Positions 1 through 64,000 of a stretch of DNA of 64,000 bases are shown here, one piece after another. How positions within the stretch are numbered: position 1 is the first letter of the stretch; each line of letters begins with the position of its first letter. A program made the translations under genes and the position numbers. Origin of the DNA: Elusimicrobiota bacterium (GTDB lineage: Bacteria; Elusimicrobiota; Elusimicrobia; UBA1565; UBA9628); contig JACPFR010000044.1 in the NCBI GenBank assembly GCA_016182905.1, positions 59,000-122,999 of the forward strand, read 5' to 3'. The notes beneath the pieces were generated by a model. It was not told where the DNA came from, did no database searches, and worked only from the letters and a program-made list of their open reading frames with translations.

Positions 1-1332
1 AACGGGAGTTCTGTCGCTCTTGTCGACCTCCACCGTCTCGCCACCGAGACGGTGGACGTCGAAGGCTTTGGCGAAATCGTTCTTCACCGCATCGACTCCG
101 AAGTTCAAGATCGGACTTCCCAACTTCGCGGAATCACGTGGTGGGTGAAGGGGCGCATGGTGGGCGATCCCTCCTGGGAAGGCCTGGATGGTGAGGGCAA
201 CTACCTCGACGGCCGCACTACGCTCGCCAAGCGGTTCAGCTTCGTGGTCGAGGCGGACATCCTGAAGGACTCTGTGAAGGCTGACTGGGTGGCCTTCCGG
301 GCATCTCCGAAGGTCGAGGCGGTCCGCGAGGCGGTCCACACGCGCATCATCCATGCCCTGAACCTGGTTCAGGCCGAGAACAGGCGCGAGCGCAAGCGTG
401 CGACGCTCGCCCAACACCGCCAGCTCCTGGGCGAGTTGTCCATCACCTCGAAGCGCTACGTCGGGCAATTCATCGACGAGCTTCAGGAGAAATGTCCAAC
501 CATTTCGGAGAAGGATTTAGCCCGGACTGTCGAAATCTACGCGAAGATGGAACAGACCACCTCGGGCTACGACCTTTTGGGCCAGTTGGCTGCGTGTTCG
601 CCTGAGGACATCGACAAGTGGAACGGACTCATGAAGCAGTGGTCCGCGGGACACGCAGAGATTGTCCTTAACGAACTCGAGCGCCGCCTCAAGCTGATCG
701 CCAAGCTCCAGGATCTCGTTGAGACGGTGAAGACGGACGAGCTTCACGATCTCCAACCCTTGTTCGAGCGCGGGCTGTGGATGTTCGGCCCGGAATACGA
801 GGCGGTCGACTTCCACTCCAATCGAGGCCTGGCGACCATCGTCCGGGAATCCCTCGGAGGTACCACCAAGAACGTCGGTCGCGGCCGCCCTGATTTTGTG
901 GCTCTCCCGGAACGATCTATTGGCGTCTACGCGGCCGCCTCGTTTGGGCAAGACGGAGAGGTTTCAGGCGTCCGGAAGATCTTGATCGTTGAGTTGAAGA
1001 AAGGTGGCTTCGACTTGAAGCAGGGTGAGGTCGATCAGGCAAAGCGCTACGCCAAGGCGCTCCGCAAGGCCGGTGACGTGACTGCCGGGACCGTCATCAG
1101 CGCCATCGTTTTGGGCGCTACGATGGAAGCTGATCTGGACCCGGAGAAGATCGGCGATGCCACGTTCATCGAGCCCATGCTCTACCGTACGTTGCTCACC
1201 AGAGCTCACCAGCGCACCTTCAACCTTCAAAAGCGCCTGGAGGCTTCGGGTGCCAAGAGGCCTGTAGACACCGACGTCGAGTCGGTTCTCGAAGAAAAGG
1301 AGCTGCCCCTCAAAGACTCTGTTCGGGCCTAA
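1..1332 (+). CDS. 5'-truncated protein with C-terminal PD-(D/E)xK-like nuclease motif (possible defence nuclease, Shedu/DUF4263-like?)
   Basis: Frame 1 is open from base 1, so the gene continues upstream of the window. C-terminal GRPDFVAL...QDGEVSGVRKILIVELKKG fits a D-x13-E-x-K restriction-endonuclease-like motif. The gene sits beside the AbiE pair and a tRNA. Confidence 0.55.
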   Translation, partial: NGSSVALVDLHRLATETVDVEGFGEIVLHRIDSEVQDRTSQLRGITWWVKGRMVGDPSWEGLDGEGNYLDGRTTLAKRFSFVVEADILKDSVKADWVAFRASPKVEAVREAVHTRIIHALNLVQAENRRERKRATLAQHRQLLGELSITSKRYVGQFIDELQEKCPTISEKDLARTVEIYAKMEQTTSGYDLLGQLAACSPEDIDKWNGLMKQWSAGHAEIVLNELERRLKLIAKLQDLVETVKTDELHDLQPLFERGLWMFGPEYEAVDFHSNRGLATIVRESLGGTTKNVGRGRPDFVALPERSIGVYAAASFGQDGEVSGVRKILIVELKKGGFDLKQGEVDQAKRYAKALRKAGDVTAGTVISAIVLGATMEADLDPEKIGDATFIEPMLYRTLLTRAHQRTFNLQKRLEASGAKRPVDTDVESVLEEKELPLKDSVRA

Positions 1333-1344
1333 CTTCCTTGTCCG

Positions 1345-1368
1345 TCGGGAAAACAACTCATTCCCGAC
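1345..1368 (+). other. Stem-loop (GTCGGGAA / TTCCCGAC) 13 nt after the stop of the first gene; no U-tract
   Basis: 8-bp perfect stem with 8-nt loop seen directly in the sequence. It is not followed by a T-run, so its function as an intrinsic terminator is uncertain. Confidence 0.25.
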
Positions 1369-1453
1369 AGGCCAGATCGCGCAGCCGTTCTTGACGGAGC
1401 CGATCGGTCAGAATTCCAGGGATTGCAGACCGAATCGGATCGAAACAAAAGGC

Positions 1454-1514
1454 TTGACATAATCATTGTCCAGATCAATAATACCTATAGATAGTTTTAT
1501 ATATAGGTATTATT
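1454..1514 (+). promoter_or_regulatory. Promoter (TTGACA-17-AATAAT) overlapping a 13-bp perfect inverted repeat AATAATACCTATA-N12-TATAGGTATTATT; candidate AbiEi autoregulatory operator
   Basis: TTGACA at 1454-1459 and AATAAT at 1477-1482. Inverted-repeat arms at 1477-1489 and 1502-1514 end 4 nt before the abiEi ATG. AbiEi proteins are known to autorepress via inverted repeats in their promoter. Confidence 0.6.
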
Positions 1515-1518
1515 ATCC

Positions 1519-2121
1519 ATGCCCCGAGAATTCACCCGCCAACTCGACATCTTCAAAGCACACCGCGGCGGACTTCATTCGTCCGAAGCCATGCGCCTGG
1601 GAATCCATCCCAGGGCTCTTTATGCCATGCGCGACGCCGGGCTCATTGAAAGGCTCGGCCGCGGACTCTACCGATTCGCAAAAGCTCCCCCGCTCTCAAA
1701 TCCCGATCTGGTCACGGTTGCCCTCAGGGTCCCCAAAGGCATCGTCTGCCTGATCTCCGCGCTCTCCTTCCACGACATCACGACTCAGGTTCCGCATGCG
1801 GTCCATATCGCCCTGCCCTTCGGCACGGAGCGGCCGCGGCTCGATTCCCCTCCTACGCGTTTCTCTTGGTTCAAAGAGCCCGCCTATGGCAGCGGCGCCG
1901 AGACGCACAAGATCGACGGCGTCCACATCCGCGTCTACTCACCGGAGAAGACGGTGGCCGACTGCTTCAAGTTCCGCAACAAGATCGGCCTCGATGTGGC
2001 GCTCGAGGCACTGAAGCTGTGCCTCAAGAAGAAGCGCTCCAAGCCGGATGAACTGCTGAAGTACGCCCGCATCTGCCGCGTCGAGAAAGTCATGCGCCCC
2101 TACCTCGAGGCCCTGCTGTGA
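1519..2121 (+). CDS. abiEi: AbiEi-type antitoxin / transcriptional regulator of a type IV toxin-antitoxin (abortive infection) system
   Basis: 200-aa protein with AbiEi_4-like N-terminal wHTH region (HSSEAMRLGIHPRALYAMRDAGLIERLGRGLYRF). It overlaps the downstream nucleotidyltransferase gene by 4 bp. Confidence 0.8.
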   Translation: MPREFTRQLDIFKAHRGGLHSSEAMRLGIHPRALYAMRDAGLIERLGRGLYRFAKAPPLSNPDLVTVALRVPKGIVCLISALSFHDITTQVPHAVHIALPFGTERPRLDSPPTRFSWFKEPAYGSGAETHKIDGVHIRVYSPEKTVADCFKFRNKIGLDVALEALKLCLKKKRSKPDELLKYARICRVEKVMRPYLEALL

Positions 2122-3029
2122 AAAAACCGCTCAAGAACGTTGCCGCGTCAGTCCGGCAAAAACTCGCCAACCTCGCAAAAGAATCGAAGCGCCCGTTCGC
2201 CGAAATCCTTCAGTACTATGCGATGGAGCGGTTCCTTTATCGGCTCAGCCGGTCGGAATACAAGGATCGCCTCGTGCTCAAGGGCGCGCTGATGTTCGTC
2301 GCCTGGGGCACCCCGCGCTCGCGCGCCACCAAGGATATAGACCTCCTGGCGCGGACGGAAAATTCGATCGCGAATTTGGTGAAAGTCATCCAAGACATCT
2401 GCCGCATCGAAATCGAAACGGACGGAATCGTATTCGATCCGGCGCTCGTGAAGGGCGAGAAGATCAAAGAGGACGTGGATTATGAGGGCGTCCGGCTTCT
2501 ATTCCAGGGGAAGCTGGAACAAGCCCGTATTCATATGCAGATCGACGTCGGCTTCGGCGACAGCGTGACTCCGGCGCCGGCCGCGATCGACTACCCCGTG
2601 ATCCTCGATCTGCCCGCGCCGAAGCTCAAGGGCTACCCGCCGGAGACGGTGGTCGCGGAGAAGTTCGAGGCCATGGTCAAGCTCGGCATGATCAACACCC
2701 GAATGAAGGACTTCTATGATCTTTGGCTGCTGAGTCGTCAGTTCGACTTCGACGGCGAAACGCTGGCCGAGGCGATCCGGACGACCTTCGCGCACCGCGG
2801 CACGACTCTCACGCCAACGCCCACGGCGTTCACGTCCGCGTTCCACGAGGAGAAGCAGCCGCAATGGCGCGCGTTCCTTTCGCGCACGGGCCTCACCGGC
2901 GCGCCGGAGTCGCTCAAGGAGACTATCGCTCCCATCAAAGAATTCCTCATCCCAATCGCTGAGGCAGGCATGGTGGACCGAAAATTCTCCATGCGCTGGG
3001 CGACGCTGGGACCGTGGAAAGCCAAATGA
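2118..3029 (+). CDS. abiEii: AbiEii-type toxin, nucleotidyltransferase (DUF1814)
   Basis: 303 aa. N-terminal nucleotidyltransferase-fold motifs (GALMFVAWGTPRSRATKDIDLL). ATGA/GTGA start-stop overlap with abiEi. Confidence 0.8.
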   Translation: MKKPLKNVAASVRQKLANLAKESKRPFAEILQYYAMERFLYRLSRSEYKDRLVLKGALMFVAWGTPRSRATKDIDLLARTENSIANLVKVIQDICRIEIETDGIVFDPALVKGEKIKEDVDYEGVRLLFQGKLEQARIHMQIDVGFGDSVTPAPAAIDYPVILDLPAPKLKGYPPETVVAEKFEAMVKLGMINTRMKDFYDLWLLSRQFDFDGETLAEAIRTTFAHRGTTLTPTPTAFTSAFHEEKQPQWRAFLSRTGLTGAPESLKETIAPIKEFLIPIAEAGMVDRKFSMRWATLGPWKAK

Positions 3030-3063
3030 CATCCGGTCTCCCGGACTGGCCTACACGTCGATA

Positions 3064-3093
3064 TTGCGAACAACGCGCTAAAACTGGCATAAT
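3064..3093 (+). promoter_or_regulatory. Sigma70-like promoter TTGCGA-18-CATAAT upstream of tRNA-Phe
   Basis: Hexamers at 3064-3069 and 3088-3093. Followed by a 10-bp direct repeat ATCTCGACAA x2 (3121-3142) before the tRNA. Confidence 0.3.
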
Positions 3094-3211
3094 CGCCCGT
3101 CGGCATCCGATTTCCGTTTCATCTCGACAAGGATCTCGACAAAAATTCGGCGGAAGAGGCCCGATTCGGGTCGTGACGGGTCGAAATTCTGCTGAGATTT
3201 TTTATAGATTC

Positions 3212-3286
3212 GGCGGGGTAGCTCAGTGGTAGAGCACCGGTCTGAAAAACCGGGTGTCGACAGTTCGATCCTGTCCCCCGCCACCA
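3212..3286 (+). tRNA. tRNA-Phe: tRNA-Phe (anticodon GAA), CCA encoded
   Basis: GGCGGGG acceptor stem pairing with CCCCGCC. D-arm TAGCTCAGTGGTAGAGC. Anticodon loop CTGAAAA with GAA at positions 34-36. T-arm GTTCGATCC. 3' CCA present. Confidence 0.9.
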
Positions 3287-3290
3287 TTTT

Positions 3291-3725
3291 TTGAAGCGCG
3301 CTATTCCCATCGCCGTCGTCGCGGTCCTCGCGTCCTGGGCGCTCGCCCAGACCGCCGCGGCTCCCGTCGTGAGATCCGCCTCGCAGGTCGACTGGAAAGC
3401 CTCGGGCAGCCTCCCGCCCGGCGCCGAGTACCACCTGATCTACGAGGACCCCAAGACGCACGCGGTGCAGACGTTGGTGCGCTTTCCCCGGGGCTACGCC
3501 CTGTCCCCGCACTCGCATACCGCCGACGAGACCATCCTCGTGCTGAAAGGCAAGCTCGTCATCGAGCTCGCGGGGAAGAAGGAGACCTTGACCGCCGGCG
3601 CCTACGCGATGCTCCCCGGCGGCACGGTCTTCTCCCTTAAGGCTGCCGGCTTCGGCGGCGCGGACTTCCTCGCCGCCTTCAACGGGCCCTTCGACATGAA
3701 GGCCGCCCCCGCCTCCTCCAACTAG
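3291..3725 (+). CDS. Secreted cupin-domain protein
   Basis: TTG start 4 nt after the tRNA. Signal peptide MKRAIPIAVVAVLASWALAQ. Cupin motifs (LVRFPRGYALSPHSHTADETILVLKGKL ... AYAMLPGG). Confidence 0.6.
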   Translation: MKRAIPIAVVAVLASWALAQTAAAPVVRSASQVDWKASGSLPPGAEYHLIYEDPKTHAVQTLVRFPRGYALSPHSHTADETILVLKGKLVIELAGKKETLTAGAYAMLPGGTVFSLKAAGFGGADFLAAFNGPFDMKAAPASSN

Positions 3726-4639
3726 AGACGGAAGGGGATCGCCTTCGGAAGGACCTCGAACACGACGGGCGCCGTCCCGTCCGCGTCCCCGTCGATGTTG
3801 AGCGGCAGGGGCTCCTCGGAGTGTATCTCGACGCGGCGCGCGCGCCGCAGGACGACGCCGGGACGGCCGGCGTGTCCGCCCGAATACGCCCGGGGCAGCA
3901 GCGACATCAGCTCCGGACGCGTCATGTCGCCGATCGTGAGCAGGTCGAGCAGCCCGTCCTCCGCGTCCGCCTGCGGGGCGAGCCTCATGCCCCCGCCGAA
4001 GGTGCTCGTGTTGGCCGCGGCCACGAGGTGGTAGCGCGCCGCCGGCTCCGCGACGCCGTCGACCGTGAGGCGCATGCTCCGCGCCTTCGCCGTCGCCACG
4101 GACAGCACGCCCTCGACGAGATAGGTCAAGGTGCCGCCGAGGAACTTACCGCGCGCGGCCACGGACAGCGCCACGTCGCCGGGCAGCCCGAGCGCCGCGA
4201 CGTTGAGGAAGTGCCGGGAGCGCGGCGCGCCGTCCGCCGCGCGGAAGGTCGCGCGCCCCGCGTCGAGGCGCCGGCGCTTGCCCTCGGCGAAAGCCTTGGC
4301 CCATGCCTCGGGCTCTCGCGGCACGCCCATGTGATTGGCGAAGTCGCAGCCCGACCCGGCGGGGAAGGTCGCGAGGACCGTGTTGCGGCGCACATGCTCG
4401 GGCACCGCGAGGAAGCCGTCGACGACCTCGCCGAGGGTGCCGTCGCCGCCGACCGCGACGATGAGCTCCATGCCGTCCGCCGTCGCCTGCCGCGTCAGCT
4501 CCCGCCCGTGCCCCGGCTTCTCGGTGCGCGCCAGCTCCAGGTCCGGGAAAAGGTCCTTGGCGAGCGCGCGGGCCCTGTCCCAGCGCCCCCCCGCCCGCCC
4601 GTGCCCCGCCGCCGGATTGACTATGAACAGCGTTCTCAT
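3722..4639 (-). CDS. Diacylglycerol-kinase catalytic-domain family lipid kinase (YegS/BmrU-like)
   Basis: MRTLFIVNPAAGHGRA ... IVAVGGDGTLGEVVDG is the DAGK_cat signature. 305 aa. Confidence 0.8.
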   Translation of the reverse strand: MRTLFIVNPAAGHGRAGGRWDRARALAKDLFPDLELARTEKPGHGRELTRQATADGMELIVAVGGDGTLGEVVDGFLAVPEHVRRNTVLATFPAGSGCDFANHMGVPREPEAWAKAFAEGKRRRLDAGRATFRAADGAPRSRHFLNVAALGLPGDVALSVAARGKFLGGTLTYLVEGVLSVATAKARSMRLTVDGVAEPAARYHLVAAANTSTFGGGMRLAPQADAEDGLLDLLTIGDMTRPELMSLLPRAYSGGHAGRPGVVLRRARRVEIHSEEPLPLNIDGDADGTAPVVFEVLPKAIPFRL

Positions 4640-4771
4640 CGTTGCCGGTTATTTTACGATGTTTGAGTCAGGGGGGCGGCGGGATGATGTCCGGAGGGGC
4701 TTGGGGTTGACGCGGCCATCTCGCCGCCCCTCCCCGCGCCGACAAAGTGGAAATAACGGTAAGACTGACAC

Positions 4772-4815
4772 CAAAAAAGAACCGCCCCGACCGGGAGGGG
4801 TACCGGTCGGGGCGG
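4772..4815 (-). terminator. Rho-independent terminator downstream of subtilisin gene 1
   Basis: On the minus strand a 13-bp perfect stem CCGCCCCGACCGG / CCGGTCGGGGCGG with an 8-nt loop is followed by TTCTTTTTTGG. Confidence 0.7.
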
Positions 4816-4832
4816 GAAACGGGGCGGGAGGC

Positions 4833-6113
<1,281 letters not shown>

Positions 6114-6182
6114 TTTGTTCTCCCCTTAGCTCCGTTGAGGGGACCCGGAGCGGGTCTTTCGTCTGCGCCTATTATGGGCGGA

Positions 6183-6290
6183 AGGCCTACTTCCGCCCTG
6201 AGGCATAAGGCCTAGCACCGTCTAGGCCTAAAGGCCTATGCCCTAGGTCCTACGTCTCGAACGCGTAGGCCCTCTTCCTGGGTCCTAACG
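6183..6290. repeat. Array of short AGGCCTA / palindromic TAGGCCTA motifs (4 perfect, 3 degenerate copies) between the two S8 genes
   Basis: AGGCCTA at 6184, 6208, 6224 and 6232. Variants AGGTCCTA, TAGGCCC and GGTCCTA follow. The same motif recurs at 7569-7575 and 7607-7613, upstream of the second S8 gene. Confidence 0.6.
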
Positions 6291-7502
6291 AACGAGCTTG
6301 GCCGCGTCCACGACGCCGGCGCCCTGCTCGGACGCGGAAAGTCCGGGAACCTTGACGGCCGCGCGGCGCAGCGCCGCGCGGACGGCGGCTTCGCCGTGAG
6401 CGCCGCGGGCGACCGCGAGGGCGCCCAGGCCCGCCATGTGGGGCGTCGCCATCGACGTCCCCGCGTAGTTGTCGTAGCCGCCGCCGGGGACCGAGGACTT
6501 CACGTCCACGCCCGGCGCGATGAAGGCGACCTGATTGCCGCGGCTGGAGAATTTGGCGATCGTCTCGTTCGGGGCGAGCGCGGAGACCGTGATCGCCTCG
6601 GGATACGCGCCCGGGTAGTTGACCGAGCCGCCGTCGTTGCCCGCGGCCGCGAACACGGCCACGCCGCGCACCGTCGCGTACTTGAGGGCGGCGCGCATGA
6701 AGATCGTGCCCATCGGGGCGCCGAGGCTCATGTTGGCGACGTCCATCTTGTTGTTGCCGCACCAGATCAGGCCCTTGATGATGGAGGTGAGCCCGCCCGC
6801 CCCGTCCTTGTCGAGGACCTTGACCGCGTACAGGCGCGCCTTCGGGGCCACGCCGACGACGCCCTGGCCGTTGAGGACGCCCGCGATCGTGCCGGCGACG
6901 TGCGAGCCGTGAGCGTTGTCGTCCATCGGCGGCTTCTTCGGATCGAGCGCGTTGTAGCCTCCGGCGCAGTTGGCCTTGAGGTCGGGATGGCCGCAGTCGA
7001 TGCCGGTGTCGATGACCGCGACCTTCACGCCCTCGCCCTTCGTGACGGCCCAGGCGGCGGGAGCGTCGACCCGGGCGATGCCCCACGGGACCTCGGCGGC
7101 GTCCACGCCCGCCGGAAGCGGGAAGACGGGGCGCGCCGGCGGAGCGGCGACGGCGGGAAGGGCGGCGCGGACGGACTCATAAGAAGGAAAGGGCGCGTGG
7201 AAGACGGGGGCCTCGAGCAGCCAGTTCCTATATATGTCCTCCTGCACCTCGAGGACCTCGGGCATGGCGGCGGCCTTCTCGGCGAAGGCCGAGAACATCT
7301 TGGCCTCGGGGAGCAGGGCGACGAGCGCGCCGATCTCGGAGAGATCGTCGGCCTTGGTCGCGCCGAGCTCGCGCAGGGCGGCCTCGCGCTGGGCGGGGGT
7401 CGTGCCGTCCCTGAACGCGATCAGATAGCGCTTGGCGCCCGCGGCGGACGCGCACACCGGCAGCAGCACGGCGAGAATCGACAACGCGATCAGTTTTTTC
7501 AT
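6285..7502 (-). CDS. Secreted subtilisin-like serine protease (peptidase S8), paralog of 4833..6113
   Basis: Start placed at MKKLIALSILAVLL with AGGAGG ribosome-binding site. The longer 691-aa ORF is an upstream extension. Motifs VAVIDTGIDCGHPDL, HGSHVAGTIAG, GTSMATPHMAG. Confidence 0.88.
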   Translation of the reverse strand: MKKLIALSILAVLLPVCASAAGAKRYLIAFRDGTTPAQREAALRELGATKADDLSEIGALVALLPEAKMFSAFAEKAAAMPEVLEVQEDIYRNWLLEAPVFHAPFPSYESVRAALPAVAAPPARPVFPLPAGVDAAEVPWGIARVDAPAAWAVTKGEGVKVAVIDTGIDCGHPDLKANCAGGYNALDPKKPPMDDNAHGSHVAGTIAGVLNGQGVVGVAPKARLYAVKVLDKDGAGGLTSIIKGLIWCGNNKMDVANMSLGAPMGTIFMRAALKYATVRGVAVFAAAGNDGGSVNYPGAYPEAITVSALAPNETIAKFSSRGNQVAFIAPGVDVKSSVPGGGYDNYAGTSMATPHMAGLGALAVARGAHGEAAVRAALRRAAVKVPGLSASEQGAGVVDAAKLVR

Positions 7503-7629
7503 GACTCCTCTAAACGTCGTCTCAGAAGTACCGTCGACGATTCCGAATCTAGCATACTCCGGTCCGAAAGGCCTAGTCGAATTTGGGTCCAATAGGTCAC
7601 TATTTTTAGGCCCTCCGTCCCGGGCCGTA

Positions 7630-7658
7630 TTGACGCCGTCGCGGACGCGGTCTATACT
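7630..7658 (+). promoter_or_regulatory. Sigma70-like promoter TTGACG-17-TATACT ending 6 nt before the ATG at 7665 (predicted leaderless mRNA)
   Basis: Hexamers at 7630-7635 and 7653-7658. The ATG lies 7 nt downstream of the -10 element and no Shine-Dalgarno sequence is possible. Confidence 0.45.
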
Positions 7659-7664
7659 GACCTG

Positions 7665-8387
7665 ATGATCGAATACCTCGCCGCGCTCTCGCTCCTCGCC
7701 GTCGCCGCGCCCGCCCTCGCCCAGCCCGCCGCCGATCCGCCGCTCGTGGACGCCGTCAAGGCGGGAGACGCCGCGGGCCTGAAGGCGCGCCTCGCCGCGG
7801 GAGCGGACCTCGGGGCCAAGGACGCCCACGGCTGGACCGCGGTGATGTGGGCCGCGGGGCACGCCGACGGGGCGACGCTGAAGGCCTTGCTGGACGCGGG
7901 GGCGGACCCCGCGCCGAAGGACGAGCCCGGCTGGTCGGCGATCGTCGAGGCCGCGAAGGGCGGCAAGGCGGCGAACGTCGCCCTGCTCGCCGCGAAAGGC
8001 CTCGACTGCTCGGCCAAGGACTCCGCCGGGGTCCCCGCGCTCGCCTACGCGGCGGCGGTCTCGACGCCGGCCGTCTCGGCCCTGCTCGCGTGCAAGGCCA
8101 AGGTCGACGCGCGCGACTCGAACGGGCTCACGGCGCTGACCCGCGCCGCCCAGCTCGGCCGCGCCGCCGCGGCGGGCCGGCTCATCGCGGCCGGCGCCAA
8201 GGTCGACGCGAAGGACGCCCTCGGCTACACCGCCTTGATGTGGGCCGCCCACGGCGGCTGGACCGACACGGTGAAGACGCTCCTCGCGGCGAAGGCGGAT
8301 CCGAAGCTGAAGAGCGGCGACGGTCTGACGGCGCGGGAGCTCGCCCTCAAGCGCGGCCACGCCGCGGCCGCGGACCTCCTGGAATAG
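7665..8387 (+). CDS. Secreted ankyrin-repeat protein
   Basis: Signal peptide MIEYLAALSLLAVAAPALA. Roughly six ANK repeats (GWTAVMWAAGHADGATLKALLDAGADP, GYTALMWAAHGGWTDTVKTLLAAKADP and others). Confidence 0.8.
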   Translation: MIEYLAALSLLAVAAPALAQPAADPPLVDAVKAGDAAGLKARLAAGADLGAKDAHGWTAVMWAAGHADGATLKALLDAGADPAPKDEPGWSAIVEAAKGGKAANVALLAAKGLDCSAKDSAGVPALAYAAAVSTPAVSALLACKAKVDARDSNGLTALTRAAQLGRAAAAGRLIAAGAKVDAKDALGYTALMWAAHGGWTDTVKTLLAAKADPKLKSGDGLTARELALKRGHAAAADLLE

Positions 8388-8389
8388 CC

Positions 8390-9658
8390 GTGCGGGCGCC
8401 GCTCGCGGCCGCCGTCCTCGCCGCGGCCCTGTGCGCCGCCGCGCCGGCCGACGCGCCGCCCCCCTCGCTCGACGAGGCGACGGCGGCCTTCAAGACGGGA
8501 GAGCGCAAGAGGGCCCTCGAGCTCCTCGCCGCGGCCCGGCCCCGGGAGGGCGGCGCCGAGCGGCGCGAGCGCGCGGCCCTGCTGTACGCCGACCTCAAGG
8601 ACTACGCCGCCGCCGAGTCGATGATGAACGACCTGATCCGCGAGTCTCCCGGCGAGCCGCGCCTGCGCCTCTACCTCGCGACCATCGTCGCGCGGGCCGG
8701 CGACCGCGCCGCGACGCTGAAGGCCCTCGCCGAGGCGCGCCGGCTCGGCCCGACCGCCCTGGACCGCCAGCGCATGGCCTTCCTCCACCAGGACTTCAAG
8801 GACTACGCCCCGGCGCGGGAGCTGCTCGACGGGCTGATCGCGGAGTCCCCGCGGGACCTGAGCGTCCGGCTCGACCGAGCCTCGCTGGCGGCGCAGAGCG
8901 GCGAACGCGACGCGGGCCTCGCGCACCTCGCCGCCGCGAGCAGGCTGAAGCCGGGACCGGAGGAGCGCCGCCGCATGGCCGGGCTGTACCGCGACCTGGG
9001 CGAATCCGGCCGGGCGCGCGCGCTGCTCGACGGCCTCATCAAGGACTCGCCCGCGGACGGACGGCTGAGGTTCGAGGCCGCCGCGCTCGCCGAGCGCGCC
9101 GGAGACCGCGACGCGGCGCTCGCCGCCATGGCCGAGGCCCTGCGCGCGGGCCTCGACCCCGACGGCCGCCGCCGCGCCGCGCTTTTCTATCAAGGGCTGG
9201 GCGAGCACGGCGAGGCCCGCGCCGTCCTCGCGGGGCTCGTCAAGGACGCGCCGCGCGAGCCGGGGCCGAGGATCGAGCTCGCCGAGTTCGAGGCGCGCCG
9301 CGGCGCGCGCGCCGCGGCGCTCGAGGCGCTCGCGGCGGCGAAGGAGCTCGAGCCGGACCTCCAGGAGCGCCAGCACATGTCCTTGGTCTACGAGGAGTTG
9401 AAGGAGCACGAGACGGCGCGCCTCATGATCGACGCGCTGATCGCCGAGCAGCCCGAGGACCCGCAGCTCCGGCTCAATCGCGCCTACTTCGCGGCCGACG
9501 TCGGCGACCGAGCCGGGGCGCTCGCGTTCCTCGCCGAGACCCGCGAGCGCGCGCCCGATCCCGACGACCGGCGGCGCATCGCGACGCTGTACGAGCGCCT
9601 CGGCGAGCACGCGGCGGCGCGCGCCGCGCTCGACGGCGCTCCGGAAAAAAGCCGTTGA
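8390..9658 (+). CDS. Secreted TPR-repeat protein
   Basis: GTG start 2 nt after the ankyrin stop. Signal peptide VRAPLAAAVLAAALCAAAPADA. Repeated roughly 34-aa units (ALLYADLKDYAAAESMMNDLIRESPGEPRLRLY...). Confidence 0.7.
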   Translation: MRAPLAAAVLAAALCAAAPADAPPPSLDEATAAFKTGERKRALELLAAARPREGGAERRERAALLYADLKDYAAAESMMNDLIRESPGEPRLRLYLATIVARAGDRAATLKALAEARRLGPTALDRQRMAFLHQDFKDYAPARELLDGLIAESPRDLSVRLDRASLAAQSGERDAGLAHLAAASRLKPGPEERRRMAGLYRDLGESGRARALLDGLIKDSPADGRLRFEAAALAERAGDRDAALAAMAEALRAGLDPDGRRRAALFYQGLGEHGEARAVLAGLVKDAPREPGPRIELAEFEARRGARAAALEALAAAKELEPDLQERQHMSLVYEELKEHETARLMIDALIAEQPEDPQLRLNRAYFAADVGDRAGALAFLAETRERAPDPDDRRRIATLYERLGEHAAARAALDGAPEKSR

Positions 9659-9698
9659 CGAAAACGGGAGCCGGGGCTATACTGCGTTTGAGGACGAC

Positions 9699-9890
9699 AT
9701 GAAGAAAACACTGGCGAAGTCGGTCCGGCACCACAAGGTTTCCTCTCGGAAAGCGAAGGGCGGCAAGGCGCTTGAGTTCGAGCAGGGCTGGAACGAGCTC
9801 GAGGCGCAGCATGACCGCCTGAAGACCGATTGGATGAGCCTCGCGGTCCAGCTCGGGATCGGCGGATCCGATAAAGCGGCTTACGACTAG
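9699..9890 (+). CDS. Small hypothetical protein (63 aa)
   Basis: ATG with GAGGA 7 nt upstream. Codon usage is unlike the flanking spurious ORFs. No recognisable domain. Confidence 0.35.
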   Translation: MKKTLAKSVRHHKVSSRKAKGGKALEFEQGWNELEAQHDRLKTDWMSLAVQLGIGGSDKAAYD

Positions 9891-9898
9891 GACTGCGG

Positions 9899-11170
9899 CT
9901 AGTCCTCTTCGGAGTCGGCACGGCGCTTGAGGCGCACGGTCCGCTTGCGGACCCTGTGACCGAAACGCGCGACGAGGGACTCCGCGAGGGCCAGAAGCTC
10001 TCCCGTCCACCTGCGGGCCTTCAGCCCGTCCAGAAGCGCGTGCCCGTCCAGCCTCGCCACCTCCGCCCATAGCGGCGTCTTCCTCGCCTCGGCCTCGAGC
10101 TCCGCGTGCTTCTCGGCCTCCCCAGTCTTCGTCGGCAGGTGGATCTCCTCCTTGACCGTCACCGACGCCTGGGCGCGCTCGCCGGCGATCACGGCGAGCT
10201 TCTCGGCTTCGGCCAGGTCGGCGATCTCCTCCTCGACCCTTTCACGCTCGGCCTCGACCACCTTCAGCTCGTCCTTGAGCCGCTTGCGGCGGCCCTCGAT
10301 CTCGGCGTAGCGCGCGACGAGCTTCACGCCTCCGTCCTTCGCGCGCTCCTCCGGCGGCAGAGCCGCCACCCGATGCTCGTCCCGGAAGAGCGGGCACAGG
10401 TCGCGATACTCGCACCAATCGCACAAGGAGGACTGCCTCGTCGGGAACTCATGGTCGTGCTTGATCCTCGAGATCAGCTCGGACGCGTCGGCCAGGAGCT
10501 TCGCGCGCGCGGCGTCGTCGCGGATGGAGACCAAGGTCTTGCCGTGGCGCACGTAATGCCACTTGAGGCGGACCTCCTTCGTGTCGGGCCACTCGCGGCG
10601 CACGGCCAGCTCGTAGAGCGCGAGCTGCCAGTCCTCGTCGGCGTGCTGCTGGTTCGGCAGGGACTTGGCCGTCTTGTAGTCCACGATCTCGAAGGCGCCG
10701 TCCGGCGCCAGCGCGAGGCGGTCCACGAAGCCCTCGATGCGGTACTCGTGCCCGTCGACCGTGATCGGGAACCCGACTCGTTTTTCGACGGCCACCGTGC
10801 GGTCCGCGGAGAACGGCTGGTGGCCCTCGTAGTACAGCTGGACGCAGTCGCGCCCGACCTTCCTCCAGTCGTCCTTGGCGAAGCGCGCGTCCTTCTCCAC
10901 GACCGTCTCGTCCCAGCCGTCCGAGAACTCCCGCTCGTAGATCTCCTGGAGCTCCGGGAGCGACGGGACCTTCCCCCCGGTCACGAGCCCGTACAATTCC
11001 TCGAACGCCGAGTGCACCGCCACGCCGACCACGGTCTCCGGCGTCTTGCGCATCCGGGAGATCTTGTCGACGTAGCGGTACTGGTAGCGCCTCGGGCAGT
11101 TCTGATAGACCGAGAGCTTCGACGGCGAGAACTTGGAGGAACGGTCCTCCTCCAAGTGGGGCTGGTCCAT
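9899..11170 (-). CDS. PD-(D/E)xK nuclease family protein (RecB-family exonuclease / Cas4-like) with C-terminal Cys cluster and coiled-coil tail
   Basis: N-terminus SPSKLSVYQNCPRRYQYRYV. Nuclease core EIVDYKTAK. C-terminal CDWCEYRDLCP resembles the Cas4/AddB-type 4-Cys iron-sulfur module. Confidence 0.75.
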   Translation of the reverse strand: MDQPHLEEDRSSKFSPSKLSVYQNCPRRYQYRYVDKISRMRKTPETVVGVAVHSAFEELYGLVTGGKVPSLPELQEIYEREFSDGWDETVVEKDARFAKDDWRKVGRDCVQLYYEGHQPFSADRTVAVEKRVGFPITVDGHEYRIEGFVDRLALAPDGAFEIVDYKTAKSLPNQQHADEDWQLALYELAVRREWPDTKEVRLKWHYVRHGKTLVSIRDDAARAKLLADASELISRIKHDHEFPTRQSSLCDWCEYRDLCPLFRDEHRVAALPPEERAKDGGVKLVARYAEIEGRRKRLKDELKVVEAERERVEEEIADLAEAEKLAVIAGERAQASVTVKEEIHLPTKTGEAEKHAELEAEARKTPLWAEVARLDGHALLDGLKARRWTGELLALAESLVARFGHRVRKRTVRLKRRADSEED

Positions 11171-11174
11171 GGGC

Positions 11175-12410
11175 TTAGATCATCTCCAGCAGGGCGAAGT
11201 GCAGGTACTCCGTCTCCGGCATCGACAGCAGGATCGGATGGTCGAGCGCCTGGCCGCGCAAAGTCACGAAGCGCATCGGCCGCTCGGCCTTCGCCTGCGC
11301 GTTGCGCAGCATCAGCACGAAGTCCTCGCGCGAGACGTGATGCGAGCACGTCGCCGTGACGAGCAGGCCGCCCTTGGGCAGGGCGCGCATCGCCTGGGCG
11401 TTGAGCTTCGTGTACAGGCGCAGGGCCTGCGGCAGGTGCTTCTTGGCCGGCACGAGGCTCGGCGGGTCCAGCACGATCATGTCGGGCTTGAAGGGCTGCT
11501 GGCCGCGCGCGAACGACTCCAGCACCGTCTCCGCGTCGCCCTCGTCGGCCGACACGATCCCGTCCACGCCGTTGAACTTCGCGTTCTCCCGGGCGAGCTG
11601 CACCGCGGGGCCCGAGCTGTCGAGCGCGAGCACCGACTTCGCCCCGCCCTTGGCCGCGGCGATCGCGAAGCCGCCGGTGTAGCAGTACAGGTCGAGCACG
11701 CTGCGCCCCGAGAAGTAAGGCCGCAGGAAGGCGCGGTTCTCGCGCTGGTCGAAGTAGTGGCCGGTCTTCTGGCCCTCGCCGAGGGGCGCCGCGAAGCGCA
11801 GGCCGTTCTCCGTGATCGGAACGCGCTCGGGGACCGTGCCCGTCAAGGTCCGGCATTCGAGGGGAAGGCCCTCGAGGGCCCGCACCTTGTGGTCGTTCTT
11901 GAGGAAGATGCCCTTCGGCTTGACCAGCTCCTCGAGCGCGGCCTGGATCCACGGCATGCGGCGCTCGATGCCGGCGGACATCACCTGGAGCACGAGGTAC
12001 TGGCCGTAGCGGTCCACGACGAGACCGGGAAGCCCGTCCGACTCGCCGTAGCAGAGACGGTAGGACGTCTCGCCCGGCAGCGCCTTCTCCCGGTACGCGA
12101 TGGCCTCGGCCAGGCGCCGTCTGAAAAAGCCTTCGTCGATGATCTCTTTCGGGTCGCGGGTGATCACGCGGCCGCCGATGAGGCTGTTCGGGTTGTAGAA
12201 CGCCATGCCGAGCGAGGTCCCGCCGGCGGTCACGACGACGCCGAGGTCGCCCGGCACGGGAGGGTGGTCCGACAGGACCTCCTTGATCTCGTTGGAGAAG
12301 ATCCAGAGGTGCCCCGCCTTGACGCGCTTGTCGCGGTCCGGGTTGAGGATGATGCGCAGCGGCTTCTCGGCGACGGCGGCTTCGGGCGCGGCTTTGGCGG
12401 CGTCAGTCAT
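11175..12410 (-). CDS. Class I SAM-dependent 23S rRNA m5C methyltransferase (RlmI-like, PUA + methyltransferase domains)
   Basis: PUA-like N-terminus. SAM-binding motif VLDLYCYTGGFAIAAA and DPPS catalytic motif. 411 aa. Confidence 0.8.
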   Translation of the reverse strand: MTDAAKAAPEAAVAEKPLRIILNPDRDKRVKAGHLWIFSNEIKEVLSDHPPVPGDLGVVVTAGGTSLGMAFYNPNSLIGGRVITRDPKEIIDEGFFRRRLAEAIAYREKALPGETSYRLCYGESDGLPGLVVDRYGQYLVLQVMSAGIERRMPWIQAALEELVKPKGIFLKNDHKVRALEGLPLECRTLTGTVPERVPITENGLRFAAPLGEGQKTGHYFDQRENRAFLRPYFSGRSVLDLYCYTGGFAIAAAKGGAKSVLALDSSGPAVQLARENAKFNGVDGIVSADEGDAETVLESFARGQQPFKPDMIVLDPPSLVPAKKHLPQALRLYTKLNAQAMRALPKGGLLVTATCSHHVSREDFVLMLRNAQAKAERPMRFVTLRGQALDHPILLSMPETEYLHFALLEMI

Positions 12411-12546
12411 GGTGATTCTCCTTGCGTCAGGGTTCGGCTAAAGGCAGCCGCCCCTCTATTTTTTTACCACGAAGACACAAAGACGCGAAGGAAACGTCGT
12501 TCTTAGCGACTTGGCGTCTTGGTGGTTCGATTAACTGTACAAGAAA

Positions 12547-13857
12547 CTAGAGGCAGCCTCCCCGCTTGAGGATCTCGCGGGCGGAAGCGCCGTAGGGCTC
12601 GAGCGAGAAGCAGGCGTCGAGCTCCTTGGCGGACAGGCGCTTCGACACGTCGGGGTCGCCCGCCAGGTGCTCGCGCAGCGGGCGGCCGTCCTTCCAGGTC
12701 TTCATCGCGTTGCGCTGCACGAGGTCGTACGCCTCGAGGCGGCCGAGGCCGGCGTCGATGAGGCGCAGCAGGACCTTCTGCGAGAAGACGAGGCCGTTCA
12801 TCTTGTCGAGGTTGCGCTTCATGTTCTCCGGGAACACCTGCAGGCCGTCGAGCACCTGCTCGAGACGATGGAGCATGAAGTCGAGGGCGATGTGGGCGTC
12901 GGGGATGATCATGCGCTCGTTCGAGGAGTGCGAGATGTCCCGCTCGTGCCACAGCGCGCAGTTCTCCGTCACCGCCGACTCGTAGGTGCGGATCAGGCGC
13001 GCGAGGCCGCACAGGTTCTCGCACAGCACCGGGTTGCGCTTGTGGGGCATCGCGGAAGACCCCTTCTGCCCGTCGGAGAACGGCTCCTCGAGCTCGAGGA
13101 CCTCCGTCTTCTGCAGGTGCCGGATCTCGAGGGCGATGCGCTCGACGAAGCAGGCGGTCAGCACGAGCGAGTGGAAGTACTCGGCGTAGCGGTCGCGCGG
13201 CACGACCTGGGTCGAGACCGGCTCGGGGCGCAGGCCGAGCGCGTCGAGGACCTTCGCCTCGACCTCGGGCGAGAGCTGAGAGAACGCGCCGACGGCGCCG
13301 GAGACCTTCCCGTAGGCGATGAGCTCGCGCGCGGCGCGCAGCCGGCGCAGGCAGCGCAGGCCCTCGGCGTGCCAGCCGGCGACCTTGATGCCGAAGGTGA
13401 TGGGCTCGGCGTGGACGCCGTGGGTGCGGCCGACCATCCAGGTGCGCTCGTGCTTCTTGGCCAGGGCCTTCAGGCGCTTGAGTACGGCCTCGACGCCGGC
13501 GACGAGCAGGTCGGCCGAGTCGCGCAGCTGCAGCGCCATCGAGGTGTCGAGCACGTCGGAGGAGGTCATCCCGAAGTGCAGGTAGCGGTCGACCTTGGGA
13601 GCGGTCTTCTTCAGCTCGCCGGCGACGGCCGCGAGCATGCCGATGACCTCGTGGCCGGCGCTCGACTCCTTGCGGCGGGAGGCGTCGAGCAGGGACTTCT
13701 CGAGCAGCTTGCGCAAGGTCTTGAGCTCGGAGGCGGGCACGCCCTTCTCCGGGGCGATCGCCTTGAGCAGCTCCTCCTCGACGCGCAGCATCGCGCGCAG
13801 GCGGTTGTCGTCGGACCATATCTCGCCCATCGCGGGGCGGGTGTAGCGTGGGATCAT
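12547..13857 (-). CDS. purB: Adenylosuccinate lyase
   Basis: Start at MIPRYTRPAMGEIW with AGGAGG ribosome-binding site; the 772-aa ORF is an artefactual extension. Fumarate-lyase signature GSSAMPHKRNP. 436 aa. Confidence 0.9.
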   Translation of the reverse strand: MIPRYTRPAMGEIWSDDNRLRAMLRVEEELLKAIAPEKGVPASELKTLRKLLEKSLLDASRRKESSAGHEVIGMLAAVAGELKKTAPKVDRYLHFGMTSSDVLDTSMALQLRDSADLLVAGVEAVLKRLKALAKKHERTWMVGRTHGVHAEPITFGIKVAGWHAEGLRCLRRLRAARELIAYGKVSGAVGAFSQLSPEVEAKVLDALGLRPEPVSTQVVPRDRYAEYFHSLVLTACFVERIALEIRHLQKTEVLELEEPFSDGQKGSSAMPHKRNPVLCENLCGLARLIRTYESAVTENCALWHERDISHSSNERMIIPDAHIALDFMLHRLEQVLDGLQVFPENMKRNLDKMNGLVFSQKVLLRLIDAGLGRLEAYDLVQRNAMKTWKDGRPLREHLAGDPDVSKRLSAKELDACFSLEPYGASAREILKRGGCL

Positions 13858-15068
13858 GCGACCTCCTGTAGAACGAGACCTTCCTCGGCGCGGTCGAGGC
13901 TGCGTCCGAGGCGATGGAAGCCCCAGCCGGCCGCGCCCGCGAGCGCGCCCGCGGCCAGCCACGGCACGGGCGTCCAGCGTCCGCTGAAATGCTCGTAGCC
14001 GAGGCCGCCGAACAGCGGGCCGAGCGCCTGGCCGAGCGACTGCAGCAGGCCGTGAAAACCGAGATAGCGGCCCTTGAGCCCGGCCGGCGCGAGGTTGGCC
14101 GCGACCGATTCGACGCTCGGGGAGACGACGATCTCGCCGAGCGTCACGATCGCCATGCCGAGCGCGAGCGGCCACCAGCCGCGCGCGAAGCCGACCCAGG
14201 ACCAGCCGGCGAGGTAGAACAGGCAGCCCGCGGCGGCGGCCCGGGTGAGCGCGACCCGCTCGACGGCGCGCGTGGCCGCCCGCTGGAACAGGACGACGAG
14301 GGCTCCGTTGACCCCGAACAGGAAGCCGACCTCGGCCGTGGCGAGGCCCCCGTGGGCCGTCGCGTGCACCGACAGCGGCGCGACGAGCTGGGACATCGAG
14401 CAGGTCACGAGCAGGCTCAGGATCCCTAGCTCCAGGAAGCGCGGGTCGCGGGCCGCCGTCAGGCTCCCGCTCCAGGCGAAGCCCTCGCCGGAACGGGCCG
14501 CGGGCGCCGCGGGCACGAGGCCGAGGAGCAGCCCGACGCAGAGCAGGCACATCGCCGAGGTCGCCGCGAACATGAACGCGTACGAGTACCCCGCCATGAA
14601 GCCGCCGATCGCCGGGCCGACGGCCCACGCCGCGTTCTGAGCGACGCGCAGCGCGCCGTACGCGCGGGCGCGCCCTCCGGCCGGATGCTCGTGCGCGATC
14701 CACGCGCGCACCGCCGGGGAATAAAAATGACCGAGGAACGCGCCGAGGACGTGCACGGCGACGATGACGGCCACCGGCCATTCCCCGGCGACGCCCGCCG
14801 CCAGCAGCGCGGTGAACGCCGCCCGGGAGGCGACCGACAGGACCATCACGCGCTTGCAGCCCCACACGTCGGCGAGCTCCCCGCCGAGCGCCTGACCGAC
14901 CGCCGCCGCCGCGATCGCGCCGCTGACCGCGAGCCCGACGAGGCCCATCGGCATCCCCCGCTGCTCGTGGAAGTACAGGGTCAGGAACGGGAAGGACAGC
15001 GCGAAGCCCGCCACCAGGACGCCGTGGCAGAGGAGGAGGGCGTTCAGCGCGGTCTTCGGCTTGGTCAT
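13854..15068 (-). CDS. MFS transporter
   Basis: Start at MTKPKTALN. Twelve predicted transmembrane segments. 4-bp overlap with the purB start. Confidence 0.75.
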   Translation of the reverse strand: MTKPKTALNALLLCHGVLVAGFALSFPFLTLYFHEQRGMPMGLVGLAVSGAIAAAAVGQALGGELADVWGCKRVMVLSVASRAAFTALLAAGVAGEWPVAVIVAVHVLGAFLGHFYSPAVRAWIAHEHPAGGRARAYGALRVAQNAAWAVGPAIGGFMAGYSYAFMFAATSAMCLLCVGLLLGLVPAAPAARSGEGFAWSGSLTAARDPRFLELGILSLLVTCSMSQLVAPLSVHATAHGGLATAEVGFLFGVNGALVVLFQRAATRAVERVALTRAAAAGCLFYLAGWSWVGFARGWWPLALGMAIVTLGEIVVSPSVESVAANLAPAGLKGRYLGFHGLLQSLGQALGPLFGGLGYEHFSGRWTPVPWLAAGALAGAAGWGFHRLGRSLDRAEEGLVLQEVA

Positions 15069-15661
15069 TCGCCGTCGCTGCCGAGCTCGATCTCGCGCTT
15101 GGCCGTCGAGAGCGGGACGCCGGCCGCGCACTGCGGGCAGGTCTCGGGCGAGGCGGCCTCGAGCGGATAGCCGATCAGGCTGCGCACGGGCACGCCGAGG
15201 CACAGCGGCGCCTTCGAGCGGTCCACCATCGCGGCGACGCCGACGACGCGCGCGCCGTAGGCCTGGGCGAGCGCGACGACCTCGCCGTTCGAGCGGCCCG
15301 TCGTGAGGACGTCCACGACGACGAGCGCGCGCTCGCCGCGCTCCAGGCGGAAATCGCGGCGGAACGCCATCGTGCCGCCGACGCGCTCGGTGAAGATCGC
15401 GCGGCTCTTCTTGGCGCGGGCGACCTCCTGGCCGAGGACGACCGAGCTCATGCCCGTCGAGATCACGACGTCGACCGCGGCCAGGAACTTGGACGCGATC
15501 GCCTTGGCGACCTTCTGGGCGACGTGCGGATATTGGAGGACCAAAGCGGGCTGGAGGTAGACCGGGGTGTGGAGGCCCGACGCGAGCCGGAAGTGCCCGC
15601 TCGCCACCGCGCCGTGCTCCTGAAGCAGGCCCAGCACGTCCATCTTGTTCATTCGGCTCAT
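15065..15661 (-). CDS. Type I phosphoribosyltransferase, orotate phosphoribosyltransferase-like (PyrE-like)
   Basis: GHFRLASGLHTPVYLQ resembles the OPRTase loop. PRPP-binding motif ALVVVDVLTTGRS. Start chosen at MSRMNKM with GGAG ribosome-binding site. 198 aa. Confidence 0.7.
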   Translation of the reverse strand: MSRMNKMDVLGLLQEHGAVASGHFRLASGLHTPVYLQPALVLQYPHVAQKVAKAIASKFLAAVDVVISTGMSSVVLGQEVARAKKSRAIFTERVGGTMAFRRDFRLERGERALVVVDVLTTGRSNGEVVALAQAYGARVVGVAAMVDRSKAPLCLGVPVRSLIGYPLEAASPETCPQCAAGVPLSTAKREIELGSDGE

Positions 15662-15674
15662 CTCGTTCTCCTGG

Positions 15675-17909
15675 TCACAGAGTCTGCAGCTTCTCGATCG
15701 CGTCGAAGCGCTTCTTGCCCGAGGAGCGGCCTTCCTCGAGCTTCCGCTCGATTTCATCCACGGGGATTTTCTTAAAACGCGGCTCGAGCTCGGGCTTGTT
15801 GAGGTCGCCCTTCACGCGGAAGCCGATGGACGGGCGGCCGGCCTCGTCCACCCACCACTCGGGCAGGACGCCGTCGTACTTCGCCAGGCGCGTCAGGACG
15901 TTCATGTCCACCTGCTCGCGGGCGAAGTCGGCGGTACCCTCGGCGAACGCGGCGAGCTGCGGGGAGTCGACGTGGAAGTAGCGCGTCGTGGCGACGCCCT
16001 TGGTCAGGCCGTATTCGCTCTCGATCCTCTGGAAGTCGAGGGTCTTCGGGTAGGCGGTGGCCGTGCTGAAGATGGAGAACTTGTTCATCTTGTGCATGTA
16101 GATGAAAGGGAGGAAGATCACCCGCAGCAGCTTGTGGGAGTCCTGCACCGCCGGGATGTCCGCCACGCGCCCGGGGCCGAAGCGCACGCGGGCCTCGCCG
16201 CCGACCTTGTCGAGCGCGGGCGTCACGCCGCGGATCGACCAGAGCAGGTCGAGGTCCTTGCACCAGAAGTTCTCCTGCCTCACCTCGGTCACGCGCAGGT
16301 GGCCGGCGGTGTCCGGGAAGCCGCGCGGGATGACGTACTTGAAGGTGCTGACCCACGGCCGGGCCTGGCGGCGCTCCAGCTCCTGCGGCGACAGCGTGCG
16401 CGTCGAGATCGAGGCCGCGATGCCGGTCACGAGCTTCTGGGCGTCCTCCCACACGATCTTATCGAGGTTGCCGGAGATCAGGACCTCCTTCGGCGCGGAA
16501 AGGCGGTCCACGCGCCCCCTCAGGCGCAGGCGGGACTCTCCCCAGCGCAGCGCGAGGTTCTCGACGGTCAGGGTCTGCTTGGCCACCGACAGGGTGACGG
16601 CGATGTCGTCGAAGGCGTTGCCGTACGCGACGACCCGGCCCTTCGTGACCGAGGCCTTGACCGAGGCGAACTCGTCGGTGACGAACGCGTCCAGGTCGAG
16701 GATCTCGACGCGGCGGTCGCCCCAGTCCGCACCGAAGCCGCGCAGGCTGATCACGGCCTCCTTGAGCTGCAGGGCGCCGAGCTTGCCCTCGATGGTGCCG
16801 CTCAGGGCGGCCTTGCCGCGGGGATCTCGGGCGGCCCAGGACGGATGCCAGTCCTTGAGGTTCTCGAGCACCGCGTCCTTCGTCGCGATCCGGGCGCTCA
16901 GGGAGGCGGTGTCCGAGGTCAGGTCGAAGACGCCGCTCGCGTTCGCCGTGCCCGCGGGCGTCGCCACGGCGAGGCGCTCGACGTTCCAGATCGTCTGCGC
17001 GGACCAGTTCACGCGAGCGCTCACCTTCGTCGCGGGCAGGGACAGCTTGAGGTCGCGGCCGGTCCAGCGCGGCCAGCGCTCGGCCCCGAGGGCGGGCACG
17101 TCGGCCTCGATCTCGAAGACGGGGCGCTGGAAGCCGGCGACCGAGCCCGAGCCCGTGACCGTGACGCCGTCCGCCTCGGCCGTGAACCGGTGCGCGGTCG
17201 CCGTGGCGCTCGACCAGCGCAGGCCGGCGAGGTCCATGACGCCCTCGGCCGAGACGCTCGTCGTCAGCGTGCGCGTGCCGAACGTGACGGCGTTGACGAA
17301 GGACAGCTCGAGAGGGAAGGGCTGATCCTGGTCGAAGCTGTCGGCGCGCAGCGTGAGCCGCTCGAAGGAGATCTTCCGGCCCCGCTTGCGGTCGTCGAAC
17401 TTGAGGACGCCGTCGTTGACGATGGTCTCCGCCGCGGCGAGCGCCAGCGGCAGGGCGCCGCCGGGCGCGGCCTTCGTGGCCGTGAACAGGTCCGCGATGT
17501 CCCAGGTCCCGTCCGCCTCGCGCGTCAGGAAGATCTGGGGAGACTCCAGGCGCACCGCGTCGAACTCGAGGCGGCGGCGCAGCAGCGGGCGGAGCTTGAC
17601 GGTGACGAGCGCCGTGTCGCAGACGAGCTGGTCGCCCTCGGAGCCGGAGGCGCGGCGCACGCGCAGGCCCTTGATCTTCAGGCCGCGCGGGCTGAGGATC
17701 ATCTTCTCGATCGTGACCTCGCGGTGCAGCAGGGCCTGAAGCTGCGAGACGGCGATGGCGCGCGCCTCCTCCGGGCCGAACTTGTGCTGGGCGTAGATCC
17801 CGACGCCGGCGACGATCAGGACCAGGACGACGAAGGAGAGGCCGAAACCGCGGAGCACGGTCCGGAAGGCGGCGGCAAGGAGTCGAAGCGCCCCTTTAGG
17901 GCCTTCCAT
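15675..17909 (-). CDS. AsmA-family outer-membrane biogenesis protein (AsmA/TamB-like)
   Basis: N-terminal membrane anchor followed by a long beta-rich AsmA domain and AsmA_2-like C-terminus. 744 aa. Confidence 0.7.
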   Translation of the reverse strand: MEGPKGALRLLAAAFRTVLRGFGLSFVVLVLIVAGVGIYAQHKFGPEEARAIAVSQLQALLHREVTIEKMILSPRGLKIKGLRVRRASGSEGDQLVCDTALVTVKLRPLLRRRLEFDAVRLESPQIFLTREADGTWDIADLFTATKAAPGGALPLALAAAETIVNDGVLKFDDRKRGRKISFERLTLRADSFDQDQPFPLELSFVNAVTFGTRTLTTSVSAEGVMDLAGLRWSSATATAHRFTAEADGVTVTGSGSVAGFQRPVFEIEADVPALGAERWPRWTGRDLKLSLPATKVSARVNWSAQTIWNVERLAVATPAGTANASGVFDLTSDTASLSARIATKDAVLENLKDWHPSWAARDPRGKAALSGTIEGKLGALQLKEAVISLRGFGADWGDRRVEILDLDAFVTDEFASVKASVTKGRVVAYGNAFDDIAVTLSVAKQTLTVENLALRWGESRLRLRGRVDRLSAPKEVLISGNLDKIVWEDAQKLVTGIAASISTRTLSPQELERRQARPWVSTFKYVIPRGFPDTAGHLRVTEVRQENFWCKDLDLLWSIRGVTPALDKVGGEARVRFGPGRVADIPAVQDSHKLLRVIFLPFIYMHKMNKFSIFSTATAYPKTLDFQRIESEYGLTKGVATTRYFHVDSPQLAAFAEGTADFAREQVDMNVLTRLAKYDGVLPEWWVDEAGRPSIGFRVKGDLNKPELEPRFKKIPVDEIERKLEEGRSSGKKRFDAIEKLQTL

Positions 17910-17930
17910 GGAGCCTCATAAGGAATGATT

Positions 17931-19043
17931 TTACCTTATTAGGCTTTCGTACAGTTCGAGGAGGGCGGAGGCGCCGCGGTCCCAGGCGCAGGGGAGCGCG
18001 GCGGCGGGACCGGAAGCTCCGACGCGGGCGCGCTTTTCCGCGTCGGCGAAGGCGAGCATCGACGACTCGAGGGCCTCGCCGGAAGGGTCCGCGAGGACGG
18101 AGTCCCGGGCCTCCCCCTTCAGGAGCTCGGCGGCGCCGACCGAGGCGCCGGTGACCACGGGCAGGCCGCAGGCGAGGGCCTCGAGCACGCTCATGCCGAA
18201 CTCCTCCCACTTCGCGGGATGGACGTAGACGTCGAGCGCGTGGTAGAAGCGCCAGACCTCGGGGAGCGGGTCGCGGAAGACGACGCGATCCGCGACCCCA
18301 AGCTCGCGCGCGAGCGCGAGGTAAGGACCCGGGCGCGACTCCTTGCCGACGACCAAAGCGCGCGCCTCGGAGCGCCTCCGCGCGACGGCGGCGAAGGCGC
18401 GCAGGAAGGGCTTCAAGCCGCGCTTCTCGAAGTCCCCGGAGGTGACGAGGCCGTAGAGGAGCTCCCCGGGCTTCACCCCGAGCTCGGCGCGCGTCGCGGC
18501 GCCGAAGTCCGCGCGTCCTCCGGGATTGAAGCGGCACGAGTCGAACCCGGGATGGATCACCGTGATCTTCTCGGCGGGCACTCCGAAGCGGCGCGTCACG
18601 TCGTCCTTCATCAGGTTCGAGTTCGCGACGAGCGCGCGGAAGCGCCCCTGCGACAACTGGATCGAGTGCATGCGCCCCACGGCGTCGTCCTCGGGTAGAG
18701 GGCGTTTATGAAGGGATTCATGCGCGGCATGAACGCAGTTGTGCAGGCTCAGCACGTCCTGGTCGAGCAGGTCGCCGTGGCCGTGCACGAGATCGAATTT
18801 TTTCGTCATCCCCTCGGCCGCGGCCGCGAAGGCGCGCCGCTTCATCCACGAGCCCCAGGGCCAGGCCGGGACCCAGTGCGGGACCGCGCCGGCGTCGAGC
18901 AGCGCCTTCTTGTCGAGCTTCTCCGCGAAGACGTGCACCTCCCAATCCCCGCGGGAGAGGCGGCGCGCGTGCTCGACGATCATGCGCGCGGCGCCCGACA
19001 ATCCCTCGACCCGCCGTGCCGCCACGGCCAACCTCCTCTTCAC
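17931..19043 (-). CDS. Glycosyltransferase family 4 (WaaG/RfaG-like)
   Basis: N-terminal GLSGAARMIVEHARRLSRGDWEVHVF aligns with the WaaG GGxxRD region. C-terminal EX7E region EEFGMSVLEALACGLPVV. GTG start overlaps the upstream stop (GTGA). Confidence 0.8.
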   Translation of the reverse strand: MKRRLAVAARRVEGLSGAARMIVEHARRLSRGDWEVHVFAEKLDKKALLDAGAVPHWVPAWPWGSWMKRRAFAAAAEGMTKKFDLVHGHGDLLDQDVLSLHNCVHAAHESLHKRPLPEDDAVGRMHSIQLSQGRFRALVANSNLMKDDVTRRFGVPAEKITVIHPGFDSCRFNPGGRADFGAATRAELGVKPGELLYGLVTSGDFEKRGLKPFLRAFAAVARRRSEARALVVGKESRPGPYLALARELGVADRVVFRDPLPEVWRFYHALDVYVHPAKWEEFGMSVLEALACGLPVVTGASVGAAELLKGEARDSVLADPSGEALESSMLAFADAEKRARVGASGPAAALPCAWDRGASALLELYESLIR

Positions 19044-19633
19044 CGGACCCCCACGATGCGCAGGATCGTCGCGGAGGCGACCGGGATCCAGAGGTTGTCG
19101 TTGGACCAGGGAGTCGTCGGCAGGAGCTCGGCCAGCGCGCCCGCGAGGGCGGCCGCGAACGCGGCGCCCGGCCGGAGGCCGCAGGCGAGCGCCGCGGCGA
19201 AGCCGACCGCGAGGCCGGCGAGGCTCCCCTCGAGCGACTTCGCGCCGCCGAACAGCTTCGTGCGGCCGTACGCCTTGCCGACCAAAGCGCTCGCCGCGTC
19301 GCCGAGCGCCAGCTGCAGGATCGCCGCGCCGACGATCATCGGCTCGCCGCGCGCGATGAGCATGGCCGCCAGGCTCCCGGCCGTGGTGTGGAAGATGCCG
19401 CTGAAGTGCTTCCGCTCGGTCTCGCGGATCATGCCGTCGAAGAAGCCGACGAGCGCGCGCTCGATCGCGGGGACCTTCAGGCGCAGGGTCTCGATGAGGA
19501 GCACGACGGGCAGCCAGACGGCCATCATCCAGCCGACGCGGGGCCAGCCGACGAGATGGAACGCGCCGAGGTAGGCCAAGGACAGCATGTGGAAGGTCTT
19601 GCGGCCGAACTCCCGGCGGAGGTCGCTCGTCAT
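19040..19633 (-). CDS. CTP-dependent polyprenol/diacylglycerol kinase-like membrane protein (CTP_transf_1 / DUF92 / dolichol-kinase family)
   Basis: Start at MTSDLRREFGRK, with ATGA overlap onto the upstream stop. C-terminal GDAASALVGKAYGRTKLFGGAKSLEGSLAG matches the dolichol/phytol kinase signature. Confidence 0.6.
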   Translation of the reverse strand: MTSDLRREFGRKTFHMLSLAYLGAFHLVGWPRVGWMMAVWLPVVLLIETLRLKVPAIERALVGFFDGMIRETERKHFSGIFHTTAGSLAAMLIARGEPMIVGAAILQLALGDAASALVGKAYGRTKLFGGAKSLEGSLAGLAVGFAAALACGLRPGAAFAAALAGALAELLPTTPWSNDNLWIPVASATILRIVGVR

Positions 19634-20367
19634 GAGAACGCCGCCTTGCGCGCCGACTCGAACGCGGGCCGGCTCCACAGCCACGCCAGGCTCCAGAAGC
19701 GCTTCGTCAGGCCGCCCGCCTCGCGCAGGTTCGCCAGCAGGGTCACCGCGTCCGGGAAAAGCCCCTTGAGCAGGGCCATCAGCATGAGGGCGTTGGCGAT
19801 CGCGATCAAGGCGACGGAGAACAGCACGCCTCCGGCCGCGTCGAGGTCCGGCTGGCGAGTCTGGGTCAGGGAATCCCAGGTGAACAGGAGATGGGCGGCC
19901 AGCGCGCCGCCGAGGAGGAACAGGAACAAGGCCTCGCCTCCCGCGTCGGGCCGCAGCCAGAGGAGCATGCGGTAGGCCATGGCGACGGTCAGCGCATAAA
20001 ACGGCACGCAGTAGGGAGCGAGTGCTACGAACGCGCTCGAGTGCGACAGGTCGACGTGGCCTTCCTTCTCGCCGACGGAGATCGCGTACACGCTGCCGCC
20101 CGTGGCCCAGGCCGCCATCGCGTGGGTGAGCTCGTGGCCCAGGACGTAGCTCCAGCGCGCGCCGCGCGCGGCCCAGGCCGCGGGCCCGACCGGATCGACG
20201 AGCAGCCAGCGGCGGATCGCCCACAGCGCGAAGGCGAGGCCGAGGCCCGCCCCGAAGGGCGCGGCCGACGTGGAATGGACCGCGACGCCGGCGAGCGTCT
20301 TGGCCGACACCCAGAGCAGCGAGCCGGACAGCGGGAGGAGGAGGACGCCGATCAGCAGGCGCAGCAC
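19630..20367 (-). CDS. Polytopic membrane protein with intramembrane HExxH motif (putative M50/DUF3267-like zinc metallopeptidase)
   Basis: YVLGHELTHAMAAW is embedded between hydrophobic helices. 245 aa. Confidence 0.5.
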   Translation of the reverse strand: MLRLLIGVLLLPLSGSLLWVSAKTLAGVAVHSTSAAPFGAGLGLAFALWAIRRWLLVDPVGPAAWAARGARWSYVLGHELTHAMAAWATGGSVYAISVGEKEGHVDLSHSSAFVALAPYCVPFYALTVAMAYRMLLWLRPDAGGEALFLFLLGGALAAHLLFTWDSLTQTRQPDLDAAGGVLFSVALIAIANALMLMALLKGLFPDAVTLLANLREAGGLTKRFWSLAWLWSRPAFESARKAAFS

Positions 20368-20370
20368 CCT

Positions 20371-20835
20371 CTACTCCAGCATGTAGTCTTGGTAGGGGAT
20401 CTTGCGGGCGTCGAGCTCCTTCTTCCAGAGCTCGCGCGTCTCCGTCATCTTTCCCCGCGCGAGGACGCTCCAGCGGTTCTCGGGCGGGCTGAACAGCTCG
20501 GCGGCGGTCTGATACCAGACGTAGGCGTACTTGAGCGAGCTCTCGGCCACGGCCTGGTCCCGCTCGAAGCGCGCCAGCCCCGCCTTGCGCTCGTACGCCG
20601 CGCGGTCGAGCATGCCCTTGGCCAGCTCCCGCGACAGCTCGCCTTCGCGCGCCGCGAGCTCGGCGTCGAAGTGAGCCTTCTTGAGCTCGGGTCTGCGGCT
20701 CCACTCCATCCATTTCTCGCCCTCGAGATAGGCGGAGCGCGAGCGCAGGACCAGGTCGACGCGGGCCATGCCGTAGACGGCCGCGACGAGCGCCGCCGCG
20801 ATCAGGGCCGACCGGACCCAGGCCCGGCCGTTCAT
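20371..20835 (-). CDS. Hypothetical membrane-anchored protein
   Basis: One N-terminal transmembrane helix, then a charged helical region. 4-bp overlap with the upstream receiver-domain gene. Confidence 0.45.
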   Translation of the reverse strand: MNGRAWVRSALIAAALVAAVYGMARVDLVLRSRSAYLEGEKWMEWSRRPELKKAHFDAELAAREGELSRELAKGMLDRAAYERKAGLARFERDQAVAESSLKYAYVWYQTAAELFSPPENRWSVLARGKMTETRELWKKELDARKIPYQDYMLE

Positions 20836-21248
20836 GCCGCGTCGCCGGGCGGCGCGGTGCCCAGCAGGTTGTGCAGCGCCACGGTGAGCATCGCCGGGCG
20901 CACGGGCTTCTGAAGGAAGTCCTTCACGTTCGGCTCCTGGCGCACCATCTCGATGCTCTTGGCGTCCATCGCGCGGCCGGTGACGACGATGATCGGGATG
21001 TGGCCGAAGCCGCGGGACTGGAGCTCGCGCAGGGCCTCGTAGCCGCCCATGCTGGGCAGCATGAAGTCGAGCACGATCGCGTCGGGCTCGAGCGCGGCGA
21101 CCTTGGCCAGGGCCTCGATGCCGTCCTCCGCGCGCTCGGTGCGGAAGCCGGCCTTCTTGACGACGTGGTCCATCAGGTCGAGCAGGGACTCGTCGTCGTC
21201 GACGAGCAGGACGAGCTTGCTGGACGGCGCTCCGGCGGTATCGCTCAT
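20832..21248 (-). CDS. Single-domain response regulator (CheY-like receiver)
   Basis: LVLLVDDDESLLDL ... AIVLDFMLPSMGG ... IIVVTGRA. Receiver domain with phospho-acceptor Asp. 138 aa. Confidence 0.85.
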   Translation of the reverse strand: MSDTAGAPSSKLVLLVDDDESLLDLMDHVVKKAGFRTERAEDGIEALAKVAALEPDAIVLDFMLPSMGGYEALRELQSRGFGHIPIIVVTGRAMDAKSIEMVRQEPNVKDFLQKPVRPAMLTVALHNLLGTAPPGDAA

Positions 21249-21652
21249 GCGGCCTCCGGGGCTCGCGGCCTGAGGAGGCGCTCGAGCGTCGCGACGAGCA
21301 CGCTGGGCTTGAGCGGCTTCTCGAGGAAGTCCACGACGTTGGATTCCTGGCGGATCATCTCGGCGGTCGAGCGGTCGGTGTAGCGGCCGGTGATGATCAC
21401 GATCGGGATGAGGGAGAGGTCGCTTCCCTGCAGCTGGCGCAGGACCTCGAACCCGCCGTAGCGGGGCATCATCAGGTCGAGGAGGATCAGGTCGGGCTTG
21501 AGGCGCTCCGCCTTCTGCACGCCGTCCTCGCCGTCCACGGCGACCTCCGCGCGGAAGCCCTCCTTCTTGATCATGAAGGTCAGGAGGTCGCGCACGCCGT
21601 CGTCGTCGTCGATGATCAGGACGAGCTTCGCCTTTTCTTCGGGTTCGGCCAT
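21245..21652 (-). CDS. Single-domain response regulator (CheY-like receiver), paralog
   Basis: LVLIIDDDDGVRDL ... LILLDLMMPRYGG ... IVIITGRY. ATGA overlap with the downstream receiver-domain gene. 135 aa. Confidence 0.85.
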   Translation of the reverse strand: MAEPEEKAKLVLIIDDDDGVRDLLTFMIKKEGFRAEVAVDGEDGVQKAERLKPDLILLDLMMPRYGGFEVLRQLQGSDLSLIPIVIITGRYTDRSTAEMIRQESNVVDFLEKPLKPSVLVATLERLLRPRAPEAA

Positions 21653-21733
21653 GGCCTCATTTTACCGTATTTTTGCCGTCAGGATATGGCGCCGGAGGAG
21701 CGCCGGGGCTATACTCCCGCCGAGAGGTACCCC

Positions 21734-22720
21734 ATGCGCCGATCCCGCTCCTTCCTCGCCGCCGGCCTGTGCGTCTCCTTCCTCGTCCAGTCGACCGGCG
21801 CCGCCGACCTCGCGCCGGTCTTCGCGCGCGGGATGATGCTGCCTCCGCCCGGACGCATGGCCCCTCCGCCGAGGACCGCCCAGCCCGCGAAGCGCGCCGT
21901 GAAGCCCGCGCGGGAGCCCTGGCTCGTCTCCGCCGCCGTCGTGGCGCGCTGGGTCGAGGAGCGGCTGACCGCGGCCCTCGCCGCGCCCGCCGCCGTCGAG
22001 GAGACGGTCGCCCCCGAGGCGCTCGCGTCCTTCTCCGCCGCCGCGTCCGCCGAGCTCGTCTCCGTCGCGTCGCTCCCGAACCCCGAGCCTCCGGCCGACC
22101 GCATGCTCATCGCGATGGAGGGCCGCCGCGTCCTCGCCTCCGGGCTCGCGGCGCAGCTGGCCTCGATCCGCGAGTTCCGCGCCGACCTCAAGCCCCTGCG
22201 CCCGCGCTTCACCGGCGAGTGGGTGGGCCGCGGCGACGTCCGCGCGCGCGTCGACTACATGAACCCCTTCGGCGTCACGCAGGGCGAGGCCAAGGGCTTC
22301 CGCGTGAAGCTCTCCGACGGCTACGAGCGCCTGCTCCCGAGCCGCAGGCCCATCCCGGAGTCGCTGATGCGGGAGCTGCCGCTGTATTTCGCCGGGGACG
22401 CCGTGGACGTCGAGGTCCGCGTCCGCAACGACGGCGCGGCCGCCCTGACGGACCTGACGGTCGCCTCCGTGCAGGAGGCGCACACCGCCGACGGGGCGCC
22501 GGGCGCCCCGGTGGCGAAGCCCGTGACCAAGAGCGTCGCGACTTTGGCGCCCGGCGAGACCGCGATCCTGCGCTGGCGCATCAAGCTGTCCCCCGCCGGC
22601 CTCGACGCCGTGAACTTCGAGCAGACCCACCTGAAGGTGCTGGGCAAGGACCCCGCCGGCGGGGAGAAGGTCCTGCTCGACGAGACGCAGGCCGGGATCG
22701 TCGATCCGCCGGGCGAGTGA
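21734..22720 (+). CDS. Hypothetical secreted protein
   Basis: Start at MRRSRSFLAAGLCVSFLVQSTGAADL (signal peptide) with GAGAGG ribosome-binding site. Ala/Pro-rich N-terminal half and a beta-rich C-terminal half. Confidence 0.5.
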   Translation: MRRSRSFLAAGLCVSFLVQSTGAADLAPVFARGMMLPPPGRMAPPPRTAQPAKRAVKPAREPWLVSAAVVARWVEERLTAALAAPAAVEETVAPEALASFSAAASAELVSVASLPNPEPPADRMLIAMEGRRVLASGLAAQLASIREFRADLKPLRPRFTGEWVGRGDVRARVDYMNPFGVTQGEAKGFRVKLSDGYERLLPSRRPIPESLMRELPLYFAGDAVDVEVRVRNDGAAALTDLTVASVQEAHTADGAPGAPVAKPVTKSVATLAPGETAILRWRIKLSPAGLDAVNFEQTHLKVLGKDPAGGEKVLLDETQAGIVDPPGE

Positions 22721-22753
22721 TGAGCCGCGCCGGTTGTTCTATAATGGCCGCCC

Positions 22754-23146
22754 ATGGATCTCGATGAATTCCGCGGCCGCGTCGAGCGCATCGACAAGCT
22801 CGCCGCCTCCGGCGACGACCGCGCGCTGCTGTCCGAGCTGAACGGCCTCGCGGACTCCGACCTTCCCGACCTGGACCGCGCGCGCCTCCTTTGCCAGGCC
22901 GCGCAGGCCCACGAGCGCCTCGGCGAGGCGGACCGGGCGCTGGCCGCGTACGACCGCGCCGCGGCCCTCGAGACGCCGCACCGCCGCTTCCAGGCCGCCT
23001 TCCGCAAGTCCGACTACCTGATGCGCCTCGGCCGCAAGGACGAGTGCCGGGACATCCTGAAGTCCCTCCTGGAGCGCCCCGAGGCGACGCTCTCCGAGCG
23101 CCACTCCTTCGAAGCCCGGATCAAGCTCCTGCGCCGCGTCGCCTGA
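22754..23146 (+). CDS. Small TPR-like helical protein
   Basis: 130 aa. Helical repeats (RARLLCQAAQAHERLGEADRALAAYDRAAAL). Confidence 0.4.
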   Translation: MDLDEFRGRVERIDKLAASGDDRALLSELNGLADSDLPDLDRARLLCQAAQAHERLGEADRALAAYDRAAALETPHRRFQAAFRKSDYLMRLGRKDECRDILKSLLERPEATLSERHSFEARIKLLRRVA

Positions 23147-23149
23147 GCC

Positions 23150-23848
23150 TCAGCGCGGGGCGGTCTTCAGCGTCTTGTGCAGGGCCGAGACGAACTTGGC
23201 CATCTTGACCGGCTTGGCGACGAACTCGACGACGTTCGCCTCCGCGCGGATCATCTTGATCGTCGAGTCGTCGAGCGCGCTGCCGGTGACGATGAAGACC
23301 GGGATGCGCCCGGTCGCCCCGCCCTGGAGCGAGCGCAGGAACTCGTAGCCGCCCTGACCCGGCATCATGAGGTCGGTGATGATGAGGTCCGGCGTCTGGG
23401 ACTCGAGCTTCGCGCCGGCGTCGAGCCCATCGACCGCCGTGAGCACGCGGAAGCCCTGGAGGCTCGCGCTCATCTCGAGGAAGCTGCGCACGGTCTCGTC
23501 GTCGTCGACGACCAGGATCAGCTTGTCGCCCGGGGCCGCGAGAGCGGGCGCGGGATCGGCCACGGTCGTCTCCGCCGGCGCCGCCGGCAGCGGCGCGGCG
23601 GCCGGCGGAGCAACGGGCTTCTCCGCGCGCGGCGGGGCGGCGGTCAGGAAGATGCCGCTCGAGTCCGGGTCCAGCGCCTTCGCCAGGTCGGGGAAGCTCG
23701 CCGCCGCCTTCCACGCGTCCTGCGTGGTCGCGCCGGCCGGAAAGACCAAGGTCTCCCTCTTGAATCCCGGGCGCAGGGCCAGCTGCGCGGCCTCGAACGG
23801 ACCGACCGGCTTTCCCTCTTCATAGAGGTAGTACGGCATGGAGGTCAC
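23150..23848 (-). CDS. Response regulator with N-terminal GYF-like/DUF4339-like domain, Pro/Ala linker and C-terminal receiver domain
   Basis: N-terminus MPYYLYEEGKPVGPFEAAQL. Receiver domain LILVVDDDETVRSF ... LIITDLMMPGQGG ... VFIVTGSA. Third receiver paralog in 3 kb. Confidence 0.75.
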   Translation of the reverse strand: MTSMPYYLYEEGKPVGPFEAAQLALRPGFKRETLVFPAGATTQDAWKAAASFPDLAKALDPDSSGIFLTAAPPRAEKPVAPPAAAPLPAAPAETTVADPAPALAAPGDKLILVVDDDETVRSFLEMSASLQGFRVLTAVDGLDAGAKLESQTPDLIITDLMMPGQGGYEFLRSLQGGATGRIPVFIVTGSALDDSTIKMIRAEANVVEFVAKPVKMAKFVSALHKTLKTAPR

Positions 23849-23870
23849 CCCTGAAGCGCCCTAGAACGGG

Positions 23871-24155
23871 CTACTGCGCGACGGGCGCGGGCGCGGCGTC
23901 GGGAGCGGCCTCGGTCTTCTTCTCCTTGCGCTCCTCCTTGGCCTTGCGCCGCATGGCCTTCATCTTCTCCTTGTGGGCCCTGCGCTTCTCGTGCTGCTTC
24001 TCCTTGAAGGCCTGGCGATCCGCCTTCATCTCCTTCTTGAACTCCTGATGCTCGGCCTTGATCTCCGGGGGAGGGCCGCCGGCGGCGGGCTTGTCTTCGG
24101 CGCGGACGGGGACGATCAGGGTGAGCAGCAGGGCGGCGGACAGGATGGTTCTCAT
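23871..24155 (-). CDS. Small secreted Lys/Glu-rich periplasmic protein
   Basis: Start at MRTILSAALLLTLIVPVRA (signal peptide) with GGAG ribosome-binding site. Highly charged helical repeats. Confidence 0.5.
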   Translation of the reverse strand: MRTILSAALLLTLIVPVRAEDKPAAGGPPPEIKAEHQEFKKEMKADRQAFKEKQHEKRRAHKEKMKAMRRKAKEERKEKKTEAAPDAAPAPVAQ

Positions 24156-24208
24156 TTCGTTATCTCCATGGGTGCGGCGCTTTCGACTTGCTAGCATACC
24201 CCCTCAAA

Positions 24209-25099
24209 ATGAATCCCGCCAGTCCCCCCCGCCTCGTCCGCCTGCTGCTCGCCGGACTCGCCGCCGCCTCGACGTGCGCGTTCCTGGCCGCCCTCTGGGT
24301 GGTATGGCTGCCGGACGTCTCGCCGCTCAAGAAGAGCCCGCCCGCGACCACGGCCTACATCGAGCTGCGCAAGAAGCAGGCGAAGGCCAAGGGCCGCAAG
24401 CTCGACCTGCGCTGGACCTGGGTCCCTTCCGGGGCGATATCGGAGGACCTCAAAAGGGCCGTCGTGACCGCCGAGGACGACGAGTTCTGGCGCCACGACG
24501 GCGTCGACTGGGACGCGATCCGCGCCGCCTACGAGCGCAACCGCAAGGCGGGGCGTTTCGCCGCCGGCGGCAGCACGATCACGATGCAGCTCGCTCGCAA
24601 CCTCTATCTGTCGCCGAGCAAGAACCCCCTGCGCAAGGCCAAGGAGATCCTCATCGCGCGGCGCCTCGAGCGCGAGCTCGGCAAGCGGCGCGTCCTGGAG
24701 CTCTATCTCAACGTCGTCGAGTGGGGCAAGGGCGTGTTCGGCTGCGAGGCCGCGGCGCGCGTCTACTTCCAGAAATCCTGCGCCGACCTGTCGTACGAGG
24801 AAGCCGTCGCGATGGCCGTCGTCCTCCCCAATCCCCGCCGCTGGAGCCCCGCCAAGCGCGGCCCCTACGTGGAGCGCAACTCCGCGCGGATCATGGGCCG
24901 CATCGCCGCGGCGGACCGGGCGCGGGCCGCGGCGGCGGGAGAACCCCCGGCCGAGACCCCGGCCGGGGACGCGGCCGACGCCGCGGGACCGGACGCGACC
25001 GAGGATCCCGGCGAGGACGACGACGCGATCGTCGAGCCCGAGGTCTACAGCGGCTCGACGACGGTGAACTCCTCGACCGGCTCGGCGCTCGGCGAGTAG
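24209..25099 (+). CDS. mtgA: Monofunctional biosynthetic peptidoglycan transglycosylase (GT51)
   Basis: N-terminal transmembrane helix. GT51 motifs EDDEFWRHDGVDW, GGSTITMQLARN, RKAKEILIARRLE. Start could be TTG 24188 instead of ATG 24209. Confidence 0.85.
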   Translation: MNPASPPRLVRLLLAGLAAASTCAFLAALWVVWLPDVSPLKKSPPATTAYIELRKKQAKAKGRKLDLRWTWVPSGAISEDLKRAVVTAEDDEFWRHDGVDWDAIRAAYERNRKAGRFAAGGSTITMQLARNLYLSPSKNPLRKAKEILIARRLERELGKRRVLELYLNVVEWGKGVFGCEAAARVYFQKSCADLSYEEAVAMAVVLPNPRRWSPAKRGPYVERNSARIMGRIAAADRARAAAAGEPPAETPAGDAADAAGPDATEDPGEDDDAIVEPEVYSGSTTVNSSTGSALGE

Positions 25100-26640
25100 G
25101 GCAGGAAGCCGAAGCCGTTGGAGTAGAAGCCGGCCTCCCCGGTCCAGCCGCTGATGAGGCGCAGCGGGATCGGGCTGCCGACGCGGACCTCGCGCACGAC
25201 GGCCTTGAGGCTCCCCGCCGGCCTCAGGATGTTGGAGTTGACGCGGGGCACGATGACGGCGTCGCCGGGCCGGACCCCGGACCAGCCGCCCGCGGAGGCG
25301 TCGAGCACGGCTCCGCCGGCCTCCTCGACGTAGTGCTGCAGGCCCCAATGGCCGGCGCACCAGAGGCGCCCGCCCTTCGCCGCGCGCTCCGCGGCGGCCT
25401 CGCGGGCCATCGTCCGCTGAGCCCCGGCGTACTGAAAGTCGACGATGGACAGCAGCACGCTCAGGGCCGCGACCCCGGCGAGGCTGACCGCCTGCGCGAG
25501 GCGCAGACGCTTTTCGGGCCAGCGCGCCTCGAGCGCCTCCGCCAGCGAGAAGACCAGCGGCGGGATCAGGAACAGGACGAGCCGGGCGAGGATCGCCCAA
25601 TAAGCGAACAGCAGGAGGGCCGACACCGAGGCGGTCCACGCGGCCCACAGCCTCGCGCCGCGGCCCTCGGCGCGGAAGAGGGCCGACAGGGCGAGCAGGG
25701 CTCCGAAGGAGAACAGGACGCCGGCCGCGCGGTCGACGGGACGCACGAGCGGGGCGAGGTCGAACGCGGGCAGGAACAAGACGATCGCCGCGGCGGCGCA
25801 GGCGGCGACCAGGGCTTTCGACGGCCTCGCCAGCAGGGGCCAGAACGCGACGACGACGCCGCAGCCCCCGGTGAAGGACAGGAACGAGCGCAGCTTGTGG
25901 GACCAGGCGGACCAGTACATCCGCGACGCGTCCGCCGTCACGCCCGCCGCCGAATCCCACGCCCCGCTGCGGAGAAGGGCTCCCCCCAACAGCCAGCACG
26001 CCAGCGGCGCGGCCGCCAAGGCGAAGTATCCCGCCAGACGCCGAGGAGGAACGCGTCCCCACAGAAGGCACAACGCCGGCAGGGCGAGGAAGATCGCGTT
26101 GTATTTCGCCAGCAGCGCGGCGGCGAACAGCGCGGCCGAGGCCCACAGCCAGGCCGGCCGGTCCTCCTCCGCGCCGCGCGCGAGCGCGTAGAGGCTCGGG
26201 AAGGCGAAGCCCGCCATGACCTTCTCCGCCATCAGGTGGTTCATGTCGATCATGTAGGCGGGCGAGGCGACGACGATGAGCGCGGGCAGCAGCGGACGCT
26301 TCAGATAGCGCGCCGCCAGGAGGTAGAGCGCCAGGCTCGACGCCAGGTCGAAAGGCAGGAAGGCCAGGCGCATCGCCGTCTCGCCGCCCCCGGTGAGGCG
26401 CAGAGCCGCCGCCAGGAGGTAGGCCAGCAGCGGCGGCGTGTTGTTGATGCTCGACATCGGCACGGCGTCGCCGTACCAGTTGAACCGGAAGGCGAACGGG
26501 TGCAGGGGGTCGCGCAGTATCCGGCGCGCGATGGCGAGGAAGAAAGGCTCGTCGACGTGGAACGCCTTCCCCAGGAACGGGAAAAGCGCGAGCCCGGTGA
26601 AGGCGGCGACGATCAGGAGGTCCCGGCCGCGCCGCGTCAC
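25045..26640 (-). CDS. Membrane glycosyltransferase of the PMT/ArnT family (GT39/GT83-like)
   Basis: Polytopic membrane protein. Conserved N-terminal DEPFF-like loop (FHVDEPFFLAIARR). 531 aa. Convergent 55-nt overlap with the mtgA 3' end. Confidence 0.7.
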   Translation of the reverse strand: MTRRGRDLLIVAAFTGLALFPFLGKAFHVDEPFFLAIARRILRDPLHPFAFRFNWYGDAVPMSSINNTPPLLAYLLAAALRLTGGGETAMRLAFLPFDLASSLALYLLAARYLKRPLLPALIVVASPAYMIDMNHLMAEKVMAGFAFPSLYALARGAEEDRPAWLWASAALFAAALLAKYNAIFLALPALCLLWGRVPPRRLAGYFALAAAPLACWLLGGALLRSGAWDSAAGVTADASRMYWSAWSHKLRSFLSFTGGCGVVVAFWPLLARPSKALVAACAAAAIVLFLPAFDLAPLVRPVDRAAGVLFSFGALLALSALFRAEGRGARLWAAWTASVSALLLFAYWAILARLVLFLIPPLVFSLAEALEARWPEKRLRLAQAVSLAGVAALSVLLSIVDFQYAGAQRTMAREAAAERAAKGGRLWCAGHWGLQHYVEEAGGAVLDASAGGWSGVRPGDAVIVPRVNSNILRPAGSLKAVVREVRVGSPIPLRLISGWTGEAGFYSNGFGFLPYSPSAEPVEEFTVVEPL

Positions 26641-26644
26641 CGGA

Positions 26645-26881
26645 TCAGAGGCTCGTCGTGACCAAGGTCTCCGTGGCGGCGACGCCGTCCACCGAGCGGA
26701 TGCGGCTGACGATCAGGCTCGAGAGCTTGTCGACGGTGTCGGACTCCGCCGAGAGGACCATGTCCCAGCCGCCGAACACCATGTACACCTCGTTGACGCC
26801 CTCGATCGCCCGGATCGCGCGCACGGCCGTCTGCTCCTTGCCCGGCGTCAGCTTGCACAAGACGAAGGTCTTCATGCTCAT
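26645..26881 (-). CDS. Stand-alone Lrp/AsnC-type ligand-binding (RAM) domain protein
   Basis: 78 aa. AsnC_trans_reg-like region (VLCKLTPGKEQTAVRAIRAIEGVNEVYMVFGGWDMVL) with no helix-turn-helix. Confidence 0.6.
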   Translation of the reverse strand: MSMKTFVLCKLTPGKEQTAVRAIRAIEGVNEVYMVFGGWDMVLSAESDTVDKLSSLIVSRIRSVDGVAATETLVTTSL

Positions 26882-27480
26882 CTCCTAGTATTCCATTCGG
26901 CCGAACGGTAGCGTGATTCGAGTTCCAGACCTTTGGCGATCCATGACGGAAGAAGGTCGACCGAAGGTCGACCGAATTCGCGAGTGATCCCTTCGATGAT
27001 CGTCGCTTCGGGCACGCTGACCCGCAACGAGCCCTGATATAACCCTTTAACGCCTTTCTTACGCAAGGCCCCGCCTAAGATCTTCTTGTCGTCCGCGTCG
27101 ACGAGGTCGGCTTTTTCCGCCCGGGCGAAACAGCTGGCCGCGATCCCCGGCGCTTTGTCCTTGGGGCTCCACATCCCGTTGACGGTCCCGCGCGCCTTCA
27201 GGGCCTGATGGATCCCCCGGTGGATGTTCTTGTAGATCGTCTCCGGCGCGCACGTCCGGTCCCACGGGAACACGAGGCTGAAGGTGACGTCCCCGTCGTG
27301 ATGAACGATCCCCCCGCCCGTCGCCCGGCGCACGGGCGCTACGCCGGTCTTGCAGGCCGCCTTCGCGTCTTCATATCTCTGCGAGTAGCCGAACGTGCAG
27401 CCCTCGCCCTTCCACTCGTAGACGCGCAGGACGAGCGCGTCCGGCGGCGACTCGAGCAGCACGGCCTCGTCGAGAGCCAT
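26878..27480 (-). CDS. Lipoyl(octanoyl) transferase / BPL-LPL catalytic-domain protein (LipB-like)
   Basis: Start at MALDEAVLLESPPDALVLRVYEWK. Last gene of the gcv operon, consistent with lipoylation of GcvH. 200 aa. Confidence 0.65.
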   Translation of the reverse strand: MALDEAVLLESPPDALVLRVYEWKGEGCTFGYSQRYEDAKAACKTGVAPVRRATGGGIVHHDGDVTFSLVFPWDRTCAPETIYKNIHRGIHQALKARGTVNGMWSPKDKAPGIAASCFARAEKADLVDADDKKILGGALRKKGVKGLYQGSLRVSVPEATIIEGITREFGRPSVDLLPSWIAKGLELESRYRSAEWNTRR

Positions 27481-27512
27481 ATGGCCCGCCGCGTCGAGGA
27501 CGAGCCGGCGGC

Positions 27513-30330
<2,818 letters not shown>

Positions 30331-30344
<14 letters not shown>

Positions 30345-30732
30345 GCGCGGCCTCGGCTTTCAGGAACTCCTCGTACGCCGCCTCGGTCATGAGCTTCGCC
30401 GCCTCGTCGGGAGCGGACGCCTTGAGCTTGAACAGCCAGCCCTTGCCGAAGGCCTCGGCGTTGACGAGCGCGGGGTCCTTGACGACGTCCGCGTTCACCG
30501 CGGTGATCTCGCCGGAGACCGGGGCGTAGATGTCGAAGGCGGCCTTCACCGACTCGACGACGCAGCACGCCTCGCCCTGCTTGACCGTGCGGCCGACCTT
30601 CGGGGGTTCGACGAAGACCACGTCCGTGATCTCCTTCTGCGCGTGGTCGGAGATGCCCACCGTGCCCGCGTCGCCCTGCAGGTCCAGCCACTCGTGCGAC
30701 TTCATGTACATTAATTTCTTCGGATCGAGCAT
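30331..30732 (-). CDS. gcvH: Glycine cleavage system H protein
   Basis: HEWL ... VGISDHAQ ... lipoyl-lysine motif ESVKAA. 133 aa. Confidence 0.9.
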
Positions 30733-30735
30733 AAA

Positions 30736-31854
30736 TCAGGCCCCCTTCTTGAGGTTAGGTGAGATGTAAAACGGCGTTTTGACGATCTCCGCGGCGATGT
30801 CCCGTCCGTGAAGTACGACCGAGACTTTCGTTCCCGGCGGGAGGTCCGGTCTATCAAGGTACCCCGTCCCGATGCCCGCCTGCAGGCTCGGCGAGTACGT
30901 CGCCGAACAGAACTTCCCGATCTCCTTGCCGTCCAGCATGACCGAGGCGCCCGCGCGCGGCACGCCGCGCTCGAGCAGCTTCACGCCGGTGAGCTTCTTC
31001 TTGATGCCCTCCGCCTTCTGCTTGACCAAGGCGGCCTTGCCGATGAAGTCGCCCTTGTCCAGCTTCACGACCCAGCCGTAATTGGCCTCGAAGGTGCTGA
31101 GGTCGTCGTCGAGGTCCTGTCCGTACAGGAGGTAGCCCGCCTCGAGGCGGAGCACGTCGCGGGCGCCGAGGCCGCACGGCGCCGCGCCGAGCGAACGGCC
31201 CTGCGCGAGCAGGTCCTCCCAGACGCGGACGACGATCTCGCTGGGCACGATGAACTCGCAGCCGTCCTCGCCGGTGTAGCCGGTGCGGGTGATGAAGGAG
31301 GGCTGCCCGTACAGCTCGAGCTCAAGCGCGCCGAAGCGCGGCAGGGACGCCATCGCGGGGGCGATCATCGACGCGATCTCGGCCGCCTTCGGACCCTGGA
31401 CCGCGATCATGCCGTAGAGGTCGGACTTGTTCTCGAGCTTCACGTCGAAGCCCTTCGCGTGCTTCTGGAACCAGGCGAAGTCCTTGTCGGCCGTGGCCGC
31501 GTTGACGACGATCAGGTAGCGGTCCTTGGCGAGGCAGGAGACGATGACGTCGTCGACGACCCCGCCCTTCTCGTTGGGCAGGTGGGAGTAGATCGCCTTG
31601 CCCGGGCCGATGCGGGAGATGTCGTTGGCGTTGACCTTCTGAAGGAAGGCGAGCGCGCCGGGGCCCGTCGCGAACACCTGGCCCATGTGGGAGACGTCGA
31701 ACAGGCCGCAGCGGTGGCGCGCGGCCTCGTGCTCCTTCATGATCGATTCGTACTGGACCGGCAATTCCCACCCGTGGAAATCGACGATCTTACCGCCCAG
31801 GTTCTTGTGGCTTTCGTACAGCGCCGTGCGACGCGCGACAGCCGAGGTGGACAT
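30736..31854 (-). CDS. gcvT: Glycine cleavage system T protein (aminomethyltransferase)
   Basis: TALYESH ... VDFHGWELPVQY ... GLFDVSHMG. 372 aa. Confidence 0.9.
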   Translation of the reverse strand: MSTSAVARRTALYESHKNLGGKIVDFHGWELPVQYESIMKEHEAARHRCGLFDVSHMGQVFATGPGALAFLQKVNANDISRIGPGKAIYSHLPNEKGGVVDDVIVSCLAKDRYLIVVNAATADKDFAWFQKHAKGFDVKLENKSDLYGMIAVQGPKAAEIASMIAPAMASLPRFGALELELYGQPSFITRTGYTGEDGCEFIVPSEIVVRVWEDLLAQGRSLGAAPCGLGARDVLRLEAGYLLYGQDLDDDLSTFEANYGWVVKLDKGDFIGKAALVKQKAEGIKKKLTGVKLLERGVPRAGASVMLDGKEIGKFCSATYSPSLQAGIGTGYLDRPDLPPGTKVSVVLHGRDIAAEIVKTPFYISPNLKKGA

Positions 31855-31932
31855 ATGACTAAATTAGCATTTAGCAATAAGTCCGACAATGACCGCGGCC
31901 ACCGCCCGCGACGGCGCCGGATTCGCCGTTTT

Positions 31933-31946
31933 ATGACCATGGTCAT
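31933..31946. promoter_or_regulatory. 14-bp perfect palindrome ATGACCATGGTCAT in the divergent gcvT / 31999-gene intergenic region
   Basis: Seen directly in the sequence, centred on CCATGG. Lies in the gcvT 5' leader on the minus strand. No glycine riboswitch consensus was found here. Confidence 0.35.
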
Positions 31947-31998
31947 GGTCGAGGCGCGGGCAGGGCCTTCATACTAACGAGAAGCGAACAGGAGAACC

Positions 31999-33159
31999 AT
32001 GAACTCGAATCCCTCCGTTTCGGCCCCGGCGCGCGCGATCGGAAGCCTGCTGCTGGCGCTGGCGCCGTTCGCGCCGCCGGCGGCGGCCCAAAGCACGCGC
32101 CATTACGAGGCCGCCGACCCGAACGCGTCCGGCGAGGACGCGAAGGCGTCGCCGGCCCCTGCCGCCGCGGCGTCGCGTCCGGCCCGCTCGGCCCCTCGCG
32201 TCTTTCGCGTCGTCCGGCCCGGAGGCATCCACGCCGAGGCGAACGTGGAGAGTTCGGCCCCGGTCATGGGCGAAGTCGAAGCCGTCGTCGGAGCCGGCAT
32301 CGGTACCGGCGCGAAGGACAAGAGCCCCGGCGCCAATCCCGCGAGGCGCTACTGGGGCGGCTCGAACGGGGCCTCGACCGCTCCCGCGAAGCCGATCACG
32401 TCCTCCGGTCCCAGCGGCCCGGCGAAGCCGCCCAAACAAGGGATCCGCGTCGTCGACGACAAGAAGAACCCGATCGCCTCGGGCTCGTTCTTCGACACGC
32501 AGACCGTTTATTTCCAGATCTTCGGCTACGACGAGAAGGACACGTCCGTTTGCCTGGAGAGCCTGGTCATGAAGGGAGACCTATTAGGGGACTGCGCCGA
32601 TTTCGTGAAATTGCCCGACACGACTTACTCGATCAGCTACAACAACGGGAGATTCTCCTACGCCAACGGGATATGGGAAGCGAGGTACAAGAGCATCTAC
32701 TGGTACGACACGCTGCGCATCTCAGTGACCAACTCGAAGGGCGAGAAGTCGGTCAAAACGTTCCGTACCACCGGCTCGGAAACGCACCCCTCCGCGCTGG
32801 GCCGCCACTTCGTCGACGGCAAGGTCAAGAACTCGCCGTACAAGAGAGGGGAGATCGTCGAGGTCCATATTTTCGGATTCGACGAGAAGGACGCTTTTGT
32901 CTGCACGCAGATCCGCGACGACGCGACCCATGCCGACATCGCCGTCTGCTCTCCGTACGCCGATTTCAGCCGCTTCACGAAGCTGCCGGGCCAAAACTGG
33001 TCCTATCAAAACGGCGCTTGGGTCAAGAAATTCAACACCAACGACATGAGGCTGGATACGACCTATTACGTGCGCCTCAGGAACTCGAAGAACGCCGAGT
33101 ACGCGGACATGCTGCAGTTGATGAGCCACCCCCCCGGCTTCGTCGTGGGGCCGAACTAG
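31999..33159 (+). CDS. Secreted protein with two tandem copies of a roughly 70-aa Cys-containing domain; C-terminal half in a low-GC segment
   Basis: Signal peptide present. Internal repeat: FFDTQTVYFQIFGYDEKDTSVCLE...LPDTTYSISYNNG versus IVEVHIFGFDEKDAFVCTQI...LPGQNWSYQNGAW. GC falls to roughly 55% over 32450-33160. Confidence 0.55.
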   Translation: MNSNPSVSAPARAIGSLLLALAPFAPPAAAQSTRHYEAADPNASGEDAKASPAPAAAASRPARSAPRVFRVVRPGGIHAEANVESSAPVMGEVEAVVGAGIGTGAKDKSPGANPARRYWGGSNGASTAPAKPITSSGPSGPAKPPKQGIRVVDDKKNPIASGSFFDTQTVYFQIFGYDEKDTSVCLESLVMKGDLLGDCADFVKLPDTTYSISYNNGRFSYANGIWEARYKSIYWYDTLRISVTNSKGEKSVKTFRTTGSETHPSALGRHFVDGKVKNSPYKRGEIVEVHIFGFDEKDAFVCTQIRDDATHADIAVCSPYADFSRFTKLPGQNWSYQNGAWVKKFNTNDMRLDTTYYVRLRNSKNAEYADMLQLMSHPPGFVVGPN

Positions 33160-33194
33160 CCGCGGCGAGGGGACATGGGCCGGGTTCCGGCGGC

Positions 33195-33506
33195 CTAGGA
33201 CTTCGCGAGGACGTCGAGGAGCACGCGCGCCAGGCGGCGGCGCTCCACCATGTCGTTCCAGCGCAGCTCGGCGAAGCGCGCGCCGTCGTCGTCGTCATAG
33301 GCGTGGTGCACGAGGGCGGGGATGAGCAGGCGCTCGCCGCCCAGCTCGAACTGGACGAGGACGGTCTCCCCCTTCGCGAGGCGGGCCGCGGTGGACAGCT
33401 CCGCCCCTCCGGCCGTTATCTTAAGGAGACGGCCCCAGGAATCCTGGCGCGCGGAGGAGCCCGGGAAGCGGAGCAGCGCCGGAACGAGGTAAGGGGCCCG
33501 CGTCAT
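33195..33506 (-). CDS. Small PilZ-like domain protein (putative c-di-GMP binding)
   Basis: 103 aa. RQDSWGRLLKITAGGAEL resembles the PilZ (D/N)xSxxG region. The RxxxR motif is not canonical. Confidence 0.4.
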   Translation of the reverse strand: MTRAPYLVPALLRFPGSSARQDSWGRLLKITAGGAELSTAARLAKGETVLVQFELGGERLLIPALVHHAYDDDDGARFAELRWNDMVERRRLARVLLDVLAKS

Positions 33507-34654
33507 CGCGGCTCCTCTTTATGCCGGACCAGACGCGCCGGACCCCGCCCGTCCTTCGCCTCGCCGACGGTCCAGAACCGCGCGCCGTCCCAGGAGACGC
33601 CGGTCGGGATGAAGTCGCCCTCGGCGTATTCGGGGAGCGGGAGGCCGTCGATGGGCTCCTCGGGGCGCTCCAGGGCGTAGCGCACGAGGCGGCGGTCGGC
33701 GGCGTCGAGCGTCCAGAGCGAACGGCCGTCGAAGACCAGGCCGGCGGGCTTCGAGCCGCGCCACCTGTAGGTCGCGAGCACGCTGAGCTCGCGGTCGACG
33801 AGGTGCTTGCGCAGGACCTTGGCGCGGGCGTCGAGCGTCCAGAGATAGAGGCCGTCGAAGGCGAGGCCCGCGCAGTTCGGCGCGGCCTTCGCGTACCGGG
33901 CGAGCGGGGTCATCTTGTCGTCGCGCATGCGGCGGATGACGGTGCCGTCGGCGGAGACCGTCCACATCGCCTCGGCGGTGAAGGCCGCGGCCACGGGCGT
34001 GTCCGCGGTCAGGTGGCGGACGACCCGGACGGCGGTGTCGTCCGGCGAGAGCGCGTAGAAGGATTGGGTGAACCACTCGACGAGCCACAGCGACTTGCCG
34101 TCGAAGGCGAGCCCGGCCGGATGGCGGACCGGGAGCTCCCAGCGGTCGACGCGGGCCGCGGCGGCGGCGCGGTTGGCCTCGACGCGCTTGAGCGAGGCGA
34201 CGCCGAGCCCTGCGGCCAGGAACAGGCCGACGGCCAGCGCGTACCAGATCGGCGAGCGGCTCAGGGGCGCGGCGCTCGCGACCGAGACGGCCGTGCCCTG
34301 GAAGCGCAGGCCCTTGGAGACCGAGGCCTTGAGGTCCTCGGGCGTCCACGGCGGGGCCACGACCTCGGCGGCGCCCACGCGCATCAGCGCCACGGCGCGG
34401 CTCGCGTCGCGCACCTTCAGCGCCACGACCACGGGCATGAGCGGGAAGGCGCGGAGCAGCTCGCGCGTCAGGCTCTCGGCGTCGGCCCCGCCCCCGTCGA
34501 CGAGCAGGAAGGCCTTCGTCTTGCGCTCGCGCGCGAACTCGAGCGCCTCCTCGAGGCGGCCGGCGCCCTCGGTCCGGTGGCCGAGCTCGCCGAGCATGAG
34601 CCCGAGGAGCTCCCGGTCCGCGGCTTCCTTCGCCAGCAATCCGATGGCGGCCAT
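33503..34654 (-). CDS. Membrane protein with N-terminal degenerate receiver-like domain, one transmembrane helix and C-terminal beta-propeller-like repeats (FDGxxLW)
   Basis: Pseudo-receiver: FLLVDGGG ... VVVALKV. TM helix IWYALAVGLFLAAGLGV. Repeats GLAFDGKSLWLVEW / GLAFDGLYLWTLD / GLVFDGRSLWTLD / GVSWDGARFWTVG. Confidence 0.55.
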   Translation of the reverse strand: MAAIGLLAKEAADRELLGLMLGELGHRTEGAGRLEEALEFARERKTKAFLLVDGGGADAESLTRELLRAFPLMPVVVALKVRDASRAVALMRVGAAEVVAPPWTPEDLKASVSKGLRFQGTAVSVASAAPLSRSPIWYALAVGLFLAAGLGVASLKRVEANRAAAAARVDRWELPVRHPAGLAFDGKSLWLVEWFTQSFYALSPDDTAVRVVRHLTADTPVAAAFTAEAMWTVSADGTVIRRMRDDKMTPLARYAKAAPNCAGLAFDGLYLWTLDARAKVLRKHLVDRELSVLATYRWRGSKPAGLVFDGRSLWTLDAADRRLVRYALERPEEPIDGLPLPEYAEGDFIPTGVSWDGARFWTVGEAKDGRGPARLVRHKEEPR

Positions 34655-34655
34655 G

Positions 34656-35996
34656 TCAGTTCGGCGCGGGGATCAGCAGCGAGGCGCCCTCGGCGGGCAG
34701 CCCGCGCTCGACCTTCTCCCGGTTCGCGTCGTAGATCTTCTCCCACAGGTTGGGGTCGCCGTAGTACTCCTTGGCCATCGTGCGCAAGGTGTCCCCGGCC
34801 TTCACCACGTGGCGCTTCGGCCACGCCGGCGGCGCCGGCCGCGCGCGGACCTTGATCTCGACGGGCTTCGGCCGGCCCATGAGGCCGGCGGCCTTCTCGG
34901 CGGCGCGGTAGTCGAGCTCGTCGTTGCGCTTGAGCAGGGCGCGGTACTCGTCCTGCGCCTCGGCCACGCGCTTCTCGAGCACGCGCAGCTGGCTCTCCGC
35001 CGCGGCTTTGTTGGTCTCGGCCGTGCCGGCCTGCTGGGACATCGTCTTCTGCTTCTGCTCGAGGTTCGAGAGATCCGTGCGCAGGGTCTCCGCCTGCGCG
35101 GCGGCCTGGCCGACGAACTGGCCGGTGAAGGACGGGGCGCCGAAGCGGTAGCTGAAGGTGGCCTGATAGCCGCCGCCGGAGCGGTTGAGGCCCGCGGTCG
35201 GCAGGGACATCGCGATGTCCAGGATCATCGGCGAGAAGTTCAGGCCGAGGCCGAACGCGAAGGTGCTCACCCCGTCGAGGTTCAGCCCCTTGCCGCCGCG
35301 CACGCGCAGCAGGCCCTGATGGAAGGTCGCCTCGACGCCGGGATAGAACTCCGCCAGGCCGCCGCGCACGCGGAAGTCGCCGGCGAAAGTGAGGCGGCGG
35401 CCCCAGGCGTACGCCGTCGCGAGCGTGATCGCCGGGCGGGGATACGCCAAGGAGGTGACGAAATCGCTGAGCACGATGCCCGCCGAGAGGCCCATGTTCG
35501 TGCGCGCGATCGCGCCGACGTCGAACCCGAGGCCGAACTTGCCGCCGCTGCCCGCGTCGGAGTTGACGATCTTGGCGTTGGCGCCGATCTTGAGGGGCTT
35601 CGAGAACGGGATCTGGCGGACCCGGTACTCCTGACTGTAGTTGAAGATCAGCGAGTCGATGTCGCCGCCGTTGCGCTGGCGCTCGAGGTGGTAGGCGGCG
35701 CCGATCGTGGCGGTGTTGATCGGCTCGTAGGGGCGCATGTAGGCGCCGGTGGCGAAGGACAACGGCCCCCGCGGCGACAGCATCCGGCCGATGGTGCCCG
35801 CGCCCTGCGTGTACGGGGTGTTCGCCGAGCCGGCGGGGTTGTAAAAAAGGCCGAACGCGTCGTCGGCGATCGCCGAATACGCGGTTCCCATGCCCATCGC
35901 CCTCGCGCCCGGCAGTACGTCGTTGTAAGCGACGGCTCCGGCGTCCGGAGCGGCCAGCGCGAGGACGAGGAGGAGCGCCAAAGCCCTTCTCGTCAT
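34656..35996 (-). CDS. Outer-membrane beta-barrel protein (FadL/PorV-like N-terminal NPA motif) with coiled-coil linker and C-terminal LysM domain
   Basis: Signal peptide present. GMGTAYSAIADDAFGLFYNPAG. C-terminal LysM HVVKAGDTLRTMAKEYYGDPNLWEKIYDAN. Confidence 0.6.
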   Translation of the reverse strand: MTRRALALLLVLALAAPDAGAVAYNDVLPGARAMGMGTAYSAIADDAFGLFYNPAGSANTPYTQGAGTIGRMLSPRGPLSFATGAYMRPYEPINTATIGAAYHLERQRNGGDIDSLIFNYSQEYRVRQIPFSKPLKIGANAKIVNSDAGSGGKFGLGFDVGAIARTNMGLSAGIVLSDFVTSLAYPRPAITLATAYAWGRRLTFAGDFRVRGGLAEFYPGVEATFHQGLLRVRGGKGLNLDGVSTFAFGLGLNFSPMILDIAMSLPTAGLNRSGGGYQATFSYRFGAPSFTGQFVGQAAAQAETLRTDLSNLEQKQKTMSQQAGTAETNKAAAESQLRVLEKRVAEAQDEYRALLKRNDELDYRAAEKAAGLMGRPKPVEIKVRARPAPPAWPKRHVVKAGDTLRTMAKEYYGDPNLWEKIYDANREKVERGLPAEGASLLIPAPN

Positions 35997-36044
35997 CTTG
36001 CGGATTATAGCCGTTAGCCATTACGGAATTAAGTATTGGACGCC

Positions 36045-36073
36045 TTGACAGGACGGCCCGCCCACACCATAAT
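36045..36073 (+). promoter_or_regulatory. Sigma70-like promoter TTGACA-17-CATAAT ending 6 nt before the ATG at 36080 (predicted leaderless)
   Basis: Hexamers at 36045-36050 and 36068-36073. Confidence 0.45.
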
Positions 36074-36079
36074 GAAGAC

Positions 36080-37000
36080 ATGAGCGAGGAGCACCCGCAC
36101 AAGACGAGCCGGCTCGGCGTGATCCTGGTCTTCATCGCCGTCGGCGGCTCGGCCGTCGGGGTGGCGGGCTGGCACCTCATGTCCAACCGCAGCGCCGGCC
36201 TCGACACCTCCGGCTTCGACATGAGCGCCGCGCCGGACCCCGCCCAGTCCGCCGCGCCGCCTTCGTTCCCGGCGCCCGGCCCCGCCGATCCCGCGCCGGC
36301 CCAGCAGACCAGCCTGGGCATGGTCAAGGGGGACGCGGGCATGCGCGTCGCCGGCCCCGGCGCCTCGACGCCCAAGCCGGCGGGCGCCTCCGGCGCGACT
36401 CCGAACCCGACCGACCCGCGGCAGGCGGCGGCGCTGAACTTTAAGGAGGCCGCGCTCAAGAACGAGAAGATCGTGGCCGCCTTCGTCCGGCGCATGGAGA
36501 AGAAGCACACGTCCATCACGCAATACGGCCGGGACTGGGCCGCGTCCCCCGAGCTGCGCGCCCTGCGCGACGCGTATTGGAAGGACAGGGATCCCTTGAA
36601 GTTCGCCTACGGCCTGGCCAAGTCGAACGATTTCAGCAAGCTGGTGAAGAAATACGCGGGCGATCCCGGGATCCGCGACGCCCTGGTCACGGGCATCAAG
36701 GAGGCGCCTCCGAGCCTGACGGCCGCGATCGGCGGGGTCGCCCAGAACGACGGCGTCGCGAAGAGTCTCGTAAGCACCGTGATCAAGGCCGTCGGCCTTC
36801 CCGCGAGCCTGACCGGCTTCCTCGACGGGGGCGAAGCCAAGGCCGTCAACCGGGATCAGGTCATGTCCGACATCATGAACTCCGAGGACATGAAGAAGGC
36901 CATGAAGAACCAGCCCGCCGCCGTGCCGCTCGACGCGAAGGACGCCGAGAAGGCCCCGGAAGCGGCGCCCAACGGATTCCGCCCCCTCGGCGGACGCTGA
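36080..37000 (+). CDS. Hypothetical membrane-anchored periplasmic protein
   Basis: N-terminal transmembrane helix (LGVILVFIAVGGSAVGVAGW), Pro/Ala-rich linker, helical C-terminal domain. 306 aa. Confidence 0.5.
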   Translation: MSEEHPHKTSRLGVILVFIAVGGSAVGVAGWHLMSNRSAGLDTSGFDMSAAPDPAQSAAPPSFPAPGPADPAPAQQTSLGMVKGDAGMRVAGPGASTPKPAGASGATPNPTDPRQAAALNFKEAALKNEKIVAAFVRRMEKKHTSITQYGRDWAASPELRALRDAYWKDRDPLKFAYGLAKSNDFSKLVKKYAGDPGIRDALVTGIKEAPPSLTAAIGGVAQNDGVAKSLVSTVIKAVGLPASLTGFLDGGEAKAVNRDQVMSDIMNSEDMKKAMKNQPAAVPLDAKDAEKAPEAAPNGFRPLGGR

Positions 37001-37015
37001 CCCCGACCGGGAAAA

Positions 37016-37053
37016 GGAAGGCCCGCCCTCGCGATCGAGGGCGGGCCTTTTTC
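37016..37053. terminator. Bidirectional Rho-independent terminator between convergent genes
   Basis: Stem GGCCCGCCCTCG-cgat-CGAGGGCGGGCC, flanked by an A-run upstream and TTTTTC downstream. Confidence 0.7.
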
Positions 37054-37068
37054 ACGCGGAGACGAGGG

Positions 37069-37305
37069 TCAGTTGTTCCCGGTGGTCTTGAGCGTGGTCG
37101 CAGGTTTGGAGCTGCTCGACGACTCGGTGTCGCCGATGCACTGGTTCCCCACCCTGTGCGTGCCGGCGCCGCATTTGTAGGACATCGGCTGGGACAACGA
37201 GGTCGAGGAGGTTTCTTCCGGCTGCTGCGAACAGCCGCTGCAAGCGGCCGCGCCCAGCATCCCGAGGCTGAGGATCACGGCGAAGAGTCTGTGTAGATTT
37301 TTCAT
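37069..37305 (-). CDS. Small Cys-motif lipoprotein (78 aa)
   Basis: Lipobox LGAAAC. Motifs CSGC ... CGAGTHRVGNQCIG. Paralog of 37318..37491. Confidence 0.5.
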   Translation of the reverse strand: MKNLHRLFAVILSLGMLGAAACSGCSQQPEETSSTSLSQPMSYKCGAGTHRVGNQCIGDTESSSSSKPATTLKTTGNN

Positions 37306-37317
37306 AAGCCTCCGGGG

Positions 37318-37491
37318 TTATTTCACCTTCCCGACGCACTGAGTTCCCTGGGCGACCGTTCCCGGTCCGCAGGTGACCGGCGGAGCCGCGGTCTGCTTCG
37401 CCTCCTCCGCGGGCATGCAGCCGCTGCACCCGGATAGGGCCATGGCTCCGAAGGAGACCACGGCGAGAACGATCAACGATAGGCTCTTCAT
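37318..37491 (-). CDS. Small Cys-motif lipoprotein (57 aa)
   Basis: Start at MKSLSLIVLAVVSFGAMALSGC with GGGAGA ribosome-binding site. Motifs CSGC ... CGPGTVAQGTQCVG. A TTGACA-17-TACACT promoter lies on the minus strand at 37530-37558. Confidence 0.5.
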   Translation of the reverse strand: MKSLSLIVLAVVSFGAMALSGCSGCMPAEEAKQTAAPPVTCGPGTVAQGTQCVGKVK

Positions 37492-37585
37492 GTCGATTCT
37501 CCCAAAACGTGACGCCTGCGTATGAAGACAGTGTATGCCCGCCAAGATGGGCTGTCAAGGCTTGCAAGCCCTTTTAATCGTTTTT

Positions 37586-38509
37586 TTACCGCGCTAAAAG
37601 GGCTTCCTGGAGGCGCCGGGACACCGAGCCCGGCAGCCACACGAGATGCAGGATCGCCGTGTAATGCCCCAAGGGGAGCCAGACCTGGCGGGAGTCGGGG
37701 AAGGCCTCCTTGAGCCTCAAGGCGTTGGCCCTCGGGATGACCGTGTCCGAGTTCACGTTGATCAGGAGGGCCTTCTTGCCCGCGTTGGACGCCTTGTAGT
37801 CCAAGGGGTCGAGGCCGGTCCAGGCCGTCCGAAGATCCCCCGCCTGGAGGCCCATCTTCTTGACGAAAGGCCCGCTCAACGAGCCGTTGAGCGCGATGCC
37901 CGGGAAATCGGCCCCGCCCATCACGAACACGCCGGCCGCCGGCCGCGGGTCCACGGACCACGTCACCGAGCCCACGATGGCGCCGAGGCTGATGCCGAAC
38001 AGGGCCACCCGCTCAGGGTCCACCTCGGGCCGGGCGGCGAGCACGCCGAAGGCCCGCCGCGCGTCCGAGACCGACTGGCGGAAGTTCCGCGCGAGCTGGC
38101 CGGTCGTACGCGCGAGGAAGACCTGGCCGCTCGGCATGGACGGATGCGGCCGGCGGTGGAACTGCGTGGGCATCTCGATCCACATGACGACGAGGCCGTC
38201 CGAAACGAAGCGGTCCACGAAACGCGTCTCGATCCAGACGTTCGGCGCGGCCATCACGGGAAGGACCAGCACCGCCGCGCCGCTCTTCCGCTTCGCCGCG
38301 TCAGGCACGGACAGGTGCGCCCAGACCGTGTCGTTGGCCGGCCACGGGCTCTTCGCCGCCGACGGGAACTTGAGCAGGTAGTCGGTCCGGCCCGGCGCCG
38401 TGCTGACCTCGACGATCGAGATCTTGAAGTCCTTGCCCGGCGCCGCGAGGCCCGCGGCCCCGGCCGGCGCGGCCAGCAGCAGCGCGAGCGCGGCGGCGGT
38501 CCCCGTCAC
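37586..38509 (-). CDS. Secreted alpha/beta-hydrolase (dienelactone-hydrolase / S9-like esterase fold)
   Basis: GISLGA nucleophile elbow. A GTG start 2 nt after the upstream outer-membrane-protein stop was chosen; it could instead start up to 99 nt upstream (MGQVHGP...). Confidence 0.55.
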   Translation of the reverse strand: MTGTAAALALLLAAPAGAAGLAAPGKDFKISIVEVSTAPGRTDYLLKFPSAAKSPWPANDTVWAHLSVPDAAKRKSGAAVLVLPVMAAPNVWIETRFVDRFVSDGLVVMWIEMPTQFHRRPHPSMPSGQVFLARTTGQLARNFRQSVSDARRAFGVLAARPEVDPERVALFGISLGAIVGSVTWSVDPRPAAGVFVMGGADFPGIALNGSLSGPFVKKMGLQAGDLRTAWTGLDPLDYKASNAGKKALLINVNSDTVIPRANALRLKEAFPDSRQVWLPLGHYTAILHLVWLPGSVSRRLQEALLAR

Positions 38510-38511
38510 GG

Positions 38512-39957
38512 CTAGAACCCCATGACCAAGGAGAACGCGCCTTGGTAGATGTCGTTGAGGCCGAGGGAGGTCGCGCTGCGGACCGTGGACTTGCCCATGA
38601 CCCAATACGAGTACTCGAACTTCGCGGCGAAATGCTCGGCCAGCTGCCAATGGGCGCCGGCCGTGTATTTGCGGATCCGGCGCGTGACGAACGGCGCCGC
38701 GGCGCGGTAGGCCGTCATCGAGTCGAAGGTCGTGGTCCCGTCGTTGAAGTTCAAGAGGAAGTCCAGCAGCGGCCCGCGCCGGTACATCTCGTTGTAGACG
38801 AGCAGCCCGGTCAGGCGCCGGCCGTAGGGCGGACGGCGCATCAGCGGGAAGGAGGCCTGGATGAAGTAGCCGTAGAGATGCTCGACCTGGCGCGAATGGC
38901 TCCCGGTCGACAGGAGCACGGGCGACGACTCCGTGGAGGAGGGCGCGAGCATCGGCGTCAGGAAGTGGTTCTTGCTGTACATCACCTCCCCGGACAGGTT
39001 GATCCCGCGATAGTCGAAGGCCCAGTCCGCGCTCCACATCTCGTAGTTCAGGTACCCCTCGAGATCGTAGTTGCCGCCCATGCCGGACAGGCCGAGGTGC
39101 GTGCCCGTCAGGTCCGCGGCGCGCTCGGGCACCGGCCAGGGCAGGCGCAGGTCGCCGAGCCCGAACACGACGCGCCCTCCGAGGGACTTGGCGTTGTTGT
39201 TGTCGGCGAGGTTGTTGTTGTCGTGGCCGAAGTCCGGCGATACGCCTTCGGTGCCGGGACCGGGTATGCCCAGGTTCGACGGGTTCGGAAAGGTGCGCAG
39301 GCGGTTCTTCTGCTCGCCGACGCCGTTGACGACGAACAGAGTGGCCTCGCTGGGCACCAGCGGGTGGACCCGGACCGGATACCAGCTCCAGCGCAGGCCG
39401 ATGTCGCTGTAGCCGTAGCTGAGCGGCGGCCGCGGCGAGTTGGGACGCACGACGAGGTCGAGGCTGTCGGGCGACGCGTACAGGAGCGGCCGCGTCACCG
39501 CGAGATACTGGTCGGGACGGTACAGCTCGTTGTAGCGCCCGAACGGGACCATGAACTTGCCGAACTGGAACTTGATGCGGCGCACCTTGTCGTACTCCAC
39601 GTAGGCCTGGCTCAGGCGCGGCGCGCCCCGGCCCGCGGTCGGGAGGTTCCACTCGATGAGGACGGGAACGCCCTCGGTGACGGGGCCTTCGGCCCCGAAG
39701 TACATGTCCGCCAGGTAGACCTGGTTCTGGATCTGCGTCTCGAAGCCGGGTTCACGCGGGCCGACGTTGCGCCAATTAAGGGAAGCGGCGCCGAACAGCC
39801 TCACCTTGGCGAGCGTCTCCAGCGCGCGGGTCAGGCCCGGGCTGATCGCCGCCGGAGCGGAGACCGCCGTCTCCGCGCGGGCGGGCGCGGCGGAGGCCGT
39901 CAGCAGAAAGCCGAGGAAAATTTGACAAGAAATGGACGATGATGTACGATGGACCAC
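38512..39957 (-). CDS. Outer-membrane beta-barrel protein (porin-like), C-terminal Phe
   Basis: Predicted signal peptide from GTG 39957 (VHRTSSSISCQIFLGFLLTASAAPARA). Alternating amphipathic beta-strands. Ends ...AFSLVMGF. Confidence 0.5.
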   Translation of the reverse strand: MVHRTSSSISCQIFLGFLLTASAAPARAETAVSAPAAISPGLTRALETLAKVRLFGAASLNWRNVGPREPGFETQIQNQVYLADMYFGAEGPVTEGVPVLIEWNLPTAGRGAPRLSQAYVEYDKVRRIKFQFGKFMVPFGRYNELYRPDQYLAVTRPLLYASPDSLDLVVRPNSPRPPLSYGYSDIGLRWSWYPVRVHPLVPSEATLFVVNGVGEQKNRLRTFPNPSNLGIPGPGTEGVSPDFGHDNNNLADNNNAKSLGGRVVFGLGDLRLPWPVPERAADLTGTHLGLSGMGGNYDLEGYLNYEMWSADWAFDYRGINLSGEVMYSKNHFLTPMLAPSSTESSPVLLSTGSHSRQVEHLYGYFIQASFPLMRRPPYGRRLTGLLVYNEMYRRGPLLDFLLNFNDGTTTFDSMTAYRAAAPFVTRRIRKYTAGAHWQLAEHFAAKFEYSYWVMGKSTVRSATSLGLNDIYQGAFSLVMGF

Positions 39958-40016
39958 GCAGAATAAGTATAACGCGTTTTGCCGTGACGCGCCATGGAGG
40001 CGCAAGGGAGAATCAC

Positions 40017-40331
40017 ATGACTCATATCATCGTCGAAGGCTGTCTGGGCGAAGTGTACGCCGCGTGCGTCGACGTCTGCCCCGTCGAGTGCATCCACCCG
40101 GGAGACTACAAGGGCGAGAAGTTCATGATCATCAACCCCGAGGTCTGCATCGACTGCGGCGTCTGCCTCCCCGAGTGCCCGATCGGCGCGATCAAGGGCT
40201 CGGCCGACGAGGATCCCGCTTGGGCGAAAGTCAACGCCGAGCTCGCCCCGACCTTCAAGGACCACCCCAAGGTGACGCCCCGCGCCCCCAACGATCCTCC
40301 GCACAAGCCCGCCAACAAGCTCGTCAAGTAA
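40017..40331 (+). CDS. 2[4Fe-4S]-type ferredoxin
   Basis: CxxxxxCxxxCP and CxxCxxCxxxCP motifs (CLGEVYAACVDVCP, CIDCGVCLPECP). GGGAGA ribosome-binding site. 104 aa. Confidence 0.8.
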   Translation: MTHIIVEGCLGEVYAACVDVCPVECIHPGDYKGEKFMIINPEVCIDCGVCLPECPIGAIKGSADEDPAWAKVNAELAPTFKDHPKVTPRAPNDPPHKPANKLVK

Positions 40332-40332
40332 G

Positions 40333-42315
40333 TTGGCGTCGAATGAAAAAGCCGGGCGGCCGCTCTGGTCGCTCGGCTTTTTCATTATACTGTCCGCGTC
40401 CGCCGCTCACGCCATGAACCATAACGTCCTGCATCGCACGCCGCTCGACACCGCCGGGTCCCGCGCCGCGGGCCTCGAGCGTCTGCCTTTCGCCGAGGGC
40501 CTGTACCGCACCAAAGCCGCGACGGCCTCGCTCGAGTCGCGGGATCTCGAGGCCCCGTTCCCGTTCGACGACCTCGTGGGTTCCTTCGCAGCGGAGGTTC
40601 CCGCCGGGGGCGAGGCGGAGCTGAGCGTGAAGGTCCGCTTCGCGGACGGCTGGAGCGAGTGGTTCTCGCTCGGCAGCCTCCGCTCCGACGGCTGGAGCTC
40701 GCCCGCCGCCGTCCCCGCCGCCGCCGCCGTCGACGCGCCCGCGGCCGTGGACGTGGACACCCTCAAGCTCAAGAAGCCGGCCTCCGCGTTCCGCTACCGC
40801 GTGAAGCTCAAGGCCGGCAGGAAGCCGGTGCGCCTGCGCTCCGTCGCCGTCGCCGTGTCCGACGCGGAGGCCCCCGCCGCGCCGCCCGCGTTCGCGTCCG
40901 GGCCGTGGGTCCGCGACCTCGGCCTTTCCCCCCGCTCGCAGGGCGACGCGCAGGAGAAGTACAAGCACGACATCTGCTCGCCGACCTCGCTGGCGATGGT
41001 CCTCGAGCATTGGGGCCGGAAGCTCGACCTCGAGGCGGTCGCCCTCGCGGCGCAGGACCGCGGCTCCCAGCTGTTCGGGAACTGGCCCGCGAACGTCGCC
41101 TACGCCGGCTCGCTCGGCCTCGAAGGCCGCGTCGCGCGCCTCGAGTCGCTGGCCGACGTCGAGTCCGAGGTCGGGCACGGCCGCCCGGTGATCGTCAGCG
41201 TGACCTTCTCCGAGGGCGAGCTGCCGAACGCCCCGATCAAGAGGACGCGCGGCCACGTCATGGTCGTCGGCGGCTTCACCGCCGAGGGCGACGTCGTCGC
41301 CTACGACCCCGCGGGCAAAGGCAAGGAGGGCGTGCGCCGCGTCTACGCGCGGGCCGCGTTCCACAAGGTCTGGCGCGGGCGCAAGCGCGGTCTGGCCTAC
41401 CTGATCGGCCCCACCTTCCCCCGCGAGTTCACCGTGGGCGCGCCCGTCGCCGACCTGTGGACGAAGCCGGTCCGCCGCGCCGGCGTCAAGCTCGACGACG
41501 AGGCGCATCTCTCTCAGATCCTCTACGGCGAGGTCGTGACGGCCCTCGAGGCGAGAGGCGAGTGGGTCCGCGTGCGCGCCGAAGAGCAGGAGAGCTTCCT
41601 GCATTCCGGCGATTGGCAGGGCTACCCGGGCTGGATGAGGGCGGACGCCCTGGTGTCGGCGCCCCCGCCCAGGTCCGGGCCGATCGTCCGCGTGCGCCAG
41701 GCCCTGCTGCAGCGCGGCGACGACCTGCTGACGCTCTCCGTGGGCACTCGCCTGTCCTTCGTCTCGGACAGCGGCAGCGCGACCGTCGTGCGCCTCCTCG
41801 ACGGCTCGCTCGCCGAGATCCCGTCGGCATCTCTGTACGCCGCGCCCGCCGAGCCGACCGCCGCCTCGCGCGCCGAGATCATCCGCACCGCCGAGCTCTT
41901 CCTCGGCACCAGCTATTACTGGGGAGGCCGCTCCGGCGTCCAGCCGGACCCGAAGATCGGCGTGGACTGCTCCGGCCTCGTGAGCCTGGCCTACCGGATC
42001 CACGGCCGCGACGTCCCGCGCGACTCCCACGAGCAGAAGCTGCACGCCAAGCCGACGCGCAGCGCCGCGCTGCAGGCCGGGGACCTGATCTTCCTCACCG
42101 ACGACGAGACGAGCGAGCGCATCACCCACGTCATGATCTTCACCGGCGGCGACGGGCTCATCGAGAGCCGCAAGTCCTCGGGGCGCGTGCTGCGCACGAC
42201 CTTCCTCGAGCGCTTCGGCCAGCCCCTGACCGCCATCGAGTCCGGCGACGCGGTGAGCGACCTCTCGTTCCCCCGTCCCCGCCGGCGCCGGATCTTCTTC
42301 GGCTCGTATTTCTAG
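40333..42315 (+). CDS. Secreted peptidoglycan hydrolase with peptidase C39-like domain and C-terminal NlpC/P60 domain
   Basis: Signal peptide present. C39-like region HDICSPTSLAMVLEHWG. NlpC/P60 region GVDCSGLVSLAYRIHG ... HVMIFTG. 660 aa. Confidence 0.75.
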   Translation: MASNEKAGRPLWSLGFFIILSASAAHAMNHNVLHRTPLDTAGSRAAGLERLPFAEGLYRTKAATASLESRDLEAPFPFDDLVGSFAAEVPAGGEAELSVKVRFADGWSEWFSLGSLRSDGWSSPAAVPAAAAVDAPAAVDVDTLKLKKPASAFRYRVKLKAGRKPVRLRSVAVAVSDAEAPAAPPAFASGPWVRDLGLSPRSQGDAQEKYKHDICSPTSLAMVLEHWGRKLDLEAVALAAQDRGSQLFGNWPANVAYAGSLGLEGRVARLESLADVESEVGHGRPVIVSVTFSEGELPNAPIKRTRGHVMVVGGFTAEGDVVAYDPAGKGKEGVRRVYARAAFHKVWRGRKRGLAYLIGPTFPREFTVGAPVADLWTKPVRRAGVKLDDEAHLSQILYGEVVTALEARGEWVRVRAEEQESFLHSGDWQGYPGWMRADALVSAPPPRSGPIVRVRQALLQRGDDLLTLSVGTRLSFVSDSGSATVVRLLDGSLAEIPSASLYAAPAEPTAASRAEIIRTAELFLGTSYYWGGRSGVQPDPKIGVDCSGLVSLAYRIHGRDVPRDSHEQKLHAKPTRSAALQAGDLIFLTDDETSERITHVMIFTGGDGLIESRKSSGRVLRTTFLERFGQPLTAIESGDAVSDLSFPRPRRRRIFFGSYF

Positions 42316-43671
42316 ATGGCGAAAAAACCCCTGATCCACTTCGTCGGCATCGGGGGCGCGGGCATGAGCGCGCTGGCGCAGATCCACGCCATGGACGGCG
42401 GCCCGGCGACGGGCTCCGACCGGGACTTCGACCGCGGGCGGGGCGCGGGGCTGAAGGCCAAGCTCGAGGCCCTCGGCGTGAAGCTGTTCCCGCAGGACGG
42501 CAGCGCGCTCACCGATGGAACGGAGCTCGTGGTGCTGTCCACCGCCATCGAGGACTCCAACCCCGAGATCGCCGCGGCCAAGGCCCGCGGCGTGCCCCTG
42601 ATGCACCGCTCCGAGTTCCTGGCCCGCCACGTGTCGGAGATGCGCACCATCGCGGTCACCGGCACGAGCGGCAAGTCCACCGTCGTCGCGATGATCTTCG
42701 AGATCCTCGAGGCCGCCGGGCGCGGGCCGTCCGTCATCACCGGCGGCGCGCTGATCGCGCTTCAGAAGCGCGGGCTCACCGGCAACGCCTTCCGCGGGAA
42801 GTCGGACATCCTCGTCGTCGAGGCGGACGAGAGCGACGGCTCCTTGGTCAATTACAAGCCGGCCGTCGGCGTGTTCCTCAACCTGACCAAGGATCACCTG
42901 GAGGTCTCCGCCCTGCGCGAGATCCTCCTCAAGTTCCGGCTCCACGTCGCGACGGCGCTGGTCAACGGGGACGACGCCGCGCTGGCCGGCATCCGCGCCG
43001 ACGCCACGTTCGGCTTGTCGTCCGGCTCCGTTCACGCCGAAGGCCTCGAGCTCGAGGCCGCCGGCTCTCGGTTCCGCGTGAAGGACGTCTCATTCGAGCT
43101 TCCCGTCCCCGGCCGTCACAACGCCGAGAACGCGATCGCCGCGATCGCGGCGTGCGTCAACGAAGGCGTCTCGCTGGCCGACTGCGCCCGGGGATTGGCC
43201 GGCTTCCAGGGCGTGACGCGCCGCTTCCAGAGTCTCGGCTCCGCGCGCGGGGTGGAGGTCGTCGACGACTTCGCGCACAATCCGGCGAAGATCGCGGCGA
43301 CCCTCACCGCCGCCCGCCTGCGCGGCCGCCGGACCTTGGCCGTCTATCAGCCCCACGGCTTCGCGCCGACCCGCCATCTCAAGAACGAGCTCATCGCGGC
43401 CTTCGCCGAGGGCCTGCGCCCCGAGGACCGGCTTTGGCTGCCCGACATCTACTACGTCGGCGGCACGGCGAGCAAGGACATCTCCTCGAACGACGTCGTC
43501 GCCCCGCTGAAGGCCAAGGGCCTTCACGCCTTCCACGTGCCCGACCGCGCCGCCATCGCCGCCCTGATCGCCGCCGAGGCGAAAGAGGGAGACCTCGTCA
43601 TCGTCATGGGCGCGCGCGACCCCTCCCTGTCCGACTTCGCCCGCGAGGTCCTCGCGGCCTTGCGTCCCTGA
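42316..43671 (+). CDS. Mur ligase (UDP-N-acetylmuramate--L-alanine ligase MurC-like or murein-peptide ligase Mpl)
   Basis: IHFVGIGGAGMSALAQ ... VTGTSGKSTVVAM ... DESDGS ... HNAENA. Stand-alone rather than inside a dcw cluster, and next to a peptidoglycan hydrolase. Confidence 0.8.
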   Translation: MAKKPLIHFVGIGGAGMSALAQIHAMDGGPATGSDRDFDRGRGAGLKAKLEALGVKLFPQDGSALTDGTELVVLSTAIEDSNPEIAAAKARGVPLMHRSEFLARHVSEMRTIAVTGTSGKSTVVAMIFEILEAAGRGPSVITGGALIALQKRGLTGNAFRGKSDILVVEADESDGSLVNYKPAVGVFLNLTKDHLEVSALREILLKFRLHVATALVNGDDAALAGIRADATFGLSSGSVHAEGLELEAAGSRFRVKDVSFELPVPGRHNAENAIAAIAACVNEGVSLADCARGLAGFQGVTRRFQSLGSARGVEVVDDFAHNPAKIAATLTAARLRGRRTLAVYQPHGFAPTRHLKNELIAAFAEGLRPEDRLWLPDIYYVGGTASKDISSNDVVAPLKAKGLHAFHVPDRAAIAALIAAEAKEGDLVIVMGARDPSLSDFAREVLAALRP

Positions 43672-43723
43672 TCTCTCACGGATAATGCCGTAAAAACAAT
43701 CATTTATCCTCATTTCCGCGCCC

Positions 43724-43771
43724 TGTGGATATGTGGATAACTTTGTTAATTGTTATATTACTTATACATAT
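43724..43771 (+). promoter_or_regulatory. AT-rich regulatory region: tandem DnaA-box-like 9-mers TGTGGATAT / TGTGGATAA plus a promoter-like TTGTTA ... TATACA
   Basis: TGTGGATATGTGGATAA at 43724-43740 (reverse complement of the TTATCCACA consensus). A roughly 45% GC island lies about 110 nt upstream of the 43880 gene. Confidence 0.35.
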
Positions 43772-43879
43772 TTGTAACATGACAATTTAGGGCTCAGGCC
43801 GCGTCTGGGCCCTTCGGCCCCTCGCCCCGGGGGCACGCGGCCCCATGCGCCGGGCGGCGCCGGAGCCTATCCTTAGACC

Positions 43880-45421
43880 ATGAGGATCCAAGGTATCCTG
43901 ATGTCGGCGCTTCTCGCGATCTCGATCACCTCCCAGGCTCAGACGATCGTCCCCGATCCCGCCGTCATCGAAAGCCTCGGACTGACCGCCGCCGACGCCG
44001 GCTGGACCTACCGCGAGCCCGGCCGCGACGCCAAGGTCATCGCCGCGGAGGATTCCGCCAAGGTCGACGAGTTCCTGAAGACCGACGCCTCATCGAGCGC
44101 GAAGCTGGCGGCGTGGTGCCGAGAGCGCGGCGTCGAGCCCGAGAACGCGGTCGCCGCTCTGCTCGCCCCGCGTTCCTCATCCGGCCCCGCCGCCGTCCCC
44201 GCCGCGCATGACGACGCCGTCGCGGTCAAGGAAGCCGCCGAGCGCGGCCGGGCCCTGTCCGCTTCGCTGGGCTCCGCTCCCGATTTCGACGCGGCCGGCC
44301 ATCGCCCGCTCGACGCGACCTTGCGCTGGGGCTCGGCGCCCCGCGCCGAGGCGACGGGACGGAACCTGGAGACCCTGTACGGGCTCTACGGCCGCGGCAC
44401 GGACGCTCTCCTCGACAAGGCCGGCGCCGGCTCCGGCGGGACCGGCATGGCGGCCCGCATCGCCAAAGCGCCGCTGGACCTCGGCCTGGCCTGGACGACG
44501 ACCTTGGCCGGCCACGAGCTCGGACACTTCGAATCGGCCTGGCTGGCCGGCGCGAAGAACGTGTCCTGGGCCAAGGCCGACGGCCCCTACGCCTTCGGCC
44601 GCATCACCGAGGTCGCCTCCGAGGACTGGGCGCGGATGTCCGCCGCGGGACGCCAGGCCTTCAACGCGGGCGGCACGATGGCCACGCAGGCCGCCGCGGC
44701 CGCCCTGCGCTCCTCCCTGTTCGAGCGCGGAGAGGCCGACTGGACGCAGTGGCCGCTGATGTTCTTCCGCAAGGTCGACATGACCGCCTACGGCCTGACC
44801 GCCCCCAAGCCGTCGCAGGCCGGCGCCCTCGACGGAGCCAACGACATGACCAGCTACGCCCGCCTCTACGGCGAGCGCTCCGGCCGCGGCGGCGACGCGG
44901 TGCACGGCGACATCGTGCGCGGCGCGGTGTGGAACATGCTCGACCCGATGGGGCTTTACTCGGCCTATGGCTATCTCGGCCGCTACGTGATCGGCGGCGA
45001 GCGCACGCAGAAGGTCCCCGGCGTCGAGCTCTGCGGCCGGACCTGGATGGCGGGCACCGGCTTCTGGCTCTCCGAGGTCGGCGCGCGCTACTCCATGACG
45101 GTCCTCTCCCGCGGCAGGAAGGGCGATGTGATCGAGACGACCGTCTCGACCGGCGAAGGACAGCCGGCCGCGGCCGTGCGCTGGTCCGACGACGTCGGCG
45201 CCGGGATCCGCGCCCGGGTCGGCGTCGACGCCTGGAGCCAGCGCGAGGCGGCCGAGCAAGGGCCCAAGAGCTTCGGCGGCGCCCTCAGCGCCGGCGCGGA
45301 GAAGAAGTTCGGACGCGTCTCCGCCTTCGCCGAGGTCGGCCAGAAGACCACGGGCGCGATGCTCGGGCAATCCCACGGCGGCGGGACGTTCTACACCGCC
45401 GGCCTCTCGGGCAGCTTCTGA
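43880..45421 (+). CDS. Secreted HExxH-motif protein (putative zinc metallopeptidase of unassigned family)
   Basis: Signal peptide MRIQGILMSALLAISITSQAQ. LAGHELGHFESAWLAG. Gly-rich, C-terminal Phe. 513 aa. Confidence 0.5.
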   Translation: MRIQGILMSALLAISITSQAQTIVPDPAVIESLGLTAADAGWTYREPGRDAKVIAAEDSAKVDEFLKTDASSSAKLAAWCRERGVEPENAVAALLAPRSSSGPAAVPAAHDDAVAVKEAAERGRALSASLGSAPDFDAAGHRPLDATLRWGSAPRAEATGRNLETLYGLYGRGTDALLDKAGAGSGGTGMAARIAKAPLDLGLAWTTTLAGHELGHFESAWLAGAKNVSWAKADGPYAFGRITEVASEDWARMSAAGRQAFNAGGTMATQAAAAALRSSLFERGEADWTQWPLMFFRKVDMTAYGLTAPKPSQAGALDGANDMTSYARLYGERSGRGGDAVHGDIVRGAVWNMLDPMGLYSAYGYLGRYVIGGERTQKVPGVELCGRTWMAGTGFWLSEVGARYSMTVLSRGRKGDVIETTVSTGEGQPAAAVRWSDDVGAGIRARVGVDAWSQREAAEQGPKSFGGALSAGAEKKFGRVSAFAEVGQKTTGAMLGQSHGGGTFYTAGLSGSF

Positions 45422-47121
45422 TGCGGATCCGCGCGCTCCTCGCCGCGCTCCTGCTGGCCGCGCCCGCCTCGGCCCAGACGCGCGTCGCCGCGCCGGTCAC
45501 GAGCGTTCTTCCGCTTCGGATCGGCGTCGCGCCGATCCCGTCGCCGTCCGCTCCCGGCAGCCTCTCTCCGGCGCCGTCCCTGTCCGCGCCGCCGTCGCTG
45601 TCCGCCGTTCCGCTCGCCTCGCCTCTGATCGCTCCTTCCGCCATTCTGGCCGTCCGCCCCGCCGCCTACGCCCCTCTCCCGGTGAAAGTCGCGGCGCTCG
45701 ACGCCGGGATCTCGCGAGTCGTCGCCTCGCTCGCCGCCGACCCGGCCTCCGGCGCCGCCGCGCTGACCGCGGGCCGGGACATCGAAGCGCTGCTGACCGG
45801 CGCCGTCGTCTCCGCGCCGTCCGCGGCCGACGCGGCCGCCTCGCCGGAGGAGCTGGCCTTCGCCGTCGGCGCCTCGCAGGCGCTCGCCGCGCGCGCCGAC
45901 GACCTCGGCGCCGCGAAAGGCCTGAAGGCGCGGACCATGAGCGGCGCCGATTTCACGGGCATGCTCGACGAGGCCCGCGGCTCGGGAGCCCCCGCCCCGA
46001 CGCCCGCCGCCGCCGCGGCCGTCAAGGAGATCGAGGCGGCGGTCGTGCGCTTCGTCCGCGCCCTCGTCCCGGCGGACAAGCCGCTCGTCGAGAGCCTGAG
46101 CCGCGCGCTCGCCGTGTGGCAGGTCTTCGACCAGGAGATGTCCATCGCGGCGTCGAAGGGCACGCTCGGGGCGATCGTCGCCGACGCCGAGCTCTTCGCC
46201 TCGCAGGTCGAGGCTTCCGCGGCCGTACCGTCCGTCGAGCCCGCGCCGGCCGCCGCGCAGGCGACGCTCGCCCCGTCGACTCCGAAGGAAGTGCGCCCGG
46301 AGGACCCGAACGATTACGCCTCCGTGGCGGTCCCCGGCAGCATCTTCGGCTGGCAGCCGATCGAGAAGTCCCCCAACCACGGCTTTCCCCCGCTCGACGC
46401 GCTGATCCGCAAGGTCCTCGGCGAGAAGAAGAGCGCCTACGCGAAAGGCTTCGAGCTTCCCGGCGCCGCCGAGCGCGCGGACGCGAAGGTCTATTTCTAC
46501 GGCGAGCGCCACACCGACGGCGAGTTGATCAGCGCCAACATGAGGCGCCTCGTGTCGGACGCCCGCCCCGGGAAGCCGGTCATCGTCCTCGTCGAGGGCT
46601 ACACCGGCTGGGCCATGCGCGGCTGGCCGGCGCTCAAGTATCTCGCCGACCGCGGCCTCGACCCCGGCGCCCTGGCGGAGAAGGACATCCCGAGCGCCTT
46701 CGTCGAGGTGCGCGGCTGGGAGAACACCGTCCACTACGACGACTCCAAGCACCCGCTCCTGCAGCACCACATGGATCAGCTCGCGATGAACCACCTCGCG
46801 CACGGCGAGCTGCGCGGCTGGCGCTACTACCGGGAGATGGCGCGCGCGGCGCTGGCGGCCTGGCGCTCCTACCGCGAGCTGTGGCGGGCGGCCATCGTCG
46901 TGCGCAACGGCGACCTGAACGCCGCCGTCGCCAAGGCGGCGGCCGACGCGGACGCGTCCGGCGCGACGGTGCACGTCATCGCGGGCACCGACCACCTGAT
47001 GCAGAACCCGCGCCTGGTCGGCCTGCCGCTGATCGGACGCCCGTCCTTCCGCGAGACCTTGCGCGACGCCCTGGGCGGCCGCCCGTTCTGGGCCAGCCAG
47101 CCCCCCAACACTCAGGACTAG
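45421..47121 (+). CDS. Secreted protein with C-terminal ChaN/TIKI/EreA-superfamily domain
   Basis: Signal peptide and Pro/Ala/Ser-rich linker. KVYFYGERHTDGE ... PVIVLVEGYTGW resembles the ChaN GExH / E motifs. TGATG overlap with the upstream gene. Confidence 0.5.
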   Translation: MRIRALLAALLLAAPASAQTRVAAPVTSVLPLRIGVAPIPSPSAPGSLSPAPSLSAPPSLSAVPLASPLIAPSAILAVRPAAYAPLPVKVAALDAGISRVVASLAADPASGAAALTAGRDIEALLTGAVVSAPSAADAAASPEELAFAVGASQALAARADDLGAAKGLKARTMSGADFTGMLDEARGSGAPAPTPAAAAAVKEIEAAVVRFVRALVPADKPLVESLSRALAVWQVFDQEMSIAASKGTLGAIVADAELFASQVEASAAVPSVEPAPAAAQATLAPSTPKEVRPEDPNDYASVAVPGSIFGWQPIEKSPNHGFPPLDALIRKVLGEKKSAYAKGFELPGAAERADAKVYFYGERHTDGELISANMRRLVSDARPGKPVIVLVEGYTGWAMRGWPALKYLADRGLDPGALAEKDIPSAFVEVRGWENTVHYDDSKHPLLQHHMDQLAMNHLAHGELRGWRYYREMARAALAAWRSYRELWRAAIVVRNGDLNAAVAKAAADADASGATVHVIAGTDHLMQNPRLVGLPLIGRPSFRETLRDALGGRPFWASQPPNTQD

Positions 47122-47146
47122 ACGCAAAGTTGGTAGAATCCCGGCC

Positions 47147-48970
47147 ATGAAACGAGCGCTCGCGGCCGCGTTGCTCCTGGGCATGGCGCTGCCCGCCTAC
47201 GCCCGCACCAAGGCCCGGATCAAGGCCGAGACCCTCCCCGAGGAGCCCCGCCTCGCCGCGGCCGCGCCCCTGTATCCGGCGCGCTCGACCGAGCCGATCG
47301 TCTTCGTCTGGCCGACGGAGAACATGCCGCTCGCGGCCGAGAACGAGTTCATCTTCGGCTCGGTCTCCCCGGCGACCGCCCCGTTCACGATCAACGGCGT
47401 CACCGTCCCCGTCCACCGGGACGGAGGCTTCCTCGCGTTCCTGCCGATCGCGCCCGGCACCTTCACCTTCCGGGCCGAGCTGGCGCTCTCCTCGACGACG
47501 ACGGCGACGGCGGAGAGGCATATCCTCGTGCCCATGCCCGCGCAGCCCTTTCCCGGGAAGCTCGGCATCGATCCCGCCTCCCTGTCGCCCAGGGCCGACC
47601 TCGACCTGCGCGCCGGGGACTGGCTGACGGCGCGAATGAAGGGGACCCCCGGCAAGCCCGCGCGCTTCCGCGTGGGCAAGGGTCCCTGGCAGGAGATGCG
47701 CGGCTCCAACGCCGCGCTCGGGCTCTATGAAGGAACGCGGCAGATCGCGCTCGGCGAGGAGTTCGAGGCGGCGCCCGTCGTGTACGAGCTCGGGAAAGGC
47801 TGGTCGTCGGTCAAGCTCTCCGGCACGGCCCGCGTCTCGGCTTCGGCGCGCGATTCCCTGATCGCGACCGTGAAGACCAGCACCGCGGGCTTCGTCGCGG
47901 TCAAGACCGGCCCCGCCAACGGCTTCCTCTCCTTCCCGCTGGCCGGCACCCGGCTCACGGTGACCGGGCGCGAGAACAGCTCGCTGCGCGTGCGCCTGTC
48001 CGACTCCCTGTCCGGCTGGGTCGAGGCCAAGGACGTCGAGCTTTCCTCCGGCACGCCCCCCCGCGCGGTGACGGGCACGATCGGCGTCGCCAAGACCGCC
48101 CTCGGCGCGGCGGTGAAGATCGGCCTGTCGGAGAAGGCCGCCTTCGACGTCGAGCCCTCGGCCGGGCTCGACGCGCTGACGATCCGCCTCTACAACGCGG
48201 TCGGCCACACGAATTGGGCGGTCAACGAAGCCCCCGACCTCGTCTCGGAGGTCCGCTGGCGCCAAGAGGCCAGCGACGTCGTGGCCGTGACCATCCTGCT
48301 CAAGCCCGACGAGGTCCTGTGGGGCTGGTGGCCGTCCTACGAGGGGGGCGCCTTGCGCCTCGAGCTCCGCCGCGCCCCCAAGATATCGGATTACAAGCCG
48401 TTCTCTGGGATCACGATCATGCTCGATCCCGGGCACATGCCGTCGGCGACCGGCGCGACGGGCCCGCTCGGCACGCGCGAGATGGACGCGAACTACGCGA
48501 TCGCGGTCGCCGCGAAGGCGCGCCTGGAGCGGGCCGGCGCGTCCGTGCTGATGACGCGCAGCGACCCCCTTCACGAGGTCTCTCTCGTGGACCGGCCGAA
48601 GCAGGCCGTCGAGCGGGGCGCCGACCTCTTCGTGAGCCTGCACAACAACGCCCTGCCCGACGGCGAGAACCCGGCGGCCAAGCCGCGCGGCTTCACCGTC
48701 TTCTACTACCACCCGCAAAGCCTCGAGCTCGGCCGCGCCGTGCACGAGGCCTACCGCGGGCGGATCAAGCTGCCCGACGAAGGCCTGCGCTGGGGCAACC
48801 TGCTCGTCTCCCGTCAGAGCGCGATGCCGGCGATCCTCGTGGAGAACGCCTACATGATCCTCCCCGAACAGGAGGCCCTGCTCAACGACGCCGCGTTCCG
48901 CGACGAGCTCTCCCGGGCGCTGGTCGAGGGCCTCGAGCGGTTCTTGCGGAACGCGCGGAGGAAGCCATGA
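47147..48970 (+). CDS. N-acetylmuramoyl-L-alanine amidase (Amidase_3, AmiC-like) with N-terminal beta-rich domains
   Basis: Signal peptide present. GITIMLDPGH ... ANYAIAVAAKARLERAGASVLMTRSD ... DLFVSLHNNA. 607 aa. Confidence 0.85.
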   Translation: MKRALAAALLLGMALPAYARTKARIKAETLPEEPRLAAAAPLYPARSTEPIVFVWPTENMPLAAENEFIFGSVSPATAPFTINGVTVPVHRDGGFLAFLPIAPGTFTFRAELALSSTTTATAERHILVPMPAQPFPGKLGIDPASLSPRADLDLRAGDWLTARMKGTPGKPARFRVGKGPWQEMRGSNAALGLYEGTRQIALGEEFEAAPVVYELGKGWSSVKLSGTARVSASARDSLIATVKTSTAGFVAVKTGPANGFLSFPLAGTRLTVTGRENSSLRVRLSDSLSGWVEAKDVELSSGTPPRAVTGTIGVAKTALGAAVKIGLSEKAAFDVEPSAGLDALTIRLYNAVGHTNWAVNEAPDLVSEVRWRQEASDVVAVTILLKPDEVLWGWWPSYEGGALRLELRRAPKISDYKPFSGITIMLDPGHMPSATGATGPLGTREMDANYAIAVAAKARLERAGASVLMTRSDPLHEVSLVDRPKQAVERGADLFVSLHNNALPDGENPAAKPRGFTVFYYHPQSLELGRAVHEAYRGRIKLPDEGLRWGNLLVSRQSAMPAILVENAYMILPEQEALLNDAAFRDELSRALVEGLERFLRNARRKP

Positions 48971-49851
48971 TCACGCCCGGCGCCGGAGCCCTGCCCGCCC
49001 TCGTCGACATCCTTCATTTCCTGTCCGCGGCGAAGGAGGCCGAGGAGGACCAGGTCTGGGCCCGCGTCCTCGACAAGCTCTCCGCGTCGCTCGACTGCGA
49101 GGCCGCGACCTATTTCGTCTTCCTGCCCAAGCCGCAGCAGCTCATCGCGCGGGCGGCGCTCGGCGCCGCGGGACATCGCGTCGAGTCGCGGCGCGTCGAG
49201 TCGGGCAAGGGCCTGTGCGGCTGGGTCGCGAAATACCGCGAGCCCGTGCTGACCGTCGACGCCTACTCGGACCCGCGCTTCCTGAAGGACCTCGACGCGG
49301 AGACCGGCTTCAAGACGAGCCATGTCCTCGCCGTGCCGCTGCTCGACCGGATGGAGCTGATCGGCGTCTTCGAGCTCATCAACAAGCGCGGCGGGCCTTT
49401 TTCCGAGGCCGACCTGGCCTTCGTCCAGGCCGCCACCTCGGCTTGCGCGATCGCGCTGCGCGCGATCCGTTTAGAGTCGACGGTCGACAAGGTCACCGCC
49501 CACAACGCGTCCATACTCGAGAACCTCGGCGGCGGCTTCGTCGCGGTGGACATCCACGGCCGCGTGATGCTGTGCAACCCGGCCGCGAAGAGCATCCTCG
49601 GCCTCCCCGGCGACCTGCCGATGAACCAGCCGGTGGACGCGACCTTGCTCACGATCCCCGAGATGGCCGAGATCCTGATGGACACCTTGGTCAAGAAGGA
49701 GACGGTCAAGCGCCGGGACCTGCGCTGGAAGCACAAGGGCGAGAGCCGGACGCTCGGCTACTCGACCTTGCTCATCCAGGACCCGCACGGGCAGGTGGTC
49801 GGCGCGGGCGTCACCTTCCAGGACATCACCTCCTTCCAGAAGAAGGCATGA
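48967..49851 (+). CDS. GAF + PAS domain signalling protein (no output domain)
   Basis: ATGA overlap with the amidase. GAF region [25 protein letters not shown]-like C-terminus. 294 aa. Confidence 0.65.
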
Positions 49852-49885
49852 AGGCTCCCGGCTTCAGCCAAGTGTAAGTGAGACG

Positions 49886-50296
49886 ATGAAGGCCCACACC
49901 GAATACCTCTTCTTCGAGACCCCCGAGCGCCGGGCGCTCGTCAACATCACCGAGCGCCTCGCCGCGATCGTCGCGAAATCGAAGATACAGGAAGGGATGT
50001 GCCTCGTCTCCGCGATGCACATCACCGCCGGCATCTGGGTCAACGACGAGGAGCCCGGCCTCAAGCAGGACCTGATGGACTGGCTCGAGCGGCTCGCTCC
50101 CGTCGCGGACTACCGCCACCACCGGACCGGAGAGGACAACGGCGACGCCCATCTCAAGCGGACCTTGCTCGGCCACCAGGCGCTCCTGCCGGTCACCGAA
50201 GGCGCCCTCGACCTCGGCCCCTGGGAGCAGGTGTTCTACGCCGAGTTCGACGGCCGCCGCCGCAAGCGCGTCGTCGTCAAGGTGATGGGCGAGTGA
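49886..50296 (+). CDS. YjbQ/UPF0047 family protein (secondary thiamine-phosphate synthase-like)
   Basis: 136 aa. Conserved [10 protein letters not shown] ... [13 protein letters not shown]. Confidence 0.75.
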
Positions 50297-51117
50297 AGCC
50301 GGCGCTGCTCCTCTGGCCGCTGCTCGCCGCGGCGCTCCTCTACCTCGGCCTGCGCCGCTTCGAGCGGTCGATGACCTTCGTCCCCTCGCGCGAGATGCTC
50401 GCCCACCCCGGCACCGTCGGCCTCGCCTACGAGCCTTTGTTCCTGACCGCCTCCGACGGCGTGAAGCTCCGGGCCTGGTGGATCCCCGGCCCATCCGAGG
50501 ATTCCCCGGTCATGCTCTGCCTGCACGGCAACGGCGGCAACCTCTCGCACCGAACCGACAAGATGCGCCTGTTTCACGACGCGGGCGCCGCCCAGCTGTG
50601 GCTCGACTGGCGCGGCTACGGCGAGAGCGCCGGGACCCCGGACGAGCCGGGCCTGTACCGCGACGCGCTCGCCGGCTGGGCGTGGCTCAACGCGGTCAAG
50701 GCCGTCCCCGCTTCGCGCCTCGTGCTCTACGGCGAGTCGCTCGGCGGCGCCCCGGCCATCGAGCTCGCCTCGCGCGTGCCCGCCGCCGGCCTGATCGTCG
50801 ACAGCTCGTTCACCTCGGCCGCCGACATGGCCCGGCACATCCTGCCCCGCTTCCCGGTCCGCCTCCTCAGCGCGCGCTTCGACAACCTCGCCCGCCTGCC
50901 GCGCGTGACGATCCCGACGCTCTTCCTGCACAGCCCGCAGGACGACATCATCCCCTACGCGATGGCCCTGAAGAACCTGGGCGCCTCCGGCTCGGCGAAG
51001 AAGCGCCTCGTCGACCTCAAGGGCTCCCACAACGAGGGCTTCCTCGACTCGGGGCCGACCTACCCGAAGGCGATCCGGGAATTCCTGGCGTCGCTGCCGG
51101 CGGAACCTAGGAAATAG
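50293..51117 (+). CDS. Alpha/beta-hydrolase (S33/S9-like serine hydrolase) with N-terminal membrane anchor
   Basis: GTGA overlap with the upstream gene. LCLHGNGGN ... GESLGG nucleophile elbow. Confidence 0.7.
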
Positions 51118-52000
51118 CCGTTCCCTCCCCCAGAATCCGCCGCCGCTCCGAATCGTTATGCGCCCTGCACAACAGCCGAAGATTTCCTATCTCGTCCGTG
51201 CCTCCGAGCGCGCGCGGCTTCACATGGTCCACCTCCAGGGACCTTCGTGCCAAGCACCTGACTCCCGTCGTTCCAATGTAGGCGCACCGCGCGCCGTCGC
51301 GCGCCCAAACGGAGCGGCGCACTCTTGCCGGGAGGGAGCTCCCGCCCTTAACGGGCGATAGGCGGCCCGGCAGTCCCTTTTCCGGATCGTGACGCGCCAG
51401 ATAATCCCGGGCTATCTCCAGAAGGATCTCGTCGATGGCTCCGCTCGGACATTTATGCCCCAGCAGTTGACGGGCTCGATCTATCGCCTCGCGAAGGGCC
51501 AGGGGACCTCGGAAACTGAAATCGACCCGCAGGACTGGAGCGCCATCCGTCCCCGACCCCGAAGCGACCGCGACGACACGGACCGAGCTCCTCCTTTCCG
51601 GTTCAGGCCGCAAGGGCGCGAGCATCTCGTCTATTTGCCGGGCGGATTTCCCCTCCGCCCGGGAGATGATCTCCGGGGCGTCCGGACGATGAACGAAGGG
51701 CGCTATCTTCGAAACGGCCGACAAAGACAGCTGACCGTCGGCCAGCGCTGAGAGCAGCTCGGGACGGGAGACCGTCGCCCGCGCGGCGTGGATCCTCCGA
51801 TATGATTCATCCTCGCTGAGCTTCAAGCGTCGGATGCAAAAGTCGAACGTGGAAGAATAGCCCCATTCTTCGGGAAGCTTCCGCCTGTCGGCTTCGCCGA
51901 GCCAGGACAGAAAGGAATGGAGGCGCTCGCGCTCCTCTTCCACGAAGCGATCGAGCCTCGCCAGCAGTTCCTCGCTCGACAACGACCTCGGGTCATCCAT
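51107..52000 (-). CDS. DUF222 + HNH endonuclease domain protein, in a roughly 62% GC patch
   Basis: C-terminal HNH motif EVDHVKPRALGGTDEIGNLRLLCRAHN. N-terminal DUF222-like region. Local GC is clearly below the surrounding 70-72%. Confidence 0.75.
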   Translation of the reverse strand: MDDPRSLSSEELLARLDRFVEEERERLHSFLSWLGEADRRKLPEEWGYSSTFDFCIRRLKLSEDESYRRIHAARATVSRPELLSALADGQLSLSAVSKIAPFVHRPDAPEIISRAEGKSARQIDEMLAPLRPEPERRSSVRVVAVASGSGTDGAPVLRVDFSFRGPLALREAIDRARQLLGHKCPSGAIDEILLEIARDYLARHDPEKGLPGRLSPVKGGSSLPARVRRSVWARDGARCAYIGTTGVRCLARRSLEVDHVKPRALGGTDEIGNLRLLCRAHNDSERRRILGEGTAIS

Positions 52001-52100
52001 ACTATCAGACGATCGAGGTGCCTAAAAAGTTGCATCACCCGGCATACTTGGCACGTACCAAGTTTGCGGATATCTTTTCGGACTATCCGGCTCGCGAGCG

Positions 52101-52745
52101 TTATTCCAGATCGACGCCGCGCTGGGGGCAGTCGGGGCGCAGGAGGCAGGCGGCGCATTGCGGGTTGGCGGCCTTGCACACGCGCCGGCCGTGCCAGATC
52201 ACCGCGTGGGACCAGAACCTCCAATCCTTGCGCGGGACGAGGGCGTTCAGGTCGCGCTCGACCTTGACCGGGTCCTCCTCGTCGGTGAGGCCGAAGCGGT
52301 AGGCGAGGCGCTTCATGTGCGTGTCGACGACGACGCCCTCGGGCTTGCCGTAGATCTCGCCGAGGACGACGTTGGCGGTCTTGCGCGCCACGCCGCGCAG
52401 GGCGAGCAGGCCCTCCATCGTGTCGGGGACCTTGCCGCCGTGCTCGTCGCGGATGGCCCGCGCGGTCTCGATGATCGCCCGCGCCTTCATCCGGTAGAAG
52501 CCGCACGAGCGCACGATCGCCTCGAGCTCGGCGGGCTCAGCCTTGGCGTAGTCGTCGACGGTCTTGTAGCGCTTGAACAAGACCTTCGTCGTCGCGTTGA
52601 CGCGGACGTCGGTGCACTGGGCGGACAGGATGACCGCGAAGACGAGCTCGTGCGGCGTCTTGTAGTCGAGCTCGCAGTGCGCCTCCGGATAGAGCTTGCG
52701 CAGGCCCTTGAGCAGCTTGAGGACGCGCTCGGTCTTGACGCTCAC
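52101..52745 (-). CDS. nth: Endonuclease III (DNA glycosylase/AP lyase) with 4Fe-4S cluster
   Basis: HhH-GPD motif LLALRGVARKTANVV. C-terminal Cx6Cx2Cx5C motif CKAANPQCAACLLRPDC. Confidence 0.9.
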   Translation of the reverse strand: MSVKTERVLKLLKGLRKLYPEAHCELDYKTPHELVFAVILSAQCTDVRVNATTKVLFKRYKTVDDYAKAEPAELEAIVRSCGFYRMKARAIIETARAIRDEHGGKVPDTMEGLLALRGVARKTANVVLGEIYGKPEGVVVDTHMKRLAYRFGLTDEEDPVKVERDLNALVPRKDWRFWSHAVIWHGRRVCKAANPQCAACLLRPDCPQRGVDLE

Positions 52746-54481
52746 CGCTTCTCGATCGGGTAGTAGTAGATCCCGAGGTTCACGGGGTTGTCGACGAAGC
52801 CCTTCACCCAGCCCCGCACGCCGTAGACCCCGGCGGGATGCACGGTGAAGATCGCCGGCGCCTCGTCGAAGCCCTTGGCCAGGATCTTCTTGTACAGCGC
52901 CGCGCGCTTGGCGGGCGACGACTCAGCCGCGGCCTTCTCTATCATAACGTCGAGCTCGGGGTTCGCGTAACCCTGGGCCGACGGGTAGCGCCCCTGCGAG
53001 TGGTAGAAGGCGTAGATGAAGTTGTGCGCGTCGGGATAGTCGGCGAGCCAGCCGCGGGCGAACAGCGGCATGAGCCGCCGCTGGGCCTTGTCCAGGAAGC
53101 TCGCCCAGTCCACGCCGCGCAGGTCGACGCGGAACTTCGGGTTCAGCTTCTCTACGTTCTTCTTGAGGATCTGCGCCGCCGCCTCGCGGTTCTCGGAGCC
53201 GGTGTTGTAGGTGAGGGTGAAGCGGAAGCCCTTGTCCCAGACCTTGCCGCCCCAGGCCTTGCGCAGATGCGCCTCGGCCTTCTTCAGGTCGTAGGCGTAG
53301 CGCGGCTGCTTCGCGTCATAGCCGGGGACGCTCGGCGGGATAGGCCCGAAGGCGCGGGCGGCGGTCCCCTTGAAGGTGTCGCGCATGATCGCGTCGTAGT
53401 CGAAGGCGTAGGAGAAGCCGCGGCGCACGTCGGCGTCGGCGAAGAAGTCCGGCGGGACGCCCTCGCCGTCGAGCTTGCCGGAGCCGATGTCGGGATTGGC
53501 GACCGGGTTGATCCTGACCGTGAAGAACAGCGCCGGGTCGGTCTGCAGGCGGAGCAGGCCGTCGAGCAGGACGGCGCCGGGGATGCCCGCCACCTGCGAC
53601 GCGTACGGGCGCGGGGTCTCGATGAGGTCGGCGTCGCCGGCCTGGAGCATGAGCTTGCGCGTGTTGAGCTCGGGGACGGCCTTGATCAGCACCTGCTTGA
53701 GCTTCGCCGGGCCGCGGAAGTACGCGTCGTGACGCGCCAGCAGCACGTACCGGGCGGTCTTGTCCCAGCGGACGAGCTTGAAGGGCCCCGCGCCGTTCAT
53801 GTGCTCGTGGAAGTAAGACTTCTCCTTGGGCGGATCGTTGAAATCCTTCCAGGTCGCGGCCGTCCCGTCCCAGTCTCCGTGAGCGACCGCCCAGGGCTTG
53901 GACATAATATATGACCATCTGGCCATGATCCCGAGGAAGGGCCCGAAGGGCCGCGGCAAGGAGATCACCACGTCGTTGCCGTTGACGACAATCGCTTTCT
54001 CCAGAGCGGCGTAATCCAACGTGATCGTTCCGGACGAGTTTCGCGTCGAAGGCACGCCCGCGATCGGCTCGAGCAAAAGCGCCGAGGGCCCCCCCGCGCG
54101 ATCCGTGATCATGAACCGCAGGAGCGAGTAGCGCACGTCCTCGGGGGTGACCTCGGAGCCGTCGTGGAACCGGACGCCCTTGCGGATCGGGAAGCGATAG
54201 GTCCGTCCATCCGGGGAGATCAGCTTGTTCTTGAGGGAAGGGACCTTCTCCGCGATGCGCGGCTCGTATTCGGACAGCGAGGAGCCCTTGAACGCGATCA
54301 GCGTCTCGTAGACGTTCTGGATCACCGACTGGCTCGACCCGTCGTACGGATAGGCCGGATCGAGGCCGGCGGCCTCCCCGATCTCGAGGTTGGTGAAGGT
54401 GTCCGGGTTCTTGACCGGCTCGGCGGAGGCGGCGACGGCGGCCAGCAGGAGGGCGGTGATCATGGGGCCAAGATAGCGCAT
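52742..54481 (-). CDS. ABC transporter substrate-binding protein, family 5 (peptide/nickel type)
   Basis: Start at MRYLGPMITALLLAAVAASA. SBP_bac_5 architecture. 579 aa. Confidence 0.8.
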   Translation of the reverse strand: MRYLGPMITALLLAAVAASAEPVKNPDTFTNLEIGEAAGLDPAYPYDGSSQSVIQNVYETLIAFKGSSLSEYEPRIAEKVPSLKNKLISPDGRTYRFPIRKGVRFHDGSEVTPEDVRYSLLRFMITDRAGGPSALLLEPIAGVPSTRNSSGTITLDYAALEKAIVVNGNDVVISLPRPFGPFLGIMARWSYIMSKPWAVAHGDWDGTAATWKDFNDPPKEKSYFHEHMNGAGPFKLVRWDKTARYVLLARHDAYFRGPAKLKQVLIKAVPELNTRKLMLQAGDADLIETPRPYASQVAGIPGAVLLDGLLRLQTDPALFFTVRINPVANPDIGSGKLDGEGVPPDFFADADVRRGFSYAFDYDAIMRDTFKGTAARAFGPIPPSVPGYDAKQPRYAYDLKKAEAHLRKAWGGKVWDKGFRFTLTYNTGSENREAAAQILKKNVEKLNPKFRVDLRGVDWASFLDKAQRRLMPLFARGWLADYPDAHNFIYAFYHSQGRYPSAQGYANPELDVMIEKAAAESSPAKRAALYKKILAKGFDEAPAIFTVHPAGVYGVRGWVKGFVDNPVNLGIYYYPIEKR

Positions 54482-54600
54482 CGCGCGAGCCGTGTAAAGC
54501 GCGCGAGGACGGATACCGCGCCTCCAACTTAAATTCACACGGCCCGCATGGCGCCGCCCCGCCCCCCAGGCTATCATCTGCCGATCCCACGGAGGAAGAG

Positions 54601-55473
54601 ATGAACAAGAGACTCAATCAGCCGGTCCAGGCCGCGCGGCTCTGCCGGGAGCTGGGCCTGACCTTGATCGGCCCCGACAGGGAGATACTGGCGGTGGGCG
54701 GCCTCGACTCGCTCGAGGAGCATTCTCTGGCCTTCGTGAGGGACCGCGCTCCCGGGGCGGGCTCGACCGGCACGGTGTTCGCGACCGCGCCCCTGCCCAT
54801 GCAGGGCCTGACCGTGATCCAGTCCCTGAAGCCGCGGCTCGACTTCATCCGCGCGCAGCATATCCTCCGGAAATCGCCCGGATTCCTGGAGGATTCCACT
54901 CCGCCCGACATCCACCCGACCGTCCAGGTCGGGCGCGGGGCGGTGATCGAGAACGGGGTGAGGATCGGCGAAGGCACCTGCATCGGCAGCGGCGTCGTCA
55001 TCAAGTCCGGCACCGTGATCGGCCGGCATTGCGAGATCAAATCGGGGGCGATCGTCGGCGAGGCCGGCTTCGGGTTCGAGCGCGACGAGGAAGGCCGCCC
55101 GATCAAGATGATCCAGATGGGCGGCCTGCGCATCGGCGATCACGTCGAGATCGGCAGCGTCAACACGGTGTGCCGCGGCGCGCTCGGCGACACGGTCATC
55201 GAGGATTACGTGAAGACCGACGACCACGTCCACATCGGCCACAACTGCCGCATCGGGTCGGGGACGATGATCACGGCCTGCGCGGAGATCAGCGGCTCGG
55301 TCACGATCGGGAAGAACGCCTGGCTCGCCCCGAACTGCTCGATCATGCAGAAGGTCACCATCGGCGACGGCTGCTTCATCGGCATCGGAGCCGTCGTGCT
55401 GCGCAGCGTCGAAGCCGGGGCCAAGATGTTCGGCAACCCCGCCATGCGGATCGTCGTCCCATCCGGCGCGTGA
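54601..55473 (+). CDS. LpxD-like hexapeptide-repeat N-acyltransferase paralog (UDP-3-O-acylglucosamine N-acyltransferase family)
   Basis: LpxD-type N-terminal domain (LTLIGPDREILAVGGLDSLEEHSLAFV). Left-handed beta-helix repeats and catalytic His region DDHVHIGHNCRIG. Lacks the C-terminal helical extension. Not in an lpxA/fabZ context. Confidence 0.7.
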   Translation: MNKRLNQPVQAARLCRELGLTLIGPDREILAVGGLDSLEEHSLAFVRDRAPGAGSTGTVFATAPLPMQGLTVIQSLKPRLDFIRAQHILRKSPGFLEDSTPPDIHPTVQVGRGAVIENGVRIGEGTCIGSGVVIKSGTVIGRHCEIKSGAIVGEAGFGFERDEEGRPIKMIQMGGLRIGDHVEIGSVNTVCRGALGDTVIEDYVKTDDHVHIGHNCRIGSGTMITACAEISGSVTIGKNAWLAPNCSIMQKVTIGDGCFIGIGAVVLRSVEAGAKMFGNPAMRIVVPSGA

Positions 55474-56234
55474 GGCGGCGGCCGGCGCTCGGCCCGAACG
55501 AGGCTCACGTCTGGCTCGTCGCGGACGAGGCGATCGAGGCCCGTCCCGGCCTTCTCGCGGAGTACCGCCGCCTGCTCTCGCCGGACGAGGAGCGGCGGCT
55601 GCGGCGGCTGAGCCATGACCGGGCGCGGCGCGAATATCTGACCGCCCGCGCCCTGTGCCGCACCGTCCTTTCGCGGTACGCCGACGTCGACCCCGGGGAT
55701 TGGCGCTTCGCCCGGAACGAGCACGGGCGGCCGGAGGTCTCCGGGCCGCGAGGCCGCGGGCGCCTGCGCTTCAATCTGTCGGGAACGAGAGGCCTGACCG
55801 CGTGCGCGGTGACCTGGGAGCTCGACGCCGGGGTCGACGTCGAGGCCCTGAGGACGGTCGGGGCCGCCGACGGGCTCGCGGACCGCTTCTTTTCCCCGCT
55901 GGAGGCGCGCGTCCTCAGGGACCTGCCTCCCGCCCGCCGGCGGGAGCGCTTCCTCGAATACTGGACGCTCAAGGAATCCTACATCAAGGCCACGGGCAAG
56001 GGGCTCTCGATCCCGCTCGACCGCTTCTCGTTCCATCTCGACGAGGGGCCGGGCATCCGGATCTCGTTCGCCCCCGGGATCGAGGACTCGCCGCGGCGAT
56101 GGCAGTTCGCCCTCCTGAGGCCGACGGACGGCCACGTCCTGGCCTTGGGAGTGCGGCGCTCCAGCGGAGCCGAGGTAGCGGTCACGTCGCGAGAGACCGT
56201 GCCGCTTCGTGACGCCGGCGCCGCGCCGCGCTGA
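55470..56234 (+). CDS. Sfp/EntD-type 4'-phosphopantetheinyl transferase
   Basis: GTGA overlap with the upstream gene. GVDVE and WTLKESYIKATGKGLS motifs. The FNLSG motif variant lacks the usual His. Confidence 0.8.
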   Translation: MRRRPALGPNEAHVWLVADEAIEARPGLLAEYRRLLSPDEERRLRRLSHDRARREYLTARALCRTVLSRYADVDPGDWRFARNEHGRPEVSGPRGRGRLRFNLSGTRGLTACAVTWELDAGVDVEALRTVGAADGLADRFFSPLEARVLRDLPPARRRERFLEYWTLKESYIKATGKGLSIPLDRFSFHLDEGPGIRISFAPGIEDSPRRWQFALLRPTDGHVLALGVRRSSGAEVAVTSRETVPLRDAGAAPR

Positions 56235-57084
56235 CCGGCCGCGCCGGCGGGGCGGAAAGGGCGCGGATCGCCTCCTCGGGAGACTTGAAATGGTCCAAGA
56301 GGGCGTGCAGCCAGCGCTCGATGCCGAACGCGACGCAGCCCGTGTAGGCGGGCTTGCCGTCGGCGGTCGTTATGCGGCAGCGGTCTCCGAAGAAGTTCCG
56401 GTGGAAATTCATCGAGCCGAACGCCAGCGATCCCCCGTAGACGAACTCCTCCTTCGTCGGGAACAGGGCCTGCATCGAGGCCCTCGGGTTCGCGGGCTGG
56501 AAGAAGGGGTCGGTGGCGGCCTTGATCTCGAACGGCAGACCGAGCCCGCGGAGGAACCCCTGGATCATGCCCTTGAACGAAAGGAGGTGCTCCTGGACAG
56601 CGTCCATGGGGCCGACGCAGACGATCTCGCGCATCGAGAAGCCCCAGAGCCGCGACAAGCCGGCGTATTCCGTCTCGTTGCGGAAGCAGCTCGCGATCGT
56701 CGTGACGTACGCCGGCGCGTCGAGGCGCGTGTCCTGCAGGTGCAGATAGACGTTGTAGCAGGCGGCCGAGGGGAGGACGTGCGCGCTCGACGTCATGTGC
56801 TCCGCCGCGATCTCCTCGACGCCGGCTTTGAGCGCGTACTCCGCCTCGAGCTTCGACGCGGCGATCCTGGAGACGGACGCCGCCAGGTGCGGGAAATTCT
56901 TGAAGTAATCGAAGCGGCTCAGGTCCTTGACGCGCATCAGCGGGGGGAACAGCATCGGAGCCGCCCGGCGCGTCCGCGCCCACTCCAGGAACCGCCGGTC
57001 CAACATCGTACGGATGCGGACCATCTCGGGACCCAACGTCGCCAGCCCCTGCTCGACGCTATACGCTGACTTGAGTCCTCTCAT
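56182..57084 (-). CDS. Amino acid:[carrier protein] ligase (truncated class II aaRS / atypical SerRS-like catalytic core, no tRNA-binding domain)
   Basis: Class II motif 2 CFRNETEYAG...REIV and motif 3 GCVAFGIERW. Candidate zinc-ligand Cys residues. About 300 aa with no N-terminal coiled coil. Lies immediately downstream of the carrier-protein gene. Confidence 0.7.
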   Translation of the reverse strand: MRGLKSAYSVEQGLATLGPEMVRIRTMLDRRFLEWARTRRAAPMLFPPLMRVKDLSRFDYFKNFPHLAASVSRIAASKLEAEYALKAGVEEIAAEHMTSSAHVLPSAACYNVYLHLQDTRLDAPAYVTTIASCFRNETEYAGLSRLWGFSMREIVCVGPMDAVQEHLLSFKGMIQGFLRGLGLPFEIKAATDPFFQPANPRASMQALFPTKEEFVYGGSLAFGSMNFHRNFFGDRCRITTADGKPAYTGCVAFGIERWLHALLDHFKSPEEAIRALSAPPARPVSAARRRRHEAARSLAT

Positions 57085-57328
57085 TTTTCCCCTCCTCCAG
57101 GATGTTGGTCCGGATCAGCCGCAAGGTGCGCAGCGAATTCGCGGCCGACCCGGCCGCCAGCGGGATCCGCCTGCCGGTGAGCTCTTCCATGAAATAGACG
57201 AAGTTGATGAACGTGACCGAATCCAGGATCCGGTTGTCGATCAAGTCGGTGTCCAGATCGATCTCCTTGACGTCAGGCCTCTCCCGCAGCAGCCACTTCT
57301 TGACCTCTCCGATCCGTTCGTCGTCCAT
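57059..57328 (-). CDS. Dedicated acyl/peptidyl carrier protein (89 aa)
   Basis: Phosphopantetheine attachment motif LDSV (Ser36) in helix II. GGAGGA ribosome-binding site. 26-nt overlap with the ligase gene. Confidence 0.7.
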   Translation of the reverse strand: MDDERIGEVKKWLLRERPDVKEIDLDTDLIDNRILDSVTFINFVYFMEELTGRRIPLAAGSAANSLRTLRLIRTNILEEGKNERTQVSV

Positions 57329-57340
57329 GTGTCCTCCTTC

Positions 57341-58204
57341 CTAATGCAACGCGTCGAGCCGCTCGACCATGCCGTAGGTCCGCAAGAAGGCGAGGGACCG
57401 GGAGAGGAGTATCCCGTGCTGCTTCCGCCGTCCGGGCTGCCGGAGCAGCTCCCGACGGAACCCGTAGGCGTCCCGGATCCCCGCGTCCGCGTACATCTGC
57501 GGGTTGTAGAACGACTGGAGGGTGAAGGAGACGTACTCCTTGAGCTGGCCGCGGAAGACCGCCTCTTCCTCGGGGCCCAAGCGGCCGAGCAGCGCGTGAA
57601 GGTGCCGGGCGATCTGCCGGCCGGCGGCGATGTGCCTCGATTCGTCGGCGTGGTGCGCCGCGTTCAGGGCGCGGACGATCGGGGGCAGCCGCGCGTCCCC
57701 GCTCATCCGGATGTTGAAATGATCCCCGATCTCCTCGAATATGAGGATGCGCAGGAACACCAGGAAGAGGTCGAGCTCGGGGCGGATGTCGTCCTCCGAG
57801 ACGCTGACCGTCGAATCGGGATAGATCTTGCCGTACCGCCGGCAGAATTCCGAGAAGAACCACATGTGGTGGTTCTCTTCAGCGATGAACCGGTGGAAGA
57901 AATCGGAAGGGACCTCGAAGCCGCCCGTGTGGATGTGCCGGCTGATCACCATGATCAGCTCGCGCTCGCCGTGAAGGGTCAGGCTGAAGAAATTCAGGAG
58001 CGCGCGCCGGCTGAGCGCCTTCAGGGTCCGCTCGTCGAGGACGTCCATCAGCGGCGTGCCGTGGACGGACATGAGCTCCGGCGGCATCAGCCATTCGTCC
58101 TCGCCGATGCTTCCCGGCCATGCGAAGCGGCGGCGAGGATCGCAGTCGCGCTCGATCGAGCTCGCCGTCAGCTTCTCCAGAACCGCCGCGTAGGCCTCGC
58201 TCAT
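57341..58204 (-). CDS. Ferritin-like di-iron oxygenase of the AurF/CmlI (arylamine N-oxygenase) family
   Basis: Two ExxH motifs plus an extra His (EENHH, EEIGDH, HADESRH). 287 aa. First gene of the operon with the carrier protein and ligase. Confidence 0.6.
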   Translation of the reverse strand: MSEAYAAVLEKLTASSIERDCDPRRRFAWPGSIGEDEWLMPPELMSVHGTPLMDVLDERTLKALSRRALLNFFSLTLHGERELIMVISRHIHTGGFEVPSDFFHRFIAEENHHMWFFSEFCRRYGKIYPDSTVSVSEDDIRPELDLFLVFLRILIFEEIGDHFNIRMSGDARLPPIVRALNAAHHADESRHIAAGRQIARHLHALLGRLGPEEEAVFRGQLKEYVSFTLQSFYNPQMYADAGIRDAYGFRRELLRQPGRRKQHGILLSRSLAFLRTYGMVERLDALH

Positions 58205-58390
58205 GACCCCTCCTCCGACTCGCGCGCCTGAGCGGTAGTGTAGTCCGGCGCGGCCGGGAATCCCATTCGCGCTGTGTCATGATTTTATATGCGCCGGCTT
58301 CAAACCGCCAGAGATTACAGGCCGCCGCCTCATCGGATTGTTTGACCTAAATCAACTAACGACCCTCGATGCCGTGATAGAATCGGGCTT

Positions 58391-59121
58391 ATGGAAGCCA
58401 ACTGCGCCTCGAAGCGTTCGTGCCGGTTATTCGAGTTCCTCGAGTCCTCGATCGGCAAAAAAATCATGGTCGCCGCGGCGGGGATACTCCTGTGCGGCTT
58501 CCTCGTCACCCACCTCGCCGGGAACCTGCTGATGTTCGCCGGCGGCTCGGCCTTCGACCGTTACGCCGAGGCGCTGGAGCACAACCCGCTGCTTCCGATC
58601 GCCGAGCTCGGCCTCGCGGCGCTGTTCCTCCTTCACATAGTCCTCTCCATCCGGGCCACGCTCGCCAACCGGGCCGCCCGCCCCGAGGGCTACCAGGTCT
58701 ATAAGGGAAAGGGCGCGCGCACGCCCGGCTCGCGCACGATGGCGATCACGGGGCTGCTCATCCTCGCCTTCGTCATCGTCCACGTCGCGACCTTCAAGTA
58801 CGACGTCGGCGGCCTGAAGGGCCAGATCGCGGGACAGGAGGAAAGCCTTTTCTCCCACGTGGTCGGCTGGTTCGCCAATCCCTGGTACTCGATCTTCTAC
58901 GTCGTCGCGGTCGGCGGGGTGGGACTGCACCTGTCCCACGGCGTGCAGAGCGCCCTGCAGACCTTCGGCGTGAATCACCCCCGCTACACGCCGGCGCTGA
59001 AGAAGCTCGGCCTGGCGTTCGCCTTCCTGATCTTCGCGGGCTTCGCGTCTTTGCCCGTTTATTTCGGCTTTATCCACAAGACCGCGGACGCCTGCTGCGC
59101 GCAGGTCGAAGGAGGCTCCAA

Positions 59122-59125
<4 letters not shown>
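58391..59125 (+). CDS. sdhC: Succinate dehydrogenase / fumarate reductase cytochrome b subunit (single 5-helix type)
   Basis: [16 protein letters not shown]. Conserved heme-ligand His residues in transmembrane helices. Confidence 0.8.
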
Positions 59126-61035
<1,910 letters not shown>

Positions 61036-61036
61036 C

Positions 61037-61783
61037 ATGAACATCACTCTGAAGGTCTGGCGCCAGAAGAACGCCTCCGAGCCCGGCGCGCTCGTCCAGT
61101 ACGACGTCAAGGGGATCGTCCCCGAGATGTCCTTCCTCGAGATGCTCGACACCCTCAACGAGCAGCTGCTGGCCAAGGGCGAGGACCCCCTCGCCTTCGA
61201 CAGCGACTGCCGCGAGGGCATCTGCGGCATGTGCGACCTCATCATCGACGGCCAGGCGCACGGGCCCGACAAGGGTGCCACGACCTGCCAGCTCCACATG
61301 CGCAGATATAAGGACGGCGACGTCGTCACGGTGGAGCCCTTCCGCTCGAAGGCCTTCCCCATCGTCAAGGACCTCGTCGTCGACCGCTCCGCCTTCGACC
61401 GCATCCAGGCCGCCGGCGGCTTCGTCTCCATCAACACCGGCAACGCGGTGGACGGGAACAACATCCTGATCCCGCACGACAAGGCCGAGAAGGCCATGGA
61501 CGCCGCCGCCTGCATCGGCTGCGGAGCATGCGTGGCCGCCTGCCCGAACGCCTCGGCGATGCTGTTCGTCGCGGCCAAGGTCAGCCAGTACGCGCTGCTG
61601 CCCCAGGGCCAGCCCGAGCGCGAGAAGCGCGTGCTCGCGATGCGCGAGGCGATGGACGCCGAGGGCTTCGGCCACTGCACGAACGAGTACGAGTGCGAGG
61701 CCGCCTGCCCGAAGGAGATCAAGATCAGCAATATCGCGCGGCTGAACCGAGAGTTCCTGCGCGCGACATTGGTTTCCGAATAA
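61037..61783 (+). CDS. sdhB: Succinate dehydrogenase / fumarate reductase iron-sulfur subunit
   Basis: 2Fe-2S motif CREGICGMC and 4Fe-4S motifs [12 protein letters not shown] / CEAACP. Confidence 0.9.
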
Positions 61784-61795
61784 ACGTCGACACGA

Positions 61796-62164
61796 GTGCT
61801 CTTAAACGAGGATTTCGGGGTCACGCAGGCCAAACTCGAAGACCTTAAGGCTCGTATTCTTCGTCTAAAGATCGACCTCCGCCTCGTCGAGGAGTCGTTC
61901 TCGCGCGGCGGAGGCAAGGGCGGTCAGAAGGTCAACAAGACCTCCAACCGGGTCCAGCTGTGCTATCCTCCGCACGATATCCGCGTGGCCTGCCAGCGCG
62001 AGCGAAAGCGCAGCCTCAACCGCTTCCTCGCCCTGCGCGAGCTCGTGGACCGGATCGAGATGAAGACCTCCCCCGAGACCTCCGCGCGCCTGCACGAGAT
62101 GGAGCGCCTGCGCCGCCGCAAGGCCCGCGCCCGCGCGCGCTCGGCGGAGAAGCACGCCGCATGA
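61796..62164 (+). CDS. ArfB/YaeJ-like peptidyl-tRNA hydrolase (RF-1 domain, GGQ motif)
   Basis: SRGGGKGGQKVNKTSNRVQL with basic C-terminal tail. GTG start. 122 aa. Confidence 0.7.
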   Translation: MLLNEDFGVTQAKLEDLKARILRLKIDLRLVEESFSRGGGKGGQKVNKTSNRVQLCYPPHDIRVACQRERKRSLNRFLALRELVDRIEMKTSPETSARLHEMERLRRRKARARARSAEKHAA

Positions 62165-63618
62165 CCCGCGCTCTCGCCGTCGCGATGCTTCTCATCGCGC
62201 TCGCCGCCCCGGCGCGCGCCCAGCGCCCCCCGGTCGAGCGCACCGACGCCGCCGCGCGGGAACTCGCCGCCGACGTGAAGGCCTCCCCGACGACGCCGGA
62301 CAACATAAAGGAACGCATGGACCGGCTCATGCATTTCGCGATGGCCAGCGGCCGGCCCCAGCGCTATCTGAGCAGGGAGAAGGCCCATGCCGTCCAGAAG
62401 GTCGCCGTCGCGGGCCGGTTCCGGGACGCCGCGAAGATGGTCGATCAGCTTTATCTCGAAGCCGCTGCGGCGAGCGAGCGCGAGCCGGAGCCGCCTGAGC
62501 CGCCGATGGACCAGCCGTTCGGCGAGCGCCCGATCGTGGGCCCTGGCCACGACACCCCGGTCATGCTCTCCCAGCTGCCCCAGGCCCGCCCCATCGAGTC
62601 GGCGCCGGCCGCGGCCGCCCCGCCCGCGCTGCTGGCCGCCCCCGCCGAGCCGCTCCCGGCCGTCGAGACCCCCGCGCCGGAGGCGAGGCCGCGCCCCCGC
62701 CGCCTCCTCCTGCTCGGGTCTGCGCTGTTCGCGCTCGCGGGCGCGCTGATCGCCTTCGCGGCCTGGAAGGCCCGCCCCAAGGCGGAGAGCGCCGAGCCGA
62801 GGCAGTCGCTGACCGACAAGTACGCCCTCGGCCCCCTGATCACCGCCGGCGGCATGGGCGAGGTCTACGAGGGACAGGACCTCACCTTGGGACGGAAGGT
62901 GGCGCTGAAGAGGATGCTGCCGGACCTGAAGCTCGACGCCGCCCTGCGCATGCAGTTCCTCAACGAGGCGAAGACCGTCGCGAGGCTCACCCACCCCTAC
63001 ATCGTCCAGATCCACGACTGCATGGAGAACGGCGAGGACGTCTACCTCGTCTTCGAGTTCGTCAAAGGCCGGACTTTGGCCCAGGTCCTGACCGAGAAGC
63101 CGCGCCTGCCCCTCAAGGAATGCTTGAAGATCTTCTCCTACGTCTGCCCGGCCATCGAGCACGCGCACAAGAACCACGTCCTTCACCGCGACCTCAAGCC
63201 CGCCAACATCATGATCGACGACAACGGCATCGCGCGCGTCATGGATTTCGGCATCGCGCTGGAGTCCACGCGCACGGCCGCGAGCGTCGGGCCCGGCCAC
63301 CTCGACGCCTCGGGGACCCTGCGCTACATGCCGCCGGAGCAGCACTACGGCAAGAGCGTACGCGCCTCGGACGTCTACGCGATGGGCGTCTGCCTCTACG
63401 AGATGACGACCGGGACTTTGCCCTTCGCCGCGGGCGGCGTCGAGGAGCTCATCGAGCAGAAGCGCGCCCGCCGCTTCCCGGCGCCGAGCTACTTGGTCCC
63501 GGGCCTTCCCCGGGAGCTCGACCTCTTCGTGACCTCGGTCCTGGCCCCGGACCCGCAGCAGCGGATGGGCAGCGCGCTGGAGTTCCTCGAGCTCCTCGAG
63601 GGGGTCGCCGCCGCGTGA
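62161..63618 (+). CDS. Transmembrane Hanks-type Ser/Thr protein kinase with N-terminal secreted sensor region
   Basis: ATGA overlap with the ArfB-like gene. Signal peptide and transmembrane helix. Kinase motifs GGMGEVY, VALK, HRDLKPANIM, DFG, RYMPPE. Confidence 0.85.
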   Translation: MTRALAVAMLLIALAAPARAQRPPVERTDAAARELAADVKASPTTPDNIKERMDRLMHFAMASGRPQRYLSREKAHAVQKVAVAGRFRDAAKMVDQLYLEAAAASEREPEPPEPPMDQPFGERPIVGPGHDTPVMLSQLPQARPIESAPAAAAPPALLAAPAEPLPAVETPAPEARPRPRRLLLLGSALFALAGALIAFAAWKARPKAESAEPRQSLTDKYALGPLITAGGMGEVYEGQDLTLGRKVALKRMLPDLKLDAALRMQFLNEAKTVARLTHPYIVQIHDCMENGEDVYLVFEFVKGRTLAQVLTEKPRLPLKECLKIFSYVCPAIEHAHKNHVLHRDLKPANIMIDDNGIARVMDFGIALESTRTAASVGPGHLDASGTLRYMPPEQHYGKSVRASDVYAMGVCLYEMTTGTLPFAAGGVEELIEQKRARRFPAPSYLVPGLPRELDLFVTSVLAPDPQQRMGSALEFLELLEGVAAA

Positions 63619-64000
63619 AGTACTTCACGCCCGAGGAGGCCGACGCCCTCATCCCTGAGTTGGAGAGGATATTCTCGGCCGTGGCCGGCCTCGCCGCCAC
63701 GGCCGAGCTGAAGGCCGCGAGCCTGCGCAAGCGCCAGCTGAGCGGCGACGCCGACGAGGCCGGATCGGCCATCGAGCGGTCCCAACTCCAGTTCCTCGCC
63801 TCGGGCATCAACGACTGGATGCAGAAGATCGTGGAGCTCGGCGCCCTGCCCAAGGGCGTGGAGCCGGCCCTCGTGGACTTCCCCTCGAAGGTCGACGGGC
63901 GCGAGGCCTACCTGTGCTGGAAGCTCGGCGAGAAGAAGGTCTCGCACTACCACCCGGTCAACGAAGGGTTCTCCACGCGCAAGCCGCTCCCCAAGCGCCG
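63615..64000 (+). CDS. DUF2203-like conserved hypothetical protein (3'-truncated by the window end)
   Basis: GTGA overlap with the kinase stop. VKYFTPEEADALIPELERIF ... The ORF runs off the end of the window. Confidence 0.5.
   Translation, partial: MKYFTPEEADALIPELERIFSAVAGLAATAELKAASLRKRQLSGDADEAGSAIERSQLQFLASGINDWMQKIVELGALPKGVEPALVDFPSKVDGREAYLCWKLGEKKVSHYHPVNEGFSTRKPLPKR

Follow-up and report, generated by a model that had tools for sequence, protein, structure and literature searches.

The Ig-like sandwich is the commonest extracellular fold, and domains of this class also act as spacers, chaperone-like modules, and inhibitors, so that the fold alone does not imply adhesion. Among described systems, three invite comparison with the locus analyzed here: the BIg surface proteins, such as invasin and intimin, with Big_2, IPT/TIG, or MG-type repeats; the type V pilins FimA and Mfa1 of Bacteroidota, which are proteins of ~300 amino acids made as lipoprotein precursors, with two beta-sandwich domains and a C-terminal segment that is conserved; and polymorphic toxin families, whose members share an N-terminal module but carry unrelated domains at the C-terminus.

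The stretch of DNA under study, hereafter the window, comprises 64,000 nucleotides of a contig from an Elusimicrobiota bacterium (JACPFR010000044.1, assembly GCA_016182905.1) and carries a gene for a protein of 386 amino acids. Compared with BIg surface proteins, this protein belongs to no Pfam or NCBIfam Ig-like family at E ≤ 10, is only 7-13% identical to its structural matches, and has a distinct family signature, G(F/Y)xExDTxxC ... C ... F.KLP ... WxYxNGxW ... NSKG, each domain having a single Cys pair; moreover, it lacks a beta-barrel anchor, an LPXTG motif, a T9SS domain, or any other known sorting domain. Its likeness to type V pilins lies in architecture alone: the four features listed above recur, the lipoprotein precursor being found in the low-GC relatives. 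However, there is no sequence or structural match to these pilins, the window protein has no lipobox, and no pilus genes are associated with it. With polymorphic toxins it shares the fusion of a common N-terminal module to unrelated C-terminal domains and the occurrence of tandem paralogues (on locus L086), but this module is short (~80 amino acids), of low complexity, and unlike any described trafficking domain, and the family is accompanied by neither a linked toxin domain nor an immunity gene nor a dedicated secretion system. We propose, with a probability of roughly 0.55, that the gene encodes an exported, nonenzymatic protein of the envelope or surface that consists of a tether and a head, that is, a tethered binding module.

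A real gene under purifying selection

The coding sequence (31999..33159, plus strand; 386 codons and a stop codon) begins with an ATG, and direct reading of the sequence places a Shine-Dalgarno-like AGGAG 4 nt upstream of it (31990..31994, plus strand). In this frame, GC3 (0.87) exceeds GC1 (0.56) and GC2 (0.50), and exactly the same protein was called on two independent metagenome contigs (SRR12113422 and SRR12113419). Both of these are groundwater samples. Between the homologues P0001 and P0002, dN/dS was 0.20 overall, 0.087 in the two-domain part, and 0.41 in the N-terminal part; by this sequence measure both parts are under constraint, which is strong in the domains. The gene is real, and purifying selection acts on it.

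Upstream of the start codon, at a distance of 52 bp and within the insert described below, lies a perfect 14-bp palindrome, ATGACCATGGTCAT (31933..31946), which has a single match in the window against 0.03 expected by chance. It may be a putative operator; since it was not found 5' of the P0001 homologue, we make no regulatory claim for it.

Two domains of a predicted Ig-like fold

From the letters alone, a duplicated, unrecognized, Cys-containing beta domain of ~70 amino acids had been proposed. The duplication is well supported: comparison of the two halves by BLASTP gave an E value of 6e-07 (one comparison), alignment of domain 1 with domain 2 of eight family members by hhalign gave a probability of 99.4% and an E value of 1.3e-21 over 92 columns, and the quoted motifs VYFQIFGYDEKDTSVC and VEVHIFGFDEKDAFVC as well as KLP... 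are present. The proposed size had to be revised, as each unit spans ~110-125 amino acids, and so did the second motif, which was out of register. The true homologous pair is RFSYANGIW in repeat 1 and NWSYQNGAW in repeat 2, and the TYSISYNN segment is a lineage-specific insertion present, according to the alignments, only in the high-GC members. Profile comparison, AF2, Foldseek, and HMM results delimit Ig-like beta-sandwich domain 1 (residues ~147-258; 32437..32772, plus strand), with the Cys pair C185/C199, and, together with the alignment, domain 2 (residues ~259-375; 32773..33123, plus strand), with the invariant pair C302/C317. Over 16 domain copies the signature reads (I/V)x(V/I)xG(F/Y)xExDTxxC ... 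C ... F.KLP ... WxYxNGxW ... (Y)R.x.xNSxG, and one Cys pair per copy is conserved in 16 of 16.

Sequence databases returned no described family for this unit. The window protein had no match in Pfam and NCBIfam even at E ≤ 10, which bears out its description as unrecognized at the sequence level, and five homologues had none at E ≤ 0.01; described Ig-like families (Big_1/2/3, IPT/TIG, fn3, CarboxypepD_reg, SpaA, and others) did not reach their curated cutoffs. PADLOC defense-system families and PHROGs phage families gave no match to the window protein, and a profile search against all PDB sequences gave at best a chance match (E 0.73).

Structure prediction was more informative. An AF2 model built with three close sequences had a pLDDT of 51 and was left out of the fold searches; the model built with the eight-sequence alignment A4 reached a pLDDT of 85.7 and a pTM of 0.75 and comprises two all-beta domains of ~7 strands each, low confidence being limited to the lineage-specific loop and the final dozen or so residues. 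Against the PDB, Foldseek matched two-domain Ig tandems (NCAM Ig1-2, sDscam, InvE invasin, PD-L1, and Fab chains) at 7-12% identity, and against BFVD it matched BIG2, IPT/TIG, and Ig proteins. The predicted model is thus a two-sheet sandwich of ~7 strands similar to solved Ig-like domains, and the AlphaFold and Foldseek comparison that the sequence-only reading had proposed returned only generic tandem Ig-like matches. We predict with good confidence, from a model built on only eight sequences, that the domain is a new sequence family within the very common Ig-like sandwich fold. The earlier idea of a duplicated all-beta, Cys-containing domain outside any described sequence family agrees with the repeat, the AF2 model, and the empty Pfam and NCBIfam searches.

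A very rare family with two anchoring styles

The family is very rare, with only nine members found: three on high-GC contigs, five lipoproteins of ~300 amino acids, and one protein of 1,221 amino acids. Full-length matches among 5.8 billion clustered proteins were restricted to P0001 (55% identity) and P0002 (51% identity), both of the same architecture as the window protein, and P0003 matched the N-terminal third only. An exhaustive HMMER search of 1.84 billion representatives with a two-domain profile gave 11 matches, and a single-domain HMM confirmed P0001, P0004, P0005, P0007, P0008, P0010, and P0012. Four giant repeat proteins (P0006, P0009, P0011, and P0013) were rejected as members, having no match to the single-domain HMM; the repeats of P0009 had only summed subthreshold matches to various sandwich families, and those of P0011 look like a different, N-rich repeat.

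In the five lipoproteins (P0004, P0005, P0007, P0008, and P0010; 299-334 amino acids), a short linker joins an FQNC lipobox to the same two Ig-like domains; the lipobox of these low-GC-type homologues follows the pattern L/I-x-(F)-Q-N-C. P0008 and P0010 are encoded on contigs of 41-43% GC and P0004 on one of 42% GC (NCBI assembly GCA_014378765.1), the gcvT of which is 54-58% identical to Pseudobdellovibrionaceae/Bdellovibrionales loci; by this gcvT identity alone, the host of P0004 would be Bdellovibrionota-like. P0012, the 1,221-residue protein, is encoded on a 45% GC contig; a weak polysaccharide-lyase-like region precedes its eight tandem domain copies.

Among 185,579 species-representative genomes, a search with two family-specific peptide patterns gave no relative, and no paralogue of the two-domain unit was found elsewhere in the window or in ~1 Mb of related loci. 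The neighboring genes differ at every family locus, leaving no common partner genes. A literature search on the FQNC lipobox and on secreted proteins of Elusimicrobia returned nothing relevant.

A shared N-terminal module with interchangeable C-termini

The N-terminal third starts with a putative Sec-type signal peptide (residues 1-30; 31999..32088, plus strand). By eye, it shows the n-h-c layout of a positively charged n-region, a hydrophobic core, and a predicted cleavage site between AAA and QS (...ARAIGSLLLALAPFAPPAAA followed by QS), and the hydrophobic core and the A-x-A site before QS are kept in seven of seven proteins that carry the N-terminal module. The conserved Cys pairs fit an oxidizing compartment. 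With a signal recognized by inspection and these Cys pairs, the protein looks exported, in line with the initial description of a secreted protein. It has no lipobox, its first Cys being residue 185.

The mature protein would begin with an Ala/Pro/Gly-rich module of 75% GC (residues 31-111; 32089..32331, plus strand), with the pattern QS(S/T)xRYEAxDPN, an acidic/Ala/Pro stretch, PRVFRVVRPG..AE.NVE, and GxGxKDKxPG. According to the alignment, a flexible Gly/Ser/Pro-rich linker follows (residues 112-146; 32332..32436, plus strand), which is poly-Gly in the homologues. The module is shared with P0001, P0002, and P0003 and with the products of three tandem genes found by a metagenome pattern scan on contig Ga0255338_1001798 (L086; 4422-5927, 5935-7371, and 7393-8289). 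The Cys-rich C-terminus of P0003 and the C-termini of the three tandem gene products bear no relation to the two-Ig unit. The module proteins with unrelated C-termini matched neither the domain HMM nor Pfam. All contigs that encode the module have 66-69% GC, and no further gene with it was found in the window or in ~1 Mb of related loci. The module is of low complexity, less constrained than the domains (dN/dS 0.41), and like nothing known.

Because its N-terminal module is conserved while the C-termini of P0003 and the three tandem L086 paralogues are unrelated, and because the gene is an accessory single-gene insert, the protein might be read as a polymorphic secreted effector or toxin, the module serving delivery or targeting and the two-domain unit being the swappable effector. 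We regard this as unlikely. The C-terminal part is a generic tandem Ig-like fold, for which searches of Pfam, NCBIfam, PADLOC, PHROGs, and the PDB yielded neither a toxin nor an enzyme; no immunity-like gene lies downstream, where the gene that follows is convergent and is kept by relatives without the window gene; the same two-domain unit occurs in ordinary small lipoproteins and in an eight-copy stalk; and the module measures only ~80 amino acids, with no secretion system linked to it. The "toxin-like" label given to the domain earlier finds no support, in view of the generic fold, the missing toxin or enzyme signature, and the missing immunity-like partner gene.

Probable gain of the gene at a variable spot upstream of gcvT

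The GcvT protein of the window is 97-98% identical to those of two Elusimicrobia/Elusimicrobiota metagenome-assembled genomes (MAGs), L005 (JACPOW010000107, groundwater) and L027, and 58-92% identical to those of ~35 others, which places the window in a high-GC member of this phylum, of groundwater type. Gene order is conserved in the relatives, with p446-p383-p103 on one side of the junction and gcvT-gcvH-gcvP on the other. Nine of these relatives, the two closest among them, have only 25-111 bp between the p103 stop codon and the gcvT start (L005, L027, L009, L012, L019, L029, L030, L039, and L041). In the window, junctions drawn against L027, L005, and the seven other empty sites delimit a 1.28-kb single-gene insert (1,281 extra bases; 31914..33194, plus strand) between the conserved upstream region of gcvT and the stop codon of the conserved 103-amino-acid gene. 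In L027, homology on the left side extends to ...GCCGCCCGCGACG, and the p103 stop follows directly. The insert holds solely the 386-codon gene and its upstream region.

Since the spacer is empty in nine relatives, synteny supports acquisition, and gain of the gene in the window lineage is the parsimonious reading of these sequence comparisons; the earlier suggestion of horizontal acquisition is upheld on this ground. In other relatives, the p103/gcvT junction is occupied by various unrelated inserts, 0.45-7 kb in length, and is therefore a variable spot. No integrase, transposase, other mobility gene, or tRNA was found at the insert site, and the insert ends share only 7-bp matches, possibly by chance.

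The GC dip mostly reflects amino acid composition

The GC content of the gene falls from 75% in the N-terminal 145 codons to 57.5% in codons 146-386 (GC1 0.47, GC2 0.39, GC3 0.86), with 55.3% in repeat 1. This part had been called the AT-richest coding part of the window; indeed, no stretch of 241 codons in the genes of the window has a lower GC content, although the margin is narrow (0.575 versus a minimum of 0.589 elsewhere). Positions 1-3030 of the window have 58-60% GC with a much lower GC3.

The two-domain unit is rich in D, S, K, V, T, F, Y, and N, and the same amino acids written in host codon usage would give 60.8% GC, compared with the observed 57.5% and ~69% in the window; hence, ~70% of the drop from ~69% is attributable to amino acid composition. 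GC3 is 0.865 against an expected 0.934, a deficit of ~0.07 that lies ~2.9 standard deviations below host genes yet inside their range, at its 12th percentile, and the high-GC N-terminal part has the same deficit (0.875). P0001 and P0002, encoded on contigs of 66-67% GC, match the window protein in architecture and likewise dip in this part (61% GC, GC3 0.88-0.89), and GC3 of the low-GC homologues is 0.35-0.44.

These figures bear on the proposal that the repeat-bearing part was recently transferred from a low-GC donor. The nearest two-domain relatives outside the high-GC group do lie on contigs of 41-43% GC, the GC1 and GC2 values of the unit resemble theirs, the gene is absent from close relatives, and GC3 falls short of expectation as noted. 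Such a transfer is nevertheless improbable, given a GC3 of 0.86 that is far from that of the low-GC homologues, an identity to them of merely 27-37%, a GC3 deficit that extends to the high-GC N-terminal part, the matching architecture and dip of P0001 and P0002, and a composition that by itself predicts 60.8%. From GC3, the identity values, and the dip in P0001 and P0002, it follows that any low-GC origin would be ancient and the recent donor a high-GC one. The dip would accordingly be a property of the domain family rather than the mark of a recent low-GC import, as composition, GC3, and the P0001/P0002 pattern indicate, and its use as a sign of foreign origin was not supported. Taken with synteny, the mild deviation in codon usage is in keeping with a gene obtained from another genome of high GC.

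Proposed role and remaining alternatives

In the tethered-binding-module reading that we prefer, the protein would be exported by the Sec pathway and then cleaved between AAA and QS. The N-terminal module would hold or target the mature protein at the envelope, much as a lipid anchor would do for the lipoproteins of the family, and the disulfide-stapled Ig-like pair would be the working end, binding a ligand or a surface in an adhesin- or receptor-like manner. An adhesin-like function, which we infer from the predicted model, would be compatible with the fold and with the eight-copy tandem relative P0012.

The extreme C-terminus deserves separate consideration. The tail SHPPGFVVGPN (33124..33156, plus strand), delimited by the alignments, has a pLDDT of 46-57, and GFVVGP stands at or adjoins the extreme C-terminus in six of eight two-domain members, in both lineages. 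The low model confidence suggests a linear motif outside the fold, and the conserved tail may serve as an additional interaction motif. A different use of it would be strand donation in a fiber or pilus subunit, of the chaperone-usher or the type V FimA/Mfa-like kind, with the GFVVGP tail completing the sandwich of the next subunit. The conserved and poorly modeled C-terminal motif, the two beta-sandwich domains within ~300 amino acids, and the low-GC relatives that are lipoproteins like type V pilins, an architecture that Xu et al. reportedly described in 2016, would suit such a subunit. We rate it slightly below even the low-GC donor; neither sequence nor structure matches these pilins, the window protein lacks a lipobox, and pilus genes are not associated.

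A functional link to the glycine cleavage system, for example, coregulation with gcvTHP, is hardly credible. In its favor, the window gene is the divergent neighbor of gcvT, and the gene for P0004, the closest lipoprotein homologue, precedes a bona fide gcvT by 60 bp in a Bdellovibrionota-like MAG, both reading the same way. Against it, gcvTHP is present but the window gene missing in nine Elusimicrobia relatives, and no family member was seen within 10 kb of gcvT at four Bdellovibrionota loci. Neither a glycine riboswitch nor another Rfam element is found near the gene, other family members have other neighbors, and the window gene is on the opposite strand to gcvTHP. Nor is it obvious what an exported protein of Ig-like fold would do in an enzyme complex of the cytoplasm. 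The family thus shows two gcvT adjacencies, one in the window and one at L090, the locus of P0004, which may reflect either chance or a hotspot upstream of gcvT.

Returning to the tethered binding module, a more far-reaching version of it is possible, although we consider it doubtful as a whole. The N-terminal module could be an undescribed sorting or anchoring device of a few high-GC, probably Elusimicrobia, bacteria, which would display interchangeable heads. The window gene would then have arisen when this leader captured a two-Ig unit that is otherwise seen in lipoproteins encoded on low-GC contigs, of which at least one is Bdellovibrionota-like. This would amount to a cross-phylum domain capture in which the lipid anchor was swapped for the N-terminal module, with GFVVGP as a second interaction signal.

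Implications

The locus is a teaching case in that a GC dip in a high-GC genome derives mostly from amino acid composition and the evidence for acquisition comes from synteny. The novelty is modest: a sequence family that is new within a known fold class and an undescribed shared leader, not a new kind of system. To our knowledge, the envelope biology of the Elusimicrobia phylum is almost unknown. If our reading is true, the gene would add to it an undescribed Ig-like sequence family, whose domains have a clear signature and a single Cys pair each, and an undescribed N-terminal leader that would mark a small polymorphic secreted set in uncultivated, probably Elusimicrobia, bacteria.

Variable junction between a conserved gene cluster and gcvT

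The insert that holds the target gene, which encodes an exported-looking protein of 386 amino acids, lies between gcvT and three genes on the minus strand encoding proteins of 103, 383, and 446 amino acids (33195-35996). The order of these genes beside gcvT is kept in about 25 Elusimicrobia relatives, and a significant Pfam family was found for none of the three. Inspection by eye showed a receiver-like N terminus, a transmembrane segment, and a repeat-rich C terminus in the 383-aa protein, whereas the 446-aa protein has a signal peptide and a coiled coil and ends in a LysM-like region. The three genes are a conserved envelope-related cluster, with the protein features judged by eye.

The spacer between the 103-aa gene (p103) and gcvT varies across the phylum. 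This junction spans 31855-33194 in the window and was also compared at the related loci L006, L008, L016, L017, L018, L021, L023, L026, L031, L032, and L035-L038. Nine genomes have an empty spacer of 25-111 bp; non-empty spacers carry unrelated inserts of 0.45-7 kb, and their contents, as judged by eye, include genes for secreted proteins as well as one radical-SAM-like, one ArsC-like, and one HigA-like gene.

Sequence motifs upstream of gcvT and the target gene

An AT-rich motif, CTAAAnTAGCATTT on the plus strand and AAATGCTAnTTTAG in the gcvT sense, is situated approximately 10-25 bp or less from the gcvT start codon and is kept in all relatives (window 31855-31895, with equivalents at the closest related loci, L005 and L027, and at L009, L012, L019, L029, and L041). 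This motif probably represents the promoter of gcvT, in which case the leader would be very short. A search for a glycine riboswitch detected none.

The insert also contains a perfect 14-bp palindrome, ATGACCATGGTCAT (31933-31946), located 52 bp ahead of the ATG of the target gene; it occurs once in the window, with 0.03 occurrences expected by chance. It was not seen upstream of P0001, one of the full-length homologues. At the locus of P0004, a lipoprotein homologue (L090; GCA_014378765.1, JACMNA010000032.1), an inverted repeat with 13-bp arms, TGACATGCGAAAT...ATTTCGCATGTCA, is located between the homologue and gcvT (2165-2240). The repeat, whose right arm overlaps with the start codon of gcvT, may be a terminator or a hairpin that controls translation.

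Neighborhoods of homologues on other contigs

The Ala/Pro-rich N-terminal module of the target protein recurs, each time together with a signal peptide, in three tandem genes located between lgt and a phosphoglucomutase gene on metagenome contig Ga0255338_1001798 (L086, 4422-8289). The C-terminal regions of their products differ, and two of the three share a C-terminal motif that contains Cys and is about 60 amino acids long. The gene for P0002, another full-length homologue, immediately follows the 3' end of an ATPase gene of the T2SSE family on a short contig (L004, 5-448); this ATPase appears by eye to be of the CpaF/TadA-like type of type II/IV secretion.

Other low-GC segments and tRNA calls in the window

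The middle of gcvP (27513-30344, minus strand), itself a conserved gene, shows a GC dip at 28600-29400 (57-62% GC), where GC3 (0.76-0.80) is below that of the target gene. ARAGORN placed a tRNA-Ser(gga) at 42502-42588 on the minus strand, within a Mur-ligase open reading frame (ORF) (42316-43671); this call is probably a false positive, since Rfam did not report it at the gathering threshold. Positions 1-3286 form a lower-GC segment (58-60% GC, GC3 0.76-0.79) comprising a 426-aa ORF without a Pfam match (52-1332), an AbiEi antitoxin/AbiEii toxin pair (1519-2121 and 2118-3029), and, directly after this pair, a tRNA-Phe (3212-3286). This segment looks like a tRNA-adjacent islet with a type IV toxin-antitoxin/abortive-infection module.

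Follow-up and report, generated by a model that had tools for sequence, protein, structure and literature searches.

Three adjacent genes on the minus strand of the 64-kb stretch of DNA analysed here (the window) encode, in transcription order, proteins of 446, 383 and 103 aa. The reading preferred here, which stands at about an even chance of being right, is that the three products form a trans-envelope complex which anchors the outer membrane to the peptidoglycan and the inner membrane, similar to PorP and PorE, and in which the signalling inputs have decayed to adaptors. Such a complex would be stoichiometric and its task mechanical or organisational, that of an anchor. The gene 1 product would sit in the outer membrane as a 14-strand barrel of the FadL/PorV/PorP superfamily, fitted with a plug. 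Its C-terminus would extend into the periplasm as an oligomeric coiled coil some 11-12 nm long, and a LysM domain, joined to the end of this stalk through a flexible linker, would grip the peptidoglycan. The gene 2 product would be anchored through a single inner-membrane helix, with a five-bladed propeller on its periplasmic side. Protein binding is a typical task of propellers, and this one would most likely bind the stalk/LysM end of the gene 1 product or the nearby wall. In the cytoplasm, its receiver fold would no longer be phosphorylatable, and the gene 3 product would most likely be an adaptor docked on this pseudo-receiver. The first-pass annotation had proposed a c-di-GMP-responsive envelope-spanning module; the envelope-spanning part is supported, with predicted outer-membrane, bitopic inner-membrane and cytoplasmic proteins, and the response to c-di-GMP is not supported for this locus. 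The sequence work shows the gene structure, the predicted folds, the motif losses, the synteny and the gene contexts of relatives; where the proteins reside, how they touch one another, whether they bind peptidoglycan and what they do are inferred.

Operon structure and genomic neighbourhood

Genes 1 and 2 are separated by a gap of 1 nt (position 34655), as annotated at first pass, and genes 2 and 3 overlap by 4 bp (ATGA, 33503-33506). The annotation had spoken of 4-bp overlaps in the plural and of a PilZ gene lying upstream; a single overlap exists, and the PilZ-like gene is the last of the operon and lies downstream. The order of outer-membrane protein (OMP), middle protein and PilZ is kept in at least 52 independent Elusimicrobiota loci with identities from 96% down to 37%. 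The gap between the first two genes ranges from -4 to +18 nt across loci, and the overlap of -4 between the last two is present in 39 of 52 loci (96-37% identity). This conservation of gene order and spacing is more than chance, and the evidence supports translational coupling and co-inheritance of all three genes. The source organisms of all loci are uncultured MAGs, and the three-gene operon has so far been found in Elusimicrobiota only.

The hexamer TATAAT ahead of gene 1 may, going by its sequence, serve as the -10 element for an operon transcript with little or no leader; it was missed by the promoter scan because its -35 hexamer is weak (TTAATT). The operon and the divergent 306-aa gene have an 83-bp intergenic region in common, and the scan reported a promoter-like TTGACA-17-CATAAT at 36045-36073. 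Further upstream, the pair of genes for the 481-aa OMP-like protein and the hydrolase (37586..39957) accompanies the operon in at least 31 syntenic loci; in L066, L032 and L054 it is the immediate neighbour of the OMP gene. A purely structural role of the operon leaves this conserved pair unaccounted for. Envelope genes are abundant in the window (Transgly, PMT_2, AsmA/DUF748, Amidase_3, NlpC/P60 and Mur ligase).

Table 1. Features of the three-gene operon and its neighbourhood (positions in the window)
Feature	Position	Strand	Basis
Gene 1, outer-membrane protein, 446 aa (barrel, coiled coil, LysM)	34656..35996	-	ORF list
Signal peptide, aa 1-21 (…APDAGA/VAY), without lipobox Cys	35934..35996	-	sequence; N-terminal helix then low-confidence segment in model
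N-terminal plug or hatch, aa 22-62	35811..35933	-	AF2 model
NPA motif, aa 53-55	35832-35840	-	sequence
14-stranded beta-barrel, aa 63-285, FadL/PorV/PorP type	35142..35810	-	14 strands in AF2 model
Periplasmic coiled-coil stalk, aa 290-372, ~11 heptads, roughly 11-12 nm	34881..35129	-	one 83-residue helix in model
Pro/Lys-rich flexible linker, aa 373-393	34818..34880	-	pLDDT <50 at aa 373-387; indel-rich in alignment
LysM-type domain, predicted peptidoglycan-binding, aa 394-446	34659..34817	-	beta-alpha-alpha-beta fold in model
Gene 2, bitopic inner-membrane protein, 383 aa	33503..34654	-	ORF list
Cytoplasmic pseudo-receiver domain, aa 1-116	34307..34654	-	
Single transmembrane helix, aa 136-155 (IWYALAVGLFLAAGLGVASL)	34190..34249	-	part of long model helix 134-166
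Periplasmic five-bladed beta-propeller, aa 170-380	33515..34147	-	
Gene 3, degenerate PilZ-family protein, 103 aa	33195..33506	-	ORF list
Candidate -10, perfect TATAAT, 7 nt 5' of gene 1 ATG	36004..36009	-	read from sequence
Divergent membrane-anchored protein, 306 aa	36080..37000	+	same position in 41 loci
Secreted alpha/beta-hydrolase, 307 aa, probably associated upstream gene	37586-38509	-	synteny; hydrolase matches
OMP-like protein, 481 aa, probably associated upstream gene	38512-39957	-	synteny

Folds and motifs of the three proteins

By themselves, the three window proteins all stay below the curated cutoffs of Pfam and NCBIfam, and their domain assignments are based on family-level profiles and predicted structure. 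The gene 1 product (AF2 model, pLDDT 82.9) has 203 homologues, every named one from Elusimicrobiota. The 14-strand barrel with an NPA-bearing N-terminal plug, by which FadL, PorV, PorQ and PorP(SprF) are recognised, is present in its model. N53 and P54 are invariant among 47 orthologues and NPA is present in 48 of 59 distant cluster representatives. The best Foldseek PDB matches are PorV in the SprA complex (8gl6_F, 6h3i_F), FadL, TodX and CymD, and the matches include the FadL mutant P34A (entry 2r4l). Against the NCBIfam profile PorV_fam the protein scores 35.9 bits (E=6e-9), short of the cutoff of 90, and against PorVQ2 33.5 bits, short of the cutoff of 325.

In the stalk, an uninterrupted heptad pattern gives a hydrophobic periodicity with a power of 0.738 at 3.5 residues versus 0.364 at 3.6. 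The length of this helix varies from 61 to 111 aa across 59 clusters (median 84), often in steps of about 7 residues. For the C-terminal domain, the model shows the beta-alpha-alpha-beta LysM fold (aa 394-442). With Pfam PF01476 the window copy stays at 13.7 bits (cutoff 20.9), and with NCBIfam PRK11198 LysM it gives E=6e-7; among the orthologues, Pfam LysM is matched in 20 of 47 and Phage_tail_X in 16 of 47. The first-pass description of an N-terminal NPA barrel joined to a coiled coil is confirmed by the motif, the 14 strands and the heptads, and the LysM domain that it named agrees with the predicted fold.

The gene 2 product (AF2 model, pLDDT 89.6) has 178 homologues of nearly uniform length (almost all 382-386 aa), every named one again from Elusimicrobiota. 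Its N-terminal domain has the (beta-alpha)5 fold of receivers (PF00072). The acidic pair after beta1, which forms the Mg2+ site, is replaced by A8-K9 in the window; across 57 loci the pair is A, G or C followed by K, A, S or R, and it is DD in the relatives L067, L069 and L072. The conserved T/S of beta4 is Leu and the conserved Lys of beta5 is Pro, substitutions seen as Leu or Met in 52 of 58 sequences and as Pro, inside an invariant APPW, in 51 of 58. At the position of the Asp ending beta3, the window and its close relatives have VD at or next to the site, one column off in the alignment, and more distant orthologues have AQ, AC, VE or VA. Judging from these residues, the receiver is degenerate and probably dead as a signalling domain.

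The first-pass annotation was right about the lost first acidic pocket and the one transmembrane helix, and wrong about the number of propeller blades, which is five and not four. The motif (F/W)DGxx(L/F)W is present on four blades (FDGKSLW, FDGLYLW, FDGRSLW and WDGARFW), and the second blade is degenerate (AEAMWTV). The propeller has the five-bladed architecture of plant and bacterial glutaminyl cyclase and is similar to the folds of glutaminyl cyclase and YjiK at 11-15% identity (11-14% for the cyclase); it gives no match to PF05096 at E<=1.

For the gene 3 product, membership of the PilZ family is seen at the family level, with PF07238 matched by 31 of 42 orthologues (best E=4e-8). The window copy has no Pfam match at E<=1 and reaches E=0.015 against TIGR02266, and a search of the family profile against solved structures recovered no PilZ chain. 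RxxxR and (D/N)xSxxG, the motifs of c-di-GMP-binding PilZ receptors, are both missing from the window copy. Its N-terminus reads MTRAPYLVP, and in the alignment R3 falls on the second Arg of R6xxxR10 in the distant relative L070. The protein starts two residues ahead of that position and lacks the first Arg; a longer N-terminus is excluded because an in-frame TAA lies 5 codons upstream. The equivalent of DxSxxG is KITAGG (K29-I-T31-A-G-G34, 33405-33422). The Asp position, Lys here, is variable across at least 52 orthologues (K/E/V/T/S/A), and the Ser position is T/S/A/N/P among orthologues. To judge by these positions, the gene 3 product looks like a PilZ-family member stripped of its c-di-GMP-binding residues.

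Competing readings and proposed ancestral context

The alignment of RxxxR and DxSxxG had been set in advance by the first-pass annotation as a refuting test, and with the loss it shows, a c-di-GMP-responsive module is not supported here. The model behind it, in which the PilZ protein binds c-di-GMP and the pseudo-receiver passes the change on to the propeller and the outer-membrane protein, is quite unlikely, even though the 103-aa protein is PilZ at the family level. The idea is not baseless for the family as a whole: L070 combines the same gene order with a PilZ that carries canonical R6xxxR10 and D35xS37xxG40, and in L063 and L065 the module has GGDEF genes as neighbours. In the window copy, an invariant WGR together with D72/D74/G75 could make a non-canonical ligand site. 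These points have to be set against the N-terminus fixed by the upstream stop, which makes the first Arg impossible, the unconserved Asp, the decay of the motif's GG in more distant orthologues and the finding of no GGDEF, EAL or HD-GYP gene in the 64-kb window. Known PilZ proteins without these residues, for example those of Xanthomonas and Pseudomonas, do not bind c-di-GMP, which also counts against such a switch.

A role in uptake and sensing is unlikely as well. Here the barrel would import a hydrophobic or lipid-like substrate, the hydrolase would process it, the propeller would sense it and the pseudo-receiver and PilZ would signal inward, with the coiled coil and LysM domain only positioning the channel. 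The structural matches to FadL, TodX and CymD, the conserved NPA plug, the syntenic hydrolase and OMP-like pair and the likeness of the propeller to enzyme or ligand-binding folds all argue for it. The giant surface proteins with C-terminal domains (CTDs) in relatives point instead to PorV/PorP-like cargo handling, and a pseudo-receiver with neither DNA-binding nor enzymatic output offers no obvious signalling route. Very improbable is a regulator of wall remodelling, in which the stalk-LysM part and the propeller would bring in peptidoglycan hydrolases or govern their activity (compare the coiled-coil/LysM factors EnvC, NlpD and DipM) and so couple outer-membrane position to wall hydrolysis, for instance in division. 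Hydrolase activators are commonly built from LysM and coiled coil, the neighbourhood holds Amidase_3, NlpC/P60 with Peptidase_C39_2, Mur ligase and a monofunctional transglycosylase, and L002, L004 and L005 share synteny across the upstream NlpC/P60-ferredoxin block. However, the hydrolase genes lie several kb off and on other strands and are not kept around the module in distant relatives, and none of the three proteins has a LytM or amidase-activating domain. That the three genes share no function, or that some of the reading frames are not real genes, deserves practically no credence: nothing speaks for it except the missing curated family matches of the window copies, and it is contradicted by a GC3 of 0.91-0.96 in all three frames, by high-confidence folds and by 52 loci, reaching down to 37% identity, in which intact orthologues keep the same order and spacing. 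It was rejected on the synteny.

Several points count against the anchor reading as well. Besides the unexplained upstream gene pair, the window's own proteins stay below every curated family cutoff. FadL-type barrels are normally monomeric transporters and not anchors. Elusimicrobia already possess Tol-Pal (PMC12204202), so that the need for a further tether is not obvious.

The likeness to PorP and PorE comes from distant relatives. In L063, L067, L068, L069, L071 and L072 the OMP gene adjoins a giant CHU_C/TIGR04131-like protein; these giants are fn3 proteins that end in T9SS type-B-like CTDs. An X-TM-propeller partner is found in 8 of 9 distant-relative contexts, and in L067, L069 and L072 a soluble histidine kinase accompanies a canonical REC-TM-propeller protein. 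For distant gene 1 relatives, scores lie at 51-82 bits with PorV_fam and reach 51.6 bits (E=9e-14) with T9SS_PorP_fam, all below the cutoffs, and one relative has a precomputed Pfam PorP_SprF match. The ancestral layout, surviving in other Elusimicrobiota and in Firestonebacteria, would be a barrel-stalk-LysM protein beside giant fn3 CTD proteins, with a propeller protein whose canonical receiver was served by a soluble histidine kinase. It is this context which suggests that the barrel/propeller pair works like PorP, the barrel by which cargo is held, and PorE, which combines a propeller with wall binding. In the window clade, both the phospho input and the c-di-GMP input would have decayed. 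A scan of about 40 ORFs of the 64-kb window found no CHU_C, Por_Secre_tail, CTD cargo or T9SS core gene, and a PorP-like role may therefore not apply to this clade.

The operon architecture appears to be undescribed, and no description of a receiver-TM-five-bladed propeller combination was found in the literature searched. It is possible, though doubtful, that the findings together reveal an undescribed class of connector between outer membrane and wall, a T9SS-independent or very divergent T9SS-like pathway, control from the inside out and a stepwise loss of inputs. If so, the barrel, coiled-coil, LysM protein would be a connector class of Elusimicrobiota and Firestonebacteria that uses a PorV/PorP-type barrel and inverts the domain order of OmpM/SlpA. 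Paired with the propeller protein of the inner membrane, it would form the core of the pathway that keeps type-B-like-CTD giants on the cell surface. The ancestral soluble histidine kinase would phosphorylate a membrane-anchored response regulator whose output is a periplasmic propeller, a class of response regulator so far undescribed. The window clade would then be a natural experiment in which phospho control gave way to c-di-GMP and PilZ (L070-type) and was finally lost.

Comparison with known systems

Pseudo-receivers such as FrzS and the N-terminal ARD of TadZ/CpaE have a receiver fold without phospho-acceptor chemistry and serve as docking modules, as proposed for gene 2. Alg44-type proteins follow the same logic as the gene 2 product, in that a single TM helix links a cytoplasmic regulatory domain to a periplasmic one that faces a partner in the outer membrane. 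The PilZ of Alg44 is a c-di-GMP-binding domain of the protein itself, unlike the separate PilZ of the operon. Glutaminyl cyclase and E. coli YjiK (SdiA-regulated family) do not have the inner-membrane tether behind a receiver that the gene 2 propeller has. Degenerate PilZ adaptors are known from the type IV pilus PilZ of Xanthomonas and Pseudomonas and from the TIGR02266 paralogues of Myxococcus. They are, like gene 3, small single-domain PilZ folds without RxxxR and part of DxSxxG that are expected to act by protein-protein contact and not by nucleotide binding. Their partner is FimX or PilB, whereas the putative partner of gene 3 is a membrane-anchored pseudo-receiver, and no relation of the operon genes to pilus genes was observed.

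On the outer-membrane side, PorV (LptO) and FadL, the best structural matches, share 14 strands and the NPA plug with gene 1, which has an extra periplasmic tail of 160 residues. We know of no SprA translocon partner for this barrel, and to our knowledge no T9SS is known for Elusimicrobiota. OmpM/SlpA of Terrabacteria (PMC10628300, PMC9388160) also combine an outer-membrane barrel, a coiled-coil stalk and a wall binder in one polypeptide, with a stalk length of the order of the distance from outer membrane to peptidoglycan. In gene 1, the coiled coil between barrel and predicted wall binder has 11 heptads and a conserved length of ~84 aa. The order is SLH, coiled coil and barrel in OmpM/SlpA and reversed in gene 1, with barrel, stalk and a C-terminal binder; the binder is LysM with no SLH domain, the barrel is of the plugged 14-strand FadL/PorV type instead of a 16- or 30-strand porin, and gene 1 is accompanied by an inner-membrane partner.

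In the T9SS of Bacteroidota, PorE, PorP and type B CTDs form a complex in which PorE is built from TPR repeats, a propeller and a domain that binds peptidoglycan; the porP-like genes adjoin their cargo genes (PMC9143113). With this PorP/SprF-PorE-CTD system the operon has in common a 14-strand outer-membrane barrel of the same superfamily and, in the periplasm, a predicted peptidoglycan-binding domain and a beta-propeller. The barrel gene of its relatives lies beside type-B-like CTD giants just as porP-like genes lie beside their cargo, and TPR repeats are also present on the propeller protein of one relative. By contrast, the wall binder is OmpA_C on the propeller protein in PorE and LysM fused to the barrel via a coiled coil in the operon, and PorE is an outer-membrane lipoprotein, whereas the propeller protein of the operon is predicted to be anchored in the inner membrane with a receiver or pseudo-receiver in the cytoplasm.

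A three-gene operon and its surroundings

Three minus-strand open reading frames with tight junctions make up the operon, which the first-pass annotation had described largely correctly. The gene of the outer-membrane protein is separated from that of the middle protein by 1 nt (34655), and the latter shares an ATGA start/stop overlap with the gene of the PilZ-like protein. All three ORFs have GC3 values of 0.91-0.96, which are typical of the real genes of the window (~68% GC). Transcription proceeds from the outer-membrane protein through the middle protein to the PilZ-like protein, so that the PilZ-like gene is the last of the operon and not, as had been stated, upstream. A perfect TATAAT, found by eye at 36009-36004 in the 83-bp upstream region and 7 nt 5' of the gene 1 ATG, suggests a leaderless or near-leaderless transcript; this is only a lead, as on the minus strand the promoter and terminator scan gave no convincing call for the operon. 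An Rfam scan found no riboswitch or other RNA family near the operon, the sole match being a tRNA.

Features of the window discussed in the text
Feature	Position	Strand	Basis or remark
Outer-membrane protein ORF (gene 1), 446 aa	35996-34656	-	ORF reading
Middle protein ORF (gene 2), 383 aa	34654-33503	-	ORF reading
PilZ-like protein ORF (gene 3), 103 aa	33506-33195	-	ORF reading
Promoter-like TTGACA-17-CATAAT, near-consensus, 5' of the 306-aa gene	36045-36073	+	Promoter scan
Divergent 306-aa protein	36080-37000	+	TM anchor, Pro-rich linker, helical C-terminal domain; no family match
Tiny ORF, 78 aa	37069-37305	-	
Tiny ORF, 57 aa	37318-37491	-	
Upstream pair: 481-aa OMP-like protein, 307-aa secreted alpha/beta-hydrolase	37586-39957	-	Synteny with the operon
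386-aa secreted protein	31999-33159	+	Convergent with the operon; N-terminal half low-complexity
AbiEii-type toxin gene	2118-3029	+	
tRNA	3212-3283	+	Rfam scan
Two adjacent subtilases	4833-8360	-	Ordinary
GYF_2-receiver fusion	23150-23848	-	
Monofunctional transglycosylase	24188-25099		
PMT_2 glycosyltransferase	25045-26640		
gcvT-gcvH-gcvP	27513-31854	-	
HNH endonuclease, DUF222-like N-terminus	51107-52000	-	Ordinary
Ser/Thr protein kinase	61960-63618	+	Ordinary

Every homologue with a named source is from uncultured Elusimicrobiota. The nearest genome is a groundwater MAG (96% identity), and the same 18-kb contig is also present in the groundwater run SRR12113422. Scanning one genome per species gave 57 loci, all from Elusimicrobiota, across which the identity of the middle protein falls from 96% to 37%. 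The gene order is kept in every sufficiently long locus; across 52 loci the gap between genes 1 and 2 ranges from -4 to +18 nt, and the junction of genes 2 and 3 is a 4-nt overlap in 39. Order and spacing held this far beyond chance argue for co-translation and a shared function, and a chance adjacency of the three genes is excluded by their fixed arrangement in these 52 loci.

The divergent membrane protein accompanies the operon in 41 loci. The upstream pair is syntenic with it in at least 31 and abuts the barrel gene directly in the relatives' loci L066, L032 and L054. Its 481-aa member ends in MGF, as an outer-membrane barrel does, and has no family match, while the hydrolase has a GISLG elbow and an RcgR-like match (E=2e-11). 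The two tiny ORFs between the hydrolase and divergent genes have lipoprotein-like signal sequences (containing AACSGC and LSGCSGC) and paired cysteines and are kept only in close relatives (12-13 loci). The convergent 386-aa protein contains two internal repeats (IFGYDEKD/IFGFDEKD), has no family match and does not occur in any other locus.

Elsewhere in the window, the left end (positions 1-4000) has a GC content of 59-63% against ~70% and holds the toxin gene beside the tRNA; it may be an integrated element. The fusion of a GYF_2 domain to a canonical receiver, an uncommon build for a response regulator, adjoins the transglycosylase and the PMT_2 glycosyltransferase. At the Rfam gathering threshold, no glycine riboswitch is found 5' of the gcv genes (31855-31998).

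Architecture of the three proteins

None of the domains of the outer-membrane protein passes a curated threshold alone: the match to NCBIfam PorV_fam reaches 35.9 bits (E=6e-9) against a cutoff of 90, and the LysM domain scores 13.7 bits in Pfam against a cutoff of 20.9, with a match to the NCBIfam LysM family PRK11198 at E=6e-7. In an AlphaFold2 model built from an alignment of 47 orthologues (pLDDT 82.9), the signal peptide and an N-terminal segment of 40 residues precede 14 beta-strands (aa 63-285); these are followed by a single unbroken helix of 83 residues (aa 290-372), a Pro/Lys linker that is disordered, and a LysM domain of beta-alpha-alpha-beta fold (aa 394-442). In a Foldseek search of the PDB, PorV of the SprA translocon complex came out on top (8gl6_F, 6h3i_F), together with FadL, TodX and CymD. 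An FYNPAG segment carries the NPA motif known from the plug of the FadL family; its N53 and P54 are invariant among orthologues, and of 59 distant cluster representatives 48 have NPA. These 59 clusters, obtained by searching 1.84 billion representative proteins with a profile, share the full-length build of a barrel (246-290 aa), a helix (61-111 aa, median 84, often stepping in length by ~7), a linker and a LysM domain of ~50 aa, and the named ones belong to Elusimicrobiota with one Candidatus Firestonebacteria. The gene 1 helix shows a clear heptad pattern over 11 heptads, its hydrophobic power being 0.738 for a period of 3.5 and 0.364 for one of 3.6. As a single 12-nm helix is unstable by itself, the protein presumably forms dimers or trimers.

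In the model of the middle protein (pLDDT 89.6), a receiver fold leads through a disordered hinge into a long helix that contains a hydrophobic stretch of 20 residues (aa 136-155), and a five-bladed propeller follows. The family profile matches PDB receiver domains (E=7e-7), and the domain is a pseudo-receiver more thoroughly than first described, the residues that allow phosphorylation of a receiver being lost: the acidic pair after beta1 is replaced by A-K, the Thr/Ser by Leu, and the Lys by Pro within an invariant APPW. An Asp near the acceptor position is present in the window and close relatives and lost in more distant orthologues. Since the receiver must be cytoplasmic and no signal peptide is present, the propeller should be periplasmic, which is supported by the greater positive charge on the N-terminal side of the TM helix. 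The four blades reported as FDGxxLW do carry the motif, as (F/W)DGxx(L/F)W, to which a fifth, degenerate blade, second in order, has to be added. A glutaminyl cyclase function of the propeller was not adopted, since it matches no glutaminyl cyclase profile, the identity is 11-15% and the domain is tethered behind a receiver.

The window copy of the PilZ-like protein has no Pfam match. Membership of the PilZ family is nevertheless a reasonable assignment, because PF07238 is matched by 31 of 42 orthologues (best E=4e-8) and TIGR02266, the Myxococcus PilZ-like paralogue family, gives a weak match to the window copy. The family profile found no PilZ chain among all PDB sequences, and the c-di-GMP motifs were therefore mapped through a relative with canonical motifs, that of locus L070 (R6xxxR10, D35-L-S37-L-G-G40); an hhalign comparison with PA4608 gave a spurious 12-column match and was discarded. 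In the alignment the window protein starts two residues ahead of the second Arg of the L070 RxxxR, and a longer N-terminus is ruled out by an in-frame TAA five codons 5' of the start. Lys29 stands in place of the Asp and Thr31 in place of the Ser; the Asp position is unconserved among 52 or more orthologues, and the GG also decays in distant ones. The invariant features are instead a WGR motif, F14, R20, D72, D74 and G75. The proposal of a c-di-GMP-responsive locus thus finds no support, since both binding motifs are missing, the outcome preset as refuting, and a response to c-di-GMP is not predicted. A c-di-GMP switch is unlikely and would have to act through a non-canonical site.

Distant relatives of the barrel gene

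The surroundings of the barrel gene were inspected for nine members of the outer-membrane family that are more distantly related. In six of them (L063, L067, L068, L069, L071 and L072) the barrel gene is abutted by the gene of a giant protein (942-2101 aa), often with overlapping stop and start. The giants contain fn3 or FlgD-Ig repeats, and their C-termini match the type B sorting domain of type IX secretion systems (T9SS; Pfam CHU_C, TIGR04131). TIGR04131 scores 23-32 bits (cutoff 35; E=8e-8 to 6e-5) in four of the five giant C-termini scanned with NCBIfam; in L063 a type A domain is the sole NCBIfam match, and for L071 and L072 the assignment comes from precomputed weak CHU_C matches. Giants with type-B-like C-terminal domains (CTDs), whose scores fall slightly short of the trusted cutoffs, occur in Elusimicrobiota and Candidatus Firestonebacteria, phyla that to our knowledge are not credited with a T9SS. 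Neither a CTD-bearing nor a T9SS gene was found among the ~40 ORFs scanned in the window. The distant barrels score much better than that of the window, with 51-82 bits against PorV_fam and up to 51.6 bits (E=9e-14) against the PorP/SprF family, and one has a precomputed Pfam PorP_SprF match.

Downstream of the barrel gene, L067, L069 and L072 encode a soluble coiled-coil histidine kinase and then a receiver-TM-propeller protein of 400-449 aa that is a clear homologue of the window middle protein. Their receivers are fully canonical (DD, D, T and K all kept), followed by one TM helix and a five-bladed propeller predicted to be periplasmic; an output domain across the membrane from its receiver is unusual. 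Elsewhere the propeller protein carries on its cytoplasmic side a TPR domain in L064, a long coiled coil in L063 and L066, and a receiver with a coiled coil in L071. L070 is an intermediate arrangement, with the barrel gene followed by a kinase-like gene, a degenerate receiver-TM-propeller and the canonical PilZ. In L063 and L065 the module is flanked by GGDEF genes. From these varied contexts, the constant core is therefore the pair of barrel-stalk-LysM and X-TM-propeller proteins, with the cytoplasmic X and its partner as interchangeable regulatory modules. L071 also encodes, 4 kb from its barrel-LysM gene, a 651-aa protein (12415-14370, minus strand) with a faint Reg_prop (propeller) match and an OmpA domain, a PorE-like combination.

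Proposed anchoring across the envelope and comparison with known systems

The closest described system is the PorP-PorE-cargo complex of type IX secretion, in which surface proteins with type B CTDs are retained by PorP/SprF, a 14-strand outer-membrane barrel, porP-like genes adjoin their cargo genes, and PorP is connected to the wall by PorE, which combines TPR, a beta-propeller, a CRD and OmpA_C, a domain that binds peptidoglycan (PMC9143113). The module of Elusimicrobiota is assembled from the same parts in another distribution, the LysM wall binder being fused to the barrel via the stalk and the propeller residing on an inner-membrane protein. By this analogy the window operon is read as a trans-envelope anchoring complex, in which a PorV/PorP-type barrel would be stapled to peptidoglycan, the propeller would link the barrel complex to the inner membrane, and the pseudo-receiver and PilZ-like protein would form a cytoplasmic docking pair. 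The envelope-spanning part of the original proposal is supported by the barrel-stalk-LysM build, the inner-membrane propeller protein and the conserved gene order.

An alternative is a FadL-like uptake and sensing system, which would account for the conserved hydrolase neighbour. The many envelope genes nearby (Transgly, PMT_2, AsmA/DUF748, Amidase_3, NlpC/P60 and Mur ligase) suggest a regulator of cell-wall hydrolases, but this neighbourhood is not conserved in distant relatives.

How the outer membrane is fastened to the wall and how surface proteins are held is poorly known in diderms beyond the model phyla, and the catalogued tethers are of four types (Lpp, Pal, OmpA and OmpM). If the anchoring reading is true, a PorV/PorP-type barrel with a coiled-coil stalk and LysM could be a fifth design, and the pairing of barrels with CTD cargo in the manner of T9SS would reach beyond the FCB superphylum. 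The relatives with canonical receiver-TM-propeller proteins and soluble kinases would point to a response regulator that passes a signal from the cytoplasm into the periplasm, with periplasmic-output regulators as a new output class for two-component systems. The interest thus lies more in the implications of the relatives than in the window locus as described. Within the limited library of literature consulted, no protein combining a PorV/FadL-type barrel, a coiled coil and LysM, no receiver-TM-propeller regulator, and no T9SS or T9SS-like cargo pairing in Elusimicrobia is described. The analogy with Tol-Pal, which also combines a propeller with a wall-binding outer-membrane protein, serves as a mechanistic picture only, as Elusimicrobia already possess Tol-Pal (PMC12204202). 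The OmpM/SlpA tethers, built from a binder, a coiled coil and a barrel, are alike in architecture, although the domain order is reversed and the domains differ (PMC10628300, PMC9388160). Every domain of the module is of a known kind, and its logic matches that of known anchoring systems.

Follow-up and report, generated by a model that had tools for sequence, protein, structure and literature searches.

A five-gene Elusimicrobiota locus with a possible role in decorating amino sugars with an oxidised acyl group made on a dedicated carrier protein

In the window, that is, the whole 64,000-nucleotide stretch analysed here, which comes from the genome of an uncultured member of the Elusimicrobia, five adjacent genes occupy positions 54601 to 58204. 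A first-pass annotation had assigned them to five named families and combined them into one pathway; all open reading frames were found, and every family assignment holds. The genes and the basis of their identification are:

54601-55473, + strand: LpxD-like left-handed beta-helix (LbH) N-acyltransferase, 290 aa (Pfam, NCBIfam, structural relatives)
55470-56234, + strand: Sfp-type 4'-phosphopantetheinyl transferase (PPTase), 254 aa (Pfam, NCBIfam, motifs)
56182-57084, - strand: aaRS-like amino-acid:carrier-protein ligase, 300 aa (Pfam, NCBIfam, structures)
57059-57328, - strand: dedicated carrier protein (CP), 89 aa (weak NCBIfam match, gene order)
57341-58204, - strand: AurF/CmlI-class ferritin-like di-iron oxygenase, 287 aa (Pfam, fold, ligands)

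For the ligase, Pfam matched the tRNA-synt_2b core alone, i.e. the class II catalytic core only. The motifs FRNE and GIERW are present, Pfam and NCBIfam searches found no tRNA-binding domain, and the best solved relative is Bll0957, the amino acid:[ACP] ligase 1 (4h2w, 3mey; E ~5e-26); the reading as a truncated SerRS-like enzyme lacking the tRNA-binding arm thus stands. The NCBIfam model 'amino acid--[ACP] ligase' (NF005479) gave E=2.9e-37 and 128 bits, with a cutoff of 357. The search for homologs returned 1420 sequences, and a putative Zn triad (Cys109/Glu153/Cys250) is invariant in 26 homologs. The CP has no Pfam match and a weak NCBIfam ACP match (E=1.4e-4). Its Ser37, which lies in LDSV (I/LDS motif; codon 57218-57220) and had been singled out before, is invariant in 23 orthologs and is the predicted phosphopantetheine attachment site. 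The di-iron protein matches Pfam AurF (PF11583) over its full length (E=6.9e-30), and its AF2 model (pLDDT 90.5) has AurF (2jcd) and CmlI (5hyh) as best folds with a TM of 0.65, in agreement with the proposed AurF/CmlI family and not with a desaturase. The conserved ligand set is E82, E110-x-x-H113, E157, H184-x-x-x-E188-x-x-H191; all seven predicted metal ligands are invariant among the orthologs, and H184/E188/H191 align with H223/E227/H230 of AurF. An extra seventh ligand at the position of His184 is typical of N-oxygenases (criterion: PMC12154687).

The PPTase matches Pfam ACPS (E=4.6e-20), has HetI as best NCBIfam match, and contains the motifs GVDVE and WTLKESYIKATG. Its GTG start codon lies inside a GTGA, so that the PPTase start and the LbH stop overlap by 4 bp, as noted earlier; judging from this overlap, the two genes are translationally coupled. 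The 3' end of the PPTase gene overlaps the 3' end of the ligase gene by 53 bp in convergent orientation.

The LbH gene carries the label LpxD in GenBank. The protein matches Pfam Hexapep (E=1.5e-26), and among solved structures it is closest to LpxD (3pmo, E=5e-30; also 3eh0, in which chain residues 134-306 of 341 align with query residues 108-280). A fold search with a model of moderate quality (pLDDT 72, global TM ~0.3) returned LpxD as all of the top 25 matches; the N-terminal alpha/beta domain, which resembles a uridine-binding domain, also matched the N-terminal domain of MurF. The GFGF loop and the catalytic histidine are conserved: across 27 homologs, H211 is invariant and H214, the predicted catalytic residue (codon 55240-55242), is conserved in at least 90%. 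The NCBIfam LpxD models PRK00892 and TIGR01853 scored 176.7 and 161 bits, respectively, with cutoffs of 207 and 242.5. In the alignment to solved LpxD and homologs, the C-terminal helical domain of LpxD was not found; only 10 residues follow the beta-helix versus about 35 in E. coli LpxD. According to the structures of LpxD-ACP complexes, this domain is the ACP-docking site of LpxD. Because the domain is missing and the scores stay under the curated cutoffs, the protein is LpxD-like but not LpxD. Within the window, the gene is not beside fabZ, lpxA or lpxB and is located outside any lpx/fabZ cluster, in line with the first-pass annotation; genes for sugar nucleotides or glycosyltransferases were not found near it or the cassette.

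A scan seeded with the ligase found relatives in 253 genome stretches, of which the best 81 distinct loci were analysed; a gene was counted as co-occurring if it lay within 4 kb of the ligase gene on the same strand. Among these 81, an AurF-like gene accompanies the ligase in 74 loci, a CP gene in 76, and both in 71; the order oxygenase-CP-ligase is identical in 71. The loci span six phyla (Elusimicrobiota, Acidobacteriota, Pseudomonadota, Chloroflexota, Bacillota, Actinomycetota). Since 71 of 81 loci found via the ligase carry both partners, the arrangement is not due to chance, and the trio is a conserved cassette. At locus L090, the oxygenase-CP pair is kept though the loader is an AMP-binding enzyme. 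A gene for a nitronate monooxygenase (NMO; PF03060, E=5e-36 and 2e-35) directly follows the ligase gene in eight loci from three phyla, even overlapping it in L042, and an O-methyltransferase accompanies the trio in about 15 Streptomyces clusters. The literature reports that a di-iron oxygenase converts carrier-bound glycine to a nitronate (He & Ryan 2021, as related in PMC9967187 and PMC11035981), and names O-methyltransferase and NMO as the two published fates of the glycine-derived nitronate (PMC11035981, PMC9967187, citing He & Ryan 2021). As the trio is coupled elsewhere to just these enzymes, the most likely role of the di-iron protein is that of an N-oxygenase which converts glycyl-S-CP to a nitronate. 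The two clues to the specificity of the ligase are its partner genes and the Bll0957-like pocket motifs, and glycine is most probably its substrate.

The conserved co-occurrence expected for all five genes was found for oxygenase, CP and ligase, whereas the full set occurs only in one narrow Elusimicrobia clade. The LbH gene adjoins the trio in the window and in L005, L007 and L008, which belong to this clade (ligase identity 72-87%); the flanking contexts of these loci, the window included, are of two different kinds. In the 77 others of the best 81 loci, no LbH gene was found within 10 kb. PPTase homologs adjoin the trio also in L007, L008, L021, L030-34, L037-38 and L091, which include several other types of cluster. 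The PPTase is dispensable, as its gene is missing in L005, where LbH is still located beside the trio. In L088 and L089, LbH homologs with 63-65% identity follow a different dedicated ACP gene at a distance of 7-8 bp, at the end of an operon of the AMP-ligase/AsnB/NadE-like type, and homologs with 55% identity are found in polysaccharide clusters beside PIG-L deacetylases. In a more divergent relative, whose ligase is 67% identical, only 2 bp separate the end of a gene for a PIG-L sugar deacetylase from the oxygenase gene downstream. LpxC and LpxD work by such a principle: the acetyl group is removed first, and the freed amine is then N-acylated again. The contexts of the homologs and the PIG-L neighbour make an amino sugar a plausible acceptor for LbH. 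They also lend support to the proposed role of the LpxD paralog as an aminoacyl transferase, which has to be qualified insofar as the protein is LpxD-like only, lacks the C-terminal helical domain and scores below the cutoffs.

Our preferred reading, to which we assign a probability of about 0.5, is that the five-gene cassette assembles an N-oxidised small acyl group on its own CP and then joins this group to an amino sugar. The Sfp-type PPTase would convert apo-CP to holo-CP at Ser37. The ligase would adenylate a small amino acid (glycine is the most probable one) and link it to the CP as a thioester. The AurF-like enzyme would then oxidise the tethered aminoacyl residue at its alpha-amino group, most likely giving the thioester of a nitronate (aci-nitroacetyl), the product published for glycyl-PCP; a hydroxylamine, nitroso or oxime oxidation level is an alternative. 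Finally, LbH would use His214 to hand the acyl group over from the CP to a nucleotide-linked amino sugar with a free amine, so that the cell envelope would contain an N-(oxidised glycyl) glycoconjugate. Of the steps proposed, this sugar transfer is the weakest. A nitroacetyl thioester is chemically labile, and the window cluster contains no methyltransferase or NMO to process it. The predicted front half, loading and oxidation, is a known type of pathway, whereas the ending by sugar N-acylation plausibly is new. The first-pass annotation was largely right in its pathway logic and overstated the novelty: of the combination that it regarded as undescribed, the front half corresponds to published nitronate chemistry (He & Ryan 2021, as related in PMC9967187 and PMC11035981), and it is the proposed transfer to a sugar that seems to be new.

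Alternatively, the trio, alone or together with the PPTase, could be self-contained and LbH an unrelated neighbour that works with a standard acyl donor in the usual synthesis of glycans or lipid A. The oxidised glycyl thioester would then be hydrolysed or decompose to a small diffusible product, e.g. nitroacetate/nitromethane, glyoxylate oxime or nitrite. Consistent with this, 77 of the 81 loci pair the trio with partners other than LbH, members of the LbH subfamily occur without a nearby carrier-protein gene (L085, L086, L087), and the convergent orientation of LbH and trio on opposite strands means that they do not form one transcript. However, LbH stays by the trio in both flanking contexts and after loss of the intervening PPTase, it appears to be translationally coupled to the PPTase that would serve the CP, and its homologs repeatedly follow dedicated ACP genes. 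Moreover, the PIG-L gene abuts the trio in the divergent relative, and a thioesterase, condensation domain or NMO that could release the product in another way is not encoded in the window cluster. We therefore consider independence of LbH and trio doubtful.

The pathway logic may also be correct and the chemistry a different one: alanine, serine or another small amino acid would be loaded, and the oxygenase would stop at N-hydroxylation or perform C-H hydroxylation or desaturation, yielding e.g. an N-hydroxy- or beta-hydroxy-aminoacyl group. Known amino-acid:CP ligases load glycine or alanine (PMC9437257), and the products of AurF-class enzymes vary by member and comprise hydroxylamine, nitroso, nitro, nitronate and azoxy compounds (PMC12154687). 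Sequence identity between the oxygenase and AurF or CmlI amounts to only 11-14%. Yet the protein shares 40-48% identity and reciprocal gene order with the orthologs that are coupled to NMO and O-methyltransferase genes, and the invariance of all seven ligands, including the N-oxygenase histidine, likewise makes such a change of chemistry unlikely. It is very improbable that LbH is the genuine LpxD of the organism, i.e. the lipid A N-acyltransferase using 3-hydroxyacyl-ACP, and lies beside the cassette by chance. The best family and fold matches, the conserved catalytic histidine and GFGF loop, and the GenBank label would fit, but the scores below both curated cutoffs, the short C-terminus and the missing fabZ, lpxA and lpxB neighbours do not; furthermore, the subfamily resides in ACP/AMP-ligase operons and polysaccharide clusters, not in lipid A clusters.

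Among known systems, the amino acid:[carrier protein] ligases Bll0957, Atu2573 and Bll6282 were reportedly described by Mocibob et al. in 2010 and 2013 (PDB 3mey, 4h2w), and adenylation and thioesterification of an amino acid to a CP are said to have been demonstrated for Bll0957 biochemically and structurally. These enzymes share with the window ligase the truncated class II aaRS core, the Zn-binding Cys/Glu/Cys triad and an adjacent small CP gene, with about 30% identity over residues 41-263. In contrast to them, the window ligase represents a distinct subfamily (128 versus the 357-bit NF005479 cutoff) and has an AurF-like oxygenase as its partner. For the rhizobial loci, a link with a Rossmann-fold oxidoreductase and with LPS genes has been noted instead (PMC2922099), and PMC9437257 still lists the biological role of the rhizobial enzymes as unknown. 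PvfB/HamC and AlmD of althiomycin biosynthesis, as portrayed in PMC12154687 (its refs 60 and 70) and PMC9967187, resemble the oxygenase in being AurF-class di-iron N-oxygenases that act on an aminoacyl thioester and not on a free arylamine; their carrier is an NRPS T domain loaded by an A domain, whereas carrier and aaRS-like loader are free-standing here.

With LpxD, LbH shares the predicted features of a beta-helix N-acyltransferase: a uridine-binding-type N-terminal domain, the catalytic histidine in an HN motif, and an acyl group received from a CP. The PIG-L deacetylase by the trio in the relative mirrors the deacetylate-then-N-acylate logic of LpxC/LpxD. The differences are the missing helical domain, the scores under the cutoffs, the location outside an lpx cluster, and the donor, which would be an oxidised aminoacyl-CP instead of 3-hydroxyacyl-ACP. 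A private CP with a dedicated loader that supplies an envelope polymer with an acyl or aminoacyl group of an unusual kind is also known from D-alanylation by DltA/DltC and from EPS cassettes of the exosortase/PEP-CTERM type (AMP-forming ligase, ACP, AsnB-like amidotransferase; TIGR03098, TIGR03108), and the LbH homologs with 63-65% identity end such an operon. Unlike these, the window loader is aaRS-like and an oxygenase would edit the tethered group; the Dlt route additionally transfers via MBOAT/DltD and not via a beta-helix transferase. The glycine-derived nitronate cassette of enteromycin carboxamide biosynthesis and the denitrifying systems related to it (He & Ryan, Nat Chem 2021, as described in PMC9967187, PMC11035981 and PMC12154687) convert CP-tethered glycine to a nitronate by a ferritin-like di-iron oxygenase, and their O-methyltransferase or NMO accompanies the orthologous trio elsewhere. 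The window cluster, in contrast, is without O-methyltransferase, NMO and NRPS, and its sole downstream candidate is the LpxD-like acyltransferase. If our proposal is true, the transfer to an amino sugar would add a third route for glycine nitronate on its carrier to the two known ones, O-methylation/NRPS and NMO denitrification.

Five ORFs occupy the region 54601-58204; their third-position GC content is high, as in real genes of this window of about 68% GC. The first-pass annotation, which had proposed a five-gene pathway here, was largely right in its gene calls and their logic: all five ORFs and their families were found. They are arranged as follows.

54601-55473, + strand: LpxD-like hexapeptide-repeat protein (left-handed beta-helix, LbH), putative N-acyltransferase, 290 aa
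55470-56234, + strand: Sfp-type phosphopantetheinyl transferase (PPTase), 254 aa, GTG start
56182-57084, - strand: class II aminoacyl-tRNA synthetase (aaRS)-like ligase, 300 aa
57059-57328, - strand: carrier protein (CP), 89 aa
57341-58204, - strand: di-iron protein, 287 aa

The three minus-strand genes, referred to below as the trio, converge on the plus-strand pair of LbH and PPTase, and the CP gene overlaps the start of the ligase gene. The convergent PPTase and ligase genes share 53 bp at their 3' ends (56182-56234), leaving no space for terminators between these two transcription units; in L007, a comparison locus from another genome, the corresponding overlap is 32 bp. Housekeeping genes flank the cassette, namely sdhCAB at one end and, at the other, nth and the gene for an ABC substrate-binding protein (SBP). 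A GenBank protein of a groundwater Elusimicrobia MAG matches the ligase with 100% identity. A tblastn search of the window found no paralogs of the five proteins, including no second LpxD, and a scan of the cluster for promoters and terminators gave none exceeding the shuffled expectation. A glycine riboswitch upstream of the oxygenase operon would have pointed to the substrate; an E-value-based Rfam scan of 54000-58700 detected none and returned a single chance miRNA match.

Several other features of the window were recorded. Between a hydrolase gene and nth lies an ORF (51107-52000, - strand) with an HNH-nuclease-like C-terminus. This ORF is just 72% identical in the comparison loci L005 and L008, against 81-97% for the genes on either side. 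Three successive ORFs at 27513-31854 (- strand) resemble, by eye, the glycine cleavage genes gcvT, gcvH and gcvP; these candidates have no evident link to the cassette. The GC content of positions 1-4000 is 0.59-0.63, compared with about 0.70 across most of the window.

The sole Pfam match of the ligase is the class II core PF00587 (residues 109-265 of 300), and Pfam and NCBIfam profiles detected neither a Seryl_tRNA_N nor an anticodon domain. With the class II motifs FRNE (motif 2) and GIERW (motif 3) in place, this agrees with its earlier description as a truncated SerRS-like enzyme devoid of a tRNA-binding domain. The NCBIfam model NF005479 "amino acid--[ACP] ligase" matched with E=2.9e-37 and 128 bits, under its cutoff of 357; by this score the protein represents a sister subfamily of the curated equivalog and not a member of it. 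Within the PDB its relatives are limited to the Bradyrhizobium amino acid:[ACP] ligase Bll0957 (E about 5e-26) and, as a very weak match, a methanogen-type SerRS. Residues C109, E153 and C250, which are invariant among 26 homologs, align to the Bll0957 motifs AACY, MRE and TGCVAFG and are predicted to form the Zn-binding Cys/Glu/Cys triad of amino acid:CP ligases, a triad that derives from methanogen-type SerRS. Reading the amino-acid specificity from pocket residues was considered and dropped as unreliable without structures. Structures of amino acid:CP ligases as a family have been known since 2010. Their biological role was still listed as unknown in a 2022 review (PMC9437257), and an early note tied the rhizobial enzymes to LPS genes (PMC2922099).

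The carrier protein has no Pfam match. Its identification is based on the (I/L)DS motif, whose Ser37 is invariant across 23 orthologs, on the position of its gene, and on a weak NCBIfam match to the ornithine-lipid ACP model (22 bits vs a cutoff of 130). An ornithine-lipid (OlsH) pathway was considered and dropped, as a resemblance of this strength is generic to ACPs. Sfp-type PPTases are recognized by two lobes, a length of about 230-250 aa, ACPS domains, and the motifs GxD.E and W/FxxKES/AxxK. The PPTase of the window has these features: PF01648 and PF22624 matched, HetI was the best NCBIfam model, and both signature motifs were found (GVDVE and WTLKESYIKATG). Its GTG start lies inside the GTGA of a 4-bp overlap with the LbH stop, and the coupling of an Sfp-type PPTase to LbH noted previously is thus borne out.

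The di-iron protein matches the Pfam AurF family PF11583 along its full length (E=6.9e-30, 104.6 bits vs a cutoff of 29.6). All seven AurF-type ligand positions are conserved (E82, E110, H113, E157, H184, E188 and H191), and H184, E188 and H191 align to H223, E227 and H230 of AurF. The extra histidine H184, a seventh ligand at the position of AurF His223, is characteristic of N-oxygenases (PMC12154687). A single-sequence search of the PDB returned bacterioferritin alone (E=0.005), and a profile search reached AurF at E=0.03 only; with PDB sequence matches this weak, the class assignment comes from Pfam and from fold comparison. The model, a confident one (pLDDT 90.5), has its best folds in 2jcd, 3chu and 5hyh (AurF/CmlI), ahead of R2lox and RNR R2. 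The protein is accordingly placed in the AurF/CmlI class, as first annotated, and predicted to be a ferritin-like N-oxygenase; a desaturase was ruled out, AurF/CmlI being the closest fold.

In order to survey the trio, one genome per GTDB species was searched by a pattern scan with the ligase alignment, which gave 253 matching stretches, and the best 80 were analysed. Among 81 distinct loci, an AurF-like gene was found in 74 and a CP gene in 76 within 4 kb of the ligase and on the same strand. Where both partners occur, the gene order is almost always oxygenase-CP-ligase. These loci come from Elusimicrobiota, Acidobacteriota, Pseudomonadota and Chloroflexota, from a Paenibacillus, and from many actinomycetes, among them Streptomyces and Kitasatospora. 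Clustering of neighbouring ORFs and annotation of representatives resolved six recurrent architectures.

Recurrent architectures of trio loci
Type A, about 15 Streptomyces loci: trio with FAAL-ACP, C-A-PCP-TE NRPS, EamA, PPTase, O-methyltransferase and M20 peptidase
Type B, about 20 Streptomyces loci: trio with condensation-like protein, threonine aldolase and agmatine-deiminase-like protein
Type C, 8 loci in Burkholderiaceae, Paenibacillus, Kitasatospora and Streptosporangiaceae: nitronate monooxygenase (NMO; PF03060, E about 1e-35) right after the ligase, with overlapping genes in Paenibacillus
Type D, about 9 loci: FAAL-ACP/KS clusters, PPTase after the ligase
Type E, Acidobacteriota: trio with large NRPSs
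Type F, Elusimicrobiota: architecture of the window

According to the papers citing He & Ryan 2021 (PMC9967187, PMC11035981), a di-iron oxygenase converts glycine on a peptidyl carrier protein to a nitronate, which is then O-methylated toward enteromycin carboxamide or denitrified by an NMO. Orthologs of the trio adjoin exactly these two enzymes, the O-methyltransferase in type A and the NMO in type C. This gene context is strong evidence that the family would make a carrier-bound nitronate; the most probable substrate is glycine.

Some individual loci deserve mention. In the chromosome of Paenibacillus amylolyticus (L042:8844-18282, counted within that locus), a ten-gene plus-strand block combines oxygenase, CP, ligase and NMO with two phosphatases and two ABC exporters; its third-position GC is about 0.3 vs about 0.55 in the flanks, and the block, in a cultured organism, is probably a denitrification-type cassette gained by horizontal transfer. 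Luteimonas abyssi (L090:6102-13580) has the same pair of oxygenase (AurF-like, 41% identical) and CP (81 aa), flanked by two AMP-binding enzymes, a HIT protein and a fusion of thioester reductase and hydrolase; loader and release chemistry differ from those of the trio. The pairing of oxygenase and CP with an AMP-binding loader suggests that the loader is interchangeable and that the oxygenase evidently acts on a tethered substrate. In FAAL/KS-type clusters, a conserved 363-aa protein without Pfam match is encoded directly upstream of the oxygenase (L034:7731-8822; orthologs in L024, L030, L037, L038, L054, L060 and L084).

The top PDB matches of LbH are LpxD structures (E=5e-30). The GFGF loop is conserved, as is His214, which aligns to the catalytic His (HN motif) of P. 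aeruginosa and E. coli LpxD. The N-terminal alpha/beta domain, modelled at pLDDT 85-95, corresponds to the uridine-binding domain of LpxD and is similar, too, to the N-terminal domain with which MurF binds UDP. Nevertheless, the protein failed both curated LpxD cutoffs (176.7 vs 207 and 161 vs 242.5). It ends 10 residues past the position aligned to residue 306 of the 341 in E. coli LpxD, and members of its large subfamily (2454 matches) are 285-305 aa long throughout. Judged from this alignment, LbH lacks the C-terminal helical domain, which in LpxD provides the trimer coiled coil and ACP docking. No lpx or fabZ genes were found in the window, the neighbours of LbH being the SBP and PPTase genes. 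Of the proposal of an LpxD paralog outside any lpx/fabZ cluster, the location and the LpxD-like character therefore stand; the scores, the short C-terminus and the lpx-free neighbourhood indicate that the protein is LpxD-like and not LpxD.

It could be argued that LbH is an unlinked neighbour of the trio. The two are on opposite strands, and the conserved co-occurrence that the first-pass annotation had expected of all five genes holds for oxygenase and CP genes with the ligase (71 of the 81 loci), whereas LbH stands beside the trio in Elusimicrobia loci only. However, the sdh/SBP synteny is common to the window, to L005 and L008 and, as far as its contig reaches, to L006, and L007 contains the same five genes between wholly different flanks (OEP/RND pump, DUF2267). 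L005 has lost the PPTase yet keeps LbH, which there ends 26 bp from the ligase. Elsewhere, LbH homologs of 63-65% identity are encoded 7-8 bp downstream of another dedicated ACP (IDSLGVVEL motif), and those of about 55% identity occur in polysaccharide clusters beside PIG-L deacetylases, WbqC and glycosyltransferases. Moreover, on a metagenome contig with a ligase of 67% identity, a PIG-L deacetylase gene precedes the oxygenase gene at a distance of 2 bp. LpxC and LpxD follow such a logic, in which a GlcNAc-type sugar is first de-N-acetylated and then N-acylated anew. Taken together, the adjacency, its survival of PPTase loss, the ACP pairing, the polysaccharide context and the PIG-L gene make CP-dependent N-acylation of an amino sugar by LbH the best reading of these sequence data.

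Of the syntenic relatives, L005 is the closest, with a ligase of 84% identity (PPTase-loss site L005:10894-10920). It has gained, between sdhC and the oxygenase gene, a secreted-looking 317-aa ORF with a weak DUF4349 match (L005:7811-8764). On the PIG-L/oxygenase contig (JGI 3300047160, 3604 bp), the contig end truncates a convergent gene, probably for a PPTase, that follows the ligase. The LbH homologs of about 55% identity in L085:5638-8912 and L086:6884-10756 are accompanied by DUF2332, PIG-L deacetylase and WbqC proteins, in clusters that also hold Wzy, GT4 glycosyltransferases and sulfotransferases. An operon in L088:1032-6917 and L089:3154-8870 encodes an AMP-forming ligase (exosortase-type, TIGR03098-like), an AsnB-like amidotransferase, a NadE-like PP-loop protein, an ACP of roughly 100 aa and a short LbH. 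In gene content it resembles exosortase-type EPS cassettes and is apparently an uncharacterised cassette for CP-dependent sugar N-acylation.

The following route can be proposed. The PPTase would prime the CP, and the ligase would form glycyl-S-CP or possibly another small aminoacyl-S-CP. The di-iron enzyme would then oxidise the tethered amine, most likely to the nitronate, and LbH would finally move the acyl group onto the amine of a nucleotide-linked amino sugar. The first three steps follow from homology to characterised systems and very strong gene-order conservation, the last from the clade-restricted adjacency of LbH and the behaviour of its subfamily elsewhere. Problems for the proposal are the missing ACP-docking domain for the transfer step and the lability of nitroacetyl thioesters. 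We regard it as a tentative reading, with a probability of roughly 0.3, that Elusimicrobia place an N-oxidised glycyl group (nitroacetyl/nitronate or hydroxyiminoacetyl) on an amino sugar of an envelope glycan or lipid A-like molecule by means of ligase, private CP, N-oxygenase and truncated LpxD-like transferase.

If true, the reading would mean a first N-O-functionalised glycoconjugate from such a route, and a first physiological role outside secondary metabolism for the amino acid:CP ligase family. To our knowledge, N-oxygenated amino-acid chemistry has so far been known from antibiotics and signalling molecules; upon confirmation, it would extend to sugars of the cell envelope in an uncultured phylum. 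With its more than 250 relatives, the locus suggests a concrete, testable function for one large amino acid:CP ligase subfamily, that of a dedicated loader for AurF-like oxygenases. The short LpxD-like transferases form a large uncharacterised family, whose donors are apparently private carrier proteins loaded with custom acyl groups.

Our literature search, in which He & Ryan 2021 was represented by citing papers, found no description of an aaRS-like ligase combined with AurF, or of this pair coupled to an LpxD-like transferase. To call the whole pathway undescribed was an overstatement, as the front half of the cassette belongs to a pathway type already known. In PvfB, AlmD and the glycine nitronate cassette, a carrier-bound amino acid is edited by an AurF-like oxygenase, as proposed here for the trio. 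As expected of the cassette type of He & Ryan 2021, the window cluster encodes CP and di-iron oxygenase together with a loader. The published type, as described in the citing papers, differs in having an O-methyltransferase or NMO downstream, neither of which occurs in the window cluster or in the comparison loci L005-L008; in place of NRPS, methyltransferase or denitrification endings, the Elusimicrobia version has an LpxD-like transferase.

Follow-up and report, generated by a model that had tools for sequence, protein, structure and literature searches.

A short LpxD-like acyltransferase gene beside a carrier-protein system in Elusimicrobia

The window analysed here, a stretch of 64 kb from a high-GC Elusimicrobia MAG, encodes a protein of 290 aa that databases label LpxD. 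Judged from its sequence, this protein is a diverged relative of LpxD and not the lipid A enzyme LpxD. Its closest kin, the short LpxD-like acyltransferases, are a large and uncharacterised family of proteins of about 290 aa. Two Elusimicrobia clades each have the LpxD-like gene beside a different carrier-protein system. We propose, with a confidence that falls a little short of even, that the enzyme N-acylates an amino sugar and that its donor is an aminoacyl carrier-protein thioester.

A diverged relative of LpxD

The gene and the parts of its product are as follows.

54591..54596, + strand: Shine-Dalgarno sequence GGAGGA, 4 nt 5' of the ATG
54601..55473, + strand: LpxD-like ORF, 290 aa, predicted short LpxD-like left-handed beta-helix N-acyltransferase
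54601..54894, + strand: N-terminal domain, residues 1-98, homologous to the uridine-binding domain of LpxD
54895..55449, + strand: left-handed beta-helix domain, about residues 99-283, from the hhalign alignment and AF2 secondary structure
55219..55257, + strand: catalytic motif DDHVHIGHNCRIG, residues 207-219, with H214 equivalent to E. coli LpxD H239

The ORF is a real gene. Its GC3 (0.93) is usual for the coding sequence of this genome, an identical protein has been deposited from an Elusimicrobia MAG, and an independent gene caller gave the same boundaries for it and for the following gene, which encodes a phosphopantetheinyl transferase (PPTase). We ruled out a truncation or a pseudogene, given that the family has many members of uniform length (about 290 aa) and that conservation reaches its last residues (GNPA). 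The preliminary description had missed that the protein is one member of this family and not a truncation confined to one lineage.

The protein belongs to the hexapeptide-repeat beta-helix superfamily: it matches Pfam Hexapep (PF00132, E 1.5e-26, 91.3 bits for a cut-off of 27) in four stretches, its AF2 model has regular short strands, and its fold matches LpxD and LpxA. A profile alignment (hhalign) with 48 canonical LpxDs has 100% probability, and the best PDB matches are LpxD chains by sequence and by fold, these chains making up all of the top 25 Foldseek matches to the AF2 model. Yet the superposition of the whole model on LpxD is poor (TM 0.35-0.52). The best NCBIfam matches are also LpxD models, with scores under the cut-offs of both PRK00892 (176.7 bits, cut-off 207) and TIGR01853 (161.1 bits, cut-off 242.5) and matches limited to residues 104-283, so that curated scores over the full length do not place the protein among canonical LpxDs. 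The model of the NeuD/PglB/VioB sugar N-acetyltransferases (TIGR03570) is matched under its cut-off too (98.8 bits, cut-off 160.8), by the last beta-helix coils only (residues 178-281).

The N-terminal region had been described as a uridine-binding-like domain. Homology holds, since residues 8-95 of the family align locally with E. coli LpxD 3-96 at 97.6% probability (hhalign E 4.7e-12; E 0.19 in the reversed control), and AF2 pLDDT is 87-97 across the domain. Retention is incomplete, however: neither Pfam nor NCBIfam gives a match to this domain, and the loop carrying E. coli K46-Y47 is deleted in the family. We mapped residues between 117 family members and the 48 canonical LpxDs, using E. 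coli LpxD numbering for the latter. The catalytic histidine region is indeed kept, as had been claimed: H214, aligned with the catalytic H239, occurs in 116 of the 117 members, and N215 and H211 in every one. F45, aligned with E. coli F41, is likewise found in 117/117, and G232-S233 are conserved. Two other active-site positions of LpxD differ: D216, present in 48/48 canonical LpxDs, is replaced by Cys, Val or Ala at position 191, and H276 (45/48) by K251 in 117/117 members.

The missing C-terminal helical tail was also correctly noticed. The alignment stops at position 316 of the 341 in E. coli LpxD, the C-terminal helical domain is absent, and no helix follows residue 91 in the AF2 model. 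The early end, put at roughly 40 aa in the preliminary description, shrinks to about 25 aa by alignment; the rest of the 51-aa difference in length from E. coli LpxD is internal, i.e. about one coil of the beta-helix and the K46/Y47 loop. In LpxD, which moves a 3-hydroxyacyl group from ACP to UDP-3-O-acyl-GlcN, the C-terminal helical domain is the docking and recognition region for the fatty-acid ACP (AcpP).

The comparison with LpxD (UDP-3-O-acyl-glucosamine N-acyltransferase; E. coli 3EH0/4IHF, P. aeruginosa 3PMO, C. trachomatis 2IU8) reveals a homologous N-domain and beta-helix with a common catalytic His-Asn, Gly-Ser and Phe. Unlike LpxD, the short family lacks the C-terminal helices and about one coil, has lost K46/Y47, has replaced D216 and H276, scores under the LpxD cut-offs, forms a separate clade and was never found beside fabZ or lpxA.

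The gene neighbourhood and its conservation

The genes flanking the LpxD-like gene in the window are the following.

52742..54481, - strand: family-5 solute-binding protein of the peptide/nickel type (PF00496, E 9.9e-74)
55470..56234, + strand: Sfp/HetI-type 4'-phosphopantetheinyl transferase, 254 aa (PF01648 ACPS, 72.2 bits, cut-off 25)
56182..57084, - strand: seryl-tRNA-synthetase-like amino acid:[carrier protein] ligase, 300 aa (PF00587; PDB 3mey/4h2w, E 4.5e-26)
57059..57328, - strand: stand-alone carrier protein, 89 aa, with the phosphopantetheine-site motif ILDS37V and a weak ACP model match
57341..58204, - strand: AurF-family diiron oxygenase, 287 aa (PF11583, E 6.9e-30, 104.6 bits, cut-off 29.6)

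The PPTase is one piece of a five-gene neighbourhood. Its GTG start at 55470 overlaps the TGA of the LpxD-like gene at 55471-55473 (GTGA, 4 nt), in agreement with the preliminary description. An ACPS domain and an AASDHPPT-type N-terminal half make it an Sfp-type PPTase; its best NCBIfam match is HetI (132.8 bits, under the HetI cut-off) and it lies just under the cut-off of PF22624 (26.7 bits, cut-off 27). The ligase gene is convergent with the PPTase gene, their 3' ends overlapping by 53 nt. With a class II SerRS-type core, a Cys/Glu/Cys zinc site and an adjoining carrier protein, its product qualifies as an amino acid:[carrier protein] ligase. It scores 128.3 bits against the equivalog model PRK07080, whose cut-off is 357, and therefore represents a related subfamily. 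The residues aligned with C108, E152 and C249, which we take to be the zinc ligands of Bll0957, are invariant in the alignment. In homologous cassettes the gene of the small carrier protein always has the AurF-like gene on one side and the ligase gene on the other. A weak match of the carrier protein to 'ACP_for_OlsHI' was set aside as generic ACP similarity; OlsH is a GH3-like enzyme with no relation to this system. The oxygenase belongs to the AurF family, its residues 3-277 covering positions 2-281 of the 282 in PF11583.

The solute-binding protein is probably not part of this system. Its gene, with a signal-peptide-like start MRYLGPMITALLLAAVAASA and a probable start at 54481, is divergent from the LpxD-like gene and separated from it by a gap of 119 nt; the preliminary description had the distance nearly right (120 nt), whereas its placement of the LpxD-like gene downstream of this one overlooked the opposite strand. 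It had rightly stated that the arrangement is not skp-lpxD-fabZ-lpxA, for no FabZ, LpxA or second LpxD was found in the 64-kb window. A sugar-modifying or deacetylase gene near the LpxD-like gene was not found in the window either.

The neighbourhood recurs in every relative with 78-100% identity for which the contig continues beyond the gene (L001, L005-7, L087, L088), except that one with 91% identity (L005) has the cassette and no PPTase. The synteny in these close relatives also takes in unrelated genes (SBP5, sdhC), and adjacency could therefore reflect recent common descent and not function. The cassette of AurF-like protein, carrier protein and ligase is itself conserved, AurF being detected at 57 and the carrier protein at 56 of the 82 ligase loci examined. 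It lies on the strand opposite to the LpxD-like gene and is self-contained, with variable partners elsewhere. An LpxD-like neighbour occurs at two of the 82 loci, both from close Elusimicrobia relatives, and our search for a conserved transferase beside the ligase cassette in other phyla found none.

Known systems invite comparison. The amino acid:[carrier protein] ligases Bll0957 and Atu2573 were reportedly described by Mocibob et al. in 2010, and PDB 3MEY and 4H2W are structures of the Bll0957 ligase. The ligase of our window is homologous to them, conserves the zinc-ligand positions and has an adjoining small carrier protein. In contrast, our ligase is partnered by a diiron enzyme of the AurF type instead of a Rossmann-fold redox enzyme and an Atu2574-type ORF, the ligase is far from the equivalog cut-off, and the candidate transferase is a beta-helix protein. 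We know of no function established for these ligases since 2010, and our literature search found none for the ligases together with a linked AurF-like partner. That search also returned nothing usable on follow-up of the ligases, the OlsH/OlsI pathway, V. cholerae rfbK-O or lipid A in Elusimicrobia. Such ligase systems have been predicted to attach the amino acid to a sugar of the cell surface, at its amino group (PMC2922099). The AurF-like HamC oxidises valine tethered to a carrier (PMC11659414). In the HamC/PvfB systems, as here, the gene for an AurF-family diiron enzyme lies with those for a carrier protein and for an enzyme that loads an amino acid; there an NRPS adenylation domain does the loading and diazeniumdiolates or pyrazine N-oxides are made, whereas the loader here is an aaRS-like ligase.

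Relatives of the gene and their contexts

The preliminary description had called for a phylogeny of LpxD homologues; in it the LpxD-like gene and its family separate from canonical LpxD (NJ clade bootstrap 95). The best 150 representatives at the 50% identity level are all short, mostly 280-310 aa, with a few shorter fragments and a longest member of 338 aa, and the C-terminal ends of family members all fall at about residue 282-284 of the query. Scores are about 100-125 bits at canonical LpxD loci and 190-640 bits for family members. An LpxA-like gene lies downstream at canonical LpxD loci and at none of the short-family loci.

The neighbours of the relatives are those of polysaccharide loci: PIG-L de-N-acetylases, DUF2332, WbqC, glycosyltransferases, Wzz/Wzy and sulfotransferases. 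DUF2332 and WbqC had no match among solved structures or in NCBIfam. PIG-L is directly upstream of the family gene in MAGs of Parachlamydiales, Nocardioidaceae and Anaerolineaceae, and a nucleotide-sugar epimerase/dehydratase in another locus (L085). Relatives also occur in Burkholderiales polysaccharide loci and, among the more distant members, in a Nocardioidaceae MAG; actinobacteria are not known to make lipid A. Members of clade iii occupy polysaccharide loci with no carrier-protein gene nearby. These contexts recall the LpxC/LpxD logic, where a GlcNAc-type sugar is de-N-acetylated and then N-acylated, for the relatives' de-N-acetylase is directly upstream or within a few kb. The deacetylase is here of the PIG-L/LmbE family, unlike in LpxC/LpxD, and the loci are for polysaccharides. 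Our window contains no deacetylase gene.

In the sister Elusimicrobia clade (clade ii, 62-66% identity to our protein) the LpxD-like gene is preceded, in order, by genes for an AMP-ligase, AsnB, a NadE-like protein and a 98-aa carrier protein (IDSLGVVEL). The operon is complete in L008, L011 and L012, and the contig of L009 begins inside NadE. One MAG (LC012) holds both family paralogs. The rfbK-O tetronate module of Vibrio cholerae O1 combines an ACP and an AMP-ligase with a hexapeptide transferase whose substrate for N-acylation is perosamine. This set of dedicated carrier protein, adenylating enzyme and beta-helix transferase, acting on an amino sugar of a surface polysaccharide, most resembles the clade ii operon in its make-up. 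An LpxD-type N-domain is not known in that transferase.

Candidate donors and acceptors

How might these genes work together? In the pathway we propose, the co-transcribed Sfp-type PPTase would prime the 89-aa carrier protein, on which the SerRS-like ligase would then place an amino acid as a thioester. The tethered amino acid may be oxidised by the AurF-like diiron enzyme. Using H214 as general base, the LpxD-like enzyme would then pass the aminoacyl group, in its modified form if so, to an amino sugar with a free amine; this sugar is probably nucleotide-linked and held by the N-terminal domain. The product would be an N-aminoacylated sugar that ends up in a surface glycan or in a small glycoconjugate. 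We infer the donor, the acceptor, the order of the reactions and which amino acid is used. An amino sugar is the probable acceptor, because relatives adjoin PIG-L, DUF2332, WbqC and polysaccharide genes, and the epimerase/dehydratase in one case. The donor is probably a carrier protein, because of the GTGA overlap with the PPTase gene, the shared neighbourhood and the independent clade ii operon. The family as a whole we read as trimeric beta-helix N-acyltransferases with an LpxD-type nucleotide-binding-like N-domain and the LpxD catalytic histidine; its homology, its architecture, its separation from canonical LpxD and its gene contexts are what our analysis shows directly.

Several observations weigh against the proposed pathway. 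Outside close Elusimicrobia relatives the cassette does without an LpxD-like neighbour; unrelated genes share the synteny; the cassette is on the other strand and the PPTase can be absent; the ACP-docking domain is missing; and the model fits whole LpxD poorly. Clade iii has no carrier-protein gene, and this window no nearby gene for sugar modification or deacetylation. Moreover, all other known short beta-helix sugar N-acyltransferases use CoA thioesters. One might think of a surface-glycan amino-sugar N-acyltransferase with an ordinary donor (acetyl-CoA, acyl-CoA or a housekeeping acyl-ACP), the adjacency of PPTase and cassette being incidental. The loci of clade iii and of distant relatives, the end of the protein resembling NeuD/PglB/VioB-type CoA-dependent transferases, the self-contained cassette and the mixed synteny all fit this possibility. 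It is at odds with the 4-nt overlap with the PPTase gene, with the sister clade, where independently another carrier-protein gene consistently lies immediately 5' of the LpxD-like gene, and with the absence of sugar-pathway genes nearby in the window, and we consider it somewhat unlikely.

The reaction might also run in the reverse sense, a (3-hydroxy)acyl group passing from the fatty-acid ACP to the amine of the carrier-tethered amino acid to give an N-acyl amino acid or lipoamino acid. The LpxD ancestry with its catalytic histidine, the free amine that such an amino acid would offer (as the ligase homology suggests) and the lack of nearby sugar genes are in line with this. But the domain that recognises AcpP is gone, the conserved nucleotide-binding-type N-domain with F45 would be left without a role, family relatives are paired with sugar de-N-acetylases, and an AurF-type N-oxygenase requires the same amine free, which together make this scheme improbable. 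That the protein is simply a housekeeping LpxD for lipid A, trimmed and in an unusual place, agrees with its database name, its best matches, its conserved His and Phe and the lack of another lpxD in the window, the window alone having been searched, but is very hard to reconcile with the sub-threshold scores, the replaced or deleted residues, the missing domain, the separate clade, two copies in one MAG and relatives in Burkholderiales polysaccharide loci and an actinobacterial MAG.

Coming back to the aminoacyl carrier protein as donor, the preliminary description had suggested neofunctionalisation towards a different acyl-carrier donor. Divergence from canonical LpxD is borne out by scores, near-invariant residues and phylogeny; the donor switch to a dedicated carrier protein is plausible, because of the translational coupling to an Sfp-type PPTase and the adjoining cassette of ligase, carrier protein and oxygenase. 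It is conceivable, though somewhat unlikely, that a transferase of the LpxD lineage was recruited to take an aminoacyl thioester, possibly N-oxygenated or hydroxylated, from a stand-alone carrier protein charged by a tRNA-synthetase-like ligase, an amino sugar being the site where it installs this group.

In current annotation many family members bear the name 'UDP-3-O-(3-hydroxymyristoyl)glucosamine N-acyltransferase', a label that can wrongly imply lipid A synthesis. This matters for surveys of lipid A genes in uncultured phyla, and even in actinobacteria. The short family is also a natural experiment on how the LpxD scaffold changes substrate, with loss of the C-terminal domain and of D216 and the change of H276 to lysine. 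Together, the Elusimicrobia neighbourhood and the clade ii operon offer a concrete candidate, open to test, for the enzyme using up the charged carrier protein of orphan ligases. If this is true, amino acid:carrier-protein ligases would gain their first downstream acceptor enzyme, and this would reveal a new route to aminoacylated glycans, independent of both the ribosome and NRPS.

A short relative of LpxD

The LpxD-like gene has a ribosome-binding site (GGAGGA) 4 nt upstream of its ATG and a GC3 of 0.93, as in other genes of the window (~68% GC).

The LpxD-like gene and its partners in the window
54601-55473, +: LpxD-like gene, an open reading frame of 290 aa
55470-56234, +: PPTase gene, Sfp/HetI-type, whose GTG start overlaps the TGA of the LpxD-like gene (GTGA)
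56182-58204, -: cassette of three co-directional genes
56182-57084, -: amino acid:[carrier protein] ligase, matching the solved Bll0957 (E 4.5e-26)
Same cassette: carrier protein of 89 aa with the motif ILDS37V
Same cassette: AurF-like gene with a full-length PF11583 match

An identical protein has been deposited from an Elusimicrobia MAG under the name LpxD. Pfam detects hexapeptide repeats in it (E 1.5e-26) and leaves the LpxD N-terminal domain undetected. The top NCBIfam models are both LpxD models, but they match residues 104-283 only and score under their cut-offs (176.7 vs 207; 161.1 vs 242.5). By sequence, the nearest solved structures are LpxD of P. aeruginosa, A. baumannii, E. coli and C. 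trachomatis, and then LpxA. With hhalign, the whole protein matches canonical LpxD at 100% probability and its N-terminal ~95 residues alone match at 97.6% (E 4.7e-12; reversed control E 0.19), which indicates that this domain is homologous to the uridine-binding domain of LpxD. The alignment stops at residue 316 of the 341 of E. coli LpxD (GNPAMRIVVPSGA vs GIPLQPNKVWRKT). Internally, about one beta-helix coil fewer is present and the K46-Y47 loop is deleted. An AF2 model built on 117 sequences (pLDDT 83, pTM 0.74) has an alpha/beta N-domain, beta-helix strands after it and no C-terminal helix. In a Foldseek search with this model, the top 25 hits are LpxD chains (E down to 4.5e-14, ~317 aligned columns), followed by LpxA; global TM scores against LpxD are just 0.35-0.52. 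The C-terminal helical domain of LpxD is missing from this protein.

We aligned 117 family members with 48 canonical LpxDs, i.e. E. coli LpxD and those from loci with an LpxA-like gene downstream. F45 (E. coli F41) is present in all 117 family members and H214, equivalent to the catalytic H239, in 116; N215 and G232-S233 are also conserved between the two sets. Other positions differ: D216 of E. coli, found in 48/48 canonical sequences, is C, V or A at position 191 of the family, H276 (45/48) is K251 in 117/117, and G275 is Q250. The preliminary description had claimed a lost helical tail alongside a retained uridine-binding-like domain and catalytic histidine; the missing tail and the histidine are borne out, as is the homology of the domain.

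A word-indexed search returned 2,553 relatives, the best 120 of which share 52-100% identity and mostly have lengths of 285-320 aa. An exhaustive search at E ≤ 1e-30 gave 814 representatives (50% identity). The best 150 of these are short without exception: most have 280-310 aa, a few are shorter fragments, and 338 aa is not exceeded. Their matches stop near query residue 282-284. When GTDB species representatives were scanned with the query, family members scored 190-640 bits and canonical LpxD loci ~100-125 bits, the latter being identified by an LpxA-like gene 0.4-1.5 kb downstream. In a neighbour-joining tree (100 bootstraps), the family and a set of PIG-L-linked relatives form one clade (support 95) separate from canonical LpxD (support 69), with support of 100 for each of the cores of clade i, which includes the window gene, and clade ii. 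The gene can safely be called a diverged, shorter LpxD relative in a distinct, uncharacterised family, and not a canonical LpxD; its database name is probably wrong.

Gene contexts of the family

Clade i (78-100% identity; the window, L001, L005-L007, L087, L088) consists of Elusimicrobia genes. Its gene order is a divergent family-5 peptide-binding protein, the LpxD-like gene, PPTase, convergent ligase, carrier protein, AurF-like gene and sdhC. The overlap of the PPTase start with the LpxD-like stop, noted earlier, is confirmed by the junction at 55470. In L005 (91% identical) no PPTase gene is present: 30 nt separate the end of the LpxD-like gene from the convergent ligase gene (10870-10902). 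The PPTase is thus either not needed at this position or was deleted from it recently. The 2.8-kb contig L004 stops at the LpxD-like gene. In the window, the 3' ends of the PPTase and ligase genes overlap by 53 nt (56182-56234), with no terminator-like hairpin detected between these convergent units.

Near the window gene lie the peptide-binding protein, endonuclease III, an HNH protein, peptidoglycan-turnover genes and sdh. The HNH endonuclease (51107-52000, -) has a DUF222-like N-terminal region and is flanked by an alpha/beta hydrolase gene and nth (endonuclease III). The peptidoglycan-turnover-type run (40333-48970) includes a C39-like and NlpC/P60 peptidase, a Mpl/MurC-type Mur ligase and an Amidase_3 protein; two large ORFs in or near it (43880-45421; 38512-40005, -) have no Pfam match. 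The peptide-binding protein could belong with this run. Elsewhere, positions 1-4000 have a GC of 0.59-0.63 vs ~0.70 over the rest of the window and could be of foreign or mobile origin.

Clade ii (62-66% identity, Elusimicrobia) has a co-directional operon of AMP-binding ligase, AsnB-type amidotransferase, NadE-like ATP-pyrophosphatase, a 98-aa carrier protein containing IDSLGVVEL and, last, the LpxD-like gene. The whole operon is present in L008/L084 (L084 5154-10870), L011 and L012; the L009 contig starts inside NadE, leaving only NadE, carrier protein and LpxD-like gene visible. For the first two genes, the best matches are the exosortase/PEP-CTERM EPS models TIGR03098 and TIGR03108, at scores under their cut-offs. 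L010/L085 differs from the others in having a nucleotide-sugar epimerase/dehydratase directly upstream of the LpxD-like gene. Both clades are represented in the MAG LC012, clade i by L006 and clade ii by L011.

Clade iii (52-59% identity) comes from Burkholderiales, Betaproteobacteria and one Elusimicrobia MAG (L002 8955-10912; L003 8884-10957; L013-L015, L017). An overlapping or abutting DUF2332 gene always precedes the LpxD-like gene, with a PIG-L deacetylase and WbqC nearby; neither DUF2332 nor WbqC matched a solved structure or an NCBIfam model. These loci also hold Wzz/Wzy, glycosyltransferases, UDP-glucose dehydrogenase and sulfotransferases. In more distant short relatives (Parachlamydiales, Nocardioidaceae and Anaerolineaceae MAGs), PIG-L is immediately upstream. 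Pairing of a sugar de-N-acetylase with an N-acyltransferase is thus a recurring theme, a surface-glycan version of the LpxC/LpxD logic. The occurrence in Nocardioidaceae speaks against the wider family serving lipid A synthesis, since actinobacteria are not known to make lipid A.

Acceptor, donor and the neighbouring cassette

We infer the function of the LpxD-like gene from its gene context. The acceptor would most likely be an amino sugar, given the PIG-L, epimerase and polysaccharide contexts and a nucleotide-binding-type N-domain that keeps the F41 equivalent. H214 would deprotonate the acceptor amine, as in LpxD. For clade i, the donor would most likely be a thioester on a dedicated carrier protein, because the gene shares a transcript with the PPTase needed by such a carrier and because sister clade ii is independently linked to another carrier protein. 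Two published points make such chemistry plausible: systems with ligases of this type were predicted to transfer an amino acid to the amine of a cell-surface sugar (PMC2922099), and the AurF-like HamC oxidises a carrier-tethered valine (PMC11659414).

For the cassette itself, we examined 82 ligase loci, 80 from metagenomes (L089-L168) and two from look-ups, in Acidobacteriota and other phyla. The genes keep a conserved order (AurF-like, carrier protein, ligase); AurF was detected in 57 loci and the carrier protein in 56, and many of the other loci are short contigs. In the ligase, the residues at the zinc-site positions of Bll0957 (Cys108, Glu152 and Cys249) do not vary across 22 homologues. 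The rest of the neighbourhood differs from locus to locus: L167 has NRPS, radical SAM and TauD, L168 a condensation domain and a sulfotransferase, and a KAS III-like gene also occurs. An LpxD-like neighbour occurs only in two close Elusimicrobia relatives, and we found no paper describing the cassette product.

Yet the carrier-protein donor model is one we hold tentatively, at slightly less than an even chance, because it has several weaknesses. Adjacency to the cassette is limited to close relatives, whose shared synteny takes in unrelated genes too; the cassette is on the opposite strand; no carrier-protein gene lies near the clade iii genes; and no acceptor-pathway gene lies near the LpxD-like gene in the window. 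A sugar N-acyltransferase using an ordinary donor is the next most probable reading, though a less likely one. The C-terminal helices of LpxD are its ACP-recognition surface, and their loss is compatible with a changed donor and equally with a CoA donor. N-acylation of the carrier-tethered amino acid itself appears improbable. That the gene is the housekeeping LpxD is very unlikely: the 64-kb window holds no canonical lpxD, but the protein differs from LpxD in architecture, active-site residues and gene partners, while belonging to the same beta-helix N-acyltransferase lineage.

Recognising a separate family corrects a widespread LpxD annotation. Under the carrier-protein donor model, the LpxD-like enzyme would be a testable candidate consumer for the amino acid:[carrier protein] ligase/AurF cassette.
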